A stretch of DNA of 64,000 bases, from NCBI GenBank assembly GCA_965116885.1, contig OZ220741.1, positions 4,320,001 to 4,384,000 of the forward strand, in the 5' to 3' direction. The notes beneath the pieces were generated by a model. That model was not told the DNA's origin. It saw nothing but the letters and a program-made list of their open reading frames with translations, and did not search any database. The translations under genes were made by a program, and so were the position numbers. The stretch is from Candidatus Latescibacterota bacterium (GTDB lineage Bacteria; Latescibacterota; UBA2968). This document shows positions 1-64,000 of this stretch, piece by piece (within the stretch, counting starts at the first letter, position 1; each line of letters starts with the position of its first letter).

Positions 1-479
1 TGCCCCACAAAGTCAATCCCATCGACTTTGAAAATGCCGAAGCCAATCTGGGCATCAGCACGGCCCTGCTCGAACACCTATCGACCAAATTACCCGTCTC
101 GCGCCTCCAGCGCGATCTGTCCGACTCCTCAGCCAGTCGCAATATTGGTCCGGCCATCGGGCATGCGTGTCTCGCCCTGAAATCCATCCTGAATGGTATG
201 GGCAAGGTCGCCATCGATAAACAGGCCATTGCCAGTGATCTCGAAAACGCCTGGGAAATCCTCGGCGAAGCCGTGCAAACCGTCATGCGAAAAGCCGGAT
301 ATGAAAACGCCTACGAGCTTATGAAAGACCTCACCCGGGGCACAGACATTACAAAGGATGATCTCAACAACTTTCTCAACTCCCTCGACCTCCCCCAGGC
401 AGACCTCAAAAATCTGAAAAAACTAACGCCTGAATCCTATATAGGGCTTGCCCCACAGCTTGTGGATGATATCTTGTAA
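1..479 (+). CDS. purB: Adenylosuccinate lyase, C-terminal part (gene starts upstream of the window)
   Basis: The frame from nt 3 reads PHKVNPIDFENAEANLG (fumarate-lyase SSxMPHKVNP signature) then SRLQRDLSDS, and runs into ORF 198..479 ending LTPESYIGLA. Confidence 0.95.
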   Translation, partial: PHKVNPIDFENAEANLGISTALLEHLSTKLPVSRLQRDLSDSSASRNIGPAIGHACLALKSILNGMGKVAIDKQAIASDLENAWEILGEAVQTVMRKAGYENAYELMKDLTRGTDITKDDLNNFLNSLDLPQADLKNLKKLTPESYIGLAPQLVDDIL

Positions 480-485
480 AGACGA

Positions 486-504
486 GGGGCTAGAGACAAG
501 CCCC
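486..504. repeat. Short GC hairpin, REP-like element
   Basis: GGGGCT-AGAGACA-AGCCCC inverted repeat between purB and rmlC. Confidence 0.4.
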
Positions 505-539
505 AGTGTTCATCGCAGTCATCCTCTCATCCTGATCCT

Positions 540-1094
540 ATGCCCTTTGAATTTAAAAACCTCGATATACCCGACGTCATCCTCGTTCGCGCAAAGCGAT
601 TTCCCGACGATCGCGGTTTTTTTGTCGAAACGTACAAACGAGACGATTTCGAAGCCAATGGCATTTTAGAAACGTTCGTTCAGGATAATCACTCTCGCTC
701 TACCCGCGGCGTGCTGCGCGGATTGCACTATCAAAAAGCCCCTCGCGCACAGGGCAAACTCATCCAGGTGCTCAAGGGCGAAATATACGATGTTGCCGTC
801 GATATTCGTCTGGGGTCTCCCACCTATGGTCGATGGACCGGCATTCATCTTTCCGAAGCGCGACCCGAACTCCTGTATGTCCCTCCCGGCTTTGCACACG
901 GATTCTGCGTTCTCAGCGAGGTGGCGGACTTCACATACAAATGCACAGATATTTACGCACCAGAGACCTATCGCGGTATTTCCTGGGATGACCCCGACTT
1001 AAACATCTCCTGGCCGATAAAAAATCCAATCCTTTCCAAGCGCGATCAAAATCTCCCCCCGCTCAAAGAAGCAGACAACAATTTCATTTACTGA
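540..1094 (+). CDS. rmlC: dTDP-4-dehydrorhamnose 3,5-epimerase
   Basis: DDRGFFVE, FVQDNHSRS, GVLRGLHYQ, YDVAVDIR and GFAHGF motifs. Confidence 0.95.
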   Translation: MPFEFKNLDIPDVILVRAKRFPDDRGFFVETYKRDDFEANGILETFVQDNHSRSTRGVLRGLHYQKAPRAQGKLIQVLKGEIYDVAVDIRLGSPTYGRWTGIHLSEARPELLYVPPGFAHGFCVLSEVADFTYKCTDIYAPETYRGISWDDPDLNISWPIKNPILSKRDQNLPPLKEADNNFIY

Positions 1095-1101
1095 GGACTC
1101 C

Positions 1102-4100
1102 ATGAGCCTGAAGCATTTCTTCCGCACATCCCCCACACAGCAACACACCCTGCTTCAATTGTCACAGCAACACGTCTCTGCACACATTCAAAATATTGAA
1201 ACCGAATACTGTTTCAACGTACAAACGGACAGTCCGCTTTCCGACGACCAGCAAAATCGGCTCACCTATCTTCTATCCGAAACCTTTGAAGCAGATCGGT
1301 TTGCAGAGCAGTCATTCCTTCAGGGGCCTGGCACGATCCTCGAAGTAGGGCCACGCATGAATTTTTCCACAGCATGGTCCACAAATGCCACGGCAATATG
1401 CCACGCCTGCGGTCTTACGCAAATTTCGCGCATTGAACGGTCGCGGCGTTACCTCATTGAGCCAGCCTTGAGCCTGGATCAACAGAATATCTTTTTGTCC
1501 CTCGTACACGACCGCATGACCGAATGCCTGTATCCCCACTCCCTCACCTCCTTTGACTCCGACGCAAAACCAGAACCCGTATCCGAGATTCCTCTCATAG
1601 AAGGAGGCCGCCGCGCCCTTGAAAAAATCAATCGCACCATGGGCCTGGCATTCGACGAATGGGACCTCAATTATTACACAGATCTCTTCCTCGATCAGAT
1701 CGGCCGCAACCCCACCAACGTCGAATGCTTTGACATTGCCCAATCCAACAGCGAACATTGCAGGCACTGGTTTTTCAAAGGCCGCCTTATCATCGACGGT
1801 GAAGAGATGCCCGACCACCTCATCGCCATGATCCAATCGACACTCAAAGCCAATCCCAACAACAGCACTATCGCCTTCAAAGACAATTCCAGTGCCATCC
1901 GAGGGTATCCGATACGCACCATTGTGCCCACCACTATCGGTAGTCCCTCTCCATTTGCATTCTCAGACCGCACCTGCGACATCATCTTCACCGCGGAAAC
2001 GCACAACTTTCCATCGGGTGTTGCTCCTTTTCCCGGCGCAGAAACAGGCACGGGCGGTCGCATCCGAGACGTGCAGGCCACGGGGCGCGGCGCGCTCGTC
2101 ATAGCGGGTACAGCGGCGTATTGCGTAGGCAATTTGTATATTCCCGGATACGACCTGCCCTGGGAAAATCCCAAATTTCAATATCCCGATAACCTCGCCA
2201 CACCCTTGCAAATCGCAATTGAAGCCAGTAATGGAGCTTCGGATTACGGCAACAAATTCGGTGAACCCCTCATACAGGGCTACACGCGATCCTATGGCCT
2301 GCGTCTGTCCAATGGAGAACGCAGAGAATGGATCAAACCCATTATGTTCAGCGGCGGGATCGGTCAAATGGACGCGCGTCATACAAATAAGGAGAAGCCC
2401 GAACCCCAAATGCTCGTTACCAAAATCGGCGGGCCAGCCTATCGCATTGGCATGGGGGGTGGTGCTGCTTCGAGCATGGTACAGGGCGAAAACGAAGCCG
2501 AACTCGACTTCAATGCCGTGCAGCGCGGCGACGCAGAAATGGAACAAAAACTCAATCGCGTGATCCGCGCCTGTGTTGAACTCGGCGATCAAAACCCCAT
2601 TGTCAGCATCCACGATCAGGGCGCGGGTGGCAACTGCAATGTCCTGAAAGAGATTGTTGAGCCTGCGGGTGCCCGCATCGATATTCGCGCCGTGCCCGTT
2701 GGAGATGAAACCCTATCTGTGCTCGAAATCTGGGGTGCCGAATATCAGGAAAATAATGCCCTGCTCATCCGTCCCGAGCACGCCCATCTCTTCGACGCCC
2801 TCTGCAAACGCGAAAAAGTCATTTACGCTTTTGTCGGCGAAGTAACCGGCGACGGGCGGGTGGTAGTCTTCGATAGCACAGACAACACCACGCCCGTTGA
2901 TCTCGACCTGGAAAAGGTCCTTGGCGATATGCCGCAAAAGCCCTTCAAACTCGACCGCTTTCCCACCCGCACAGAACCGCTCACCCTCCCCGAGAATCTG
3001 ACCGTTGAAAAAGCGCTCAACCGCGTGCTTCGCCTCGTCTCCGTAGGTTCCAAACGGTTTCTCACCAACAAAGTTGACCGCTGTGTAACCGGGCTTGTCG
3101 CACAACAGCAATGCGTGGGACCACTCCAGCTAACCGCAGCAGACGTCGCTGTCATTGCACAAAGTCATTTTGGCACGACTGGTGCCGCCACCGCCATTGG
3201 CGAACAACCCATCAAGGGGCTTATCGATCCCGCGGCGATGGGACGCCTGTGCGTGGGCGAAATGCTCACCAATATCGCCTGGGCACGCCTGAGCGCCATC
3301 GAAGACATCAAATGCTCTGGCAACTGGATGTGGGCGGCCAAATTGCCCGGAGAAGGCGCGGCACTTTACGATGCGGCCCTCGCCCTCACAGATATTCTGC
3401 TCGAATTGGACATTGCTATAGATGGCGGCAAAGACAGCCTCTCAATGGCTGCGATCGCACCGGGAGAGGATGGCGACGAAACGGTCAAAACACCCGGCAC
3501 ACTCGTCATATCGGGCTATGTCACCAGTCCCGACATTACGCAGACCGTCACACCCGACTTAAAACATCCTGACGAAGGCATCATACTTTACGTCGATCTC
3601 GGCGCAGACAAACATCGCCTCGGCGGGTCTTCTCTCGCCCATGTGTACGAGCAACTCGGCAACGAGTCACCAGATGTCGATGATCCCGCCCTGCTCAAAC
3701 GCGCGATTGAAGCACTCCAATCCTGCATCGCAAAAAATTACATTGCCTCGGGACACGACCGCAGTGATGGCGGCCTCATCACCGCGCTTTTGGAAATGGC
3801 TTTTGCTGGCAACTGCGGTATTCAGATTGACCTTCAAACCCGCGCCCATGCGATTCCCGCGCTCTTTTCCGAAGAACTCGGCCTCGTCTTTGAAGTGCAT
3901 CCCAAAAATCTGATGATCGTGCGAGAAATTTTTGGAAAAGTACCTATCCAAACCATTGGAAAAGTAACCTCCAGTCCCGACATCCAAATTTCTGTCAACA
4001 AGCAGTGCGTTCTCAAAAGACCCATGCCCGAATTGCGAGACTTATGGGAAGCTACGAGTTTCCAACTCGAACGCCGACAAACCAATCCATCCTGCGTCTC

Positions 4101-5001
4101 GCAAGAAGAGGCTACCCTGCACGCGCGTACAGGTCCCAACTTTACCGTACCCTTCGCGCCAATGCCCACGCCCCCCGCCATTCTCAATGCCAGTCGCAAG
4201 CCCGCGGTCGCCATCGTGCGCGAAGAGGGCAGCAATGGAGATCGCGAAATGACCTCTGCATTTTTCGCAGCGGGCTTTGAACCCTGGGATGTGACCACCA
4301 GCGATCTCTTATCTGGTACCATCGCACTTGACCAGCGATTCAGAGGCGTTGTATTTGTCGGTGGATTCAGCTATGCCGATGTGCTCGACTCGGCCAAAGG
4401 CTGGGCTGGCGTGATTCGCTTCAACGATGGCCTTCGCGCCCAGTTCGATGCCTTCTACAACCGTCCGGATACTTTCAGCCTCGGCGTGTGCAATGGCTGC
4501 CAACTCATGGCCTTGCTCGGCTGGGTTCCGTTCCCCGGCCTTGCCAATGCGGCACAACCCCGATTTATTCGAAACGAATCCGCACGTTTTGAATCCCGCT
4601 TTTCCACCGTGCAAATTCAGGACAGTCCAGCGATTATGTTCAAAAACATGACCGGCGCATCCCTCGGCGTGTGGGTCGCGCACGGCGAAGGCCGCGCATT
4701 TTTTCCCCGCGCAGACGTACTCGACCGCGTTATAGATGAAAACCTCTCTCCCGTACGCTATGTAGATGACAACAATACCGCAACCAAAGCCTATCCCTTT
4801 AACCCAAATGGTTCCCCGCACGGCATTGCCGGTCTTTGCTCTCCCGATGGTCGCCACCTCGCCATGATGCCCCACCCCGAACGCACCTTTCTCAAGTGGC
4901 AATGGGGCTACATGCCAAACCACTGGAAACGCGATCTTCAAGCCTCTCCGTGGCTTCAAATATTCCAGAACGCCCGCGAGTGGTGTGAGGGTAAAACGTA
5001 A
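1102..5001 (+). CDS. purL: Phosphoribosylformylglycinamidine synthase, large single-chain form with fused glutaminase
   Basis: 1299 aa; QSNSEHCRHWFF, ETHNFP, GAETGTGGRIRD, GGKDSLSM; glutaminase LGVCNGCQ and MMPHPER; SD GAGGA upstream. Confidence 0.97.
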   Translation: MSLKHFFRTSPTQQHTLLQLSQQHVSAHIQNIETEYCFNVQTDSPLSDDQQNRLTYLLSETFEADRFAEQSFLQGPGTILEVGPRMNFSTAWSTNATAICHACGLTQISRIERSRRYLIEPALSLDQQNIFLSLVHDRMTECLYPHSLTSFDSDAKPEPVSEIPLIEGGRRALEKINRTMGLAFDEWDLNYYTDLFLDQIGRNPTNVECFDIAQSNSEHCRHWFFKGRLIIDGEEMPDHLIAMIQSTLKANPNNSTIAFKDNSSAIRGYPIRTIVPTTIGSPSPFAFSDRTCDIIFTAETHNFPSGVAPFPGAETGTGGRIRDVQATGRGALVIAGTAAYCVGNLYIPGYDLPWENPKFQYPDNLATPLQIAIEASNGASDYGNKFGEPLIQGYTRSYGLRLSNGERREWIKPIMFSGGIGQMDARHTNKEKPEPQMLVTKIGGPAYRIGMGGGAASSMVQGENEAELDFNAVQRGDAEMEQKLNRVIRACVELGDQNPIVSIHDQGAGGNCNVLKEIVEPAGARIDIRAVPVGDETLSVLEIWGAEYQENNALLIRPEHAHLFDALCKREKVIYAFVGEVTGDGRVVVFDSTDNTTPVDLDLEKVLGDMPQKPFKLDRFPTRTEPLTLPENLTVEKALNRVLRLVSVGSKRFLTNKVDRCVTGLVAQQQCVGPLQLTAADVAVIAQSHFGTTGAATAIGEQPIKGLIDPAAMGRLCVGEMLTNIAWARLSAIEDIKCSGNWMWAAKLPGEGAALYDAALALTDILLELDIAIDGGKDSLSMAAIAPGEDGDETVKTPGTLVISGYVTSPDITQTVTPDLKHPDEGIILYVDLGADKHRLGGSSLAHVYEQLGNESPDVDDPALLKRAIEALQSCIAKNYIASGHDRSDGGLITALLEMAFAGNCGIQIDLQTRAHAIPALFSEELGLVFEVHPKNLMIVREIFGKVPIQTIGKVTSSPDIQISVNKQCVLKRPMPELRDLWEATSFQLERRQTNPSCVSQEEATLHARTGPNFTVPFAPMPTPPAILNASRKPAVAIVREEGSNGDREMTSAFFAAGFEPWDVTTSDLLSGTIALDQRFRGVVFVGGFSYADVLDSAKGWAGVIRFNDGLRAQFDAFYNRPDTFSLGVCNGCQLMALLGWVPFPGLANAAQPRFIRNESARFESRFSTVQIQDSPAIMFKNMTGASLGVWVAHGEGRAFFPRADVLDRVIDENLSPVRYVDDNNTATKAYPFNPNGSPHGIAGLCSPDGRHLAMMPHPERTFLKWQWGYMPNHWKRDLQASPWLQIFQNAREWCEGKT

Positions 5002-5088
5002 ATGGCAGTATGGGTCGCATCAATATAAACTGGTGTGATACACAGGGTCCGGTGCTCATCTAATTTCTCTTCGCTGCAGGAGGTTTTC

Positions 5089-6768
5089 ATGCAGACCAAC
5101 TACGACGTCAACATGCAATTAGACGTAAAAGTGCCCATGCGAGACGGCATCAATCTCTCCGCCGATATCTACCTGCCTCGAGCGCGCGGTAAATTCCCCA
5201 CCGTGCTCATGCGGACGCCTTATGACAACAACGCCGACAACATGGTGGAAAAAGCCCGGCGGCTTGCCAACAACGGCTATGCCTGTATTATTCAGGACTG
5301 TCGCGGACGGTGGGACTCAGAAGGGGAATATTACGCCTTTCGGGAAGGCGAAGACGGATACGATACTCAGGAATGGATCGGCAAACAAAAATGGTGCGAT
5401 GGCAAAATCGGAATGGCCGGCAGTTCCTATGGCGGCACAGTCCAGTGGCGCAGCGCACCGTATCGCAGCCAGTATCTCAAATGCATCACACCCCGGGTTA
5501 TATGCACGGACTATTACTCCGGACTCGTCCACCCCGGCGGTGCTTTCCAGCTCAATGTCATGATGACCTGGGGCATGCGCACCAACGCCCGCACCGCGCA
5601 GACCATTGAATTTCACAACTGGACCGAAGCCTTTCGCGCATTGCCCCTCATCGAAATGGACGAACAGGCGGGCCGCAACCTGAATTTCTGGAAAGATTGG
5701 GTAGAACACGCCGCTTACGACGACTATTGGGAGCAATTCAACGACGAAACCAAATGGGGTGAAATCGCCGTCCCCGCGTTCAACATGGGCGGCTGGTACG
5801 ATCTTTACGCGGCACAGACCTTTACCAACTTCAACGGTCTGCGCCTGCACGGTCGCACCGAAGAAGCCAAAAAGAGCAAACTCATCGTCGGCCCCTGGCC
5901 ACATTCCCTCAGCCTATCACCCAAAACCGGTGACATTGACTTCGGCGCACCGTCAATGGTCGATCTGGAAAGCCTTGAACAGCGCTGGTTCGACCACTGG
6001 CTCAAAGGTATTGACAATGGCATCGCAGATGAACCGCCTTTGCGCCTCTTCATCATGGGCATCAACCAGTGGCGCGATGAACATGAATGGCCGCTTGCGA
6101 GAACCCGATGGCAAAAATGGCACCTGCACTCGGGCGGCAGTGCCAATACGCTACTCGGCAACGGCACGCTCTCCACAGCATCACCGGAGAACGAATCGCC
6201 TGATCGCTACACTTACGACCCTCACTACCCCGTCCCGACAATGGGTGGCAACAACTGTTGCTCACCCCACATCGTGCCGTGGGGGCCCTATGACCAGCGT
6301 CCCGTAGAGATGCGTAGCGACGTACTCTGTTACACCAGCGCGCCCCTTAAAACAGCCCTGGAAGTCACGGGTCCCATCAAAGCCGTCATCTACGCCGCTA
6401 CCGACTGCACAGACACGGACTGGACCGCCAAACTCGTCGATGTATCGCCCACCGGGTATGCCATGAACCTCTGTGACGGCATTTTGCGTGCGCGTTTTCG
6501 GGAAAGCCTCACCAACCCCACCTTGCTCAAACCCGACAGCGTCTATGCCTATGAAATTGACCTCGGCGTAACCGGCAACGTCTTCAAAAAGGGCCACCGC
6601 ATCCGCCTCGAAATATCTTCTTCCAATTTTCCCCGGTTCGACCGCAACCTCAATACCGGTGGTTCGCTGGGTCGTGAGACCGAGATGCGCCAGGCGCATC
6701 AGGCCGTCTATCACTCAAAAGCATACCCATCCCACATCACGCTACCCGTCATTCCCTGCGGAGAGTAA
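5089..6768 (+). CDS. CocE/NonD family (X-Pro dipeptidyl-peptidase S15-like) hydrolase
   Basis: VPMRDGINLSADIYLP, RTPY, GSSYGG nucleophile elbow, GPWPH, SSSNFPRFDRN; start set at ATG 5089 after AGGAGG. Confidence 0.92.
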   Translation: MQTNYDVNMQLDVKVPMRDGINLSADIYLPRARGKFPTVLMRTPYDNNADNMVEKARRLANNGYACIIQDCRGRWDSEGEYYAFREGEDGYDTQEWIGKQKWCDGKIGMAGSSYGGTVQWRSAPYRSQYLKCITPRVICTDYYSGLVHPGGAFQLNVMMTWGMRTNARTAQTIEFHNWTEAFRALPLIEMDEQAGRNLNFWKDWVEHAAYDDYWEQFNDETKWGEIAVPAFNMGGWYDLYAAQTFTNFNGLRLHGRTEEAKKSKLIVGPWPHSLSLSPKTGDIDFGAPSMVDLESLEQRWFDHWLKGIDNGIADEPPLRLFIMGINQWRDEHEWPLARTRWQKWHLHSGGSANTLLGNGTLSTASPENESPDRYTYDPHYPVPTMGGNNCCSPHIVPWGPYDQRPVEMRSDVLCYTSAPLKTALEVTGPIKAVIYAATDCTDTDWTAKLVDVSPTGYAMNLCDGILRARFRESLTNPTLLKPDSVYAYEIDLGVTGNVFKKGHRIRLEISSSNFPRFDRNLNTGGSLGRETEMRQAHQAVYHSKAYPSHITLPVIPCGE

Positions 6769-6769
6769 T

Positions 6770-8209
6770 ATGCCAGACTCTCGACCAAATATCCTGCTCA
6801 TCATGACCGACCAGCAACGCGGCGACTGCATAGGTCTCGACCCGTGTAGTCCACCGTGTCTGCAAACACCCAACCTGGACTGGATTGCCCGCACGGGCAC
6901 GCACTTTCACCGCGGATACTCCGAATGCCCCAGTTGTATCCCCGCTCGCCGCTGCCTGATGACCGGCACAGCACCTGCAGCAAATGGCGCTGTCGGATTC
7001 AAAAGTGCCCAGTGGCATCCACCTCACACCCTCGCTGGCGAATTGTCCAGGGCGGGATATCAAACAGAAATGATCGGCAAACTCCACCTATCCCCCGCCC
7101 GCAAGCGCTATGGCTTCGACCACATGCAACTGGCCGACGCCACCCGGGGCAGCCACAACGACTATGTCGAATGGCTACAGCAATACCACAAACGCAACGA
7201 AGTGCATCCCGGCATGGCCCACGGTATTTCCTCCAATGGATGGATCGGTCGCCCACACCACTTGCCCGAAGAACAGATGCACACCTTCTGGTGTATCGAC
7301 AGAGCAATGGACTTTCTCCAAAAACGCGATCCCACGGTTCCGTTTTTTCTCAACATATCCCTTATAGACCCCCATCCCCCGCTTACCCCCCCGGCTCTCT
7401 ATTACGACCGCTATATCCAACGGCGTTTGCCCGATCCCATCATAGGAGACTGGGCATCCGAATTTGACGGTCCTCAAAAAGGTCTCGACCCCAACGCCTG
7501 GCAAATTTGCCTTGACGAACACGACATGCGCTGTTCTCGTGCGGCTTATTACGGCATGATCAACTTTATAGACGACCAGATCGGCCGCCTCATTCAATAT
7601 GCCGGTGGTCTCAACAACTGCCTGACCATCTTCACATCCGACCACGGCGAAATGCTGGGTGACCACAATCTCTTTCGCAAAACCTGGCCATACGAAGCGT
7701 CTGCCCGAATTCCATTTCTCATGCGCGCGCCTAAAAACTGGGGGTACCCCGAAGAAATCACTTGCAAAAGCCCCGTCGGCATCCAGGACATTATGCCCAC
7801 TATCCTCGATGCGGCCGACATCGATATCCCCGAGACCTGCACGGGCAAAAGCCTCCTGCCCGTCATGCAAGGCGACACTGATCGCGTGCGGGAATTTCTA
7901 CATGGAGAACACGCTGGCTGTTATAACTACAACCACGGCAACCACTATGTCACAGATGGACACCACAAATACATCTGGTATTCTCAAACGGGTGAAGAAC
8001 ACCTTTTCAACCTGGACGAAGATCCCCATGAAATGCGCGACATTACGCGCAATCCCAACTCTGAAATACAACCCTGGCGAAATCGCCTCATCGAATTCCT
8101 CAAAGACCGTCCAGAAGGTTTTACCGATGGCACGCATTTGATCCCCGGCCAGCCCCACGAAGAACTCCTGCCAGGCTATGACCCCGAAGCGACCTACCCG
8201 TATTTGTGA
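6770..8209 (+). CDS. Sulfatase (arylsulfatase/choline-sulfatase-like, formylglycine type)
   Basis: RPNILLIMTDQQR, CIPAR (CxPxR), GKLH, FTSDHGEMLGDH; ATG 1 nt after the CocE stop. Confidence 0.93.
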   Translation: MPDSRPNILLIMTDQQRGDCIGLDPCSPPCLQTPNLDWIARTGTHFHRGYSECPSCIPARRCLMTGTAPAANGAVGFKSAQWHPPHTLAGELSRAGYQTEMIGKLHLSPARKRYGFDHMQLADATRGSHNDYVEWLQQYHKRNEVHPGMAHGISSNGWIGRPHHLPEEQMHTFWCIDRAMDFLQKRDPTVPFFLNISLIDPHPPLTPPALYYDRYIQRRLPDPIIGDWASEFDGPQKGLDPNAWQICLDEHDMRCSRAAYYGMINFIDDQIGRLIQYAGGLNNCLTIFTSDHGEMLGDHNLFRKTWPYEASARIPFLMRAPKNWGYPEEITCKSPVGIQDIMPTILDAADIDIPETCTGKSLLPVMQGDTDRVREFLHGEHAGCYNYNHGNHYVTDGHHKYIWYSQTGEEHLFNLDEDPHEMRDITRNPNSEIQPWRNRLIEFLKDRPEGFTDGTHLIPGQPHEELLPGYDPEATYPYL

Positions 8210-8231
8210 GGAATTACCGACCTTTCATCTC

Positions 8232-8261
8232 AACCGCCCGACACAACGGGCGGTTTTTTTT
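8232..8261 (+). terminator. Rho-independent terminator
   Basis: AACCGCCCG-acacaa-CGGGCGGTT followed by a T-run. Confidence 0.9.
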
Positions 8262-8339
8262 ATATCTTTTGAAGCAACTTCTGTGCATCTTAACGGTTAA
8301 AATAAGAGTAATCCATTCCCTCACTCGAGGAGACGCCAA

Positions 8340-10433
8340 ATGATATTGCGAATGCTATTAATTCTCATATTTGTCACACCAACAGATATAGTATCGGCAA
8401 ATATCGATTCTTTACTCATTGCAGCCTCAGATACGACGCGTGCGTTTGATGAACGCGAGTCGCTGTTAAAAGAGGCTACAAAAAGCGACCCAGCGGGACG
8501 CGCGGCCCACGCGCTGGGTGAATTGTATATGTTGCAGGGAAAAAGTCATGTACACAGTGCCGAACGGTGGTTGAAAAGAGCGATGCAAAAACAGCCGAAT
8601 AATGGGAATATTTTGACCTCGCTGGCCGAGTATTACTGGCGCATCGGGCGACGAACAACCGCAATCGTATATGCCAAACGGGGGATTGAACGCGATCCCG
8701 ACAATATAGGACCATTGTATTGGGCGGCGCGCTTTGAGATGTGGAATATGACGCGGTATCTCGATGCCGAGCGCAGAATTGTGAATTATGGTTCGGATTT
8801 CAATAGATACAGGAGAACGGTCAGAACATTGAGTTTGGAGAATTACGGCATTGAAGCGCGCGATGCGGCCATTGGATATTTAACGCGTGCAATTGACAAA
8901 GATCCCGACCACTGGCCCTCACACCACTTATTGGGGCTGGTCTATTACGAAGGCCGAATGGCTCGTGAATTGATTCCCCTATTTGAAAATTATGTACAAC
9001 GGCATCCCGGCAATGCCCATGCACATTTTTTTGTCGGATTGGGTTATCAAGCTGAGGATCGATTGCAGGATGCGTATGCAGCCTATACCCGGGGACTTGC
9101 GCGCATGGCAGAAAAAGAGCAACGCTTTATGATGGGCGTGTTTGTGCTCGCCGATCCCGACTCAACTGCGCCAGATTACGCGGCGATTCGCAAATTCTGG
9201 ACGGGTCGCGATCCATTGTACTTGACCGAATACAACGAGCGATTACTCGAACATTGCCGGCGTGTGGCTTATGCCAATTTGCGATTTGGCGACCCCCTCA
9301 AGGGCATTCCCGGCTGGACAACGGATAAAGGCCAGGTTTATATCCGCTATGGTCATCCAGTATCTCTGGTCGCGCGGCCTGCGGAATTTCATACCGGCGT
9401 GGATTTGCCCGGATATATGCAGGAATATCTGGCATGGCGGGCGCGGTGGCAGATGATGTCGCACAATTACGAACACCGGAAGGAATTGTGGCGATACGAA
9501 GGCTTTACCATCATTTTTGAAAATACGGACACGCGCGATCACTGGAATTTCCGCCTGGGCTGGTTGGATTCGGAAATGAATCCCATGGGCTTTAAGATGT
9601 TTGTCGAGCGCAAATCCGACCATTTTCGAGACCCGTACTGGCACGAGCGATACAACGCGCCACATCAGATCGCGCAGTTTCGCGGAGAAGACGACAAAGC
9701 GCGTGTTGAAGTGTATTATGCCCTGGACGCCGATGAGGTCGAAACAAAAGACCTCCGCGCAGGCATAAAAGGCGTCAATTTGCGTCAGGGCCTGTTCCTT
9801 TTTGATGCCCAATGGGATACTTTGCGCCGGGATATAGGTCGGGTGCAACGCATGCCCATCGTGAAGTACGACGCACTTGGCACGGGCTATTTGTTAGCTG
9901 GAGATCGGCTCAATTTGAAAGCCGGGCGTTATTATCTATCGGCAGAAGTTGAGGATCGCGAAAAAAAATCTGTGGGCACATTTCGAGATACGCTCAATGT
10001 ACGGCAATTTTCAAAAGACCAACTGGATGTCAGCGATTTATTGATCGCACGGCGTATCGTTGAGCGCGAAGACCGACCCTTTGGGCGCAGTCGCTTTCTC
10101 GTATTGTCAAATCCCTTGCGACAATATGAACACAATGGTCAAGCCGTGGTGTATTTTGAGGTTTACAACTTACGACGCGATGTGTTTGGCGCAACCCATT
10201 ACAAACTCACCTTTCAAGTGCGGGCACTGAGCGATGCCGGAGATGTAGAACAGGCGGATTGGGTAACGGCCGTGTCTTACGAACAACGCGGCAACCGCGA
10301 CTGGGAACCATTGTTTTTGGCATTGGCACTGGACAAAACCATGCCGGGGCCCAAAGCACTGCGCGTGGTGGTCGAAGATTTGCAAACTTTGGAACGCGCA
10401 ATTTCAACAACGCAGTTTCGCGTGATGTGGTAG
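8340..10433 (+). CDS. Exported TPR-repeat, GWxTD-domain protein
   Basis: N-terminal signal peptide, TPR-like helices, RVAYANLRF...GWTTDKGQVYIRYGHP. Confidence 0.85.
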   Translation: MILRMLLILIFVTPTDIVSANIDSLLIAASDTTRAFDERESLLKEATKSDPAGRAAHALGELYMLQGKSHVHSAERWLKRAMQKQPNNGNILTSLAEYYWRIGRRTTAIVYAKRGIERDPDNIGPLYWAARFEMWNMTRYLDAERRIVNYGSDFNRYRRTVRTLSLENYGIEARDAAIGYLTRAIDKDPDHWPSHHLLGLVYYEGRMARELIPLFENYVQRHPGNAHAHFFVGLGYQAEDRLQDAYAAYTRGLARMAEKEQRFMMGVFVLADPDSTAPDYAAIRKFWTGRDPLYLTEYNERLLEHCRRVAYANLRFGDPLKGIPGWTTDKGQVYIRYGHPVSLVARPAEFHTGVDLPGYMQEYLAWRARWQMMSHNYEHRKELWRYEGFTIIFENTDTRDHWNFRLGWLDSEMNPMGFKMFVERKSDHFRDPYWHERYNAPHQIAQFRGEDDKARVEVYYALDADEVETKDLRAGIKGVNLRQGLFLFDAQWDTLRRDIGRVQRMPIVKYDALGTGYLLAGDRLNLKAGRYYLSAEVEDREKKSVGTFRDTLNVRQFSKDQLDVSDLLIARRIVEREDRPFGRSRFLVLSNPLRQYEHNGQAVVYFEVYNLRRDVFGATHYKLTFQVRALSDAGDVEQADWVTAVSYEQRGNRDWEPLFLALALDKTMPGPKALRVVVEDLQTLERAISTTQFRVMW

Positions 10434-10545
10434 TCCTATAGACTAAATTGTAACCCAATCTTCACCCTCGCTTAATACGATAGAAACAATGATACCTTAT
10501 TTTTAGTGTCATTATTCTGCGTTCCGTTCAGCAAGGAGTTGGGTT

Positions 10546-11394
10546 ATGTTCAACGCCTCATCCAAAAAATCAGATACCAGTCTCGAATACTATCTCAAAG
10601 AACTCTCCCATTCACACCCCCTTTCTGCTTCAGAAGAATTTGAACTCGCCGTCAAAATGAAGCGAGGTGATCTCAAAGCGCGCAATCGTCTGATCAAAGC
10701 CAACCTCCGTTTTGTGGTCAACGTGGCTCTGAAATACCGCAATCAAGGCGTGGCCCTGGCCGACCTGATCAGCGCCGGCAATGTGGGACTCATCACAGCT
10801 ACCGAACGCTTTGACGAAACACGAGGTTTCAAATTTATCTCTTATGCTGTCTGGTGGATTCGCCAATCTATTCTACAGACGCTCGCCGAACAGGGGCGTA
10901 TGATCCGTTTGCCCATCAATCAACTGGATCTGCTGCGCCGGATTAAAAATTTCAGCGATCAGTATCAATCCAATAAAGGCTACATGCCCACAGAGGCAGA
11001 AATCGCCACTGAATTTCACATCACCGAAGATCAGGTCAGCGATATGCTTTCTCACAGTCCAATCGTATTTTCTCTGGACAAACCGATTCACGACGAAGAT
11101 GCAACCCTTATTGATTTGATCCCCGACAAAGACCAGACGCCACCAGACGCTGCTATGTTTAACAATGCCCTGCGAGAAGAAGTCAACGATCTGCTCTACA
11201 CACTGGACGATCGCGAAGCCGACGTCATCCGTCTCTATTTCGGCCTCGACGGCCCCAGTTGGACACTTCAGGCAATAGCCAACAAATATAGCCTCACGCG
11301 TGAGCGCGTGCGGCAAATTAAGGAAAAAGCCCTGCGTAAATTGCGTCACCCCTCTCGGGGACACAAACTCATCGCGTATGCAGAAGCCGGCTAA
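10546..11394 (+). CDS. RNA polymerase sigma-70 factor (RpoD/RpoS-like, no region 1.1)
   Basis: ANLRFVVNVA, DLISAGNVGL, RGFKFISYAVWWIRQSI, region 4 LTRERVRQIKEKALRKLR; SD AAGGAG. Confidence 0.93.
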   Translation: MFNASSKKSDTSLEYYLKELSHSHPLSASEEFELAVKMKRGDLKARNRLIKANLRFVVNVALKYRNQGVALADLISAGNVGLITATERFDETRGFKFISYAVWWIRQSILQTLAEQGRMIRLPINQLDLLRRIKNFSDQYQSNKGYMPTEAEIATEFHITEDQVSDMLSHSPIVFSLDKPIHDEDATLIDLIPDKDQTPPDAAMFNNALREEVNDLLYTLDDREADVIRLYFGLDGPSWTLQAIANKYSLTRERVRQIKEKALRKLRHPSRGHKLIAYAEAG

Positions 11395-11414
11395 TCCATT
11401 ACATCTCTCCCAGG

Positions 11415-11460
11415 ATAAAAAAGCCTTTGAAGTGCATATCTTCAGAGGCTTTTTTATTTT
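11415..11460. terminator. Bidirectional-type intrinsic terminator after the sigma factor
   Basis: AAAAAAGCCTTTGAAG-tgcatat-CTTCAGAGGCTTTTTT. Confidence 0.85.
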
Positions 11461-11470
11461 CCACCAAAAC

Positions 11471-11508
11471 TTGATTTGTCTGGGGTTATTATGTACATTT
11501 CTGTACAT
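11471..11508 (+). promoter_or_regulatory. Putative TA promoter with two TGTACA operator palindromes
   Basis: TTGATT (11471) - 17 bp - TACATT (11494); TGTACA at 11492 and 11502 overlap or abut the -10. Confidence 0.6.
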
Positions 11509-11526
11509 AATTGTAAAGGAGGACAA

Positions 11527-11760
11527 ATGAAAACTGTGACTTTCACTGAATTTCGTCAGCATGCGGCGGCGTGTTTAAATGCCGTTGAACAGGGTGAGAC
11601 GTTTCGTATCTTGCGACACGGCAAGCCCGTCGCTGATTTAACACCTATAAAAACAGACAACTCTGTGCCTTCCTGGAAACGGTGTATTGAACCAATCAGG
11701 CTAAAAGGTATTTCTGTTTCAGATATGATAATAAAAGAAAGAGATGAGTACGGACGATGA
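11527..11760 (+). CDS. Phd/YefM family antitoxin
   Basis: MKTVTFTEFRQH...VEQGETFRILRHGKPVADL; SD AGGAGG; ATGA overlap with the PIN gene. Confidence 0.9.
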   Translation: MKTVTFTEFRQHAAACLNAVEQGETFRILRHGKPVADLTPIKTDNSVPSWKRCIEPIRLKGISVSDMIIKERDEYGR

Positions 11761-12179
11761 ATGCTTTTTTTGATTCTTCTGCCCTTGTCAAAAGATATGT
11801 TGAAGAAGATGGACGAGAAAGAGTTATCAATATCTTTGAAGAGGCAAGTGCTATAGGGGTAAGTGTTATCTGTTTTCCCGAGGTTATTTCGGCATTTTGC
11901 AGGTTACAGCGAGAAGGGAATTTGGACAAGCCTCAATATGAGCGAATTAAAGGCGATATGATTGCAGATTTTGAAGACTTCTTTATTTCTGCGATTACCC
12001 CACAAGTAAGAGGGTGTGTTACACGTCTTTTAGAAACATATTCTTTGCGCGCTATGGATGCACTGCACCTCGGAAGTGCTATTGAATGGCAAGCCGATAC
12101 CTTTGTTTCGGGAGACAAGCGTCAGATTATTGCAGCTCAAAATGAAGGATTAGATGTACTTGATATCCAGGATGAATAA
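11757..12179 (+). CDS. vapC: VapC family PIN-domain toxin
   Basis: FFDSSALVKRYVEE, LRAMDALHLGSA, FVSGDKRQ. Confidence 0.9.
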   Translation: MNAFFDSSALVKRYVEEDGRERVINIFEEASAIGVSVICFPEVISAFCRLQREGNLDKPQYERIKGDMIADFEDFFISAITPQVRGCVTRLLETYSLRAMDALHLGSAIEWQADTFVSGDKRQIIAAQNEGLDVLDIQDE

Positions 12180-12260
12180 GGTTTTTTCCCTCTTTTTTTG
12201 ACTTTGCTTTATTTTTATTTTTTAAGTCACTATTTACCGAGACCCAACAGGAGGCAAGCA

Positions 12261-12830
12261 ATGGACGTTTTGGAAGCCATTCACACGCGGCGCACAATTT
12301 TTAAGTTCAAACCAGGTGGTGTGCCCAAAGATGTAATCGAAAAAATTTTTGAAGCCGGTCTGTGGGCGCCCAATCACCATTTGACAGAACCGTGGCGGTT
12401 TGTAGTCCTGGGAGAAGAAACCAAAGAAATACTGGCGCAACGCTACAGCGAAATTCAGGAGGCAAAAGCGGCTGAAGGTGCCAGCGACGAGGCCAGGCGC
12501 ATATTAAAAGATGCCGGTTATGACAAGTTCATGTCAAAGCCCACAATTATTGCGGTGGCGTGTTTGCAAGATGGCGATGACATCAAGAACAGAGAAGATT
12601 ATGCGGCTGCGTGTTGCGCCATGCAAAATGTACAGTTGGCTGCCTGGGCAGAAGGGGTTGGCATGCAGTGGAGCACGGGGCCGATCACGCTGGAAGAAAA
12701 CACCTACAAATTGCTGGGTGTAGATACCGGGAACGAATACATCATCGGATTTTTCTATACCGGATATCCCGATGAAATTCCAGAACCGAGGCGCAAGCCC
12801 CTCGAAGAAGTACTGAGCTGGACGGATTGA
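12261..12830 (+). CDS. Nitroreductase family flavoprotein (YdjA-like)
   Basis: MDVLEAIHTRRTI, WAPNHHLTEPWRF, QNVQLAAWAEGVG; SD AGGAGG. Confidence 0.9.
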   Translation: MDVLEAIHTRRTIFKFKPGGVPKDVIEKIFEAGLWAPNHHLTEPWRFVVLGEETKEILAQRYSEIQEAKAAEGASDEARRILKDAGYDKFMSKPTIIAVACLQDGDDIKNREDYAAACCAMQNVQLAAWAEGVGMQWSTGPITLEENTYKLLGVDTGNEYIIGFFYTGYPDEIPEPRRKPLEEVLSWTD

Positions 12831-13654
12831 TTCCGCTAACCATGAATGGCTTTGAATTTTTTATCCTCTATCGCCTGCCCTATTTTGCATTGCCTTTCTA
12901 TCTTATCATGCTTGGCGTGCGAATATGGGTGTGGATGCGGTTTTACAACCCCGCGCTCAAGCTATTGCCACGCGCCAGAGGATCTGTATATGGCGTGTGG
13001 AAGCAGCAGTACCGCCCAACCATTCACATTTTTCCCGGATCGCGCTCACAAAGCACAGAATGGAAGCGTGCGATAAAAGGCTTTGTTTTTTTTATTGGTC
13101 TCTATAAGCGCGACAAAATACTGTGGCTGGGCTCCTGGTCCCTCCATTTGGGGCTGCTCCTAGTAATTGTTGCCCATGTCCGCGTGATTTTGCCGCTTGA
13201 CCTGGACCCAATCTGTTTGCGCATCGCATTGATCGGCAGTGGATTGATGGCAGTGTCGGGCACTTATTTATTGCTGCGTCGGATAATCGTTCAACGCGTG
13301 CGAGAAATTACAGACTTTCGGGACTATCTCGCGGAATTCATCCTCCTGTTTTTTTCTGCGACAGCATTTCTCGTGATGTTAGACGGTGGCGTGTCATCCG
13401 AAGCCCTGCGCCACTATGTATCTGGGCTGTTGATGAACACAGTGGAAGTTATTGAAGTGCCACACATTTTTGTCTGGCACATGCTCGCCGCCCAGCTCTT
13501 ATTGATGGTGATCCCATTTTCCCATCTGTTGCATCTGGGCGGGATTTTTTTCAGTCGCGAATTTCTGGGCACATCCGATACATTTGCGGGGGAATTTGGA
13601 TCGGGATTTTCAGGATTAAAGGATGAGCAGGATGAAAAGATGAAAAACTCGTAG
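12827..13654 (+). CDS. dsrM: DsrM/NarI-like membrane di-haem cytochrome b (start 12827 TTG or 12842 ATG)
   Basis: Several TM helices; His pairs SLHLGLLLVIVAHVR and WHMLAA...PFSHLLH; LLLRRI..QRVREIT..DY; directly upstream of a DsrK-like gene. Confidence 0.75.
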   Translation: MIPLTMNGFEFFILYRLPYFALPFYLIMLGVRIWVWMRFYNPALKLLPRARGSVYGVWKQQYRPTIHIFPGSRSQSTEWKRAIKGFVFFIGLYKRDKILWLGSWSLHLGLLLVIVAHVRVILPLDLDPICLRIALIGSGLMAVSGTYLLLRRIIVQRVREITDFRDYLAEFILLFFSATAFLVMLDGGVSSEALRHYVSGLLMNTVEVIEVPHIFVWHMLAAQLLLMVIPFSHLLHLGGIFFSREFLGTSDTFAGEFGSGFSGLKDEQDEKMKNS

Positions 13655-13711
13655 GGGCGGTGCGTGAACGGGTCTGGACAGCGCCCCGTTGTACACCGCT
13701 CGTGCCCGCCC
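13651..13711. repeat. GTAG-type REP-like element between dsrM and dsrK
   Basis: GTAGGGGCGGTGCGTGAAC...CGCCCC...GCCCGCCC; GTAG foot plus GGGCG/CGCCC arms. Confidence 0.45.
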
Positions 13712-13729
13712 ATCGCAGGGATTGAACGA

Positions 13730-15064
13730 ATGGAACGAGAAAAAAAATACATTCCATCGGGCCTGGCTGGCACGTATATGCGGCGCATTGCCGAATCGGA
13801 TCCGTTTGTCCGCGAGATCCAGGATGAACCGTCGGCATTGCGTTTGTACATGGATACGTGTACCAAATGTGGGGTGTGTGCGCAGGAATGCCCGGTGTAT
13901 TACGGGCAGCCCGATAAGCGTATGCATCCGGTGGAACGCTCTCGGCAAGTGATTCGTTTATACAAAAAATATACGACATTTTGGGGGCGATTTTGGAACG
14001 CCATTTTTCCAAAGCCAGATTTTGAAGATAATGATGCCGAGTTGTTTGCCGAGCGCATGTACGAGTGTTTGACGTGTCGGCGGTGTGCGGCATTTTGTCC
14101 TGTGGGAATCGATCATTCGGTGATCTCGCGCGTTGGACGCTCACTTGTCGATTTAATGGGTTTGACGCCGCCATCCCTTGCTCAGGGTACGCACAATTCG
14201 TTTGAAACAGGCAATTTGGAAGGTGCGTCAGCCGAGGCATTTTTAGACGCGATTCAATTTATCGAAGAAGAGCTCAAAGAAGAAACGGGACGAGATATTG
14301 CCATTCCCTTAGACCGCGAAGGCGCGGAAATTTTCTTTTTGCCACCATCGGGTGATGTGCTGGTTTATGCTGAAAACTTAATGGGTATGGCAAAAATTTT
14401 TCACGCCATCGGTGCCGATTGGACGATGAGCTCGCGGGCATTTGACGGATCGAATTTCGGATTTACGACCGGCAATAATTTTTCAATGAAGTACGAGAAC
14501 AAACACTACATCGACGCATGCGAAAAATTGGGATGTAAGATCATGGTAATGGGTGAATGCGGACATGCGTATCGGGTGATGAAGTTCATGGCCAGCGAAG
14601 GACGCTGGTGGGGTGCATTGCCTTTTGAGATTACCAGTGGGTTTGAATATACGGCACAACTTATTCGCACGGGCAAACTGAAATTGGATCCTGGCAAAAA
14701 TCCCGATCCCGTGACCTATCACGACGCTTGCCAATTTGCTGCCGGGTGCGGGATTGTTGAGGAACCCAGAGAGATTTTGAAAGCGGCCTGTGTCGATTAC
14801 CGCGAAATGCCCGATGGTGGGTACACGCAGTGGTGTTGCGGTGGTGGCGGCGGGTTATCGGCACTCCGCTCGGTGCGCGCGTTTCGAATGGAGGTCTCGG
14901 GCAAAAAGAAAGCAGAGCAAATGCGCGAGACCGATGCGGAGATCGTATCGACCTCGTGTTTGCAGTGCCGCACACAACTCAAAGAAATCGCGCGCCATCA
15001 CAAAATGCCACTAAAAATTACAGGTGTACACGAGTTGATCAACAATGCGATTGTACTGGAATAG
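13730..15064 (+). CDS. dsrK: DsrK/HdrD-like Fe-S protein (2x[4Fe-4S] plus CCG domains)
   Basis: CTKCGVCAQECP, CLTCRRCAAFCP, GECGH, YHDAC, WCCGGGGG, SCLQC; ATG 13730 preferred to GTG 13664, which lies in the REP-like DNA. Confidence 0.8.
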   Translation: MEREKKYIPSGLAGTYMRRIAESDPFVREIQDEPSALRLYMDTCTKCGVCAQECPVYYGQPDKRMHPVERSRQVIRLYKKYTTFWGRFWNAIFPKPDFEDNDAELFAERMYECLTCRRCAAFCPVGIDHSVISRVGRSLVDLMGLTPPSLAQGTHNSFETGNLEGASAEAFLDAIQFIEEELKEETGRDIAIPLDREGAEIFFLPPSGDVLVYAENLMGMAKIFHAIGADWTMSSRAFDGSNFGFTTGNNFSMKYENKHYIDACEKLGCKIMVMGECGHAYRVMKFMASEGRWWGALPFEITSGFEYTAQLIRTGKLKLDPGKNPDPVTYHDACQFAAGCGIVEEPREILKAACVDYREMPDGGYTQWCCGGGGGLSALRSVRAFRMEVSGKKKAEQMRETDAEIVSTSCLQCRTQLKEIARHHKMPLKITGVHELINNAIVLE

Positions 15065-15074
15065 CCTATAGCTC

Positions 15075-16292
15075 ATGTCTGATTTAATTTACATGGACAA
15101 CGCGGCGACGACGTTTCCAAAGCCCCCCAGTGTGCTGGAAGACGCGCTGGCATTTTATCGAAAATACGGGGTAAATCCCGGGCGCAGTGGCACGGATCTG
15201 GCGCGCGAGGCCGAGGCTATGGTCGCCGAAGCGCGTACATCACTCGCGTCGTTTTTTGGAGCCACGGGCAGTCCCGACCGGCTTGTGTTTACACACAATG
15301 CCTCGGATGCGTTGAATATTGCGATTCAGGGCACGTTGAAATCCGGCGATCACGTAATTACAACTTGTCTGGATCACAATTCGGTTTTGCGCCCGATATA
15401 CCATCTCTCAAAATATGAGGGAATTGAGGCGACTTATGTGGGCTTTGGGACAGATGGCTTTATCGACCCGGAGGATATTGATAGGGCGATCAGGCCAAAC
15501 ACAAAACTCGTCGTGATGACCCATGCATCCAATGTACTGGGCACTGTGCAACCCGTAGCAGCCGTCGGCGCAATCTGCCGCGCAAGCGGTGTAATTTTTT
15601 GCGTTGATGTGGCGCAAACAGCGGGCATGTTGCCCATTGATATGGAGGCAATGCAGGCCGACATTTTGTGTTTTACCGGACACAAGTCACTCATGGGACC
15701 AACGGGGACTGGTGGGATGTACGTGCGCGACGGGGTGACAATTGCACCGTTGCGATACGGCGGAACGGGTGTGCGATCGGAGTATCCCGATCACCTAAGC
15801 GAGTATCCCTGGCGATTGGAGTGTGGCACGGGCAACCTGATGGGTATTGCGGGGCTGTTATACGCGCAAAAATGGATGCAACGCAAAGGCATAGAAAATA
15901 TTCACGCACGCGAGATGGCTTTGTTCAAACAACTGGTCAATGGCCTGCGCGAAGTCGATGGGACCATTTTGTATTGCGCTGAAAATTTTGATCAACACGT
16001 ACCTGTATTGTCAGCCAATATCGAAGGGATGACTGCAAACAATGTGGGTACATTGCTGGATGTGAAGTTCAATGTGGCAACGCGTACGGGATTGCAATGC
16101 GCGCCAAAGGTACATGAAACTCTGGGTACGAAAGCGATGAAGGGTACGGTACGTATTTCATTGGGACCCTTTAATACCGAAGCACAAATTGAAACTGTGA
16201 TCGAGGGCTTGAGCGATATTTCCCAACGGCACGGACGACGCGATGTACAATTGCACCAGCAGGTAAAAGGTCAGGTGCGGAATGGCGTATGA
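15075..16292 (+). CDS. Cysteine desulfurase family protein (class V PLP, SufS/CsdA-like)
   Basis: IYMDNAATT, HNSVLRP, THASNV, DVAQTAG, FTGHK (PLP Lys), RTGLQCAP (catalytic Cys), GTVRIS. Confidence 0.9.
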   Translation: MSDLIYMDNAATTFPKPPSVLEDALAFYRKYGVNPGRSGTDLAREAEAMVAEARTSLASFFGATGSPDRLVFTHNASDALNIAIQGTLKSGDHVITTCLDHNSVLRPIYHLSKYEGIEATYVGFGTDGFIDPEDIDRAIRPNTKLVVMTHASNVLGTVQPVAAVGAICRASGVIFCVDVAQTAGMLPIDMEAMQADILCFTGHKSLMGPTGTGGMYVRDGVTIAPLRYGGTGVRSEYPDHLSEYPWRLECGTGNLMGIAGLLYAQKWMQRKGIENIHAREMALFKQLVNGLREVDGTILYCAENFDQHVPVLSANIEGMTANNVGTLLDVKFNVATRTGLQCAPKVHETLGTKAMKGTVRISLGPFNTEAQIETVIEGLSDISQRHGRRDVQLHQQVKGQVRNGV

Positions 16293-16605
16293 AATTGTGA
16301 CGCTGGGCGGCAAAGAAATTGAGGTAGATGAAGATGGATTTATCCAACAGCCCGAGCTTTGGGACGAAGATGTAGCGCGCGATCTGGCCCGACAAGATGG
16401 TATTGAAGAGATGAGTGAAGATCACTGGCAGGTCGTGTATTATATCCGCAATTATTGGTTGAAATTTGAAATCGCCCCATTGATCCGCCGCCTTTGTAAA
16501 GAGACGGAGAAAGATATCGATACAATTTACGACCTGTTTTCTGCTGGTCCCGCAGATGGCGCGTGTAAAATCGCAGGTCTGCCGACGCCTACGGGTTGTA
16601 CGTGA
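16282..16605 (+). CDS. dsrC: DsrC-family sulfur carrier with two C-terminal cysteines
   Basis: IEVDEDGFI, HWQVVYYIR, LFSAGPA, CKIAGLPTPTGC (Cx10C); overlaps the desulfurase stop by 11 nt. Confidence 0.9.
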   Translation: MAYEIVTLGGKEIEVDEDGFIQQPELWDEDVARDLARQDGIEEMSEDHWQVVYYIRNYWLKFEIAPLIRRLCKETEKDIDTIYDLFSAGPADGACKIAGLPTPTGCT

Positions 16606-16632
16606 TCATTAAACAAAAAAATAAGACAAAAA

Positions 16633-16911
16633 ATGAGGCCCAAAATGTCGTCTATAAAGATTGAATGTCCCGCCCACATTCTGGATGCCCTAAAAGAAAC
16701 TCCTGATGAATTTGCACGGGAAGCACGGATACTCTTGGCAGCAAAGCTATATGAAATTGGTCGCTTATCCTCAGGGAGAGCCGCGGAACTCGCAGGCTTG
16801 GGTAGAGTAGCTTTTTTTGATATGTTGAAGTCTTACAAAGTGCCTGTCGCAAATTTAACCCGTGAAGAGTTAAAAAAGGACTTTGAGAGTGCCAGGAAGA
16901 TGCGTGGTTGA
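16633..16911 (+). CDS. UPF0175 family (HTH antitoxin-like) protein; start may be 16645
   Basis: AAKLYEIGRLSSGRAAELAGL motif. Confidence 0.85.
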   Translation: MRPKMSSIKIECPAHILDALKETPDEFAREARILLAAKLYEIGRLSSGRAAELAGLGRVAFFDMLKSYKVPVANLTREELKKDFESARKMRG

Positions 16912-16934
16912 TGCAGACGATTTTTAGGCCGATA

Positions 16935-16968
16935 AAAATAGCGACCTCATTAATGAGGTCGCTATTTT
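16935..16968. terminator. Perfect 34-bp palindrome, likely bidirectional terminator between convergent operons
   Basis: AAAATAGCGACCTCATT|AATGAGGTCGCTATTTT with A/T-rich flanks. Confidence 0.8.
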
Positions 16969-16993
16969 ATTTTTTAAAATTTTTACATATGAA

Positions 16994-17893
16994 CTATTGC
17001 CCTGTACGCGCTTGAATATTCGACATATCTTCAATAATCGTGAGCAAACCCGAGTGGTCGAGTTCGCCGCGGCCTTTGACCATTGCGGTCTTAAAAAGCT
17101 CAAAAACCTCACTGGTAACGGGCAGGGGCACGTCGAAATCATTGCTCGTTTTCTGGATGATATTGAGGTCTTTGTAGTGCAGGCGAATGCGAAAGCCGGG
17201 ATCAAAATCGCCATTGACCATGCGCTCACCCCTGTTTTCAAGTACACCGCAGCGAGCGAGGCCCCCGCTGAGCACCTGAACGATTTTGATTGGATCAACG
17301 CCCGCTTTGGTACCCATTGTGAGGGCTTCTGATACACCGGCAATCGTGACGGCAACGAGGATTTGATTGCACGCTTTCACGGTTTGCCCTGCGCCGAGAG
17401 GCCCACACAAAATCGCACTTTGGCCCATAACGTCAAAGAGCGGTTTGACCGTGTTGAACGTGTCTTCATCGCCGCCAACCATAATCGAAAGGGTCGCGTT
17501 TTGGGCACCGATATCACCGCCGCTAACGGGTGCATCGAGACTTTGGACGCCTTTTTCCGCGAGCACCTCCCCCACCCTTGTGGTGACACTGGGCGCAATC
17601 GTGCTCATATCGACGAAAACCAGCCCCTCGTGCGCGCCTTCAAGAATACCCCCTTCGCCCAAAGCGACACTCTCGACATCGGGTGAATCGGGCAACATAG
17701 TGATAACGATATCGCTTTGCTCAGCCACCTCTTTGCCAGAATGCGCTTCTGCTGCCCCTTTACCCACGAGTTCATCGACCGCATCTCGATTGCGGTTGTG
17801 TACAACGAGTTCATATCCAGCATCTATCAAATGACCGGCCATCGGTTTGCCCATGATCCCGAGACCGATAAACCCAATTTTTGGCTTCGACAT
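16994..17893 (-). CDS. garR: 2-hydroxy-3-oxopropionate (tartronate semialdehyde) reductase / beta-hydroxyacid dehydrogenase
   Basis: IGFIGLGIMGKPMA, DAPVSGG, GAGQTVKACNQI, FDPGFRIRLHYKDL. Confidence 0.85.
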   Translation of the reverse strand: MSKPKIGFIGLGIMGKPMAGHLIDAGYELVVHNRNRDAVDELVGKGAAEAHSGKEVAEQSDIVITMLPDSPDVESVALGEGGILEGAHEGLVFVDMSTIAPSVTTRVGEVLAEKGVQSLDAPVSGGDIGAQNATLSIMVGGDEDTFNTVKPLFDVMGQSAILCGPLGAGQTVKACNQILVAVTIAGVSEALTMGTKAGVDPIKIVQVLSGGLARCGVLENRGERMVNGDFDPGFRIRLHYKDLNIIQKTSNDFDVPLPVTSEVFELFKTAMVKGRGELDHSGLLTIIEDMSNIQARTGQ

Positions 17894-17941
17894 GTATTAA
17901 ACTCCTTTCAACGAAAATATAATTTGTCAAAACAAGGATTT

Positions 17942-18865
17942 CTACAACTTCCTCAACTCCGCAAGCGAGGGAAAGGCATGACTCTCCCACACCCGCACGA
18001 TCACTCCATCCACGATATAGGCCAGACGCGGATAGCCGTGCCCAAAGGTCAAGCGCTTGAAATCGACAAAAGAAATAGTTGCTATGGTAAAGCGCGGTCG
18101 AAACTGCATTTTGAACTGCGCGGTCACGGGATGATCTTTGGGATACTGGCTCAAAGCAATCAATCTGGGCACCTCTGGATCGGCAGCCCAGAAATTGAGC
18201 TTAGGCACGGCGGCCTGGCAATAGTGACAACTTGGACTAAACAACTCGATCAGATAGGCTCCACGCGTCAAATCGATATCTGTATCTAACAGGGATAAAC
18301 CTTTCAGATAATCGCCCACTTGCAGGTCTGAATCAGCTATTCGATCGCGCTCGGGCACATATCTAAAACCCAGTACAGCCAGAGCAACCAATCCACCGAC
18401 CAGAACCACCCACCTGCTCCATGCCCACAGCGCAACAGACCGCCGACGCAGCCCCCACCAGGAAAAGACCAGCAACCCCAGCATAATACAATTTTCCACC
18501 ATTGCCTCAGTTGGCGACCGATCCACCAGAGTACCAAAACACCCACAACTCTCCCCCATCCCCCGATGCAAGGCATGGGCGGTAATCGCGATAAAAAAAA
18601 CCATCATCACCACACCTATAGGCAAAACGAGACGCGGCTTCCAATCGACCAGAAGCGCGAGACCCACCAGGCATTCTAACGGGCCGAGCAACAGAGCCAA
18701 TTTGGCGACCATTTCCACTGTCTCGCGCCCGACAAAAATCTGGGCAGGCACCACAGCCTCCCAAAAAAAGAGTACGGGGTCCCATATCTTAGTCAGGCCA
18801 GCCACGAGAAAAACCACACCCATAATTCTCTGGCTTACCCACAGGCTCTTTTCTAATCCACTCAT
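17942..18865 (-). CDS. MauE/DoxX-like membrane protein fused to a thioredoxin-like domain
   Basis: VFLVAGLTKI, CGCFG motif, C-terminal FSPSCHYCQ (CxxC) and YP cis-Pro-like motif. Confidence 0.75.
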   Translation of the reverse strand: MSGLEKSLWVSQRIMGVVFLVAGLTKIWDPVLFFWEAVVPAQIFVGRETVEMVAKLALLLGPLECLVGLALLVDWKPRLVLPIGVVMMVFFIAITAHALHRGMGESCGCFGTLVDRSPTEAMVENCIMLGLLVFSWWGLRRRSVALWAWSRWVVLVGGLVALAVLGFRYVPERDRIADSDLQVGDYLKGLSLLDTDIDLTRGAYLIELFSPSCHYCQAAVPKLNFWAADPEVPRLIALSQYPKDHPVTAQFKMQFRPRFTIATISFVDFKRLTFGHGYPRLAYIVDGVIVRVWESHAFPSLAELRKL

Positions 18866-18879
18866 AGATGTTTCCTCTT

Positions 18880-19710
18880 TCAGTTAATAAATAACGGCTG
18901 ATCGGATCGCGGTACAATGTCCGCTTCTTCTGCACGCGCAAAAAGATCAACCAGCGCTGCTTTTCCGTCTGCGCCGTAATCCAGCGTGTATTCATTGACG
19001 TAGAGATCGATGTGCTGCTGCATCACGGCTTCGTCCATCTCCTGTGCGTGCTGGCGGATGTAATTTTTAACTGCATCGGGGTTTTCATGTGCATATTTCA
19101 CACTGGCGCAAAGAGATACATCAATTTGTTGAATTATTTCTTCGCCGAGATCGCGGCGGGCGAGAATACCACCGAGCGGAATGGGGTGTCCCGTAGCTGT
19201 CTCCCACCATTCGCCCAGGTCAATGACTTTGTGCAGACCATAATCGGGATAGGTAAATCGCGATTCGTGGATGATCACACCCGCATCAACGTCGCCTTTT
19301 TGCGTAGCCTCCATAATCTCGTCAAAAGGCATCGCCACGAGGTTGTCAAGCGCGGGATTAAAGAGACGCAGCAAGAGCGCGGCCGTGGTGAGTTCGCCGG
19401 GAATGGCAATGCGTTTGCCCAACAAATCGCGTGGATCAAGGGCATCAGACGCGATAACGAGCGGTCCACACCCACGCCCCAATGCCCCGCCTGAATGCAA
19501 CAGACAATAGCGATCGCGCATAAATGCGAGCGCGTGGAATGATATTTTGGTCATATCCAATTTACCTGCCATAGCCATGCGATTCAGGGTCTCGATATCT
19601 TCGAGAACCTCGCGGCATCTGGGCGCGCCATCTATTTTTTTGTGCACCAGACCATAAAAAATATACGTATCATTGGGACAGGGTGAATAACCGAGAGAAA
19701 TACGGGACAT
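18880..19710 (-). CDS. mqnD: 1,4-dihydroxy-6-naphthoate synthase (futalosine pathway)
   Basis: GYSPCPNDTYIF, GGALGRGCGP, IIHESRFTY, DLGEWWE, HIDLYVN. Confidence 0.93.
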   Translation of the reverse strand: MSRISLGYSPCPNDTYIFYGLVHKKIDGAPRCREVLEDIETLNRMAMAGKLDMTKISFHALAFMRDRYCLLHSGGALGRGCGPLVIASDALDPRDLLGKRIAIPGELTTAALLLRLFNPALDNLVAMPFDEIMEATQKGDVDAGVIIHESRFTYPDYGLHKVIDLGEWWETATGHPIPLGGILARRDLGEEIIQQIDVSLCASVKYAHENPDAVKNYIRQHAQEMDEAVMQQHIDLYVNEYTLDYGADGKAALVDLFARAEEADIVPRSDQPLFIN

Positions 19711-19723
19711 GGTAAACCTCGTG

Positions 19724-20443
19724 TCATAGAGCCTCAATGAATTTTCGCGCTGCAATTTGCACCCTCTGGACAGCGCGTGGAATATCCCAGGCGTCTTTAT
19801 TGCGATCTTCTACAAGATTACTAATAGCGCGCAATTCGAGAAATGGAACCGCATAAAGCGTGCTAATATGCGCCGCGGCAGCACCTTCCATGTTTTCGCA
19901 TATCGCATTGAACCGCGCTGCCAGTTCATTGCCAATATCCTCGCGTCCGGTGCATTGTTGCACCGTGACAAAAGGACCTTGCACAACGCATTCGCCCGAT
20001 TGTTCGAGTATGTGTTGCGCCCTGGCGACAAGCGCGGGATCGAGAGGATAAGTATTGTAATAATCGCGATCTATCGATAGGACGGGAATACCAATCTCAT
20101 CGGCAGGAAACCAGCCAGCAGGTGTGATGACGCCTAAATCGCCATAATTTTCTTCGGTCGCAAGTGCGAGATCACCCTTGTCCAGACCACTGCTGAGATA
20201 AGCACCTCCAATGCCGATTTGCAAGACGAGTTCAGGACCGATTTCCTGCAGTGCAACAGTCAGAGCCTGCGCCGTATTAACCGCGCCAATACCCGTTTCA
20301 ATCAGGACAACGGGCCTGATGCCAATCATACCGCGAACCCAGGCGCGATGTCCTATGCGCTGTATTGTCGCCTGTTGAAGGCTATCGCGCAAACGCTGTT
20401 GCTCATAAGCCGTAGCTGTCAGGATGAACAGAGGATCGGGCAT
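19724..20443 (-). CDS. mqnB: Futalosine hydrolase
   Basis: PNP/UDP fold TGIGAVN, GIGGAY, ENMEGAAAAH, ELRAISNLVEDR..WDI; adjacent to mqnD. Confidence 0.88.
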   Translation of the reverse strand: MPDPLFILTATAYEQQRLRDSLQQATIQRIGHRAWVRGMIGIRPVVLIETGIGAVNTAQALTVALQEIGPELVLQIGIGGAYLSSGLDKGDLALATEENYGDLGVITPAGWFPADEIGIPVLSIDRDYYNTYPLDPALVARAQHILEQSGECVVQGPFVTVQQCTGREDIGNELAARFNAICENMEGAAAAHISTLYAVPFLELRAISNLVEDRNKDAWDIPRAVQRVQIAARKFIEAL

Positions 20444-20453
20444 GATTGAGCAC

Positions 20454-21473
20454 CTAAAAAGAAAAGGGCATCTTCAGAGGCACGGTTCGCCGTGCAGATT
20501 CATACCATCCCTGAGGCGCGAAATGGTCGGAATGCAAATAGCATTTTACATCTACTTTGTCGCATCCTTCCGTAAAGGTCAAAACGCGACTCATCGGCAC
20601 GTTCTTTTGCCCGTGAAATTTTGAAATCGCAGCGACGTTGATAAATGTCGCGCCCCACTTCTGTTCCACATGCGAACGCCCGCCAGTCGTATCTTCGGGA
20701 TTTGTATGCGTGTGTCCGCCCAGCCAAATATCAATAGCACCGGGATTATCTGCCAGAACACCCTCAAACTGTCCACTATCTGGTTTGCCACCTACCCAGT
20801 AGAGATACGACGCCCCAATAGGCGCGCCATCGTCAAAACGACCGTGATAGCCTTCATCCACGCCCACCCAATCGAGCGAAGCAACCGTCGTCTCCTTTAA
20901 CATGTGATGATGTGCGGAAATGATAATTTTATCTCGATTGGAAAGCACCATATCGCGCCACCATTCAAATGCCTCCTGCGTGACTGCGCCTGCGGGATAA
21001 CCGCCCCTTTTTCCCCGCCCTACAGGCGGCCCACCGTCATTGCGATCACCCATACACAGGAACAGGATATTGCCCACCTCAAAAGAATACCGATCCCACT
21101 GTCCGATTACGGAATACGGTCGTTGATTGGCATAAACCCCCGAATATTCGGAGTTCACACCCATCGGATCTACCCACTTTTGAAACCACCACTGCGTCTC
21201 TTCATCGGGACCACTCGCATCGTGATTGCCCACGATATTGTAAAAATGCGACCGCGGATGTTTGGTCGATACACCGTATTGTCGAACCACCTCCTCGCCT
21301 TCTTCATCGTCGGGCGGTTCCTGCGCGCCGGATAGATCGCCAATATCGAGCATCACATCCCATTCAAAATCCCGCTCTGCCTGTAAAATGGCTGTTTCCA
21401 AACTCTTTCGCCCCCGCCGCAGATCCGTTCCCACATGTGCATCGCCACCGGCCCAGAGTGTAAATGCGTTCAT
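20454..21473 (-). CDS. Calcineurin-like metallophosphoesterase
   Basis: GDAH, GDLS, GNHD, HH and GHTH motifs; ATGA overlap with the upstream gene. Confidence 0.8.
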   Translation of the reverse strand: MNAFTLWAGGDAHVGTDLRRGRKSLETAILQAERDFEWDVMLDIGDLSGAQEPPDDEEGEEVVRQYGVSTKHPRSHFYNIVGNHDASGPDEETQWWFQKWVDPMGVNSEYSGVYANQRPYSVIGQWDRYSFEVGNILFLCMGDRNDGGPPVGRGKRGGYPAGAVTQEAFEWWRDMVLSNRDKIIISAHHHMLKETTVASLDWVGVDEGYHGRFDDGAPIGASYLYWVGGKPDSGQFEGVLADNPGAIDIWLGGHTHTNPEDTTGGRSHVEQKWGATFINVAAISKFHGQKNVPMSRVLTFTEGCDKVDVKCYLHSDHFAPQGWYESARRTVPLKMPFSF

Positions 21474-22345
21474 TGCGTCCCCCGCCAACCGATATCAATA
21501 CTCGTGTACCCATCGGTATATCGCTTCAAATGGTCCGGTATATTTTTCAAAAACCACTGGCCTGATTCCGGTATCTCCCACGGAATATCAATTCTGTGAT
21601 TGCGATCTCTAAACCCAATCGCGCACGAAAGGCGCGTTTCACCCAACCGATTGGGAAATGCGCCGTGGTACGTGCGGTGGGCAAACACAATCATATCCCC
21701 CCCATTTGTAAACAGAGGTACCAACCCCGGAATATCAAACCCCGCGTAGCGGTGTTCTTCCTCGCCTTCGGGATAAAACGAGCGCCGATCTGTCGTCAAC
21801 TTAAATCCTTTGGGACCTTCCCAGCCTTCCACATGAGAATCTTCGATCACACACAGACCGCCGTGAACCGGGCGCGATCCCGTCAGATAAAACCACTTGC
21901 CCGACGGCCAGAGTCCGCGATTCAACACATCGCCCGAGTTCAAAACACTATTGGAAAAACCACACCAATCCGTATGCCATCCAACGGGCTGAGACCCCGA
22001 CATGCGGATAATCGCAGCAGAGCGATGGACGGTCATATCATTTGTGCCAATCAAATGCCGGTGAATAGCCATGAATGGCTCGTATTCCAAAAGCTCCCAT
22101 GCACCTGGTCCAGATTCAATCCACGCATGTCGCGTACGACTCTGCCCGCCCGCTAACGTCCCGTCTGGATCTGTGCCATCATACACTGCCTGTTTAAGCT
22201 TCTCGACAATCTCATCCGGCAATACGTCTTTAATAATCGCAAATCCGTGCGCCTCCAGGCACTCGGACATTGCATCGAGTTCATCTGTAGCAAACTCATA
22301 GCAATAGCCCAAATCGGGCTTTTTAATATGTGAATAGTCTGCCAT
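21470..22345 (-). CDS. PhyH-like Fe(II)/2-oxoglutarate dioxygenase
   Basis: GFAIIKDVL, WHTD (HxD), distal HGA and R. Confidence 0.8.
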   Translation of the reverse strand: MADYSHIKKPDLGYCYEFATDELDAMSECLEAHGFAIIKDVLPDEIVEKLKQAVYDGTDPDGTLAGGQSRTRHAWIESGPGAWELLEYEPFMAIHRHLIGTNDMTVHRSAAIIRMSGSQPVGWHTDWCGFSNSVLNSGDVLNRGLWPSGKWFYLTGSRPVHGGLCVIEDSHVEGWEGPKGFKLTTDRRSFYPEGEEEHRYAGFDIPGLVPLFTNGGDMIVFAHRTYHGAFPNRLGETRLSCAIGFRDRNHRIDIPWEIPESGQWFLKNIPDHLKRYTDGYTSIDIGWRGTQ

Positions 22346-22366
22346 TTTTCCCTCCTTGTATGTTCT

Positions 22367-23380
22367 TTATCTGGGTGGATCAGAAGAAAGGACATTTCCA
22401 TCTGTCACCTGGCACCCGGCCAACAACACTTCTTGCACAGCCAGATCGTGTGCCTGAGAATAATCCGGTTCTTTCTCGCCATTCATACACGCCCTCAACT
22501 CCCGCAACAGCGTTGAAAAACTATCCGGAGGTTCAATCTCCAATTCTTGCCAGCCGCTCTGATACCCTTCGGCTTCCTCTTCCAAACACAAACTCAGATT
22601 ATTGGAGCCAATGGGCGCGTGAAGCGCTGTTCCCAACGTCCCGTGAACCTCAATCCGCCGCGCCATACCCACCTGCATAGCGGCCATGTCAATCGTGCCG
22701 AGACCGCGTTCAAAATCGTGTACTACAACCGCATTGTCAACGACAGTTCGTTTGCCGTAATGTTTTCTGAGAATGGGATGTACATCTGTCGGCCGTCCCA
22801 TCAGAGCCACCATAATATCGACGAGATGACCCGCCATTTCAAAATAAATCCCCCCGTGATAAATACCGTTCTCCTCTTCCAACTCTGTGCGCCAACTGTG
22901 GGGCTTTGGGATATGCCCGCGGTAAGCGTAAATATCACCCAACACACCCAGTTTTGCCAATCGAATAATCTCGTGAACGCTCGGATTATAACGCCACATA
23001 TAGGCCAAATTGAGGACCAATTGTTTGTCCGACGCCAATTTTTGGATGCGCTTAAACTGGTCCAGATTGACCCCCGCGGGTTTTTCCAACAACACATGCT
23101 TGCCTGCGGTGAGTGCTTGTTCGGCATAATCCAAATTCTGATAGACATGCCCTTCTACAATAACAGCATCGACCTCACTGTTTAACACCGCGTCAACCGA
23201 ATCAAAAATGGGAATATCCAGCCCCACCTCCGCACTCTTTTCTCGCCGGATCGCAATCACTTCGGGATCGGGATCGTACATGCCAATGAACTCAACCTCA
23301 TCGGGCAATTGTGCAGCTTCTCGCAAGTGCATACTCGTATGACTGTGCCAACATCCCAAAAACGCAACTTTTAATGCCAT
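22367..23380 (-). CDS. Gfo/Idh/MocA family oxidoreductase
   Basis: AGKHVLLEKPAG, GHLVD. Confidence 0.88.
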   Translation of the reverse strand: MALKVAFLGCWHSHTSMHLREAAQLPDEVEFIGMYDPDPEVIAIRREKSAEVGLDIPIFDSVDAVLNSEVDAVIVEGHVYQNLDYAEQALTAGKHVLLEKPAGVNLDQFKRIQKLASDKQLVLNLAYMWRYNPSVHEIIRLAKLGVLGDIYAYRGHIPKPHSWRTELEEENGIYHGGIYFEMAGHLVDIMVALMGRPTDVHPILRKHYGKRTVVDNAVVVHDFERGLGTIDMAAMQVGMARRIEVHGTLGTALHAPIGSNNLSLCLEEEAEGYQSGWQELEIEPPDSFSTLLRELRACMNGEKEPDYSQAHDLAVQEVLLAGCQVTDGNVLSSDPPR

Positions 23381-23394
23381 TGAACCCCCCTTTG

Positions 23395-26088
23395 CTATTT
23401 CATCTCAAAATCACCCGAACCAATCACACGTTGTTCCACGCCCTCATCTCGAATGGACACAAACGCCGATGTCCGAATCTGAAACTGCACTGTGCCCTCA
23501 ATCTCTCGAAGCGGAAAAAAGCAATGCGCCATTCCCGTATTTGTGACGCGAAAACCGGGATCGTCTTCGAGAATGACGTGCTCACCCACCACGCGTTGAA
23601 CGCGCAACCCGCGCGTTGTACCATCGCCAAATGTCACAACAGCAACAGCGCCATCTATGTCATCCATTTCAGGCAGGCCATTCACGACCAATGCATGGTA
23701 CGGCGCACCATCCTCTATTCGCAATACATCTGTAACCTGCCCCGTATAGATACCACCACCTGTTAACCGAGTGGTTTGCCATTGCACCTTCTCCCCACCC
23801 CATAACCCCAGAACTCGCGCCTCCCCATCCTGTTCGCGCACAAAACCGACTTCGCCTTGAAATGTAAGATCGCCCATGCGAAAAACTTCTGTCCCGGATT
23901 GCAGAACAATATGATCCGTACTCCCCCGGTGGCGCACTTTCAGGTACACGCCGCGCTCGCCAATATCTTCCACCTCGACAGAATCGATAAACGCCTTATC
24001 CCGAAACGGCTCGTGAACAGCCATGAACCGACTCGGCGATCGACCTTTTTGTCGAACCATCAACATGGGCATGCGAAATTGATCGAGTAGCGGTTCGTCT
24101 TCGTCTGCACGCCGCACAGAGGGCGCGTCCCCCACAAAAAGTTTGCTATCCGCCAACCCCACAAGATGAATACGCACGGCAACAGCATCTCCGTGAAAAG
24201 TGACACGCGCATCCTGTACATGATCGCTATATGACACATTTTGAAAAAATGCAAGCGCGACATTTCGTCCTTCTGCATCCCCCTGGTCGCGTTCGTGTTC
24301 TGGGAACCGCACCTTCACACCCGGTAGCAGATTTTCACCATAGTGCTGCAAAAGCACATTGGTCTCTGTCCGCATATCGACATCCGCGCTTCCGTGCATC
24401 ACCCAATCGCGCTGATCGCCGCCCTGCACGCGAAACAGATCGACCACATAGTGATCCTCTCCCCCCACATTTACGAGCATGACCAACCGCCGATATTCTT
24501 CCGCCAGTCCGGGATACACATCTTCCCCACTCGCTTCTACCCATTGCACCGGGTCATAAGCGGCTTCAAATGCCAGCAGAGAACCATCTATAATACCCTT
24601 TCTATTGGAGCGTTCTTGTTCCCCTTCATCAATTAACACAGTATTGTGGCACAAGGTGCTCGTTGCCCAGCTTCGATATCGGGTATGGGTATAGCCCACA
24701 TCGGAGAGCAGTTCCTGTCCCTTAGCAAAAAGCATCAGATTCAAATTGTCCGCATGGGCATGCCCATAAGCCCCCGAAAAGTGCAGATGCACCTGCATTT
24801 GATGTTCGCCCTTTCCTCTCCCCAACCACGCATGTCCAATACCGGACAGCAGTGTCGGATGCGACTGTTCAAGCGGTCTGACATTGGGACCAACCCGTCG
24901 GCTATCCAACCGCGCCCAGGCATCGTGCATGGGAATCCATCGCCCATCTGGATATCTGCAAATATCCAGAAGCTGATTTGCCTTTCTCACAATGGCAATA
25001 TCTCGCTCTAAATCCAGTTCGTCGTATCGCACGCCATCGTCCGACACATAATCCAACGGATCGGAATACCCGTTCAGCGCGTCAAATACCACTTGCATAC
25101 CCGCCATTGTCATCCGGTGATACCCCAAACTGCCTTCATGCCAGAAGCCATCCGCATAAAATTGACGCTCAAACAGACCGATACTGCGTCGAATGGCTTC
25201 GTGAACGAGTTCTGGATCATTTAGCACGCGGCCAATCACCGCATACCCGACGTAAATCCGAGGGCTCGCATTGCCATAAGTGATCTCGTGAAAACCTTCC
25301 TGGCGAATGGCTCCGCGAAAAAAATCGTCCTCAATCCGCTTTTTCACATCTATCCCAATCGCATCGGACAATCGCTCCAATTCGCCACTTGTATAAATCG
25401 CATCGTAAGCCAGAGCCAGATTAGTCGGCATTTCATCTGCGCGCCACCGCCCCCATTTTCCTCCAAAATTTGGATAGGGTGGTTCAAGCACAAATCCCTT
25501 TTGTTCGTGTGCTCGATCATAACTCACCAGAAAACCCGGATAATACCGCGCGAATGCGTCCAGAATCAGCACCGCGCGTCGCGCATACGTCGCATCTCCC
25601 GTTGCCTGGTATAACTGCCCCAAATCTTCCGCAATCGCCGCAAAATACACGCGCGCTTCCCGCCACGCCTTTGCCCGAAAGTAATACCGAAATCCCGTCT
25701 CATCTTCCCAAAAGGGATATGTCACCGCATCACCTACCGGGTTTACAACTGTCTGTATCTGATTATCCGGATATCTCTCATTGGGAAACACCATCTCGCA
25801 ATAGCGACACTGTACGCGCTGTGGATCTTTAATTGACCATCGCAACTGCCCTTCCTGAGCACCAGCATCACAATCGGGACATCCCACAAATCGAAACCCC
25901 GTCTTATCGGGGATCAACGCCACCATCTCTGCTTCAGAAAGTGCCATCACCACTCGCACGCGCCGCTTCATACGCGCGACTTCCTTCTCGGTTAAGCTCA
26001 CCTGATAAACCGGGCGTTCAATGGCTTGCATAGCCAACACTCCTGTGAGAATTTGTATGGTAATTAAAAGAATTATACGTATTGACAT
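23395..26088 (-). CDS. Heparinase II/III-like polysaccharide lyase family protein
   Basis: DGFWHEGSLGYH, GHAHADNL, STLCHNTVLIDE; N-terminal CPDC/CRYC zinc-ribbon-like motif. Confidence 0.8.
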   Translation of the reverse strand: MSIRIILLITIQILTGVLAMQAIERPVYQVSLTEKEVARMKRRVRVVMALSEAEMVALIPDKTGFRFVGCPDCDAGAQEGQLRWSIKDPQRVQCRYCEMVFPNERYPDNQIQTVVNPVGDAVTYPFWEDETGFRYYFRAKAWREARVYFAAIAEDLGQLYQATGDATYARRAVLILDAFARYYPGFLVSYDRAHEQKGFVLEPPYPNFGGKWGRWRADEMPTNLALAYDAIYTSGELERLSDAIGIDVKKRIEDDFFRGAIRQEGFHEITYGNASPRIYVGYAVIGRVLNDPELVHEAIRRSIGLFERQFYADGFWHEGSLGYHRMTMAGMQVVFDALNGYSDPLDYVSDDGVRYDELDLERDIAIVRKANQLLDICRYPDGRWIPMHDAWARLDSRRVGPNVRPLEQSHPTLLSGIGHAWLGRGKGEHQMQVHLHFSGAYGHAHADNLNLMLFAKGQELLSDVGYTHTRYRSWATSTLCHNTVLIDEGEQERSNRKGIIDGSLLAFEAAYDPVQWVEASGEDVYPGLAEEYRRLVMLVNVGGEDHYVVDLFRVQGGDQRDWVMHGSADVDMRTETNVLLQHYGENLLPGVKVRFPEHERDQGDAEGRNVALAFFQNVSYSDHVQDARVTFHGDAVAVRIHLVGLADSKLFVGDAPSVRRADEDEPLLDQFRMPMLMVRQKGRSPSRFMAVHEPFRDKAFIDSVEVEDIGERGVYLKVRHRGSTDHIVLQSGTEVFRMGDLTFQGEVGFVREQDGEARVLGLWGGEKVQWQTTRLTGGGIYTGQVTDVLRIEDGAPYHALVVNGLPEMDDIDGAVAVVTFGDGTTRGLRVQRVVGEHVILEDDPGFRVTNTGMAHCFFPLREIEGTVQFQIRTSAFVSIRDEGVEQRVIGSGDFEMK

Positions 26089-26110
26089 TGTATATACAAT
26101 TCTCTAAATT
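26082..26110 (+). promoter_or_regulatory. Sigma-70 promoter of the brnT operon with a 14-bp palindromic operator
   Basis: TTGACA (26082) - 17 bp - TAAATT (26105); ATTGTATATACAAT (26087-26100) in the spacer; ATG only 5 nt after the -10. Confidence 0.7.
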
Positions 26111-26115
26111 GTTTT

Positions 26116-26412
26116 ATGGATATTTACTACGAACTGCACAATATCACCTTTGTCTGGGATAAAAATAAAGCTCGTACAAATTCAATTAAACACGATGGTG
26201 TAACTTTTGAGCGAGCTGTGGAAGCTTTCTTTGATCCCTTTTTAAAAGTGGTAGATGCGAGTCGTAGTGAAGAAGCCCGCGATGCCATTATTGGACTGGA
26301 TACACACTGGAATTTACTATTCGTTGTTCACATTGAAATACAAGATGATGAAATTCGGATCATTTCAGCCCGTAAAGCAACTCGAAGGGAAAGATTTGAC
26401 TATGAAAATTGA
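26116..26412 (+). CDS. brnT: BrnT family toxin (DUF497)
   Basis: FVWDKNKARTNSIKH.GVTFERA..F.DP, LLFVVH, IRIISARKAT. Confidence 0.92.
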   Translation: MDIYYELHNITFVWDKNKARTNSIKHDGVTFERAVEAFFDPFLKVVDASRSEEARDAIIGLDTHWNLLFVVHIEIQDDEIRIISARKATRRERFDYEN

Positions 26413-26698
26413 CAAACTGAAAAAACGCCTGCGAAAAAACCGTCCTATGACCACCGTATCTATTCGGTTTCCCGAAGATGTTATCGATGATCTAAAGCAA
26501 GTTGCTCCAATGATGGGCTTCTCTGGATACCAACCGCTCATTCGCGCTTACGTCGGTCAGGGCTTGCGTTTAGATCTTGAACGCTTAGATCAGGAACTAC
26601 TACCCGCTTTGGTCAATAATTTAAAAAAACGCGGTATCAATGAAGCAATAATCATCGAAGCTTTGGCAGAAGCAAGTCAGGAACCAAAACCGCAATAA
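26402..26698 (+). CDS. Putative cognate antitoxin (BrnA-like, RHH)
   Basis: Overlaps the brnT stop; TTVSIRFPEDVIDDLK...GYQPLIRAYV RHH pattern. Confidence 0.8.
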   Translation: MKIDKLKKRLRKNRPMTTVSIRFPEDVIDDLKQVAPMMGFSGYQPLIRAYVGQGLRLDLERLDQELLPALVNNLKKRGINEAIIIEALAEASQEPKPQ

Positions 26699-26730
26699 TT
26701 ATTACTGTACAAATCATCCCGTTTTTGAGC

Positions 26731-26762
26731 AAGCCTTGCAGAATTTTCTGTGAGGCTTTTAT
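26731..26762 (+). terminator. Intrinsic terminator
   Basis: AAGCCTTGCAGAA-t-TTTCTGTGAGGCTT followed by Ts, between convergent genes. Confidence 0.7.
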
Positions 26763-28048
26763 TTTATCTCATCCAAACGCGCTCGGAACCTGGGCAAAAG
26801 AGCTGTTACCAGTGCAGTTGTAACCATGGCGACACTGGTGTGTAAGCCGAGGGCGATAGGCGCGCCATAGACTTCGGTGAGTTTGCCAATTTGCAGGCTG
26901 CCAAGCGGTCCTGCGCCAATAGCGAGGACGAGTGTACCCATTGCGCGATCTCTCATATCATCGCGAGCAGCGATAAGCATAATTGAGCTTTGCATCACAC
27001 TGAAAAATGCATGCCCCAGGCCGGCAAGTATGAGGAGAAAGATCGCGAGTGGAAAGGCAACCGACGTGCCAAACAGTGTGAGCGCACCAACCCAGGACGT
27101 GCTAAAGGCAAAGACAAACAGCGCGAGGGACTGGAAAATCGATCCAATGGAAAATATCCACCCACGGCTGAGGCGCGAGCGCAACACACTGACCGCGTAA
27201 AGGCCGAAAAATGCACCAATACCATCGCACGCGCCCAGTATTCCGAATTCAAGCGGACCCTTATGAAGAATATCATGTGTAAAAACGGGCAGGATGATCC
27301 GGTAGGGAAACGCCAGAAAATTCATGATCACAGTAATGAGCAAAGTCCCCATAATCGGCTGGCTGGTACGTATATATTGCAAGCCTTCGCGCATCAGCGT
27401 CCACGGAGAGGTTTTGAGAATCGCGGGATGACGCGGCACTTTGACGCACAACATGATCAGGAATGAGATAAGGGAGATAAAAAAAATAGTGATATAACAG
27501 TCCAGTACGCCAAATAAAGCGTAAATATATCCGCTTAAAAAAGGCCCAATCATTCGAGCGATATTTTGGGTAAAGCCTTCGAGCATCATCGCTTCAACCG
27601 TGCGCTGCTTGCCGACCAGATCGGGTACCAGAGCACGGCGAGCAGTCCAGTTGAGAGACCACGAGATGCCAAATAACACTGCGCCAATCGCGAGATGCCA
27701 GAATGCCAGTTGGTTGGTCCAGAGCAGCAGGATAATGGCTGCGAGAACCAGTACGCTGAGCCATTGCGAGAAAATCACGATGCGAACGCGCCCAACGCTA
27801 TTGATCACTGGCCCGGCGATAAAACCGATGAGCAACAGGGGAATAGATCGGTAAAACCCAATCAGTGCGACGTCAAACGCAGAGTGGGTAATCTCAAAAA
27901 CGAGCCATCCCACGACAATCATTTCCATCCACATGGCCTGCCACCAGAGCATATTGCTCAAGATCAGGTAGCGGAAGCCGCGGTTGCCCAGAGGGGCAAG
28001 GGACCCTCGAAAGGAGATGACAAATTTTCCCGTTCTTCTAATGCGCAT
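26759..28048 (-). CDS. MFS transporter
   Basis: About 12 hydrophobic segments; GRVRIV and MRDRAMG loop motifs. Confidence 0.88.
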   Translation of the reverse strand: MRIRRTGKFVISFRGSLAPLGNRGFRYLILSNMLWWQAMWMEMIVVGWLVFEITHSAFDVALIGFYRSIPLLLIGFIAGPVINSVGRVRIVIFSQWLSVLVLAAIILLLWTNQLAFWHLAIGAVLFGISWSLNWTARRALVPDLVGKQRTVEAMMLEGFTQNIARMIGPFLSGYIYALFGVLDCYITIFFISLISFLIMLCVKVPRHPAILKTSPWTLMREGLQYIRTSQPIMGTLLITVIMNFLAFPYRIILPVFTHDILHKGPLEFGILGACDGIGAFFGLYAVSVLRSRLSRGWIFSIGSIFQSLALFVFAFSTSWVGALTLFGTSVAFPLAIFLLILAGLGHAFFSVMQSSIMLIAARDDMRDRAMGTLVLAIGAGPLGSLQIGKLTEVYGAPIALGLHTSVAMVTTALVTALLPRFRARLDEIK

Positions 28049-28124
28049 GGTCGAGTTTCAAACCCAAAATAATCCAATCTTCAGAGTGCGACTGATGTAA
28101 CCTATCACAATATCCTCTGCTCTT

Positions 28125-28697
28125 TTACCGCCCAATCTCAAAATCACGCGCCACCGCCCTTGCCATCGCCACGAGAACATCGCTGTCGATGCGCTCGCGA
28201 TAATTGGGATTAATATATTGAAATTGGATCTTGCGATTGGGTGCTATCACAAAGACCGATGGTACGGGTAAAGCGCGTCTTCTGTTATTCATAAACGCAA
28301 CGCCATAAGCCTTCGCTGCCTCAAATTCCACATCCGATAATAGAGTAAAATCGAGACCCACGCGATCGCGCACCTCAGCCAATTTTTCAGGCGGATCGGG
28401 CGCAATAGCAATAATTTCAAAACCCACCGCCTCTAACTGTGACTTCAGTTCTTGCAGTTGTCCCAACTGCCGTCGGCAGTGTGGTCACCAGTATCCGCGA
28501 TAAAAAACCAAAATCGTCGGCTTTTTGTGCGCACCCAGGTCAAAATCCCGTCCATTCGCATCGACGAGTGTCAGCGCGGGAACTTCATCGCCAACCATCA
28601 GGGGACGCACTTTATTGGGCGCATCGGGCAATTGCGCGTGCCCCCACCCAAAAGTACCAAACACCATCAGCAACGCGATCCAGATTATTTTCTTCAT
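28125..28697 (-). CDS. Exported AhpC/TSA (peroxiredoxin-like) selenoprotein, 190 aa, Sec at codon 71 (UPHC)
   Basis: ORFs 28485..28697 and 28125..28466 are in the same frame; read-through gives ILVFYRGYW-U-PHCRRQL with TGA at the first Cys of the WCPxC motif; SECIS-like hairpin follows; signal peptide. Confidence 0.85.
28454..28470 (-). promoter_or_regulatory. Bacterial SECIS-like stem-loop
   Basis: mRNA GCAGUUG-GGA-CAACUGC starting 15 nt after the UGA; apical loop begins with G about 21 nt downstream. Confidence 0.7.
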
Positions 28698-28727
28698 AAA
28701 AATCTCCTCTGTATTATATAACGAACA

Positions 28728-30200
28728 TCACAATGAGAGAATCTTCCCGATCTTTCCCGGTTGTGCCCAGTTGCATTTCCCCTCTCCGTTGAGTTGTCTC
28801 AACAAAGCGGGAATACCTGGATGTTGAAGCGCAGCGCAAACCCTCCCGGCATCGGCCTTGTTCCAACAAGGGATAAACGCCTGCATGGCCTGGTTTACTT
28901 GCCACACTTGCCCCTTCTCATTGCTCAAGATGATGGGATGAAAATCGCTCTTACCATAAGCCTCCCAGATAACCTTATAGGGCGCAAAAGAATACGGGCC
29001 AACGCCGAGCAGCGACCACCAGACGCCTTTGGCAATAGCAGATCGGATCAAGGTACCTCTCCGATTTTCAAGTTTGTCTCTAACCTCAATGAGATATTGT
29101 CTCAGTTCGGCATATTGCTCAATACTGGCCCACGAAAGCGGCCGTCCTGTATTTCTATTGTATGGAAGCAAAATCCATTTATGCGGGACCATGTCCACAT
29201 TCTTCCAGATCTCCTTTGTCGCAAGCGGAAAGAGAAATTCCCCAGGCAGATGCGCTGGCTTATCCTCGAACATGAAAATCGTATTCGCACCGCAAGTATT
29301 CACACCCTGACGCGGTTTCTGCTCAGAAGACAGTTCGACTTTGATGGCGCCAAGATCAGCAGTATCCCCGCGCGGAAGAACACGCCACTGATCATCAGGA
29401 ACCTTTAGGGGAACCGCCCGGTGTTCAATCCACTCCCCTCCCCGCTCTCTGAAATACCTGACGGGGAATTTGCGTGGCACATCCATGCGAAACTTGGCGC
29501 AACAATAAGATGTACCTACCCCTTCGAACACCTCTGTCGCGGTAAACTCACAGACCTCATCTACCGCAAATCTCCGACCGCTGGCAACGTAGTCCCTGAA
29601 TCCCCTGTGGGCATCACCTGAGAAGATAGAAAGTGGTAGATAGAAACACCCTATCCCATTCTTGCACAGCAAATTGCCCAGAACGACCTTCAACACCAGT
29701 GCCGCTATATCGGTGCGCGAGGCACCGAGAAGAACCTGTTTTTTATCGGGAACCAGACCTTCTGCTACAAAATAAGACTTGAGTCTCTCCTTATATGAAT
29801 CGGACAAATCCGTGAAATTTGCCCACGGCGGGTTGCCAAACAAGATGTCGTAATCGGTATTCGGAGGATTTGTAATCACATCTAAAGCGAGAAGCTGAGA
29901 CGCAGGAAAATCAACCGCGAAATTCCGACGCGCTTTACGCTGGAATGCATGGAGATGTGATGCACGGACCTCAATCAAAGTCAGCCGCGAAAGAAGCTCT
30001 GGAGACACCCGAACACCTCTTAATTTAGCGAGACGGAACAGCGCGAGCGCGAAAGCCCCCTGTCCCGCAGTCGGGTCACAAACAGACGCCCCATCAATCC
30101 ACGCATCGAAAATACTCCACCGCTCAATAAGCCATTCTGCCCATTTAATCGGAGTAAAAACCTGTCCCACCTCAACACTGTGCGAACTGTTTACAATCAT
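28728..30200 (-). CDS. Orphan N6-adenine DNA methyltransferase (gamma-type motif order)
   Basis: GQVFTP, DPTAGQGAF (motif I), GNPPW (motif IV), FEGV (motif VIII); SD GGAGG. Confidence 0.85.
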   Translation of the reverse strand: MIVNSSHSVEVGQVFTPIKWAEWLIERWSIFDAWIDGASVCDPTAGQGAFALALFRLAKLRGVRVSPELLSRLTLIEVRASHLHAFQRKARRNFAVDFPASQLLALDVITNPPNTDYDILFGNPPWANFTDLSDSYKERLKSYFVAEGLVPDKKQVLLGASRTDIAALVLKVVLGNLLCKNGIGCFYLPLSIFSGDAHRGFRDYVASGRRFAVDEVCEFTATEVFEGVGTSYCCAKFRMDVPRKFPVRYFRERGGEWIEHRAVPLKVPDDQWRVLPRGDTADLGAIKVELSSEQKPRQGVNTCGANTIFMFEDKPAHLPGEFLFPLATKEIWKNVDMVPHKWILLPYNRNTGRPLSWASIEQYAELRQYLIEVRDKLENRRGTLIRSAIAKGVWWSLLGVGPYSFAPYKVIWEAYGKSDFHPIILSNEKGQVWQVNQAMQAFIPCWNKADAGRVCAALQHPGIPALLRQLNGEGKCNWAQPGKIGKILSL

Positions 30201-30440
30201 TACCTCCAACCCATTCCAGTACAATTAGTTATGAAAATCATATAATGAATTTTATCCAGCGCAATCAGATACTGATTTCGGATCCATTTCTCCCTTGATA
30301 TTACATATCGCATCTATACACGCTTGTTTACCAAAATTCAACCCGATTATACCCGCCTGATAAACACCTGTCAACCGATTTGTGTCAATAAGACGCGTGA
30401 ATATCCCATTGGTTATTTTTAATCCGTTCAATTAAAAAAG

Positions 30441-30468
30441 ACGGCACTGGGAAAATTGCCAGTGCCGT
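30441..30468. other. Terminator-like hairpin in a divergent intergenic region
   Basis: ACGGCACTGG-gaaaattg-CCAGTGCCGT flanked by A- and T-rich runs. Confidence 0.55.
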
Positions 30469-30539
30469 TCTTTCATTTTTTAGATTATATTTTATTTTTT
30501 AGTTTTACAAAATATTAACAAAGAAAAGGAGATATTGGG

Positions 30540-31007
30540 ATGCAGCAGAAATTCATGAGCAGAGCCATAGAGCTCTCCCGGATTCATATGAGGGCGGGAG
30601 CAGGAGGCCCATTCGGTGCGGTTATCGTCAAGGACGGAAGAATTATTTCGGAGGGGTATAATGAGGTGCTCTCCAACAAAGACCCCACAGCCCATGCGGA
30701 GATCATGGCCATCAGAAAGGCTACATTCAAGCTCGACACCTTCCACCTCCAGGGATGCGAAATCTACACCAGTTGCGAACCCTGCCCCATGTGTCTCGCC
30801 GCCATCTACTGGGCCAGAATCGAGAAAATTTATTTCGCCAATACCGCTGAAGACGCCAGGAATATTGGCTTCGACGACCAATCCTTTTATCAGGAATTGC
30901 AACTGCCGTGGGCCGAACGTCAAATCCCTTCCCAGCAATTGCTGCGCGATCAGGCATTAGCGGTCTTCAGAGAGTGGCAGGAAAAGGTGGATCGCATTGA
31001 GTACTAG
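30540..31007 (+). CDS. guaD: Guanine/nucleoside deaminase (cytidine deaminase-like fold)
   Basis: GGPFGAVIV, DPTAHAE, TSCEPCPMC, GFDD. Confidence 0.88.
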   Translation: MQQKFMSRAIELSRIHMRAGAGGPFGAVIVKDGRIISEGYNEVLSNKDPTAHAEIMAIRKATFKLDTFHLQGCEIYTSCEPCPMCLAAIYWARIEKIYFANTAEDARNIGFDDQSFYQELQLPWAERQIPSQQLLRDQALAVFREWQEKVDRIEY

Positions 31008-32296
31008 AGTGACCCGACCACAAACCGGATCGCGAACAGCACCGCCACCGTAACCACCGCCAGATTCAGCTCAAGGCGGCGCCCGCCCAACACCTTAATA
31101 AGTACATATGAGATGAATCCGAGGCCGATTCCGGTGGCGATCGAATAGGTGAAAGGCATCGCTATCGCCGTCACAATGGCAGGCACGCACTCAGTCAGAT
31201 CTTCCCATTCTATGTGCCGAAGGGCGCGCACCATGACACACCCTACAAACACGATCGCTGGGGCAGTCGCGTAAACCGGAATCGCCGTTGCCACAGGCGC
31301 GAACACAAGCGCGACCAGGAAAAGCCCCGCCACGACCAGAGCCGTAAGTCCAGTCCGCCCACCAGCCCGCACCCCCGCTGCACTTTCGATACTTGACGTC
31401 GTGGTTGACGTACCCAGAAGTGCGCCTACAATAGTGGCAGAGCTATCCGCTACAAGGGCACGGCGCAGCCCTGTAACCCGACCGGCGCTATCGGTCAATC
31501 CTCCCTCGTTGAGTACCGCAACCAGCGTGCCGCTGGTGTCAAATAGATCCACCATCAGGAATGCGAATACGATCGAGATCAAGCCTATCTCGAATGCCCC
31601 GACAATGTCCAGTTGCAACGCTGTTGGAGCCAGCGAAGGTGGTAGCGCTACCACGGATTCCGGTGCTGGCGACAGCCCCCCTATCCAACCCACCAATGCC
31701 ACAACCAGAATGCAGATCAGCACAGAGCCAGGCACCTTCCGATGCTCAAGCGCCACGATTCCAATAAATCCGAGGCCCGCCAGCACCACTGTCCACTGAG
31801 CCAGATCGCCCAGCGTGACCAGCGTGGCTTCGCTGGCTACCACAATCCCTGCGTTGCGCAACCCAATAATGACAAGGAAGTATCCGATCCCCGCTGCAAT
31901 GGCCATCTTCTGCGAACGCGGAATGCTGTTGACGACCCACTCTCGCACGGGAAGCACGGACAGGATGAGCATCAGGCATCCAGAACAGAACACCGCTCCG
32001 AGCGCGACTTGCCAGGACAATCCCAGTGTGCCCACCGCGACCGCAGCGAAATAGGCGTTCAGACCCATTCCCGGGATCAGTGCAATGGGATAGTTGGCGT
32101 AAAGGCCCATGACCGCAGACCCGAACGCCGCGGCGAGACAAGTAGCTACCAGCACCGCGCCAGTGTCCATTCCCGCGCCTCCCAGCACCAGCGGATTCAC
32201 GAAGATGATATACGACAGGGGCAGGAAAGTGGTGCATCCGGCCAGAACTTCCTGCCGCACGCTTGAGTTCCGCTCTTTCAACTGAAAATAGCTCAT
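31004..32296 (-). CDS. NCS2/AzgA family purine permease
   Basis: SYIIFVNP, PGMGLNAYF, DLFDTSGT, IESAAGVRAGGRTGLT, PFTYSIATG. Confidence 0.92.
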   Translation of the reverse strand: MSYFQLKERNSSVRQEVLAGCTTFLPLSYIIFVNPLVLGGAGMDTGAVLVATCLAAAFGSAVMGLYANYPIALIPGMGLNAYFAAVAVGTLGLSWQVALGAVFCSGCLMLILSVLPVREWVVNSIPRSQKMAIAAGIGYFLVIIGLRNAGIVVASEATLVTLGDLAQWTVVLAGLGFIGIVALEHRKVPGSVLICILVVALVGWIGGLSPAPESVVALPPSLAPTALQLDIVGAFEIGLISIVFAFLMVDLFDTSGTLVAVLNEGGLTDSAGRVTGLRRALVADSSATIVGALLGTSTTTSSIESAAGVRAGGRTGLTALVVAGLFLVALVFAPVATAIPVYATAPAIVFVGCVMVRALRHIEWEDLTECVPAIVTAIAMPFTYSIATGIGLGFISYVLIKVLGGRRLELNLAVVTVAVLFAIRFVVGSL

Positions 32297-32498
32297 TATT
32301 CCGCTGCTCCTCTCTGCATTGTGGATTCTTCAGCTATATATGTACTCCATCCTATCGAATGATCCATCTTCTGTCAAGGCAGTACCACGTTCATTATTGC
32401 AAGGGACAGATATTTTGCACTTTGCACATCTTCCCAAAAGCGATACTTTAAGCGAGAAACAGATGGACTGGACGGACTGACCACTGACAATTCACCTT

Positions 32499-33596
32499 AT
32501 GAACGACCTTGCAATCTATTTCACCACAAGCCTTTGCGCTGTGTACACCACGCTGATCGCCATTTTTTTCTTCGGTCTTTTTCGCAGATCGCGGCGAGTA
32601 AATGCACAGCGTCTATCTGTTTCCGTTATTGTACCTGCTCGCAATGAAGCCACCAACATCGATGCATGTTTGCGGGCATTGGCCTCACAGCCCTATCCTG
32701 CCGACCATCTGGAAATTATCGTTGTAGATGACCGCTCCACCGATGATACCGCCGCTCGAATCGACAAATGGACGCGCTGTTTACCCAACCTGAGTCGCGT
32801 ATCTGTCACACAACAGAACTACGCCTGCCCCAAAAAAAACGCCCTGTGGCAGGGCATCAAACACGCACGGGGAGATATTATTTTTACAACGGACGCCGAT
32901 TGTCGGCCCGGTCCCAATTGGATTGCGTCAAACCTCGCGTACTTTGCGTCCGATGTCGGCATGGTCATCGGCCACGCTCCCCTGCTGCAAAACGAAAAAG
33001 CCCTATCGGGCCTGCTGTCTCTTCAGGCACTCATTGTCTCAACTCTCGCAGCGGGCAGCGCGGGCATTGGATTTCCGCTCACTTGTTCGGGACGCAACAT
33101 GGCCTATCGCAGAAAGGCCTTTGATGAGGTCAACGGCTTTAACGACATCGGACACATCATCGGCGGCGACGATGTGTTGCTCATGCGCCAATTCGCGCAA
33201 AAAAGCGCGTGGAAAATTCGGTTCAACGCAGACGCCGATGCGTTCGTCCCCTCAGCGTCTCACCCGGACAATCTCATCAATCGACAGGTGCGCTACCAAT
33301 CCAAAACCATTCACTACGGCATTCCCACCTTGATTCTGGCTCTTGCGGTGTATATATTCCATGTCGTTCTGGCTACACTGCCCATTTTGTTCTGGACCAA
33401 CGCCGAATTATTTTATATGATCGGCTCTTGCCTGGGGATAAAAATAATCGCCGATGCCGTTTTTTTGCTCTTCGGCAGTATCCGCTTCAAAAGCCTGAAA
33501 TTGCTCCTGTGGTTTCCAGTTCTCGAAATCCTGATCATTCCCTATATTGTCATCATCTGCGCGCTCGGCACATTTACACCATTCAAATGGAAATAA
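32499..33596 (+). CDS. Glycosyltransferase family 2, membrane-anchored
   Basis: VIVPARNE, VDDRSTD, TTDAD, GGDD, degenerate RQVRY; TM helices at both ends. Confidence 0.9.
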   Translation: MNDLAIYFTTSLCAVYTTLIAIFFFGLFRRSRRVNAQRLSVSVIVPARNEATNIDACLRALASQPYPADHLEIIVVDDRSTDDTAARIDKWTRCLPNLSRVSVTQQNYACPKKNALWQGIKHARGDIIFTTDADCRPGPNWIASNLAYFASDVGMVIGHAPLLQNEKALSGLLSLQALIVSTLAAGSAGIGFPLTCSGRNMAYRRKAFDEVNGFNDIGHIIGGDDVLLMRQFAQKSAWKIRFNADADAFVPSASHPDNLINRQVRYQSKTIHYGIPTLILALAVYIFHVVLATLPILFWTNAELFYMIGSCLGIKIIADAVFLLFGSIRFKSLKLLLWFPVLEILIIPYIVIICALGTFTPFKWK

Positions 33597-33597
33597 T

Positions 33598-34656
33598 ATG
33601 CTCTCAATCAAACTCCTGCCCGAAACCTTCATGCGATACCATCGCGCAATCACGCCCCGGCGAATATGGAATGCCTCAAAAGTGATTGCGTCCTACGCCC
33701 TTTCCAATCTGTTTCGGCGGGATATTCGCATGGGCAAACCCTTTGTACTCATGGTCGAACCCACCAATTTCTGCAACCTCAAATGCCCGCTCTGCCCCTC
33801 TGGCAATGGCGACATGACCCGCGAGCGCGGCATTATGCCGTTTGAACACTTCAAGCATGTCTTTGAGCAACAGGTCGATCATCTCCTGCTCCTCATGTTG
33901 TGGAACCAAGGCGAACCCTTTATCAACAAACACCTCACCGACATGATCCGATTGGCCTCCGCGCACAATGTCCCCACACTGACCAGCACCAATGTCCACT
34001 ACATCAAAAACCGGGAAACCGCCCGGGACATTGTCGATTCCGGCCTTTCCGAACTCGTGGTATCCCTGGACGGCGTCACACCCGAAAGCTATGTCAAATA
34101 TCGCGTGGGAGGCAATTTTGACCGCGTACTCGACGGCATTCGCCTCCTTGTTCAGGCTAAACGCGACCTGCAAAGCAGCCATCCTCTGATCCACCTGCAA
34201 TTTATCATCATGAAACACAACGAACACGAAATTGAAGCCGCGCGCAAATTCGCTCGGGAGTTAGGCGTAGATCGCCTCTCACTCAAAACAGCCCAGGTTT
34301 ATACCGATTCCGATGCAGAGACCTTCTTGCCTTCTGACGAAAAATTCAGCCGCTACGATTACAATGCAGACCATCTCTCGACCAAAAATAAAATCAGCAA
34401 CACCTGTCGGCATCTCTGGTACAGTACTGTCATCAATTGGGACGGCGCTGTATCGCCCTGCTGCTTTGACAAAGATGTTCACTTCGGTCTCGGCGATGCC
34501 CTCAGCGAATCGGACTTCGACCAGATCTGGACCGGTCAAAAATACACGGACTTCCGAAACGCCATCCTCAAAGACCGCAAATCTGTACCAATATGTAACA
34601 ACTGTTCAGAAGGCGTGAAGGGCATGTTTTACGATATAGAAAAAGTCGAGCACTGA
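33598..34656 (+). CDS. Radical SAM protein with SPASM/twitch domain
   Basis: CNLKCPLC (Cx3Cx2C), QGEP, C-terminal CRHLW...PCC...CNNC. Confidence 0.9.
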   Translation: MLSIKLLPETFMRYHRAITPRRIWNASKVIASYALSNLFRRDIRMGKPFVLMVEPTNFCNLKCPLCPSGNGDMTRERGIMPFEHFKHVFEQQVDHLLLLMLWNQGEPFINKHLTDMIRLASAHNVPTLTSTNVHYIKNRETARDIVDSGLSELVVSLDGVTPESYVKYRVGGNFDRVLDGIRLLVQAKRDLQSSHPLIHLQFIIMKHNEHEIEAARKFARELGVDRLSLKTAQVYTDSDAETFLPSDEKFSRYDYNADHLSTKNKISNTCRHLWYSTVINWDGAVSPCCFDKDVHFGLGDALSESDFDQIWTGQKYTDFRNAILKDRKSVPICNNCSEGVKGMFYDIEKVEH

Positions 34657-34719
34657 GGAATTAAGAATTAAAAATTAAGAATGGTTTGGCGGTGTAATCA
34701 CTTCACAGCCCCTCTTTTT

Positions 34720-34748
34720 CATCTGCGTCCATCTGCGTCCATCTGCGG
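34720..34748. repeat. 10-bp tandem repeat (CATCTGCGTC)x~3
   Basis: Read directly from the intergenic sequence. Confidence 0.8.
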
Positions 34749-34761
34749 ATCACACTTCTAA

Positions 34762-35877
34762 ATGGATATCATCCACCACTTATTGCTGCTCTCTACAGTC
34801 CTCTACACCCTCGTCGCACTGTGTTTTTTTTTCGGATTATTCCGCCTGAACAATCAGCCTCGCACCACTGAAACGCCATTTATATCCATCGTTATTGCCG
34901 CGCGCAATGAAGCGGATTATATCGGTCTGTGCCTCGATTCCCTGAAACAACAGACCTATCCATCCGACAGATTTGAAATCCTCGTCGTTGACGATGACTC
35001 GATAGATAATACATCCCAAGTCGTCGCCTCCACGCGCCTGGACAATCTCCACCTTTTGTCTGTCGATAACAGCTTTCCAGAAATGGTGGCAAAAAAACGA
35101 CCGATGTCCGTTGGTATTCACCGTGCCAGGGGCGAATGGATCCTCACCACCGATGCCGACTGCACAGTACCCCCCACCTGGATCGCCAGCATGGCATCTT
35201 ATATGGCGGCTGATATTGGCGTTGTCATCGGCTTTTCGCAACTTACATCGCGCTCGTTTTTCGACCGATTGCAGGCTTATGATTTTCTCACCCTCATGGC
35301 CGCAGCTGCCGGTGCCGCTGGGACAGGCATCCCCCTGGCTGCTTCGGGACAAAATTTCGCCTATCGCAAATGTCTTTTTGAAAAAGTCGGCGGTTTCCGC
35401 GCCATCGCACACCGCCCATCTGGCGACGATGTGCTATTGCTCCAATTGCTGCGCCGCGCCTGGGATGGACGCATCGCGTTTGCCGCTGATCCCGGCGCTT
35501 ATGCAACCACCCATCGCCCAGAAACCCCATCATCGCTGTGGCAACAACGCAAGCGGTGGGCATCTAACGCCGCGTATCAACTGCGTCTCAATCCCGTTTT
35601 TTTTTCTTATATTGCAGTAGTCTTTTTGACCAACGCACTCATTCCCGCTGCTTTTCTCATTTCAATAACAGACGGCACATACACGCTGCCCCTGATCTGC
35701 TGGGGCGCGAAAATACTGGCAGATCTGCTCATAGCGGGAAAAGGCGTTCAGATCTTCAAGCGTGCGGATCTACTCATCATGTTTCCACTTTGGGAGATCG
35801 TACAAATCCCCTACACCATTCTCATCGGCCTCGCGGGAACCCTGCGTGGATTTACATGGAAAGGCCGAGATCATTGA
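34762..35877 (+). CDS. Glycosyltransferase family 2 (paralog of 32499..33596)
   Basis: IAARNE, VDDDS, TTDAD, SGDD, QQRKRW (QxxRW). Confidence 0.9.
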   Translation: MDIIHHLLLLSTVLYTLVALCFFFGLFRLNNQPRTTETPFISIVIAARNEADYIGLCLDSLKQQTYPSDRFEILVVDDDSIDNTSQVVASTRLDNLHLLSVDNSFPEMVAKKRPMSVGIHRARGEWILTTDADCTVPPTWIASMASYMAADIGVVIGFSQLTSRSFFDRLQAYDFLTLMAAAAGAAGTGIPLAASGQNFAYRKCLFEKVGGFRAIAHRPSGDDVLLLQLLRRAWDGRIAFAADPGAYATTHRPETPSSLWQQRKRWASNAAYQLRLNPVFFSYIAVVFLTNALIPAAFLISITDGTYTLPLICWGAKILADLLIAGKGVQIFKRADLLIMFPLWEIVQIPYTILIGLAGTLRGFTWKGRDH

Positions 35878-35880
35878 AGT

Positions 35881-37011
35881 ATGAGGTATCTCATGACTAC
35901 CAAAATCCTTTTCTCACTCCTCAGCCTGCTGCTCGCAATGCCATCTTATGCACAGCGCCCGCGTGCCCGAGATCTCGGCATTCAGATTGGCACATTGCTC
36001 ACAGGCACATACAACGCCATTACCGATGTCGAAGGCGTTCTCGTCGGTCACGTCACCTTAATTGAAGGCAGTGGCGAACTCGTCGTGGGCAAAGGACCCG
36101 TGCGAACAGGTGTCACAGCTATCGTCCCGCACAGCGAGGATATCTATCGAAATAATATATTTGCCGCAGCCGAAGCCCTCAATGGCAACGGTGAAATGAC
36201 GGGGATGGCCTGGATTAATGAACGCGGACAACTCGAAGTGCCCGTTGTACTTACGAATACGCTCTCTGTGGGAGAAGGCTATAGTGGGGTGGTCGAATAC
36301 ATGCTCAAGCAGGGCACCGGACGGGTCCCTCTACCTGTAGTCGCCGAATGTTACGACGGCGGTCTCAATGACATTGCAGGGCGCCATGTCACAGTCGATC
36401 ATGTTGTCGAAGCTATTGAAATCGCCACAGACGGCGCAGTGCCCGAAGGCTCGGTTGGTGCGGGCACAGGAATGCGCGCGTATGGATTCAAAGCTGGCAT
36501 CGGCACAGCTTCGCGCGTTGTACCAGATGGACATACCGTAGGCGTACTCGTCAATGCCAACTGCGGACGCAGGCCGAAACTCCTCATTGCCGGCGTTCCC
36601 GTAGGACGCGAATTACCCGTTCAGACTTCCCCAACGCGCGATGGCTCGATCATTGTGGTCATTGCCACCGACGCGCCCCTCGTCCCACATCAATTGCGCC
36701 GCCTGTGCAAACGCGCTGCCATAGGCATTGGTCGCACGGGCACGGTTTCCCGTACCAGCAGCGGGGATTTCGCCATTGCCTTTTCAACCGCCTACCGCGT
36801 ACCTCGCACCCGCGCTGACCGCGATACAATTACCACACTGCGCGATGGCCGGCTAAACGCCATCTTCCAGGCCACCATCGAAGCAACTGAAGAAGCCATT
36901 GTCAATTCCATGTGCGTAGCAGAACCCATGACGGGTCGAGACAACCGCATAATGCCCGCGTTACCGCATGACAAATTAGTCGAGGTACTTCAAAAATACG
37001 GTCGGAGATAA
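35881..37011 (+). CDS. DmpA-like P1/S58 aminopeptidase with signal peptide (start may be 35893)
   Basis: RPRARDLG, NAITDVEGVLVGH, EGSVGAGTGM, DGSIIVVIATDAP autocleavage site, SGDFAIAFST. Confidence 0.9.
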   Translation: MRYLMTTKILFSLLSLLLAMPSYAQRPRARDLGIQIGTLLTGTYNAITDVEGVLVGHVTLIEGSGELVVGKGPVRTGVTAIVPHSEDIYRNNIFAAAEALNGNGEMTGMAWINERGQLEVPVVLTNTLSVGEGYSGVVEYMLKQGTGRVPLPVVAECYDGGLNDIAGRHVTVDHVVEAIEIATDGAVPEGSVGAGTGMRAYGFKAGIGTASRVVPDGHTVGVLVNANCGRRPKLLIAGVPVGRELPVQTSPTRDGSIIVVIATDAPLVPHQLRRLCKRAAIGIGRTGTVSRTSSGDFAIAFSTAYRVPRTRADRDTITTLRDGRLNAIFQATIEATEEAIVNSMCVAEPMTGRDNRIMPALPHDKLVEVLQKYGRR

Positions 37012-37013
37012 GT

Positions 37014-37862
37014 TCAAGGATAGCTATTGGTAAGTCTGCGGATGACGAAGCCCCTTTCCTCGTCGGCCATATTCTCGTGGTAATCTACAAAGAATTGTTC
37101 TGGATAGCCGAACTCCTCATTATACGTGACGTCGATGCGGGCTGCATTCTCGTCCAGTGCGCTCTGCAATACGGCGAACAGAGCCTTGACCGAAACGAAT
37201 CGCTCAGGATCGGGGATATTGGGCACGGCCGGGTCGGCAGAGGCGACGCTTGCGACTACACCTCCGCGCACGGTTACCTCCGCGTCAGCAGTGTAGTCTA
37301 TCGGACAGAAGCAGTTCCATGCGCCTGTATAAACGTAGTTCGCAACCCTTCTTCGCTCCCACCGCCCTTGATGACGGAGCAGGTCCGCCTGTAGGGAGCC
37401 TGGATCGCGCACGAGAAGGACGTCTTCGAAGATTGGTATATCGATCTCTCCACCGCCGGCAGTGATACCGGTTATAGTGCGAGTGTACCTGCCCGCTGGC
37501 AAATCTGCGTCGATCAGAGGCAGATTGACGATTCTGTGAAAAGGTAAGGGCAGTTCGCGAGTTGGAGCGGACAAATCCACGACCACTGTCTGCGATCCCC
37601 TGTTGCCAGCTATCTGGACGCGCACTGCGATAATGGCCCCGTCAAACTCGCAATTGCCGGTGTTGATGTCGTCAACCTGCGTGGGCACGGCATCTTTGCC
37701 AATCACCGCCATGAGGTAGTCGTCCGAGTAAGCCTCTGTAACTCCGCACGCCACTTCCGAAGCATCCGGAACAGTAGGCGATGGGACGATGCCACAGGCA
37801 ACCGTGATCCCGAGGGTCAATAGAACTCCTGATCTTGCAATATAGCGCCTGATGTTCATCAT
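37014..37862 (-). CDS. Putative lipoprotein with C-terminal DUF6174-like domain
   Basis: Lipobox-like ITVAC; C-terminal NCFCP...YNEEFGYP..FVDY...DEE. Confidence 0.65.
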   Translation of the reverse strand: MMNIRRYIARSGVLLTLGITVACGIVPSPTVPDASEVACGVTEAYSDDYLMAVIGKDAVPTQVDDINTGNCEFDGAIIAVRVQIAGNRGSQTVVVDLSAPTRELPLPFHRIVNLPLIDADLPAGRYTRTITGITAGGGEIDIPIFEDVLLVRDPGSLQADLLRHQGRWERRRVANYVYTGAWNCFCPIDYTADAEVTVRGGVVASVASADPAVPNIPDPERFVSVKALFAVLQSALDENAARIDVTYNEEFGYPEQFFVDYHENMADEERGFVIRRLTNSYP

Positions 37863-38111
37863 CTATCTCCTCGTGAATGTCATTCTACTCATTCTATTTC
37901 TACATACTCAGAACGCACAAGGAGCCTCAATAGTTCCCCGATAGCTGGCAGCGCACGGATAATCCGCCCTATCATCGCTCGATGAACCTTCTCGCATCCC
38001 TCCATGAGAGGGCGTGGGCGCGTTTTAGAGCGATAGGTGTTGACAGACGCCTGGCAGGGTGCGATACTTCCCACAGATCGAAAAGTTCGAATATGCACTG
38101 GAGGACCAAAT

Positions 38112-39590
38112 ATGTCTCAAATGCCCATCATCACTGCCCTTTGCGCCTATGTTTTCCTCACCCTATTGGTCGGCGTCTATGCTGGCAGACGCGTTAAAGA
38201 TTCCGCCGATTTTGTCGTTGCGGGTCGGCGTCTGGGCATCTTGCTGGCTACGGGCACGCTTTCCGCCACCTGGTTTGGCACGGGCACAGTGCTCGGCGCG
38301 GCAGGCGCAGCTTACAAAGGCGGTTTTTTAGCCGTTATCGCCGATCCTTTTGGCGCAGCCCTGTGTCTGTTTCTTGCAGGTCTGTTTTATGTGCGGATGA
38401 TGCGACGCATGGGCGTCTCAACCATTGCCGAATTTTTTGAACGGAGATTTGGCAAAACAGCCGGTGTGGTCGCTGCTGCATGTACTATTCCAGCTTATAT
38501 CGGCTGGGTCGCATCGCTGATGGTGGGGTTTGGAAAAATTATCCACGCGCTCACGGGATTGGATGCGGTGTTAGGTACTTGCCTCGGCGCTGCTATTGTA
38601 CTGATCTATACAACAATAGGCGGCATGTGGGCGGTAACGCTGACAGACTTTATCCAGGTGGCCGTCTTAACTCTGGGACTGATCTTTATGACGCCCGTTC
38701 TCCTGAGCGACATGGGAGGATGGACCGCCATACGAGCGCAACTACCCGATGACCAATTTTATCTCTATCCCCGCGATGCGGATATGACCACCTGGTTTAA
38801 TTATGCGCGCGCCTGGTTGGTAATTGGCCTGGGCAATCTCGCAGGGCAGGACCTTTTGCAACGCAGCTTATCCAGCCGAAACGAATCCGTCGCGCAAAAC
38901 AGCGCGTACCTCTCTGGTATTATTTACCTGACCGTTGGCCTCTTACCCGTTTTCCTGGGCATTGCAGCCACCCTCACATTTCCCAATCTGAGCGACCCAG
39001 AGCAGGTGATGATGAAACTCGCTGAAACCTATCTTCCCCCACTCGGCATGGCCGTTTTTATCGGCGCTTTGATCTCCGCACTGATGAGCAGTGCCGACAG
39101 CGCCTTGCTCGCTCCTGCCAGCGTGATCGGCAACGACCTGATCCGCTACCTGCGCCCCGATATTGACGCGCGAACCCAACTTCGCCTGTGCCGCTTGAGT
39201 GTCCCCATCCTCGGCATCATAGCGCTTTATCTCGCGCTTTCGCACGACACGGTTTACACGCTGATGGTCGATTCCTGGTCTATCTTACTGGCGACCCTCT
39301 TTGTACCTCTCACTGCGGGTATCTGGTGGCGCAACGCCAATCGCTCTGGCGCACTCTGGTCGATGATTTCAGGTGCGATCACCTATCTCATCCTGCTCCA
39401 AATCGCGCCTGACCAACCCGCCGATCTCCTCGCAGTACCAATCGGCCTTCTCGCACTTGTCATCATAACCAAAGCCACCACAAAAACTGATCCACCCTTG
39501 CCCTTGAGCGATACGTCAGGAACACCTCTCCCCTATACAAACCGCCTGGGAGCTCTAAATCCGCTTCGAGGTTCATCCAATGGGAGATAA
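38112..39590 (+). CDS. Sodium:solute symporter family protein
   Basis: DFVVAGR, YTTIGGMWAVTLTD, QR, SALMSSADS; SD GGAGG. Confidence 0.9.
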   Translation: MSQMPIITALCAYVFLTLLVGVYAGRRVKDSADFVVAGRRLGILLATGTLSATWFGTGTVLGAAGAAYKGGFLAVIADPFGAALCLFLAGLFYVRMMRRMGVSTIAEFFERRFGKTAGVVAAACTIPAYIGWVASLMVGFGKIIHALTGLDAVLGTCLGAAIVLIYTTIGGMWAVTLTDFIQVAVLTLGLIFMTPVLLSDMGGWTAIRAQLPDDQFYLYPRDADMTTWFNYARAWLVIGLGNLAGQDLLQRSLSSRNESVAQNSAYLSGIIYLTVGLLPVFLGIAATLTFPNLSDPEQVMMKLAETYLPPLGMAVFIGALISALMSSADSALLAPASVIGNDLIRYLRPDIDARTQLRLCRLSVPILGIIALYLALSHDTVYTLMVDSWSILLATLFVPLTAGIWWRNANRSGALWSMISGAITYLILLQIAPDQPADLLAVPIGLLALVIITKATTKTDPPLPLSDTSGTPLPYTNRLGALNPLRGSSNGR

Positions 39591-39596
39591 TACTTT

Positions 39597-40301
39597 ATGA
39601 ATAACGAAAAATTTGATGCGCGCTTTGAGCCTACTTATGGCGTCTCAGAGGCGGCTCGCTATCTAAATATTCCGCCTTCTACGCTCAGGTCTTGGATATC
39701 AGGGGTACAGTATCGTTCTGATCGAAGTAACTTTGAACCTGTTATTAGTGTACCTCCATCAGAAATCGTGCAACTATCTTTTGTCAACTTAGTGGAGGCC
39801 CATGTCCTGGTGGCACTTCGCAGAATCCACAAGGTGCGTTTGCAGGATATCCGGGTGGCACTGGATACACTTGAAAAACAGTTTCCAGAGCAACCGCATC
39901 CTCTGGCTTTTAAGTCTTTCGCAACGGATGGAAAAGATCTGTTCATAGACCATATCGGGCAGCTTATCAATCTCTCCAAACGCGGACAACTGGAAATGGA
40001 AGAAGTCATCGACATGTATCTTCATCGTATTGAGTATGATACAAGTGGACCCGTTATCTTGTATCCCTTTACGCGAGGTCCATTCCAGGAAGATGATCAA
40101 CCGAAAGCCGTCTTGATGAATCCTTATATTTCCTTTGGACGTCCTGTGCTTGCAGGGAGAGGTGTGCCGACCGAATTGGTCTTTGAGCGGTTCAACGCAG
40201 GTGAGTTAATGGACTCACTGGCTGAAGATTATAGGCGTGAGAGATGGGAGATTGAAGAGGCTATAAGGTATGAATCGGCCAGAAGCAGAAAAGCCGCTTG
40301 A
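39597..40301 (+). CDS. HTH plus DUF433 antitoxin-like protein (VapB45-like)
   Basis: YGVSEAARYL..STLRSW, LSFVNLVEAHVL, PYISFGRPV, EEAIRYE. Confidence 0.85.
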   Translation: MNNEKFDARFEPTYGVSEAARYLNIPPSTLRSWISGVQYRSDRSNFEPVISVPPSEIVQLSFVNLVEAHVLVALRRIHKVRLQDIRVALDTLEKQFPEQPHPLAFKSFATDGKDLFIDHIGQLINLSKRGQLEMEEVIDMYLHRIEYDTSGPVILYPFTRGPFQEDDQPKAVLMNPYISFGRPVLAGRGVPTELVFERFNAGELMDSLAEDYRRERWEIEEAIRYESARSRKAA

Positions 40302-40341
40302 CCTTCCACTCGTTTTTGTGGAAATATATCTCAATCAGTAA
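40270..40341 (+). pseudogene. Possible truncated remnant of the cognate PIN toxin
   Basis: Overlapping 23-aa ORF MNRPEAEKPLDLPLVFVEIYLNQ*, at the position and with the hydrophobic strand expected at the start of a PIN toxin. Confidence 0.35.
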
Positions 40342-40400
40342 ACTTGTAGGGAGTCATTGAAGGCGACTTCAATTGAGATGCGAATAAAGAGGTTTTGACA

Positions 40401-40652
40401 ATGAAACATTCAGACTGGACACAAGCTGATTCACGCGAAGCCAAACAGATCTGGAAGGAATACCAAAAGCAGCATAATCTCTCGGACCGAATTGGGCAAA
40501 CGGCGGGGATTGATCCGAAAAGTAGGCGCATTTGGTTTGGCTCTTCAATTAGAGATATTGTCCTCCAAAGAAATACTGAAGGATTGAATTCTCCTATTTT
40601 CTTTGAACGTGTTGGCTCCGAAACCTATTTCCGCAAAGGAGTTCGTCGGTGA
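40401..40652 (+). CDS. Small hypothetical protein
   Basis: 83-aa ORF with GAGG SD and GTGA overlap with the next frame. Confidence 0.6.
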   Translation: MKHSDWTQADSREAKQIWKEYQKQHNLSDRIGQTAGIDPKSRRIWFGSSIRDIVLQRNTEGLNSPIFFERVGSETYFRKGVRR

Positions 40653-40690
40653 TTCACGGAGAAGTTTCGAGTGACGCGCCAGTTATTGTT

Positions 40691-41164
40691 ATGAAACCAA
40701 ATGTTTATATTGAATCAACGGTCATCAGCTACCTGACTGCAAGACCAAGTAGAGATCTAATTGTTGCAGCACACCAGCAAATTACTGTGGAGTGGTGGGA
40801 AGATGTACATCCTCAAGTAAATGGTTTCATATCTCCGTTTGTGAATCAAGAAATATCTCGTGGAGACTCTGATGCTGCACAGAAACGAATTGAAGTGGTG
40901 AAAGACTTGTCGGTTTTAGAAATCAACGATGAAATTCAAAAATTGGCAGAAAAATACTCTGTTGCGCTTGAAATTCCCGAAAAAGCAAAGATAGATGCCG
41001 CTCACCTTGCGGTTGCCGTTTGGCACGAAATGGATTATCTTCTAAGTTGGAATTGCAGACATATTGTTAGCGGTCGAGTCAAAAAATCACTTGAAGAAAT
41101 CAACGTCATTTTGGATTTAAAAACGCCTGTGATGTGTACCCCTGAAGAGTTAATGGAGGTATAA
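40691..41164 (+). CDS. VapC-like PIN-domain toxin
   Basis: VYIESTVISYL, DAAHLAVA, YLLSWNCRHI, CTPEEL. Confidence 0.88.
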   Translation: MKPNVYIESTVISYLTARPSRDLIVAAHQQITVEWWEDVHPQVNGFISPFVNQEISRGDSDAAQKRIEVVKDLSVLEINDEIQKLAEKYSVALEIPEKAKIDAAHLAVAVWHEMDYLLSWNCRHIVSGRVKKSLEEINVILDLKTPVMCTPEELMEV

Positions 41165-41168
41165 CCCC

Positions 41169-41354
41169 ATGTGGAAAGATCCTATAGTGGAAGAAATCCG
41201 CGCCATTCGCTTAGATATAGAAGCGGAATGTGATCATAATTTTGATAAGATATTCGCACGAGCGATTGAAGCTCAAAAAAAGTTAGGAAATCGGCTTGTT
41301 TCCAAACCCACTTCACAATATTCTAAAAAGAAAGTGACGCGCCAAAGTTGGTAA
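41169..41354 (+). CDS. Small putative antitoxin partner
   Basis: MWKDPIVEEIRAIR N-terminus typical of small genes downstream of this PIN subfamily; SD GGAGG. Confidence 0.7.
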   Translation: MWKDPIVEEIRAIRLDIEAECDHNFDKIFARAIEAQKKLGNRLVSKPTSQYSKKKVTRQSW

Positions 41355-41373
41355 AATCTCTGCCCAAAAAAAC

Positions 41374-41410
41374 AAAGGCGCGGTTCCAGAATAAAGGAAC
41401 GGCGCCTTTT
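41374..41410. terminator. Bidirectional terminator
   Basis: AAAGGCGC-g-GTTCC...GGAAC-g-GCGCCTTT between convergent genes. Confidence 0.7.
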
Positions 41411-41419
41411 CTATGGGGA

Positions 41420-41647
41420 CTATGTAGAATAGTGCCTAATTTCCTCAATCAGTGTATAAGGCGCTTCCTCATCTTCCATACCACGCATCGCCGATGTAAG
41501 AGATAAGTCGGTCCACATCGTATCTTCTTCACGGTCTTTCGGTATTTTGTGCCGCGATTTAAGAAATTCGACAAAATCGAGAACTTCCCGCAGTACAGGC
41601 TCTGGAAGAGTTTGCAAATGTTGAGAAATATGATCTAATGTTGTCAT
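41420..41647 (-). CDS. DUF2281-like small protein
   Basis: LQTLPEPVLREVLDFVEFLK. Confidence 0.75.
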   Translation of the reverse strand: MTTLDHISQHLQTLPEPVLREVLDFVEFLKSRHKIPKDREEDTMWTDLSLTSAMRGMEDEEAPYTLIEEIRHYST

Positions 41648-41665
41648 AACAAAGTCCTCATAAAA

Positions 41666-41692
41666 TGGGCGAACACACAGACCCGCTCCCCA
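41666..41692. repeat. Degenerate REP-like element
   Basis: Minus strand reads TGGGGAGCGGGTCTGTGTGTTCGCCCA, resembling GTAGGGGCG-n-CGCCC REPs. Confidence 0.35.
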
Positions 41693-41695
41693 TAA

Positions 41696-42454
41696 TCATC
41701 CCACCCGAACGCGATTAATCTTGCTCGCGGCGACACCAGCACCAAACCCATTGTCGATATTGACCACGGTCACGCCCGACGCACAACTGTTCAACATACC
41801 CAGCAATGCAGCCAACCCCTTAAAACTCGCCCCATATCCCACGCTCGTCGGCACGGCAATAAGCGGCACATCGACTAAGCCACCAACCACACTGGGCAGC
41901 GCCCCTTCCATCCCGGCCACCACGATAATCACACGCGCATCCAATAGGCGTTCCTTACACGCCAGCAAACGGTGAATCCCGGCAACTCCCACATCGTAAA
42001 GTGTTTCGACCTCATTCCCCATCACCCGCGCGGTTTCCACGGCTTCTTCCGCCACGGGCAAATCGGATGTGCCCGCGGACACCACCAGAATTTTGCCAAC
42101 TGTTTCCGCAGCGGGAATCTCCCCTGCGACGACCACTGTGCGAGCGAGCGCATTGACATTTGCATCGGGATATTTTGCGACCAGAGCATCCCGCATCTCT
42201 GCATTTGTGCGCGTCGCCAGCAGTACTGCACCCGATGACACAATGCGGTCTGCTATGGCGGTCACTTGCTCAGTTGTCTTTCCCTCACAAAAAATAACTT
42301 CGGGAAACCCCTGTCTCAGCGTGCGGTGGTGGTCTATGCGCGCAAAACCAAGCTCTTCAAAAGGCAGGTGCGCGAGGTGTGTAAACGCCTCATCCACATC
42401 CGTTTGCCCCTGTGCAACAGCTTCTAACAACGCGCGTATGCGTTCCGGTGTCAC
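41696..42454 (-). CDS. larB: Nickel-pincer cofactor biosynthesis carboxylase/hydrolase (PurE-like)
   Basis: [58 protein letters not shown]. Confidence 0.93.
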
Positions 42455-43434
42455 GCCGCCACCCCCGCTTTGATCTGTCCCAGCAAATCCATGAGATGAT
42501 TCGGATCGTCTTCTGTCATCAACGTGCGACGATAAGGCGTAGCGCCGGGCACACCCTTGATATACGCCGCGAGATGCCGGCGCATTTCCAGGACGCCATA
42601 GCGCAATCCCTTAAACGCAATGGACGCCTTGAGATGGTGAACAGCCATTTCGAGGCGGTCCCTATCCGTTGGTCCGGGCAATAATTCTCCCGTATTAAGA
42701 AAGACTTCCATGCGCTTAAAAAGCCATGGATTGCCAATAGCCCATCGTCCCACCATCACCAGATCGCAACCCGTTTTCTGCATCATCTCCTTTGCAGCCT
42801 CTGGCCCGCGCACATCGCCATTGCCGATTACGGGAATCGAAACCGCGTTTTTGACTTCCGCGATAATATCCCAATCTGCTCTGCCCGCAAATTTTGCCTC
42901 GCGCGTACGCCCATGCACGGCAATTGCCGCTGCACCAGAATCTTCAGCAATCCGCGCAACTTTAACTGCCTGATCGGCTTGCGCCCATCCACTTCTAATT
43001 TTCAGTGTCACGGGAATATCCACGGCGTGCACCATTGCAGCAATGATTTGTCCCAAAAGATCAGGCGTTTTGAGCAAGGCCGCACCCGCATTTCGCGTCA
43101 CGATTTTTTTTACCGGACACCCGCAATTGATGTCGATAATATCCGGATTGCGCTCCGCCACAACCCGAGCACCTTCGGCCATGATCTCGGGGTCTGAGCC
43201 AAACAACTGCGCGGAAATCGGAAACTCATCGGGTTCAAAATCGAGATATTGATTCGACCTCTCACTGCCCTCGGCCAATCCTTTGGCACTGACCATTTCT
43301 GTAACCGCAAAACTCGCGCCCTGTTGCCGGCACAGCATGCGAAATGACCGGTCTGTAATACCAGCCAATGGTGCCAGCGCTGTCCGTCCGGGAATATTTA
43401 CATTGCCAATTTTTACGCCCATATCATCATTCAT
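42451..43434 (-). CDS. dusB: tRNA-dihydrouridine synthase B
   Basis: [36 protein letters not shown]. Confidence 0.92.
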
Positions 43435-44281
43435 CCCGATAACTTTCTCGCGCTTCTAACAATACGTTTGACAATTGTTCGGCAAATTTCACCTGACTGT
43501 TGTCCTCGGGTTCATAGCCAATTTTCTTTCGCGCATTGGAGATCGTCCAGAAATTGTGCGAATTGCCGCTAATACCATAAAAAATTTGAAACGGAATCCC
43601 ATATTCATCTTCGATATTTTCAGTTTCAATGCTCTTCACAATCAACTGCACCTGATCCCGAATGCTCAAATACGCGCCCAAGCCTCGATGCATGCTTTTC
43701 AAATTCGTGGATTTTGCGCGATCCATATCCGTCTCACGCGGGCCACCTATTCGAATCTGCACATTCTCCAGCTTCTTACCGCCGTTCATCAATCCCGTTG
43801 CAAAGGTAAAGCCCAACAACTCGTATTGCGCCTTTGCCCAGCCGTAATAATTATCGGAAAGCGGGTACATCTCTGGCGTTACAAATTCCTGCTTGCCTGC
43901 CCAGATCAGATTCTCGTAATAATCTGCCGCGTGATTTGAACTGATGATCACAGCGCGCCGGACATTTTCCTCCACACACGTCTGATACACATTGTGCGCC
44001 ATATCGATATTCGTCATCTCTGCCCAGAAGCGATCCGCATCATCTCTTGTCCGAACAAATCCGCAGTGGATAATCGCATCCTGTCCCCTGAAATACTCCC
44101 GATACGCATCCCGGTCCCGATTCGTCAAATCCGCAATCACCACATCGCGTACTTCCTCGCCTTCGCGATTGGTCGTCTTCACGTCTAAAATGGTCAGGTC
44201 ATATCGCTCGCGCAAGACAGGCAACATCCGCCCGGCCACATAACCCGTACCTCCCGTAATGAGCACTTTTCTCTTCGCCAT
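43427..44281 (-). CDS. NAD-dependent epimerase/dehydratase (uronate dehydrogenase-like SDR)
   Basis: ITGGTGYVA, SSNHA, YGWAK, ARKKIGYEPED. Confidence 0.82.
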   Translation of the reverse strand: MAKRKVLITGGTGYVAGRMLPVLRERYDLTILDVKTTNREGEEVRDVVIADLTNRDRDAYREYFRGQDAIIHCGFVRTRDDADRFWAEMTNIDMAHNVYQTCVEENVRRAVIISSNHAADYYENLIWAGKQEFVTPEMYPLSDNYYGWAKAQYELLGFTFATGLMNGGKKLENVQIRIGGPRETDMDRAKSTNLKSMHRGLGAYLSIRDQVQLIVKSIETENIEDEYGIPFQIFYGISGNSHNFWTISNARKKIGYEPEDNSQVKFAEQLSNVLLEARESYRDE

Positions 44282-44302
44282 ATCAACTCCTCAAATCAAT
44301 CA

Positions 44303-45061
44303 TCACGACAATGGAAATGGCATCCCGACCTTTGCAAAATGTCCAAATTGGTCTTCTCCGCGTAGCACAATAGGCTCCCAGGACTGCTTGTGTGAATTGA
44401 GCGTGGTCTGTTTGACATGCGGAGGGATAAATCGCACGGTCAGTCCGCATCGCCGTCGGTTTGACCGATTGGGATTGCTCGCGTGAAATAATTGCCCGTC
44501 GTGAACCGACATCTGCCCTGCTCTCAACACAATATCGACCGCCGCGCTATCATCCACATATTCATCTGGGATCTCCTGGTTAATACTCAGCAAATTGCCT
44601 TCCCGCGCGGATTTGTCGTGTACTGCAATCCCATTTTTGTGCGATCCCGGAATAAAACGCATACACCCATTCTCCACATCCGCGTCGTCAATGGCGATCC
44701 AGGCTGTATGTGCAATGGGCGGTTTCAGCCCCCAGTACGTAATATCTTGATGCCACGCCACAAATATCTTTGCCTCTGGATCGGGATATTTGCAAAAAAA
44801 GTGAGTGGATAACAGCATCACATTGTCGCCCATCACAGCCTGCATCACGTCTAAGATTCGCTTATCCGTTGCCAGTTGCCAGATAAATGCCTCGTCAAAA
44901 TGCCGCCCCTGCAAACCGATCTGGCATTTCTCCTTGCCTTCGCGCGCTTCCAAATCGTCAAATAACGCGCGAAAATGCCCGATCTCGCGTTCTGAAAACA
45001 CATCGACTTCTGTCAAAAATCCCTGCGTCTCATAAGTTTCGACCATAGAATCTAAAGACAT
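44303..45061 (-). CDS. PhyH-like Fe(II)/2-oxoglutarate dioxygenase
   Basis: WHQD, WIAIDDA..ENGCM..IPGSH, HASNPNRS..RR; start set at ATG 45061 after AAGGA. Confidence 0.9.
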   Translation of the reverse strand: MSLDSMVETYETQGFLTEVDVFSEREIGHFRALFDDLEAREGKEKCQIGLQGRHFDEAFIWQLATDKRILDVMQAVMGDNVMLLSTHFFCKYPDPEAKIFVAWHQDITYWGLKPPIAHTAWIAIDDADVENGCMRFIPGSHKNGIAVHDKSAREGNLLSINQEIPDEYVDDSAAVDIVLRAGQMSVHDGQLFHASNPNRSNRRRCGLTVRFIPPHVKQTTLNSHKQSWEPIVLRGEDQFGHFAKVGMPFPLS

Positions 45062-45236
45062 GGTGCATTCCTTTTGTGAGCAATGGCGAGCTGTATATAA
45101 ACTATTAGGAATATCCCGCACGCGCAACCCGTTTTCCAAATTGCTTAAAAAAGAACCGGTCCAAAAGCGTAGCCACGCAGAGCTTACCTCGCAGTGTTCG
45201 CATATCAAACCGGCTTTTAATTGTTTTATCACCAGT

Positions 45237-46109
45237 TCAGGCGCCGATCTCGCGCAAAAAAGATGGACTCAGCGTACCGCGCGCCACCTCTGCCACAGGT
45301 CCTGCCATCGTCAGGTTAAACGCCTCATCTACATCGATCATCAATGTGCCTCCAGGTGCTTCTACCGTCACAGGTGAGGCGACCAGTCCCAAACGCACCG
45401 CAGCACTTGCCGCAGCACATGACGAAGATCCCGACGCCTGCGTTTCACCTGCGCCGCGTTCCCAGATCAAAATGAAAATTTTTTGGTCACCCGTGGGCAC
45501 GACCAACTGCACATTGGTTCGCCTCGGAAAAATCTCGTGGTTCTCCAACGCAGGTCCCAGGCGCAACAAATCATCGCGCGACCATGCCTCGCCCCTCGGC
45601 TTAAACACCACACAGTGGGGATTGCCCACGCTCACACCCGTAAATACCATATCCTCGCCAGCAGCGGTAATCGGCTGTTCGATCAGTTCTTCCACCTCGA
45701 GCGAACACGGCAATGCCCCTGGTTCAAACGTCGCCTCCCCCATCTCTACAGTCGCCGCACTCGCATCGCCCCATTCGTCAATATGCAAATCAATATGCAC
45801 CAATCCCCCTGGCGTATCGACTGAGAATGACGTTTTATCTACCTTACCAGTAGCATGCAAATATCGCGCAAAAATCCGCAGCCCATTGCCCGATTTCTCC
45901 GCCTCGCTCCCATCTGGATTCCATATCCGCAACCCAAAATCCGCGCGGTCAGACGCTTCCAATGTCAAAATACCATCACTCCCTATCCCCCAATTGCGAT
46001 CACAGATTTTCTCAATGCGCTCTGGCGTCAATTCAAACGTCAACGCCTTTGGATCCATCACCAGATAATCATTGCCCAATCCATGACCCTTAAAAAATCC
46101 GTTCTCCAT
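45237..46109 (-). CDS. dapF: Diaminopimelate epimerase homolog with Ser at both catalytic Cys positions
   Basis: KGHGLGNDY, GIGSDG, NPDGSEAEKSGNG, VGNPH, WERGAGETQASGSS. Confidence 0.8.
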   Translation of the reverse strand: MENGFFKGHGLGNDYLVMDPKALTFELTPERIEKICDRNWGIGSDGILTLEASDRADFGLRIWNPDGSEAEKSGNGLRIFARYLHATGKVDKTSFSVDTPGGLVHIDLHIDEWGDASAATVEMGEATFEPGALPCSLEVEELIEQPITAAGEDMVFTGVSVGNPHCVVFKPRGEAWSRDDLLRLGPALENHEIFPRRTNVQLVVPTGDQKIFILIWERGAGETQASGSSSCAAASAAVRLGLVASPVTVEAPGGTLMIDVDEAFNLTMAGPVAEVARGTLSPSFLREIGA

Positions 46110-46143
46110 AATTACTCCTGTTTTTTCGTAATAATCTAACACC

Positions 46144-47439
46144 CTAACCAACGGTCACCGCGACCCGATGCATCGAATTGTTGAGATATCCCTTCGGATT
46201 CCAGGTAATGGCGTGCGGCTGACTTATGCCTTCCGAATCGGTCGCCTTTGCCCAAATCTCGTAATATCCCGCTTTGGGAAATGCGATCTCCGCCCGCCAG
46301 CTCTGCCATGCATACGCATTCACTGGCTCGTCGAGCTTTGTATCAATCCATGTTGCGCCAAAGTCGATTGACAGACGGACAGCATCAACCTTCCGGTCTC
46401 CTGCCCAGGCGTGTCCGCGCACTTCCAGAGTCCGCTCGCTCATCTTGTGACCGGTAGCAGGATTGGTAATTAACGACTTAACCTTCATAGCGTGGATGAT
46501 CTCGAAGTCCTTCTCATCTACCTTTTCCCCTGGCGCTATCATCCGATTGGGTACCCGATAATCCATCCCCGTCATCTTCGGACCATCGTGAACCTGATCG
46601 CGCAACCAGATGCGGGTCAACCACTTCTGCGAACATGACCCCGACCAACCGGGAATGATCAGGCGCAATGGCGCACCGTTCATAGGATGGATCGGTTTGC
46701 CATTCTGGGTAAAAGCGATAAGGTTATGTTCGTCCATCGCCTTCTCAATCGGCACCCCGCGCGAAAGGGGAAGCCTTCCTTCCTCTCCAGAAACGTGGGT
46801 ATCGGCACCCACATGCGCGGTATAAACCACATTGTCTTTCACCCCGGCAGCCTTGAGAACATCGGATAGGCGAACACCTGTCCACTCCGAACAAGCCACA
46901 GCACCATAGGTCCATTGACTACCATCCGCAGAAGGCTCAAAAAAGGCGCGTCCATTGCCCCCGCACTCCAGCGTCAGTGCCCTATTAACGACTTCAAATC
47001 GCTGTTTGAGATCGTCAATGCTAAGAGCCAGGGGATTATCCACCAGACCATCAATCGTCAGTTTCCAACCCACTGCATCCGTATTCTCCGGCGGAATGCC
47101 ATTGTTGCGGATAAAATGCCTCTCTGTCGGAGTAATAGCGTCATCGAGCAAATGCGGAGGCGTTTCGGCATTCAATGGATGGTCATTGAGCACAGTCAAG
47201 CCATCCTTACCCTGAATCATATCCTCCGAAGCGAGCGCAACAGGAATAAAATGCGCCGGAATATTGCGATGAAACGGAATCGCCGCCCCGACCATTGCCC
47301 CCATCATCGCCAACCCGGCCTTCTTCAAAAATCCCCGCCTGTCGGGATACGTCTCGCGGCCAAACAATAAGCAATCAGCCTCATCGGGATTGCTCTGATA
47401 GAGTTCGAATAAACCTTGTTCTTTAGTGTTTTTGTGCAT
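46144..47439 (-). CDS. Sulfite oxidase family molybdoenzyme (SorA/SoxC-like), Tat-exported
   Basis: RRGFLK twin-Arg motif, NAETP, FIRNN, LECGGN (Mo-ligating Cys), GAPLRL, WNPKGY. Confidence 0.9.
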   Translation of the reverse strand: MHKNTKEQGLFELYQSNPDEADCLLFGRETYPDRRGFLKKAGLAMMGAMVGAAIPFHRNIPAHFIPVALASEDMIQGKDGLTVLNDHPLNAETPPHLLDDAITPTERHFIRNNGIPPENTDAVGWKLTIDGLVDNPLALSIDDLKQRFEVVNRALTLECGGNGRAFFEPSADGSQWTYGAVACSEWTGVRLSDVLKAAGVKDNVVYTAHVGADTHVSGEEGRLPLSRGVPIEKAMDEHNLIAFTQNGKPIHPMNGAPLRLIIPGWSGSCSQKWLTRIWLRDQVHDGPKMTGMDYRVPNRMIAPGEKVDEKDFEIIHAMKVKSLITNPATGHKMSERTLEVRGHAWAGDRKVDAVRLSIDFGATWIDTKLDEPVNAYAWQSWRAEIAFPKAGYYEIWAKATDSEGISQPHAITWNPKGYLNNSMHRVAVTVG

Positions 47440-47510
47440 TATCGCTACCTCTTTATCTGGCGTTGGTAGTCAGAGTTGGATTCAAAGTGGAATTTCATAG
47501 TATTTGCCTA

Positions 47511-48212
47511 TTAGGCAGGATAATCGGTAATGAACCTTTTAACGAAGGTATGAGCGTCTTCGACATCTTCAAATTTAATGTCTGAACCTTTGCCGTGGGC
47601 GGCATCATTGCGAAGGTCTCCAATAGATTGGATACGTCGCCACACGGATTGATTATAGACATTATCATTGCGAAGCAGATCATTATATTTTGAAATGCTT
47701 CCCTGTTTGGGTAATGTCAGCCCCTGTATCTGCACCAGTTTTTGGAGATGGTCTTCAATGACCCCACCAATGAGCACCATAGCAGCAACATGGTAACCCG
47801 CGTTGAGAAGATCCAATGATTGTGTAAGAAAATCCTCGTGGATATTGGCACGAAGCCTAGATTCAAGTGATATCAATAACCCCTGGGCAACTGCATCGCG
47901 AAGGGCTATAAGCACGCCAGTTATAGTAGAAAAGAGTAACCTTTCATCACCAATCGCAAGTCGCACAGGTACACTTTGAGGAGTATTTTCATAGTATAGG
48001 CTGTTCTCGTCAGCGATTTGTTCGATAGTAGCACGAGAGGAAATCACAAATGCTCTGAGTTCTGCTTCTGAAGCACCAGACTTGTATGGTGGGGTGCCAT
48101 AATCATAATCATAGTCATCATAATCATCATAATCACACCTTTGAAATGACGCTGTTAATCGTTGGCCTGTTTCGATGAGTGTGTCAAGCTGTGTTAATAT
48201 TTCCGTCTTCAT
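47511..48212 (-). CDS. HEPN-like (DUF4145-type) domain protein
   Basis: C-terminal AAMVLIGGVIEDHL and LRNDAAHG (Rx4H). Confidence 0.72.
   Translation of the reverse strand: MKTEILTQLDTLIETGQRLTASFQRCDYDDYDDYDYDYGTPPYKSGASEAELRAFVISSRATIEQIADENSLYYENTPQSVPVRLAIGDERLLFSTITGVLIALRDAVAQGLLISLESRLRANIHEDFLTQSLDLLNAGYHVAAMVLIGGVIEDHLQKLVQIQGLTLPKQGSISKYNDLLRNDNVYNQSVWRRIQSIGDLRNDAAHGKGSDIKFEDVEDAHTFVKRFITDYPA
48097..48138. repeat. Low-complexity repeat encoding DYDDYDDYDYDY inside the HEPN gene
   Basis: Imperfect CATAAT/CATCAT units on the + strand. Confidence 0.75.
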
Positions 48213-48259
48213 TGTGCATCGTCCGTGGGTTCAAGTTGCATGGCCTAAAAATTAGCATA

Positions 48260-48293
48260 TTGACAAAAATATAAAAAATGATTACTTTGTCAA
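48260..48293. promoter_or_regulatory. Overlapping divergent promoters / inverted-repeat operator
   Basis: TTGACAAA-N18-TTTGTCAA; + strand TTGACA-17-TACTTT; - strand TTGACA-16-TATTTT. Confidence 0.7.
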
Positions 48294-48314
48294 GTAATAA
48301 ACTAAGGAGAAATA

Positions 48315-48689
48315 ATGGCTGGTGGAAATTACATTGCCGCGAATATTGCCCGATTGCGGCTGGACCGGCAGTTGACCCAGGAGGAACTCGCCCGAAAAGC
48401 GGGCCTCTCGCGGATGGCACTCGGAAATATCGAGCGCGGCACTGTCGTCCCTCGTGCCCGGACCCTCACCGCTCTTGGAAAAGCACTACGGGTTCCGATC
48501 CGCGATCTCGTGATGCCTGTGCGGCCTCTCGAGACCGTGCGATTTCGATCTCAGGCACGGGTACATGCCCGAGCTCAGATCCTGGCCGAAGTTGCAAAAT
48601 GGCTCGATGCCTACACTCAGATTGAATCTGACCTCAACGCGTCGTGCCCCTTTCGTTTAAAACTGTTTCTCAACCGGGGAATCCGATGA
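48315..48689 (+). CDS. XRE-family HTH regulator (N-terminal half of an HTH-ImmA/IrrE protein)
   Basis: LTQEELARKAGLSRMALGNIERG, VRFRS linker; SD AAGGAG. Confidence 0.88.
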   Translation: MAGGNYIAANIARLRLDRQLTQEELARKAGLSRMALGNIERGTVVPRARTLTALGKALRVPIRDLVMPVRPLETVRFRSQARVHARAQILAEVAKWLDAYTQIESDLNASCPFRLKLFLNRGIR

Positions 48690-49444
48690 AAACCGCACAG
48701 GCCGCGCGCGAAGCCATTGGATTTGGCACGGAAGAGCCGGTTCGCGATATCTGTGGACTGCTTGAGGAAAATGGTGTAAAGATCTTCCTCCTCAATAAGA
48801 AGAGTGACTCTTTCTTTGGTCTAAGCGTCGGTGCAAGAGATGGCGGCCCCGCTGTAGTAGTCAATACATGGGATCGCATCTCAGTAGAGCGTTGGATCTT
48901 TACCGCAGTACATGAACTCGGCCATTTGTTACTCCATCCCACCCAATATCAGCGCGACGCCACCGAACTCCCCATGCAAGCAGAGCGCGAGGCCGACGCC
49001 TTTGCGAGTCACTTTCTAATGCCAGAAGCAGGTTTCGCACCGGAGTGGGATGAAACCCGTGGACACCCACTCCTCGTTCGCGTCCTCAAGGTCAAGCGCA
49101 TCTTTCGAGTGAGTTACAAAACCGTACTCTATCGACTGGTCGAATCGGACCGTGAAACCTCAGATATTTGGCGTACATTCCAGTGCCAGCATCGCCACTA
49201 TTTTGGCAAGACCCTGCGAAAAACCGATGAGCCTATGGCACTCGATAAGAGCGAATTTGCCTGGAACTGGAGCCGCTCAGGCGAGCCTGAGGGTCTCTCC
49301 CGGCACGACTTCGTCGAAGATCGCCTCTTGCGGCTCGTGCGACAAGCGCTTGAGCAAGAGCACATTTCACTTGGGCGTGCCGCCGAGATTCTGGGACTAC
49401 ATCGTGAGGAAATGAGAAGGTATGCGCGCGAGTGGGTGGGGTAA
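48644..49444 (+). CDS. ImmA/IrrE (M78) zinc metallopeptidase in the -1 frame relative to the HTH; possible own start ATG 48686
   Basis: FTAVHELGHLLLH (HExxH), EREADAFASHFLMP, C-terminal ISLGRAAEILGL. Confidence 0.88.
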   Translation: MPLSFKTVSQPGNPMKTAQAAREAIGFGTEEPVRDICGLLEENGVKIFLLNKKSDSFFGLSVGARDGGPAVVVNTWDRISVERWIFTAVHELGHLLLHPTQYQRDATELPMQAEREADAFASHFLMPEAGFAPEWDETRGHPLLVRVLKVKRIFRVSYKTVLYRLVESDRETSDIWRTFQCQHRHYFGKTLRKTDEPMALDKSEFAWNWSRSGEPEGLSRHDFVEDRLLRLVRQALEQEHISLGRAAEILGLHREEMRRYAREWVG

Positions 49445-49969
49445 ATGGCGATGGTTCAGACCGTACTTCTCGCGGATGCAGATGTGCTTATAGACTACCG
49501 CGAGTCGGAGTTGGATATTCTTAAACTCGTGGTGCAACACATAGGGAGAATTGTTGTTTTAGCACCTGTACTCGATGAGGTACAAGGCGTAACACCGACA
49601 CAATGCAAACAACTCGGCATTGAGGTTGTCGAGGTAACAACAGAGCAATTGGTACAGGCTTCGGAAGGCGAGTCACGCGTGTCCTTCAACGACCGCCTCT
49701 GTCTGATCGCCTGCCGAGATGAGGGCTGGACGTGTGTCACGAACGACGGTGCGCTCCGGCGCCTCTGTGAACACCACAGCGTGACAACGCGATTTGGCCT
49801 CGGCCTCATGGTAGATCTGGTTGCTGTTGGTGTTCTCACGCGGCGGCGTGCCCTGACTATCGCACGACAAATCCAGGCCTCCAACTCTATATATATCAAC
49901 GAGCGTGTAATCACCCGCTTCAGGGCTGCGCTTGTTGCGACCATCCCACGAGGTCGTGCAGGTGCTTAG
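49445..49969 (+). CDS. PIN-domain-like protein
   Basis: LLADADVLIDY, VLDEV, SFNDRLCL, VTNDGALRR acidic PIN pattern; abuts the peptidase stop. Confidence 0.78.
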   Translation: MAMVQTVLLADADVLIDYRESELDILKLVVQHIGRIVVLAPVLDEVQGVTPTQCKQLGIEVVEVTTEQLVQASEGESRVSFNDRLCLIACRDEGWTCVTNDGALRRLCEHHSVTTRFGLGLMVDLVAVGVLTRRRALTIARQIQASNSIYINERVITRFRAALVATIPRGRAGA

Positions 49970-50014
49970 CACTGCTAATCCATTGAGCGATGAAGGTGTA
50001 TCCGCTCATTGCTT

Positions 50015-50287
50015 CTACCTACCCCTATTACGCGCTTGCATCAGATTATAGGCAGTCTGACGGCGCAGCCAGAACTCGGCATTAGACCATCCTACCTTCT
50101 CCAGCCGAATAGCCATCTCAGGTGAAATAGCCGCATGACCATTCAGTACACATGAAAGCGTGTGACGGGCCACGCCCAATACCCTCGCGGCTTCGGTAAT
50201 ATTCAGACCGAGGGGTACCAGACAGTTCTCTTTGATGCTGAGGCCGGGATGGGGTGGATTCTTCATAGCCATGGCATCGTCCTTCAT
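50015..50287 (-). CDS. higA: HigA family antitoxin (no HigB adjacent)
   Basis: [38 protein letters not shown]. Confidence 0.88.
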
Positions 50288-51186
50288 TTTATCACTCCGA
50301 ACAGCGCGAAGGAGAAATTTGGTGCTGGATCGACCAGATCGCTTCTATCTTTCAAATAACGCCTCTTTTGCTCCTCGGGCGGAATGGTCTCGATCTCCAC
50401 AAAGCCAATGCGCGACATCTCGTCATTCAATTCCTCGGGCGTAAACACGGACAACATCGGCTCCCCTCGGCGCGCCACAAACCGGTCCAACCTGTCGGCG
50501 AAAGGCAAACTCTCTTCGGGGATAAGGTGCCTGGCGAGCTTATAATCGAAAACAATGCGGCTGCCAGGCGCGGCAACATCTGCGACGCGACCAAACGTCT
50601 CCCTTATCGCGTCCTTCGTAAGATAATAAGTCGTTCCCAACCATGAAAAAAAGGCGGGCTTCTCTGGATCGAATCCCGCTCGGATAAGTGCCTCATTCAA
50701 CTGGTCGGTCTCAAAATCAATGGGAACAAATACCAGATTGGAGGGCACATCGCCATTGACCGCGCGCACCTGTGTCTCTTTCGTCGCCTGGGTCGCGGGA
50801 TGATCCAGCTCGAATATCCGCACGCCATCTGCGAATTCCTTGTGGCGCATGGAAAACGTATCGAGACCTGCACCGAGGATCACGTACTGCCCGACGCCCT
50901 CCGATATCGCCTCCATGAGACGGTCTTCCGCATATCTGGCTCGCAGAATAACCTCGGTATGTATGGGGCGGAACGATTGGAACACCTTGTGAACAACGAA
51001 CCAGCTAAGCAATCTGTTCTTGGCGATCACGCGCCAGATAAACGGCACCATGTCAACCGCATAATCATCCGCAAAAACCGGGAATTTGCTCTGCTGATAA
51101 TGATACGCGCGTACACTTGCTGCGAGTGCCGCCGTCTTGCTCGTCCTGTGCTTGTGTGCGGATATTCCAGATTGCGGAGAAGACAT
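50284..51186 (-). CDS. SAM-dependent methyltransferase (LCM/TIGR00027-like)
   Basis: [32 protein letters not shown]. Confidence 0.88.
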
Positions 51187-51187
51187 A

Positions 51188-52159
51188 CTAATCCTTCCAG
51201 ACCATCACCACGGCCATTGCCTCATCAAGACGCGTGTACAACAAATCAAATGCTTCTGCAGCATCCTCATAATCAAAACGATAGGTTACCATTTTCCAGG
51301 TCTGGATCTTATCTTCCATCAACAACTGGATCGCCGTATCCGACCCCTGTGGCCGGTACGCGCTGTTCAGATATCCTCCAATCAGGCGTTTGCCCTGAAT
51401 TTTTGACGAATCCAGAGGCAGTGGCTCGCCCTCATACAATCCCACAACCTGCAACAACCCACCCCCACGCACCATATCTTGCGCCTGTGCAAATGCCTGC
51501 GCGCCCGCACGTCCCCCCACTGCTTCAACCACAACATCTGCACCCCTACCATCAGTAAGCTCTTTCACCGCTGCAATCGGATCGGTCTCGCCCGCATTCA
51601 CCACAGCACTCGCACCCAACTGTTCCGCCAAATCGCAACGCAAGGATAAGGCATCGACCGCGATTACGCGGCAATTTTGCAAATGTCGTGCGACCTGCAT
51701 ACAGCAACTCCCCACCAGACCTTGTCCTAAAATCACCATGGCATCGTCTGGACCAGCCCCAGTTTCTCGCATCCACAGCACCGAACTCGTAGTCAGGGGC
51801 CAAAAAGTCGCCGCCTCGGATGTAACCGCATCGGGTAGCGAAACCACAGACGGTTTATGGCGCGAATTGACAACCTCAACAGCCACGTACTCGGCATGCG
51901 GCGCCAGAGCCGCTACTCGCTCCCCCATCGAAAAATCATCGACCTGCGCCCCTACCTGCACAATCGTTCCAGCGAGCGAATATCCCATCATCTGGTGATC
52001 AATCGCTTCTTCTCGCACATACCGCCGCCAGATCTCAGACCCTCTGCTAATCAGCGTGCGTTCCGTTCTGATAAGCACCTCTGTCTGTCGAATCTCTGGC
52101 AAAGGCACATCTTCGATCTCGACATGATACGCGCCTTCGGGTTTAATCACGCGCTTCAT
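51188..52159 (-). CDS. MDR-superfamily (zinc-type alcohol dehydrogenase-like) oxidoreductase
   Basis: ISRGSE, GYS, ILGQGLVG, GADVVVEAVG; start ATG 52159 after GGAGG. Confidence 0.85.
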   Translation of the reverse strand: MKRVIKPEGAYHVEIEDVPLPEIRQTEVLIRTERTLISRGSEIWRRYVREEAIDHQMMGYSLAGTIVQVGAQVDDFSMGERVAALAPHAEYVAVEVVNSRHKPSVVSLPDAVTSEAATFWPLTTSSVLWMRETGAGPDDAMVILGQGLVGSCCMQVARHLQNCRVIAVDALSLRCDLAEQLGASAVVNAGETDPIAAVKELTDGRGADVVVEAVGGRAGAQAFAQAQDMVRGGGLLQVVGLYEGEPLPLDSSKIQGKRLIGGYLNSAYRPQGSDTAIQLLMEDKIQTWKMVTYRFDYEDAAEAFDLLYTRLDEAMAVVMVWKD

Positions 52160-52390
52160 GGAACACCTCCGGAGACAGTTGTAAAAGATATACAGGATAA
52201 GGCCCAGGAAGGAGTGGGTCTGTGCCAAGGAGCCAACCGCAAGATGGATGGGACATACAGAATAGAGATAGATGGAAGACCCAGGAGGGAGAAGGAGTCA
52301 ATAATCAGTAGTTATTGTTCATAATCCATCGGGCCACATCTCCGCGCAATTTATGGCATAACTTTCACCACACGGTTTTGAGCAGCACGC

Positions 52391-54646
52391 TCACGTTGGC
52401 CAACATTGCTTATTAATAGTGTCTATTTGCTCAATTTCATCCATGAGCGATTGCAAAGGTACCGGAACAGTCACATCCTGAGATACATTAATTTGTCCAT
52501 CGTGATTATTCACAAGACTAACTTTGAATTTCTCTTTATGGGTTATAAATAAGGACGTCCCATTTCCATTATCAATCTTTAATCCAGGTGGAGTATTATC
52601 ATGAACGTAAATATAATTGACATTAGTAGCCAATTTAACGAACTGTTCTTCTTGATTTCTTTTTTTGAGTTCAATCCCTAAGACATAGGTTTTTAACTCA
52701 GCATGATAACTAGACATGCGCGTCTTTGTTAGAAGATATACTTCGCCATTGTCTTTTCTTATATTCCTCTCGTTGCAATATAAAATAGCCTCGGGATATA
52801 AAATAAAATACTGCCTCCAATCATTAACATCAGCTTCATTAATCATACCTTTTAAATTTTGAACGATATCACCATCTAAACTATCAAGAAGCTTTTTAAA
52901 AACACCTTTTTCATTATTGAAAACTCTTTGTTGGCTTTGTGGGTACTCATTACGCTCACGAGCAGAGCCAGAACTAGGTCTACAGAACGAGAGGTTTTCT
53001 CCTGTTTTTATCAAATAATTGTCAATAGAGAGAAGTGCCCTCTGAACAAGAAATTCTTCAGGGGCAAAAAGAGAGAGATCGAACAACTCGGAGGCTTTTT
53101 TACCATATTGTCTAAACGCAGATTGATTGTACGTGCCCTCTTTAGTTTTTGAATATTGTAAGAGAAAACCTATTCGACCTTGGAAGTATTTATGCGCTTC
53201 AAATTTAATAAACAATTGTTCCCAAGATGTATCCCGTAAAATTAACTGCGCTTTTAGTCTCTCTTCTTCACGCTGAGGCATATAGAAGAATTCAATATCA
53301 TCTGATTCCATTTTGCTCAAAGCTTCATATAACTTCATTGAGTGAACTGAGAATTTTTTTAATGACTGAATCGAACTAACAAATGTAGGGATGTCATCAA
53401 TTCGAGTATTATCAATCAGATTGTTTGTGACACGCGTCCATTTTCTAAGCTGTTCTTCGCACTTTTCTTTCCATTCATCCAAAACATCAAATTGAGATAC
53501 GAACACCCAAAAAGCATAAAATTTAGCCAAGGTGTTGTAATCATCTTGAAAAATAACCTTAGCAAACAAATTCTTACCGCTCGTCGTAATATGTAATCTA
53601 TAAAATTCGAGGAAATTGTAAATTTTCTTTATAGAACATTTATTAAAAGAATCTTTATTTTCAAACTCCGAAACTGAAATATTGTTACCTCTTGGGCGTA
53701 ATGAGGAAATCCATTTTCTACTTGCCTCCTCAATAGAGTGACGGTCTGATTTTGCCTTTTCACATGCATCGAAAAGTGCTACAACTTCAAAAAACCTCAA
53801 ATAGTGTGTATCAATATCGCTACTGCCTCGCTCCCTCAAGTCCCAAAATATATCAGTCCAATCTTGATCCACTTTTAATTCAAATTGCTGCTTCGACAGA
53901 ATTAAAGGGAGTTTATCTAAATGCCCAAACAGCCAAGCTTTAAAATTTTCAAATGGAGTAAGCGTTTTACCTCTAGCATTCATTTTTATGTATAGATCGT
54001 CAGACAAACCAAAATCTTTCATATTTAAAAACTGAAATGTGATATATGGATTTTGAGTTTGAATCAGTCGATTATAAAAACCAGAGGAAGCACCAAATAA
54101 TTCGTTAATCAGATCTAACATAACCAAGCAGGACTTTATCGTAGGATCTAACTTCCAAGAAAGAAAAAACCATCGGCAATCCACCATTTTCTGAGATAAA
54201 GCCATCGATTCTCCTTGTTCATCAGGTAACTCAAATGGCTGCGTGGCTAGCGCATCAAAGAACTCAGACGAACTTGGCCTTGTTTGATACGTAAACCGAG
54301 ATTGCCCATCACTTTGAATACGATCCTGAAATTCATCAAGTCGTTCATCTTTAACTGCAAGATACCAATGTAACAAAAAGAGTGTTGTTAAACGCTGTTG
54401 TCCATCTAATAATGAAAATTTCTGATCGGATTGAGTCCCTTCAAAACTTCCATAAACAAAATCCAAGTCCAGCGGCTGCTGGCTAGAAAGCGCGTCATAG
54501 ATCGCTCGCAAAAACTGCTTCCGCACGTCAACAGTAGATTCTCTACCTTGGGCATAATCACGCTGAATTATTGGTATTTCAACTTGTAAATCTTCAGCGA
54601 AAAGTTGAAAAAAAGTCAAGCTTTTACCATTTTTACCAGAGTCCAT
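52391..54646 (-). CDS. DUF262 (GmrS/ParB-like) domain protein, 751 aa, no HNH motif seen
   Basis: IPIIQRDYAQGR, LDGQQRLTTL, LYIKMNARGK.LT.FENFKA; AT-rich. Confidence 0.88.
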   Translation of the reverse strand: MDSGKNGKSLTFFQLFAEDLQVEIPIIQRDYAQGRESTVDVRKQFLRAIYDALSSQQPLDLDFVYGSFEGTQSDQKFSLLDGQQRLTTLFLLHWYLAVKDERLDEFQDRIQSDGQSRFTYQTRPSSSEFFDALATQPFELPDEQGESMALSQKMVDCRWFFLSWKLDPTIKSCLVMLDLINELFGASSGFYNRLIQTQNPYITFQFLNMKDFGLSDDLYIKMNARGKTLTPFENFKAWLFGHLDKLPLILSKQQFELKVDQDWTDIFWDLRERGSSDIDTHYLRFFEVVALFDACEKAKSDRHSIEEASRKWISSLRPRGNNISVSEFENKDSFNKCSIKKIYNFLEFYRLHITTSGKNLFAKVIFQDDYNTLAKFYAFWVFVSQFDVLDEWKEKCEEQLRKWTRVTNNLIDNTRIDDIPTFVSSIQSLKKFSVHSMKLYEALSKMESDDIEFFYMPQREEERLKAQLILRDTSWEQLFIKFEAHKYFQGRIGFLLQYSKTKEGTYNQSAFRQYGKKASELFDLSLFAPEEFLVQRALLSIDNYLIKTGENLSFCRPSSGSARERNEYPQSQQRVFNNEKGVFKKLLDSLDGDIVQNLKGMINEADVNDWRQYFILYPEAILYCNERNIRKDNGEVYLLTKTRMSSYHAELKTYVLGIELKKRNQEEQFVKLATNVNYIYVHDNTPPGLKIDNGNGTSLFITHKEKFKVSLVNNHDGQINVSQDVTVPVPLQSLMDEIEQIDTINKQCWPT

Positions 54647-54657
54647 TTGTCACCTTC

Positions 54658-56466
54658 TTATTCAGTAGAAAAAAAGTCAACAAGGGTATCTATAATTGAT
54701 TCCAAGATGTCCTCACTATCTCTCTTACTCCATACCATCATGTTATCAATTTTCTTGCTGTAATATTTTAGAAAAAGGTTTTTTGTACATAAAGGGACAA
54801 ATGTACCCTTTTTATCTAATTCTAGGATCAACTTACGCTTAATTGGGAAAACAGCATTTTTGTAGCTTCGATTAGTGGTTGCATCTAAAAGGGTTAAATT
54901 TCCTATCGAGTTATTAGTTTCACTACTATCACTATTGATATCAGTCTCGTTATTACCATTAAAGTGTACAAGTAGTTCATCATATAATTCCTCAAATGCC
55001 TTACTATCAAAAGTTTTTCCAGATATCAGCTTGATGCAACGACTACAGAATATTTGTTCTTTTTCATTTGATATTTTTTCGATGCTTTCTTGTTGCTGAT
55101 GCTTTTTTTTCTCACCTGTAAAATATACCAGAACATTTTCAAGCCATGATTTCTGATCGCGTGGGCTCACAGGCATTACTGATTTTATAGATCTAACATG
55201 TTCGATATCCCAACTTTCTTTTTTAAAGCTATCAAATTGAAAACGCATATTTGACGATGTGTTAGCAATAAGAGTTGCGATATTAAACAGTAGCAATGAA
55301 GAACGAATTTTGGATTTGTTACCATCGTAATCCCAATTTGCTAAGTGGTCTTTCAAACTATCACGCAGTTTGTCGCCACCAAGTTCTTCCAAGGATTGTT
55401 GGTCGTCATCAAAAAGGGACTTGAATATCTTTGCTTTCAAGACATTACGAAATTCTCTCTTAGACTCACAGTTATCAGCATCTTTTTTAATTTCTGCAAT
55501 CGATTTCCCTTCATTAACCAGATAACCAATCAAGTGATATAAATATCGGTCATTATACCACTCTTCAATAGTCATAAAGTATTTCTTGATGTTCGTCCAC
55601 TCAGGATTTGATATGTCTTGATCGGCAAATTTCTTATTAAATACTAAAAAAGTATAGTAAGGATCATTTTTAAAGCCAGCTTCAGTTATAGATTCATCCG
55701 CAATAAGCTCTAAAATAAATTCTATTCTATTCGAAAAATTGTCTTTATTACTGATGAAATACCAACATGAATCAGATTGAAGAGACTTTTCTATTCCATC
55801 CCATTCTTGCGCGATCTTAATCTGTTGAAGTGTAATTTCACTTTTGTTAAAATTTTTGGAACGTAAAAAAAGTGCTTTCACAAGCTCAGAGTTTGTTAGT
55901 GGAATCTTGCCAATGTTTAAACGAGAAAAGACAGCTATTGGGTCTATAGCTGTCTTGATTTCGTACCAGATTACCTTAACCTTATTTAGAAAGACAGATT
56001 CAATATCATTAATTCGGTTCTCGTGTGCTTGAAACCAGTCTTCGATCTCTTGGAAACTCTCGTATATATGAAAAAAATCAATATTTTTTTTTCTTTTACT
56101 TGCATCAAGCGATTTTAAGTACTTTTTACTATCCTCACGCGTTTGGTATTCAATTGAAAAAATGCTTTTCTGATATTTCTCATTCAATCGACTGTTGAAA
56201 TACTTCAGGATAAGAAAAATGACGGTAAGACGTTGCTGGCCATCAACTAGCTCCCATTGCCCCTCTTTATCCTTAACAACAATAGGCTGCAAACAATAAA
56301 ATTCGTCTTTAGATACATGCTCTTTATCACAAAATTCAAGTACATCTTCAAGCAATTCTTTTACTTGTCGTCTTTTCCATCGGAAACCTCGTTGATATGC
56401 TGGTATGAAAAATTTTTCCGAAAGAAGATCATTGATCGGCTTTAAACTCAGTGCGTTGTCATTCAT
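54658..56466 (-). CDS. DUF262 plus DUF1524 (HNH) GmrSD-like protein, 602 aa
   Basis: IPAYQRGFRW, VDGQQRLT, FSRLNIGKIPL; C-terminal WDIEHV...NSIGNLTLL...N; AT-rich. Confidence 0.9.
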   Translation of the reverse strand: MNDNALSLKPINDLLSEKFFIPAYQRGFRWKRRQVKELLEDVLEFCDKEHVSKDEFYCLQPIVVKDKEGQWELVDGQQRLTVIFLILKYFNSRLNEKYQKSIFSIEYQTREDSKKYLKSLDASKRKKNIDFFHIYESFQEIEDWFQAHENRINDIESVFLNKVKVIWYEIKTAIDPIAVFSRLNIGKIPLTNSELVKALFLRSKNFNKSEITLQQIKIAQEWDGIEKSLQSDSCWYFISNKDNFSNRIEFILELIADESITEAGFKNDPYYTFLVFNKKFADQDISNPEWTNIKKYFMTIEEWYNDRYLYHLIGYLVNEGKSIAEIKKDADNCESKREFRNVLKAKIFKSLFDDDQQSLEELGGDKLRDSLKDHLANWDYDGNKSKIRSSLLLFNIATLIANTSSNMRFQFDSFKKESWDIEHVRSIKSVMPVSPRDQKSWLENVLVYFTGEKKKHQQQESIEKISNEKEQIFCSRCIKLISGKTFDSKAFEELYDELLVHFNGNNETDINSDSSETNNSIGNLTLLDATTNRSYKNAVFPIKRKLILELDKKGTFVPLCTKNLFLKYYSKKIDNMMVWSKRDSEDILESIIDTLVDFFSTE

Positions 56467-56634
56467 ATCAGATGGGATTTTTATTTTTATCGTGAGGTTG
56501 TTTCATTTTAGAGGTTTTATGTATTGCTATTTCATTTTATGAAATTAAACTTTTGGACAATTGTCAACAAATAAAAGAAGTCGCCAAAGGCAAGGATGAG
56601 CGACAAACGATGGATCATCCTCAAACGCTTGTGA

Positions 56635-56657
56635 ACATTCACGCACATTCACGCACA
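56635..56657. repeat. 10-bp tandem repeat (ACATTCACGC)x2
   Basis: Read directly from the intergenic sequence. Confidence 0.7.
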
Positions 56658-56785
56658 ATATATCCCAGGTTTTGTTTTTGACCAAAACAGGCAAAAAAGA
56701 GTCTCGTCCTTTTAATAAAGCAATTACAGTCTTCAAACTACCCAGATTTTAGTAATGGTTAATGGAAGGTGTGGGCAGCCCCGCC

Positions 56786-58702
56786 TTAGAGATCATTGCC
56801 CATCACCCAATCGTACATCTCCCCAGCCCGTTCGACAGCGAGATCTACATCTTCGCGCAACATCAACCGCTCCCCCACCAGTTCCCGAGCTGCTCGCGCC
56901 ACACAATCCAGATACGCTTCGCGGCTGCCATAGCGTTGGGCAATCGATAGTCGCGAATCACCCTCGCGCGCATCCTCATCGCGCGCAAATGGCACCCACA
57001 TCCCATCCAGGCCAACAAGCGCATCTGTCGCGCCGCGTTGTCGATACCGCCATCCCGTAAACGTACCCAGAGGTGCAACCACCTCTGGCATGCGAATACC
57101 CGCGACCTCATTGCCATCTACATCAACCTGGGGTACGCGCACCCCAAAAGGACGCCCTTTTTCAGGCGGCTCGAGATCGATAATCCCCTCGCCCCACCTA
57201 TCCCCCCAATTCAACCGCAAAGGTCTCCGCATGCGTCTGGGACTTCGCAAGTCGGGAATCGAGGGAAATTTCAAATCGTCCGCATCAACCAGCGAACCAT
57301 CCGCAATGCGGCCATACCTGCTCTCGGGAGGGACAACGCCCTCGCGCACCCAGCGGTCTAAGGCAACGAAAAGGGCGCGCTCTGCATAGCGAAAATTCAC
57401 GGGATTTGGAGGCACTGTTTGACGCGGCTTTTTGGGCACATCACCCGGACCGTGTTTTGTACTTGCAAAATGATAAACGCGGACCGAAGAATGGACCTCG
57501 ATATCCTCATGCCCGCTTACGTCCGTGTGAACCAAAGACGCGGCGCGATTCCAGTATTCGGTTGAAGTATTCGTATAAAAAATGCGAGGTGTCACCCCCG
57601 CGGCGTCACAGCGATTCAACAAACCGCCTTCTTCCCGCGTTTCCGTATCTATCTGCGGCAAATCTGTAAACGGAAACTGCTCCGTGGGATACAACGCATC
57701 AAAATGCGCGCTGGCATGCCGCGAAGGCTGTGCAAACCGATGGTTAAACGATCCCCGCGCGCCGCCTGCAACATTGGCAAATACCCCATCGAAAACCTTT
57801 CGCCCAGCTTCATCCCCATTAAAGCCCTCATACAACATGTGTCGCAAAAAACGCCCACTTTGCGACGACCCAAAAGCATACGCCCGCTCAATCGCATTGC
57901 CCAGTGGATTGCCATCCGTCCCGTACTTCAAAAACGACACAAAATCCCGGGTCGCGGCAAAACCCGTTCCCATCACAGTCGGATTTTTTCCCGTATAAAC
58001 CAGATTGTAAATGCGCCCCGGTTCAAATCCCTGTGGAAATCGGATCGCGGCGCGCCCATCTTCCAATCGATCAAACGCCCATTGATCGCGCCCAATTTCC
58101 TCGGCTTCATCATACGGATAAGCCCGCACAGTGAGCACCGCATCGCCATCTTCTACGGGTTCATAGGGATCGTGATAGCGACTCCCCAGAGAATGCAAAT
58201 CCGTCTCTGCATCCACCACAACCTCACACGACACAGGACCCGTAACATCAACCACTGGCGCGTCCAATGTCATCAAATTGGTAGCGCCTTCTGCTTCAGG
58301 CGGCACATCGGCCTGCCAACCACACGAGGCAATCGTATAACCCTGCCGCATCAAAAAACCATCGCCAAAATGTGCGGCAGTCTCGGGCATATTTGATCCC
58401 TGCGCCAGATTAAACATAGGCAAAATATTTTTGCGCCCGCGATTGACCACATTGTAAAACACCGTGCCATTGCCCCGAGCGACATCAACCGGCTTGAGCA
58501 AATGCACATCGGCTCGAAAAATCACCCGCCCACTCTCGTCAACGGTCGCGAGATTTAAATCGACAATCGCCTCGTTTTGCTTGTGGTTGGGATCAAGCGC
58601 GAACCACGCACTACCACACAGCGCTTCATAAGCACCCACAGCACCGTATGACTTGCCATCGAGCACAGTTTCCCGAGAAGTAATTTCCAATTGCGTGAGC
58701 AT
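56786..58702 (-). CDS. Alpha/beta hydrolase domain protein (uncharacterised family)
   Basis: GWQAD, ATRDFVSFL, GSSQSGRFLR nucleophile elbow, EYW, VDVDGNE. Confidence 0.8.
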   Translation of the reverse strand: MLTQLEITSRETVLDGKSYGAVGAYEALCGSAWFALDPNHKQNEAIVDLNLATVDESGRVIFRADVHLLKPVDVARGNGTVFYNVVNRGRKNILPMFNLAQGSNMPETAAHFGDGFLMRQGYTIASCGWQADVPPEAEGATNLMTLDAPVVDVTGPVSCEVVVDAETDLHSLGSRYHDPYEPVEDGDAVLTVRAYPYDEAEEIGRDQWAFDRLEDGRAAIRFPQGFEPGRIYNLVYTGKNPTVMGTGFAATRDFVSFLKYGTDGNPLGNAIERAYAFGSSQSGRFLRHMLYEGFNGDEAGRKVFDGVFANVAGGARGSFNHRFAQPSRHASAHFDALYPTEQFPFTDLPQIDTETREEGGLLNRCDAAGVTPRIFYTNTSTEYWNRAASLVHTDVSGHEDIEVHSSVRVYHFASTKHGPGDVPKKPRQTVPPNPVNFRYAERALFVALDRWVREGVVPPESRYGRIADGSLVDADDLKFPSIPDLRSPRRMRRPLRLNWGDRWGEGIIDLEPPEKGRPFGVRVPQVDVDGNEVAGIRMPEVVAPLGTFTGWRYRQRGATDALVGLDGMWVPFARDEDAREGDSRLSIAQRYGSREAYLDCVARAARELVGERLMLREDVDLAVERAGEMYDWVMGNDL

Positions 58703-58753
58703 TAACCCGCTCCAATTCTCAATAATTCTCTACCCGTTCCGATACCCTACAAC

Positions 58754-59689
58754 CTAAAACGCGGTGAGATCAAAGGGATTGGACCACGCCTTGTCGCCAT
58801 TTGGTGCAATAATCTCAAAACGCACGTGTTTTGAACCAGGCCGCAGCGTAAATGTGGCGGTCTCAAACAGCTTACCACCCTCTTGGTATTCGGTACCCCT
58901 CGAATCTAATACCGCGGCAATGCGCTGTGCGGGTGAACATTTTACCGTGGCTTCAACCGCGCGGCCTTCCCCACCATGCAACTGAATATCAAAAATTTGT
59001 GGACCCGTTGACGCATAACCCGCGCCAGATTCCAGGGCTTCGACAATGGCTTTGGGAGACCGTTCCTTCACGCGCACCATAGTCCAACCCTGATACGTAT
59101 CGCGCTCTTCTGATTCAGCCGCGTGGGAATCGTCATTGCCCAGTGCCGGGAGCAATTGTCCCGACAAATCCATCCAATCGTCCCAATGCACAGAAGACTC
59201 ACCACGCCCGGCGCATCGACAGGTCGTATTAAAAACTTCTATTCCCGCCAGACCCGTCAGCGGCATTGTATCGCGCAAAATATTGATCCCGCTCCAGTGC
59301 GGATGTGCGAGCCAGATTGACCCCCCCTGTTTTTTTACTTCGTCAATCACATGTTGCGGGGGCATAGCTCGCGCATCCATATCCTCTGAAATATTGAGTG
59401 CTACAAAGTGATGGCGGTCGCCGCCAAAGGGATTGTCGGGATGCAATTCTGCACCCTGAATAAGCGTAAAATTTTCAGGACAGGTCAGTGTCTCGACAAA
59501 TGTGATATTGTTGTGATCTGATACACACAAATAATCGTAGCCCTGATTGACATACCCATCCACGCGTTCCTGGGGCGAAACCTTCCCATCCGAATTTGTC
59601 GAATGGCTGTGCAAATTGCCCTTCAGCCACATATAACCATCGTCATCAGATAAAACGAACGGATTTACCAACCCATTTTTCTCGAGCAT
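58754..59689 (-). CDS. PHP-family (CehA/McbA-like) metallohydrolase
   Basis: KGNLHSHSTNSDG, SDHN, AHPHW, DDSH, AWSNP. Confidence 0.82.
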   Translation of the reverse strand: MLEKNGLVNPFVLSDDDGYMWLKGNLHSHSTNSDGKVSPQERVDGYVNQGYDYLCVSDHNNITFVETLTCPENFTLIQGAELHPDNPFGGDRHHFVALNISEDMDARAMPPQHVIDEVKKQGGSIWLAHPHWSGINILRDTMPLTGLAGIEVFNTTCRCAGRGESSVHWDDWMDLSGQLLPALGNDDSHAAESEERDTYQGWTMVRVKERSPKAIVEALESGAGYASTGPQIFDIQLHGGEGRAVEATVKCSPAQRIAAVLDSRGTEYQEGGKLFETATFTLRPGSKHVRFEIIAPNGDKAWSNPFDLTAF

Positions 59690-59713
59690 AACAAACTCCT
59701 CTGTGTTAATACA

Positions 59714-60847
59714 TCACCCTTGCCACCAGACCTTTCCATTGCGAACAGACGCACGGCAAACCAATCGCTGCTCCCCCATCAACACCTGCTGCATCGAATC
59801 GGTCAACTCGAATGTCCCCTTTTCCAATTCAAATACAGCGACATCACCCGCAGCACCAACCTTTAGATGTCCCAAATCATTCTCTCGGTCAATTACCTGT
59901 GCTGGTTCGATAGTTGAGCGTTGAATCACTTCCTCGAGCGACATGCCCAAATTTAGAAACTTGGACATCGTCGTCGGCAAATCGTACACGGGACCATCGA
60001 TATTATACGAATGAATATCACTGCTGATGGTATCGGGCGGAAAACCATCTTCCATCGCTGCGCGCCCCACATCGTAACTAAAACTGCCCAACCCGTGACC
60101 AATGTCAAAAATCACCCCGCGATCGCGCGCATCCCACGCCTCAGAAATCACCTTTCCTCGATTGTCAATAATCGACGCGGGCTGTGTACCGTGAAAACAA
60201 TGGGTCACAATATCGCCCGGGCGCAAAGGCTGAATCAGGTCACGCAAAGGCACATCGGCATTGCTGATATGCACCATCAAGGGTTTTTCGCACCGATTGG
60301 CGGCCTCCAGGGCAATTTGTAACAAATCGCGTATATCCGCATCACCGCCCACCCCTTTGTACAAACGCACCTTAACGCCCAGTGCTGTTTCTGGGTGATT
60401 CAAAACCACCTGCGCGCACTCACTGGCCGACACGTAGCCTTCATACACCATCTCGCCGCGCCGCCAGGGCAATCCAACACCCGACAGATTGACATAGGCC
60501 AAAATGCGCGTTGAAGACGGCTCGATCACATAGCGTTCCAATCCGCGATAATTAATCCATCCCGCCGTCCCCGTATCCACGCTCGTTGTCACACCCGTGC
60601 GCGGACACAAATCATCGGCCTCTATGCCAAAACTCGATACATCTTTGTACACATGGGTATGCAAATCAATCAGCCCCGGCATCACAAAACATCCGCTTGC
60701 ATCAATTACTGAATCAGCCCCACCCAAATCGCGCCCAATAGCTACCACCACGCCATCCTTCAACGCCACATCCAATGCGTCATGCACGCCATTGGCCGGG
60801 TCTATCACCGTCCCACCAGTTATCAACACATCGTATTGATCAGCCAT
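59714..60847 (-). CDS. Amidohydrolase/deacetylase family metallohydrolase (dihydroorotase-like)
   Basis: PGLIDLHTH, GVKVR, MVH, THCFHG, DIGHG, ISSDIH. Confidence 0.88.
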   Translation of the reverse strand: MADQYDVLITGGTVIDPANGVHDALDVALKDGVVVAIGRDLGGADSVIDASGCFVMPGLIDLHTHVYKDVSSFGIEADDLCPRTGVTTSVDTGTAGWINYRGLERYVIEPSSTRILAYVNLSGVGLPWRRGEMVYEGYVSASECAQVVLNHPETALGVKVRLYKGVGGDADIRDLLQIALEAANRCEKPLMVHISNADVPLRDLIQPLRPGDIVTHCFHGTQPASIIDNRGKVISEAWDARDRGVIFDIGHGLGSFSYDVGRAAMEDGFPPDTISSDIHSYNIDGPVYDLPTTMSKFLNLGMSLEEVIQRSTIEPAQVIDRENDLGHLKVGAAGDVAVFELEKGTFELTDSMQQVLMGEQRLVCRASVRNGKVWWQG

Positions 60848-60855
60848 ATCTGTCC

Positions 60856-61854
60856 TCATGATCGCTCTGCAATATACGTTTCCGCATCGATTTTTCCCGC
60901 GGCAATCAATTCGCGGAACAGTGCCACAGTTTCAGCCACGCCTTCTACCAGCGGCTTGTGCGCCACCGTGCCAATCGCAGCCTCTAATCCACTCCCATCG
61001 ACCTCTTGTGGAAATGGCAACTGGATATCTTCAAACGCGATCTTATCCGCCGCCTCGGGTGCTGCCCGATCAATCGCATCCTTCACATCCTGCATATCGG
61101 GAGTAAATCCCCCCAAATTAAATGCTCCGGCGCCCTCGTAATCAGCCCGTGCAGCCTGAATAAACGCGCGCGCCGTATCATCGGCATATTGAAAAACCGT
61201 GCGCCCACCATAAGAAATGTGATAGGGCAAGTTCGCCGCCGCCGCGAGCATGGCCGTCGTTGGCGTTGAAGTAATACCTTGATCGCGCCCCACCCCATAG
61301 ACCACATAAGGCCGAAAACCAATAGAAGACACCCCTTCATCGAGCCAATACACATGCGCGGTTCCCTCATTCGCCTGTTTGTACACGCCGTAATGCGTAT
61401 GGGGCATCAGCGAGGAATCATCTTGCATCACAGCACCGGGTTCGTAGTCTTCGGGCGCGCCAAAAACAGCAACAGAGCTTGCATAGACCACCTTGCCAAT
61501 GCGCTCTTGCCGGCGTTTCACAGCTTCAAAAACATTTGCGGTACCCACCACATTGACGCGCGCGCCAAGCGGAGGATCGGCTTTGCAAAACGGCACTTGA
61601 AGCCCAGCCAGATGAATGACACGCGTAATCTCATTATCGTCTAACGCCCGTTCAAAAGCGGGCAAATCCGCAATATCGCCTGCGACAAAATTTACCTGCG
61701 CCAGTTCGTCATCTGACAGCAACAATTGCAACCGCCGGGGCTTTGTCGCCAGATCAAATACCGTGACCGGCACCTCTTGGCGCACCAGATTGTGCACAGC
61801 CCATGCGCCAATACACCCCAATGCACCCGTAACTAAAAAACGCTCATCAGCCAT
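60856..61854 (-). CDS. NAD-dependent epimerase/dehydratase
   Basis: VTGALGCIG, IHLAG, YASS, YGVYK. Confidence 0.88.
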   Translation of the reverse strand: MADERFLVTGALGCIGAWAVHNLVRQEVPVTVFDLATKPRRLQLLLSDDELAQVNFVAGDIADLPAFERALDDNEITRVIHLAGLQVPFCKADPPLGARVNVVGTANVFEAVKRRQERIGKVVYASSVAVFGAPEDYEPGAVMQDDSSLMPHTHYGVYKQANEGTAHVYWLDEGVSSIGFRPYVVYGVGRDQGITSTPTTAMLAAAANLPYHISYGGRTVFQYADDTARAFIQAARADYEGAGAFNLGGFTPDMQDVKDAIDRAAPEAADKIAFEDIQLPFPQEVDGSGLEAAIGTVAHKPLVEGVAETVALFRELIAAGKIDAETYIAERS

Positions 61855-61864
61855 AATTCCCTCT

Positions 61865-61903
61865 AAAAAAATCCGCTGGTATGCACAATCACCAACGGAT
61901 TTT
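61865..61903 (-). terminator. Putative terminator after the transporter gene
   Basis: AAAATCCG-c-TGGT...ACCA-a-CGGATTTT stem with a T-run on the minus strand. Confidence 0.6.
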
Positions 61904-61928
61904 CGTCATGAAAATAAACCCTTTGCGA

Positions 61929-64000
61929 TTAGAATAACAAGACCGATACCGACTTCTGGATCATGGCAATGGACACCGATGCCATGCCCACGAGGGCCAT
62001 ACCCACGGAAAAGCCGACCATCAATACCGCTGCATAAATGCGCCATTGTTGCTTGCCAAAACGCTTCCAAAAATAGTAGCGAGCAATCAGCGCGCCAATG
62101 ATCTCAGTGATCATAAAATGCGGAATACTGGTCAAACTACGTATATAACCAAAGATGAGCAAAATGGGCAACCCAAACAGGGACAAAACAATGAAGAACA
62201 CAAGCCCAATGGCAAATCCGGTACCAATAACCCAGGGTTTCAGAGCCTCGAACAAAATGGGCTTATCATCCGACGACTGTAAAAATGCCCCATCAAAAGA
62301 AGGCACCTGATCGATCTCGTATTGATAGAACAATTCTCGGTCCTGAGGATCCATCGCCCTGGAAATGACCATTTCTGGATTTGGAGTACGCAGGTGCGCG
62401 CCATCGTCCGCGCTGCGTATTTCTGGCGCAGAAGGCAATCCCTGAGCCAGAGCATCGGAAATATCGGGCGGAGCGCGACTCAGCGTTGAGGGCGAGTATG
62501 GCGGGGGTTGTTCAGCATCAAAATTGGTGTAAAAATAGGCAGTTTTAGACCACGGGCCATATCTGACCTGGTCTGGAGGCACACTCTCTGGATCATCAGG
62601 CGTTGCCCTTACCCGCCAGTACCACCACGCATTATTCGACAAATTCGCCGGCGTCCACGTTACAGTGTTCTCTTCAGAATAGTCAACTTCCCCGCGCATG
62701 GTACTGGTAATCCACACACACCGCTGGAGGGCGTTCAACGGCCAGAACAATTGCACATAAGGATACGCGTCAGAAGGAATGGGTGCGAGTTTCCAAATAT
62801 AGGACCAATACATAAAACTGGTTAGAAAAACCAGAGGCACCATAAAGATCTCGGCCTTCAAAATGCTCGTAAATTTGGTACCCGTCAACTCGATCTCTCT
62901 GAAACGCTGCGCCGCCGCGCCATAGTTGTCCAGACCAAAATCCACAAACCAGATCTCAATTCCCCGGAAACCACTCAAAAAAATGGTCGCTTGTTTAATG
63001 TACGGGATACTCACGTTTTGCCCCACCATACCGTCTAAACGGGCGTTGACAAATGAAATGAGGGGCGTGTACACAAATGCAAAGATAAAGAAAAAGATAA
63101 GCAGGGTGATGGTGACCAGTTGTGGAAAAAGAATTTTGGACAGAACAATGGTGTACAAACTCGCTATACAAAACAACACCACGCAAATCCAAATCCTGAA
63201 ATCACCCCGCCCGGGCGGCGTTTCCCACGATCCCTTCTCGGTCTTTTCAATCCGCGCGGTTCGCACCCCGCGCCACACCTGATAAAATCCGATAACAGTA
63301 ATGGCAAATGTAATGCCAATACCAAAGCTCATCCAGAAATCAATACCCGTCACAAAGTGCGTCTGGATAGTATCCATCCCCATAAACCAGTGCGGCATAA
63401 ATCCATAATGGTGTAAAATGGGGCTTGCAATTGTATGGATCACCACGCCTATAAAAGCCCCCATCACAGCCCAGAATGGGGCGAGGAAACCCGCAAAAAT
63501 GGGTCCCAGATGCAGGGTGAAGCCCAGCGGGGTAGCGGGCAAAAAATATCCTGTATATTGCGTGAAATCGACAAATGGAATCGGGATAAGCTGCACGGGT
63601 TGTTCCATAAACGCACCCGTAATAGCCGGCACAGCCACATAGACCATCCCCCACACCAGGCCAATCACCGCACCGACAGAAAACATGCGCCAGCGCCACG
63701 TAATATCCCCACTGCTTTCTTCTGCCAATGCCATAGCCCCCTGTGCCGCGATGGGAGCAAATGGAAAAGGCAATTTCTCGTAATCGGACGTGATGCGGAA
63801 CAGCACATAACTGGCGGAAAACCAGGCAATGCGCCCCATAATTGTGCCCAGTATCAGCAATGCAATGGGCCAAAACCAATCGGCGTGTAAAAACGTGCGC
63901 TCGATCAGCGCCTCGGAATTTGCCTTCGGCGCGAACCACCACAATTCGCCCAATGCCTTTTGTATGCCAAATTGCACGACTGCGGGCGACTGCACAAAAT
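61929..64000 (-). CDS. OPT-like (oligopeptide transporter superfamily) membrane protein with a soluble insert; 5' end lies beyond the window
   Basis: Frame open to the window edge; many TM helices; EKLPFP, PIPSDAYP motifs; hydrophilic insert of about 140 aa. Confidence 0.7.
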   Translation of the reverse strand, partial: FVQSPAVVQFGIQKALGELWWFAPKANSEALIERTFLHADWFWPIALLILGTIMGRIAWFSASYVLFRITSDYEKLPFPFAPIAAQGAMALAEESSGDITWRWRMFSVGAVIGLVWGMVYVAVPAITGAFMEQPVQLIPIPFVDFTQYTGYFLPATPLGFTLHLGPIFAGFLAPFWAVMGAFIGVVIHTIASPILHHYGFMPHWFMGMDTIQTHFVTGIDFWMSFGIGITFAITVIGFYQVWRGVRTARIEKTEKGSWETPPGRGDFRIWICVVLFCIASLYTIVLSKILFPQLVTITLLIFFFIFAFVYTPLISFVNARLDGMVGQNVSIPYIKQATIFLSGFRGIEIWFVDFGLDNYGAAAQRFREIELTGTKFTSILKAEIFMVPLVFLTSFMYWSYIWKLAPIPSDAYPYVQLFWPLNALQRCVWITSTMRGEVDYSEENTVTWTPANLSNNAWWYWRVRATPDDPESVPPDQVRYGPWSKTAYFYTNFDAEQPPPYSPSTLSRAPPDISDALAQGLPSAPEIRSADDGAHLRTPNPEMVISRAMDPQDRELFYQYEIDQVPSFDGAFLQSSDDKPILFEALKPWVIGTGFAIGLVFFIVLSLFGLPILLIFGYIRSLTSIPHFMITEIIGALIARYYFWKRFGKQQWRIYAAVLMVGFSVGMALVGMASVSIAMIQKSVSVLLF

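Follow-up and report, generated by a model that had tools for sequence, protein, structure and literature searches.

DsrC and the DsrMK complex are considered inseparable from DsrAB and taken to mark dissimilatory sulfur metabolism. In Archaeoglobus fulgidus and Desulfovibrio, DsrC has two cysteines on a C-terminal arm with the motif GxCKxAGLPxPTGC, and DsrMK(JOP) joins a DsrK-type subunit (two cubane motifs, one CCG motif, GECGH) to a NarI-like dihaem DsrM in a menaquinone context. DsrMKJOP supplied with menadiol reduces DsrC-bound sulfur to sulfide, as reported in PMC10861901. The second DsrC cysteine, CysB, is described in PMC3397948 as confined, with few exceptions, to organisms that have DsrAB. 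Here we analyze a locus from a sponge-associated Latescibacterota metagenome-assembled genome that shares these features of DsrC, DsrM and DsrK. Unlike the systems of sulfite and sulfate reducers, however, the host lacks DsrAB, the operon holds a cysteine desulfurase instead, no dsrJOP-like genes lie beside it, and both DsrK and DsrM fall under their equivalog cut-offs.

Other described systems resemble parts of this locus. SufS–SufE and CsdA–CsdE are dedicated desulfurase–acceptor pairs, and biosynthesis generally relies on pairing a desulfurase with a carrier. As in those two cases, a class-V PLP desulfurase and a small cysteine acceptor are encoded here by adjacent and translationally coupled genes, and contact between the proteins is predicted below; the acceptor fold, however, is that of DsrC, and the desulfurase family is TIGR01977. 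The same two-part design, a cytochrome b with a CCG Fe–S module, occurs in Methanosarcina HdrED and mycobacterial EtfD, where it connects a thiol or redox substrate in the cytoplasm with a quinone-like carrier in the membrane. EtfD, which passes electrons into menaquinone, differs from the host DsrMK in being one fused chain. HdrD differs from the host DsrK in its two CCG motifs and its small-molecule heterodisulfide substrate (as given in PMC10861901). In the E. coli IscS–TusA–TusBCD–TusE–MnmA relay, as outlined in PMC3397948, persulfide sulfur from a desulfurase reaches the penultimate cysteine of a DsrC/TusE-family protein, a transfer that we propose here as well. Unlike E. coli in this relay, the host has no TusA or TusBCD, its DsrC has a second cysteine and a membrane redox partner, and its MnmA is unlinked.

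The nearest DsrM and DsrK sequences (∼50% identity for DsrK) come from uncharacterized metagenome clusters ordered MerR–DsrC-like–DsrM–DsrK, which show the same pairing with the DsrC family. In their DsrC-like protein CysB is missing (GAYR) and a different cysteine is present (LFPCG), whereas the host DsrC keeps CysB. These clusters add genes for a fused double DsrC, a macro-domain protein and HdrD::REC, none of which the host cassette contains, and some adjoin dsrB, dsrN and dsrL-like genes. Among 73 loci with DsrMK relatives of ∼50% identity, a dsrB match was adjoining in three (L048, the one checked in NCBIfam, passes the dsrB cut-off), and a desulfurase lay in the flank of only three. Literature searches found no published description of a four-gene DsrM–DsrK–desulfurase–DsrC system. 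On balance we put it at slightly below even that this cassette encodes a DsrC cycle without DsrAB, in which DsrC receives cysteine sulfur and DsrMK reduces that sulfur using menaquinol.

Gene order and distribution of the cassette

The host genome is a single contig of 5.56 Mb, 98.4% complete. The window, meaning the whole 64-kb stretch of DNA that was analyzed, contains the five co-oriented open reading frames of the original prediction, each at the coordinates it gave, and they are as closely spaced as it held: the nitroreductase gene and dsrM overlap by 4 nt, dsrK and the desulfurase gene are 10 nt apart, and the desulfurase gene and dsrC overlap by 11 nt. Synteny was compared across 29 loci with DsrK identity of at least 70%, and cut loci were left out of the counts. 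DsrM precedes DsrK in 27 of 27 uncut loci, the desulfurase comes after it in 26 of 26, and DsrC is next in 24 of 24, so the order dsrM–dsrK–csd–dsrC proved strict in these dsrAB-negative genomes. The desulfurase also co-varies with the module. Five relatives without DsrK have no TIGR01977-type desulfurase, their nearest one being only 30–31% identical. Judged by gene order and co-occurrence, the four genes behave as one unit.

The fifth gene does not. It encodes a nitroreductase-family flavoprotein (12261..12830, + strand; PF00881, 97.6 bits) and is overlapped by the dsrM start in the host's genus. This gene adjoins the cassette in 18 of 29 loci, lies 1.2–3.1 kb off with unrelated genes between in 4, and was not found in the available flank in 7. 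Relatives without the cassette have it beside the dehydrogenase gene that is downstream of the cassette in the host; in one of them, G052, the two are 29 nt apart. We thus reject it as a component and regard it as a pre-existing resident neighbor, so that operon membership holds for four of the five genes proposed. The empty site also shows an insertion, and the module is a horizontally inserted cassette of a dsrM-like gene, a dsrK-like gene, a TIGR01977 cysteine desulfurase gene and dsrC. A second nitroreductase copy, 97% identical, is found elsewhere in the host genome.

We compared the 31 genomes of the host's family. Among the 30 besides the host, DsrK was found in 28 and DsrC in 27. Both are missing from the two genomes of the sister genus g6, and the cassette was not found in 138 genomes from the phylum's other 13 families, where the closest sequences were distant DsrK-like matches (28–30% identity) in two genomes. 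The cassette is therefore dispensable, and this counts against the reading in which menaquinol drives sulfide release from DsrC. Dispensability within the family could also mean that the genes are a chance neighborhood, or the decaying remains of a dsr locus since lost, without joint function. That idea is already disfavored and we find it barely credible, since the frames are intact, the catalytic residues are invariant down to 66–74% identity, the gene order is strict in the uncut loci, and the desulfurase and dsrC genes overlap. In addition, RNA-library contigs from three studies, in which DNA carry-over is possible, span every gene junction and include part of each of the five genes.

The dsrM–dsrK spacer holds a short GC-rich repeat (13651..13720, strand not assigned) with a second copy, 93–95% identical, at G000:C1:2545328-2545397. 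One RNA-library contig skips 13663–13702, within this spacer region. Downstream, mqnA and an mqnB-like phosphorylase gene (18880..20443, − strand; PF02621, 280.1 bits; PF01048, 106 bits) place the futalosine route to menaquinone near the cassette, as had been claimed. They are conserved context outside the cassette, beside the module in most loci and also present in relatives lacking it. A gene for a sulfite-oxidase-family enzyme lies 30 kb from the cassette, also within the window.

The original prediction had noted that dsrAB, dsrJOP, dsrEFH and mnmA are missing from the window, and Pfam searches likewise showed it to be without dsrAB, dsrJOP-like, DsrE-like and mnmA genes. The absence of dsrAB extends further: nothing exceeded the cut-off for dsrA or dsrB in the one-contig genome, and no dsrA match reached the cut-off in any of the 31 genomes of the family. 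The only NIR_SIR protein in the genome is of the NirA family, encoded beside gltB. TusA (PF01206) and the DsrE/TusD family (PF02635) had no match in the genome. MnmA is present, 4.3 Mb from the cassette, and occurs in five of five cassette-less relatives.

The DsrM- and DsrK-like subunits

The first cassette gene (12827..13654, + strand) encodes a 275-aa DsrM-like, NarI-type dihaem cytochrome b membrane anchor. It exceeds the PF02665 cut-off (43.5 bits), and the four haem-ligand histidines attributed to it (H107, H117, H218 and H236) are invariant in 87 of 87 homologues. The histidine pairs are spaced 10 and 18 apart, which we take to be NarI-like. An AlphaFold2 model (pLDDT 76.8, pTM 0.71) had E. 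coli NarI as each of its eight best PDB fold matches (E 7.6e-5 to 2.3e-4; target-normalized TM 0.63–0.70 for these eight), and the ninth was mycobacterial EtfD (9ojn). With a DsrK-type gene adjacent, the protein thus has the family score, the fold, the four axial histidines in two helices and the partner of a NarI-type dihaem subunit. According to a preprint (10.64898/2026.08.25.746951), DsrM of DsrMK-only complexes is predicted to oxidize quinol, and the DsrM-1 type has an open NarI-like quinol site, free of blocking arginines and of the TMH3 loop. The host protein scored only 44.3 bits against the NCBIfam DsrM equivalog NF038037 (cut-off 300), whereas a control DsrM from a dsrN–dsrC–dsrM–dsrK locus scored 331.6.

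The DsrK-like Fe–S protein (444 aa; 13730..15064, + strand) is encoded by a single-copy gene. Its frame is open from a GTG at 13664 (466 aa), but the true start is likely the ATG at 13730, where relatives begin to align. The protein has Fer4_8 and CCG domains. Two [4Fe–4S] sites and a CCG motif had been predicted, and in 33 of 33 homologues both CX2CX2CX3C motifs (C66, C69, C72, C76 and C135, C138, C141, C145 in the 466-aa numbering) and all five CCG cysteines (C356, C391, C392, C432, C435) are invariant. GECGH (G297-E-C299-G-H301) is conserved as well. The host protein therefore has the three features by which PMC10861901 recognizes DsrK: two canonical [4Fe–4S] motifs, a single CCG motif and the GECGH cysteine. 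Its best NCBIfam family was DsrK (NF045796), at 312.7 bits against a cut-off of 400, ahead of TmcB (221) and HmcF (201); the control DsrK from the same locus as above reached 663.6.

The last CCG cysteine is kept in the host (CLQC), as opposed to CAID in the control DsrK, and the aspartate found at this position in A. fulgidus AF0502 (Asp500) is not present. This does not exclude membership in the DsrK family, because DsrK homologues of dsrMK sets, including those of A. fulgidus, have Cys there, and either Cys or Asp may work, as described in PMC10861901. The sole PDB sequence match of DsrK was mycobacterial EtfD. The scores of DsrK and DsrM, below both equivalog cut-offs, do count against assigning menaquinol-driven sulfide release from DsrC to this apparent pair.

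DsrC, the desulfurase and their predicted contact

The last gene (16282..16605, + strand) encodes a 107-aa DsrC, the only one in the genome. Its C-terminus, GACKIAGLPTPTGCT, holds Cys95 (CysB) eleven positions upstream of the penultimate Cys106 (CysA), and the window sequence keeps both, as do all 27 Latescibacterota-type cassette loci from which dsrC was recovered. The protein exceeds the cut-offs of PF04358 (114.2 versus 24.9 bits) and TIGR03342 (109.5 versus 53.5). In the PDB it best matched DsrC proteins from sulfite- and sulfate-reducing organisms (E 1.4e-31 to 4.1e-21), among them those of Pyrobaculum, Archaeoglobus and Desulfovibrio (1.4e-31 to 1.6e-24), and both cysteines align with both cysteines of the solved structures. 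From its sequence, the protein is a bona fide two-cysteine DsrC, although the co-occurrence with DsrAB that marks this type was not found.

Because DsrC and TusE form one family (TIGR03342), the desulfurase could instead supply a TusE-like carrier for MnmA or another thiolation or cofactor enzyme, with DsrMK re-reducing that carrier. Some sources indeed label close relatives "tRNA 2-thiouridine synthesizing protein E", the genome has MnmA, and desulfurase–carrier pairing is usual in biosynthesis. Yet the TusE equivalog (NF008562) scored 76.1 bits, under its cut-off of 191, and a TusE-like sulfurtransferase in the PDB matched only at E 7.2e-8. Together with the missing TusA and TusBCD partners, this led us to reject TusE identity. 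The invariant second cysteine, the remote MnmA with its presence in relatives without the cassette, and a membrane cytochrome b that would have no role further argue against such a relay, and we consider it improbable.

The desulfurase (405 aa; 15075..16292, + strand; PF00266, 299.9 bits) has its PLP lysine at Lys204 and its catalytic cysteine at Cys342, invariant in 60 of 60 homologues. The predicted RTGLQCAP motif is there, with R337, G339, L340, C342 and P344 equally invariant. Its assignment to the SufS/CsdA type was wrong. The protein belongs to TIGR01977 (EF2568; 422.8 bits, cut-off 377), and scored below cut-off for SufS (253.4 versus 475.1), CsdA (146.8 versus 607), IscS and NifS. It is the sole member of this family in the genome, the other desulfurases being 23–31% identical to it.

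The selenocysteine lyase SclA was the second-best NCBIfam match (8.6e-99), at 331 bits and so under its cut-off of 525. That the nearest curated relative is SclA, in a host that uses selenium, counts against a cysteine-fed DsrC cycle. The enzyme might then act as a selenocysteine lyase, with DsrC carrying selenium and DsrMK freeing selenide for SelD, which is present and itself a selenoprotein (its gene has an in-frame TGA). Of 53 genomes in the order, however, 52 have SelD, among them those of the cassette-less genus g6 (2/2) and family f2 (22/22); selenium use therefore does not co-vary with the cassette. No selenium gene adjoins the cassette, and we judge this function highly improbable.

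A fold model of the desulfurase dimer with DsrC scored 0.65, whereas the best of three controls scored 0.00. Of 157 solved complexes 116 attain that mark, as do 2 of 215 mismatched pairs, although our run differed from the tool's calibration set in using custom alignments and entering one chain twice. Runs shared at least 71% of contacts, with partner pLDDT of at least 86. The modeled interface joins desulfurase residues 320–331 and 385–386, next to the Cys342 loop, to DsrC residues 87–92, at the base of the cysteine arm. The model supports a predicted binding of desulfurase to DsrC.

Electron flow and role

In the cycle that we favor, the PLP enzyme would take sulfur off L-cysteine to form a persulfide on desulfurase Cys342, and this sulfur would pass to Cys106 on the flexible arm of DsrC. 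Such loading has precedent, as PMC3397948 reports that E. coli IscS with cysteine persulfurates the penultimate cysteine of Allochromatium vinosum DsrC in vitro. Attack by Cys95 could then free the sulfane sulfur as H2S, leaving a Cys95–Cys106 disulfide; alternatively, H2S could be released at the GECGH cysteine and non-cubane [4Fe–4S] cluster of DsrK. Electrons from menaquinol would travel through the two haems of DsrM to DsrK and restore the DsrC dithiol. The net reaction would be L-cysteine + menaquinol → L-alanine + H2S + menaquinone, which would be electrogenic if, as in NarI and DsrM-1, quinol oxidation takes place at the outer face. The missing dsrAB, strict synteny, gene co-variation and modeled desulfurase–DsrC contact support this interpretation, essentially that of the original prediction. 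Both computational checks which that prediction had named, a genome-wide dsrAB search and a synteny survey, favored it, but it is supported only in part: the parts it gave to the nitroreductase and a SufS/CsdA-type enzyme do not stand.

These data suggest an undescribed quinone-linked path from cysteine sulfur to sulfide; which way its electrons flow and what it does for the cell are inferred. Two points of chemistry count against it. The desulfurase product is a persulfide, as opposed to the trisulfide made by DsrAB, and the energetics of the menaquinol-to-DsrC step are uncertain, with menaquinol placed at about −70 mV in PMC10861901. Here a complete genome, and a whole bacterial family with it, retains a genuine two-cysteine DsrC and a DsrMK-type complex although DsrAB is missing and a cysteine desulfurase stands in its place. 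Should the proposed chemistry hold, organic sulfur has a new route to sulfide that is tied to the respiratory chain, and the DsrC/DsrMK module can work and move between genomes alone, which bears on models of Dsr pathway assembly (PMC10504309). Finding dsrC or dsrMK in metagenomes would then be unsafe as a sign of sulfite or sulfate respiration. An unlikely extension is that L-cysteine sulfur, released by a dedicated desulfurase, serves as terminal electron acceptor of an energy-conserving menaquinol:DsrC oxidoreductase. The DsrC/DsrMK half of dissimilatory sulfite reduction would then be a stand-alone, laterally mobile respiratory module without DsrAB. This 'cysteine-sulfur respiration' would be a hidden H2S source in sponge symbionts.

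Electrons might also run the opposite way. The DsrMK-like complex would then oxidize DsrC dithiol plus persulfide to a trisulfide or disulfide and pass electrons to menaquinone, with oxidized DsrC as a carrier or store of sulfur(0) for a further acceptor. Dsr proteins do run in reverse in sulfur oxidizers, and EtfD, the sole solved relative found for the DsrM/DsrK architecture, delivers electrons to menaquinone, so that the reverse direction is possible. Flow from a thiol or persulfide to menaquinone is also downhill, the feasibility of its reverse being uncertain by the account in PMC10861901. No enzyme that uses a DsrC trisulfide was found, however (no DsrAB, DsrE or TusA), and none is conserved beside the cassette; we think this direction rather unlikely, even though the sulfite-oxidase-family enzyme encoded 30 kb away in the window would fit it.

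Gene layout and conservation of the cassette

ORF calling in the window gave five tightly packed ORFs on the + strand at 12261–16605. The first encodes a nitroreductase-family protein (PF00881). The second (12827–13654) encodes a membrane protein of 275 aa that matches NarI (PF02665) and has DsrM as its closest NCBIfam model (44.3 bits, under the cut-off of 300). The third (13730–15064) encodes an Fe–S protein of 444–466 aa with a 4Fe-4S dicluster domain and a CCG domain; its best NCBIfam model is DsrK (312.7 bits, under the cut-off of 400), with TmcB and HmcF ranking behind. The fourth product (15075–16292), a class-V aminotransferase of 405 aa, had been labelled a SufS/CsdA-type desulfurase. 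That label has to be withdrawn: this PLP enzyme falls under the NCBIfam cut-offs of SclA, SufS, CsdA, IscS and NifS and belongs to TIGR01977 ('cysteine desulfurase family protein', EF2568 type; 422.8 bits versus a cut-off of 377). The fifth (16282–16605) encodes a DsrC of 107 aa, which passes the TIGR03342 cut-off and misses that of the TusE equivalog. Neither promoters (5 versus 7.5 in shuffles) nor terminators (5 versus 6.6) were predicted above shuffled levels, the sole standout being a stem-loop at 16935–16968, 3′ of the UPF0175 gene.

Across 168 genomes of the phylum, this type of DsrK was confined to the window's family, where it occurs in 28 of the 30 other genomes and five of six genera. 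DsrC is found in 28/31 family genomes, always as one copy beside DsrK, and both proteins are missing from the sixth genus. In five near-complete relatives without DsrK, the closest desulfurase is only 30–31% identical. Gene order was compared in 29 genomic and metagenomic loci whose DsrK has at least 70% identity, loci cut by a contig end being dropped from each count. DsrM preceded DsrK in 27/27, the desulfurase followed in 26/26 and DsrC came next in 24/24, bearing out the expected dsrM–dsrK–desulfurase–dsrC synteny. Distant DsrK-like matches in two other families (28–30% identity) were set aside; neither is accompanied by DsrC or a desulfurase, though both contigs are short.

The nitroreductase, originally counted as a fifth component, does not belong to this unit. 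In a cassette-less relative from a sister family, its gene lies 29 nt from a dehydrogenase–mqnA–mqnB block, and in a cassette-less genus of the window's own family this gap is 1.2 kb. The four-gene block has therefore been inserted between two genes already resident there. Moreover, unrelated genes (PhyH, MCP, enolase-like) stand between the nitroreductase and dsrM in divergent genera, two full-length flanks lack the nitroreductase, and in cassette-less relatives it occupies the empty site. The nitroreductase is thus a bystander, the start of dsrM having come to overlap its gene in the window's genus, and the conserved cassette comprises four genes. The menaquinone genes predicted about 2 kb away were found, as mqnA and an mqnB-like gene 2.3 kb downstream of the cassette.

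Several further elements were seen at the locus. The nitroreductase gene (12233–12837) has a second copy 1.75 Mb away (G000:C1:2582052–2582656 on the genome's contig; 96% DNA and 97% protein identity) among unrelated neighbours (FMN_bind, PepSY_TM and a 239-aa ORF of unknown type), the duplication being of the gene alone. A GC-rich element of 63–70 bp with internal inverted repeats (13651–13720) fills the dsrM–dsrK spacer and recurs at G000:C1:2545328–2545397, between two ABC exporter genes. Toxin–antitoxin-like inserts, present in some strains only, lie on either side of the cassette (Phd/PIN upstream, 11476–12179; UPF0175 downstream, 16633–16911). A MauE-family membrane protein (17942–18865, – strand) carries a CxxC (SPSCHYCQ) in its C-terminal half and adjoins mqnA/mqnB in most loci; a role as quinone-linked thiol–disulfide oxidoreductase is possible.

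The desulfurase, DsrC and the proposed sulfur transfer

The window's genome is a single contig of 5.56 Mb, 98.4% complete. The original prediction described the system as one without dsrAB, and this held for the whole genome, in which nothing scored over the dsrA or dsrB cut-off. The only match in that search was a NirA-family protein of 742 aa with two NIR_SIR domains; considered as a hidden sulfite reductase, it was rejected on its family and on its place next to glutamate synthase. Likewise, dsrA was over the cut-off in 0/31 family genomes. DsrC, DsrM and DsrK are each single copy in the window's genome, which also encodes three to four other desulfurases, 23–31% identical to that of the cassette. 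We propose that the cassette may run a DsrAB-independent DsrC cycle, in which cysteine sulfur would be released as H2S with electrons from menaquinol; we give this tentative reading a somewhat less than even chance.

In 60/60 relatives the desulfurase retains its PLP lysine (K204) and catalytic cysteine (C342, in RTGLQCAP). TIGR01977 proteins from other Latescibacterota, from Planctomycetes and from Sphingobacteriales share 55–58% identity with it. DsrC ends in GACKIAGLPTPTGCT, so both cysteines of a bona fide DsrC are present. It shares 60–70% identity with 105-aa DsrCs from other phyla and 54% with a canonical dsr-locus DsrC; among solved structures it comes closest to the DsrCs of Pyrobaculum, Archaeoglobus and Desulfovibrio (E 1.4e-31 to 1.6e-24). 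Service as a TusE-like biosynthetic relay is disfavoured and seems to us improbable: a TusE-like sulfurtransferase reached only 7.2e-8 in the PDB search, TusA and DsrE/TusD-family proteins were not found in the genome, and MnmA, whose genuine copy lies 4.3 Mb from the cassette, also occurs in 5/5 relatives without the cassette.

The desulfurase dimer and DsrC passed a controlled co-folding test with a score of 0.65, when the best of the three controls had 0.00; 116/157 solved complexes and 2/215 mismatched pairs reach that mark, although the inputs (own alignments, a two-copy chain) were unlike those of the tool's calibration. Runs had at least 71% of contacts in common, with partner pLDDT of at least 86. 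Confident contacts link desulfurase residues 320–331 and 385–386, which adjoin the Cys342 loop, to DsrC residues 67–72, 79–83 and 87–92, which in the model form the base of the arm bearing Cys95 and Cys106. The model thus supports binding of DsrC by the desulfurase. C72, a third invariant DsrC cysteine in contact with the desulfurase in the model, was considered as a mark of desulfurase-linked DsrCs; this idea was dropped because the DsrC of a canonical dsrN–dsrC–dsrM–dsrK locus also has it. According to PMC3397948, A. vinosum DsrC is persulfurated in vitro at its penultimate cysteine by IscS and cysteine.

Selenium handling by the cassette is a further reading, which the presence of SelD in the genome would suit. 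Yet SelD is found in 52/53 genomes of the order, cassette or not, and we regard this role as very improbable. The selD gene itself (G000:C1:607704–608627) has an in-frame TGA, as in 51 other genomes of the order (two TGA in one, G062); in 52/53, therefore, selenophosphate synthetase itself appears to be a selenoprotein.

DsrM, DsrK and the proposed electron path

In the DsrM-like protein, the putative haem ligands H107, H117, H218 and H236 are invariant in 87/87 homologues. Their spacings are 10 and 18 residues, as in NarI, and the eight best PDB fold matches of the AlphaFold2 model (pLDDT 76.8) are all E. coli NarI. The DsrK-like protein retains two CX2CX2CX3C motifs, the five cysteines of a single CCG motif, and GECGH, which PMC10861901 and a 2026 preprint (10.64898/2026.08.25.746951) describe as carrying the catalytic cysteine that is the hallmark of DsrK-type proteins having one non-cubane cluster. 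Its last CCG ligand is Cys (CLQC), where the control DsrK (663.6 bits) of the dsrN–dsrC–dsrM–dsrK locus has Asp. We group it with the DsrMK-only kind because A. fulgidus DsrK homologues of dsrMK sets are reported to have Cys there (PMC10861901). On the strength of that paper, the absence of an Asp500 equivalent was dropped as a bar to DsrK membership.

In the proposed DsrC cycle, the desulfurase would turn cysteine into a persulfide on itself and hand the sulfur to Cys106 of DsrC. The sulfane sulfur would then leave as H2S, with DsrC oxidised or the sulfur moved to the GECGH cysteine of DsrK. Finally, the non-cubane cluster would re-reduce DsrC with menaquinol electrons arriving via the two DsrM haems. 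In the 2026 preprint, the DsrM of DsrMK-only complexes is predicted to oxidise quinol at a NarI-like outer site, and the reaction would therefore be electrogenic. Energetics are the weak point of this proposal; the product of the desulfurase is a persulfide, not the trisulfide made by DsrAB. In a PDB copy without the preprint's DsrMKJOP structure, a sequence search returned no match for the DsrM-like protein and only EtfD for the DsrK-like one. EtfD, the only solved relative found, donates electrons to menaquinone, which lends something to a reversed flow; we nonetheless hold this direction unlikely for the cassette.

The closest DsrMK relatives (∼50% identical) form a large metagenomic family with the order MerR–DsrC-like–DsrM–DsrK. 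Flanks of 73 such loci held a dsrB match in 3/73 (one, in L048, over its NCBIfam cut-off) and dsrN plus dsrL-like genes in five. Given the DsrC-like partners and the occasional dsrB, this DsrMK subfamily is associated with DsrC-type proteins and sometimes with genuine dsr loci. The DsrC-like protein of these clusters keeps CysA, has Tyr for CysB and carries an extra Cys in LFPCG, whereas the window's DsrC has CysB. The cluster, with its MerR/HTH_17 regulator, is widespread on these metagenome contigs (L039–L111), and often adds a fused double DsrC ending GACRxAGLPFFA (CysB only), a macro-domain protein and an HdrD-like::receiver-domain fusion; no description of it was seen in the literature consulted.

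A full-text literature search, with subscription journals outside its coverage, turned up no paper about a DsrK/DsrC–desulfurase cluster or about dsr genes in Latescibacterota. PMC10504309 notes a few DsrAB-less assemblies with DsrM or DsrK and gives no explanation. Against published knowledge, the cassette is a new form of DsrC/DsrMK system.

Possible expression, habitat and other genes of the window

In RNA libraries of three studies, contigs span each gene junction and represent part of each of the five genes. As evidence of expression this is weak, since DNA carry-over could also give such contigs. The contigs also reveal strains without the UPF0175 insert and without part of the dsrM–dsrK spacer repeat: contigs skip 11769–12224 and 16613–17001 at the toxin–antitoxin-like inserts, one skips 13663–13702 in the spacer element, and several end or branch there. 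Runs labelled sponge metagenome contain 38–51% of the sampled words of the stretch.

A sulfite-oxidase-family molybdoenzyme (Oxidored_molyb and Mo-co_dimer; 46144–47439, – strand) lies 30 kb from the cassette. A low-GC island at 52391–56466 (0.35–0.38 versus ∼0.51), with two large genes bearing a GmrSD N-terminal (DUF262) restriction-endonuclease domain, is probably an acquired defence island. Elsewhere in the window, at 6659–8209, 23395–26088 and 32499–35877, are a sulfatase, a heparinase II/III-like protein and two GT2 glycosyltransferases around a radical-SAM/SPASM gene, which fit a lifestyle of sulfated-polysaccharide degradation.
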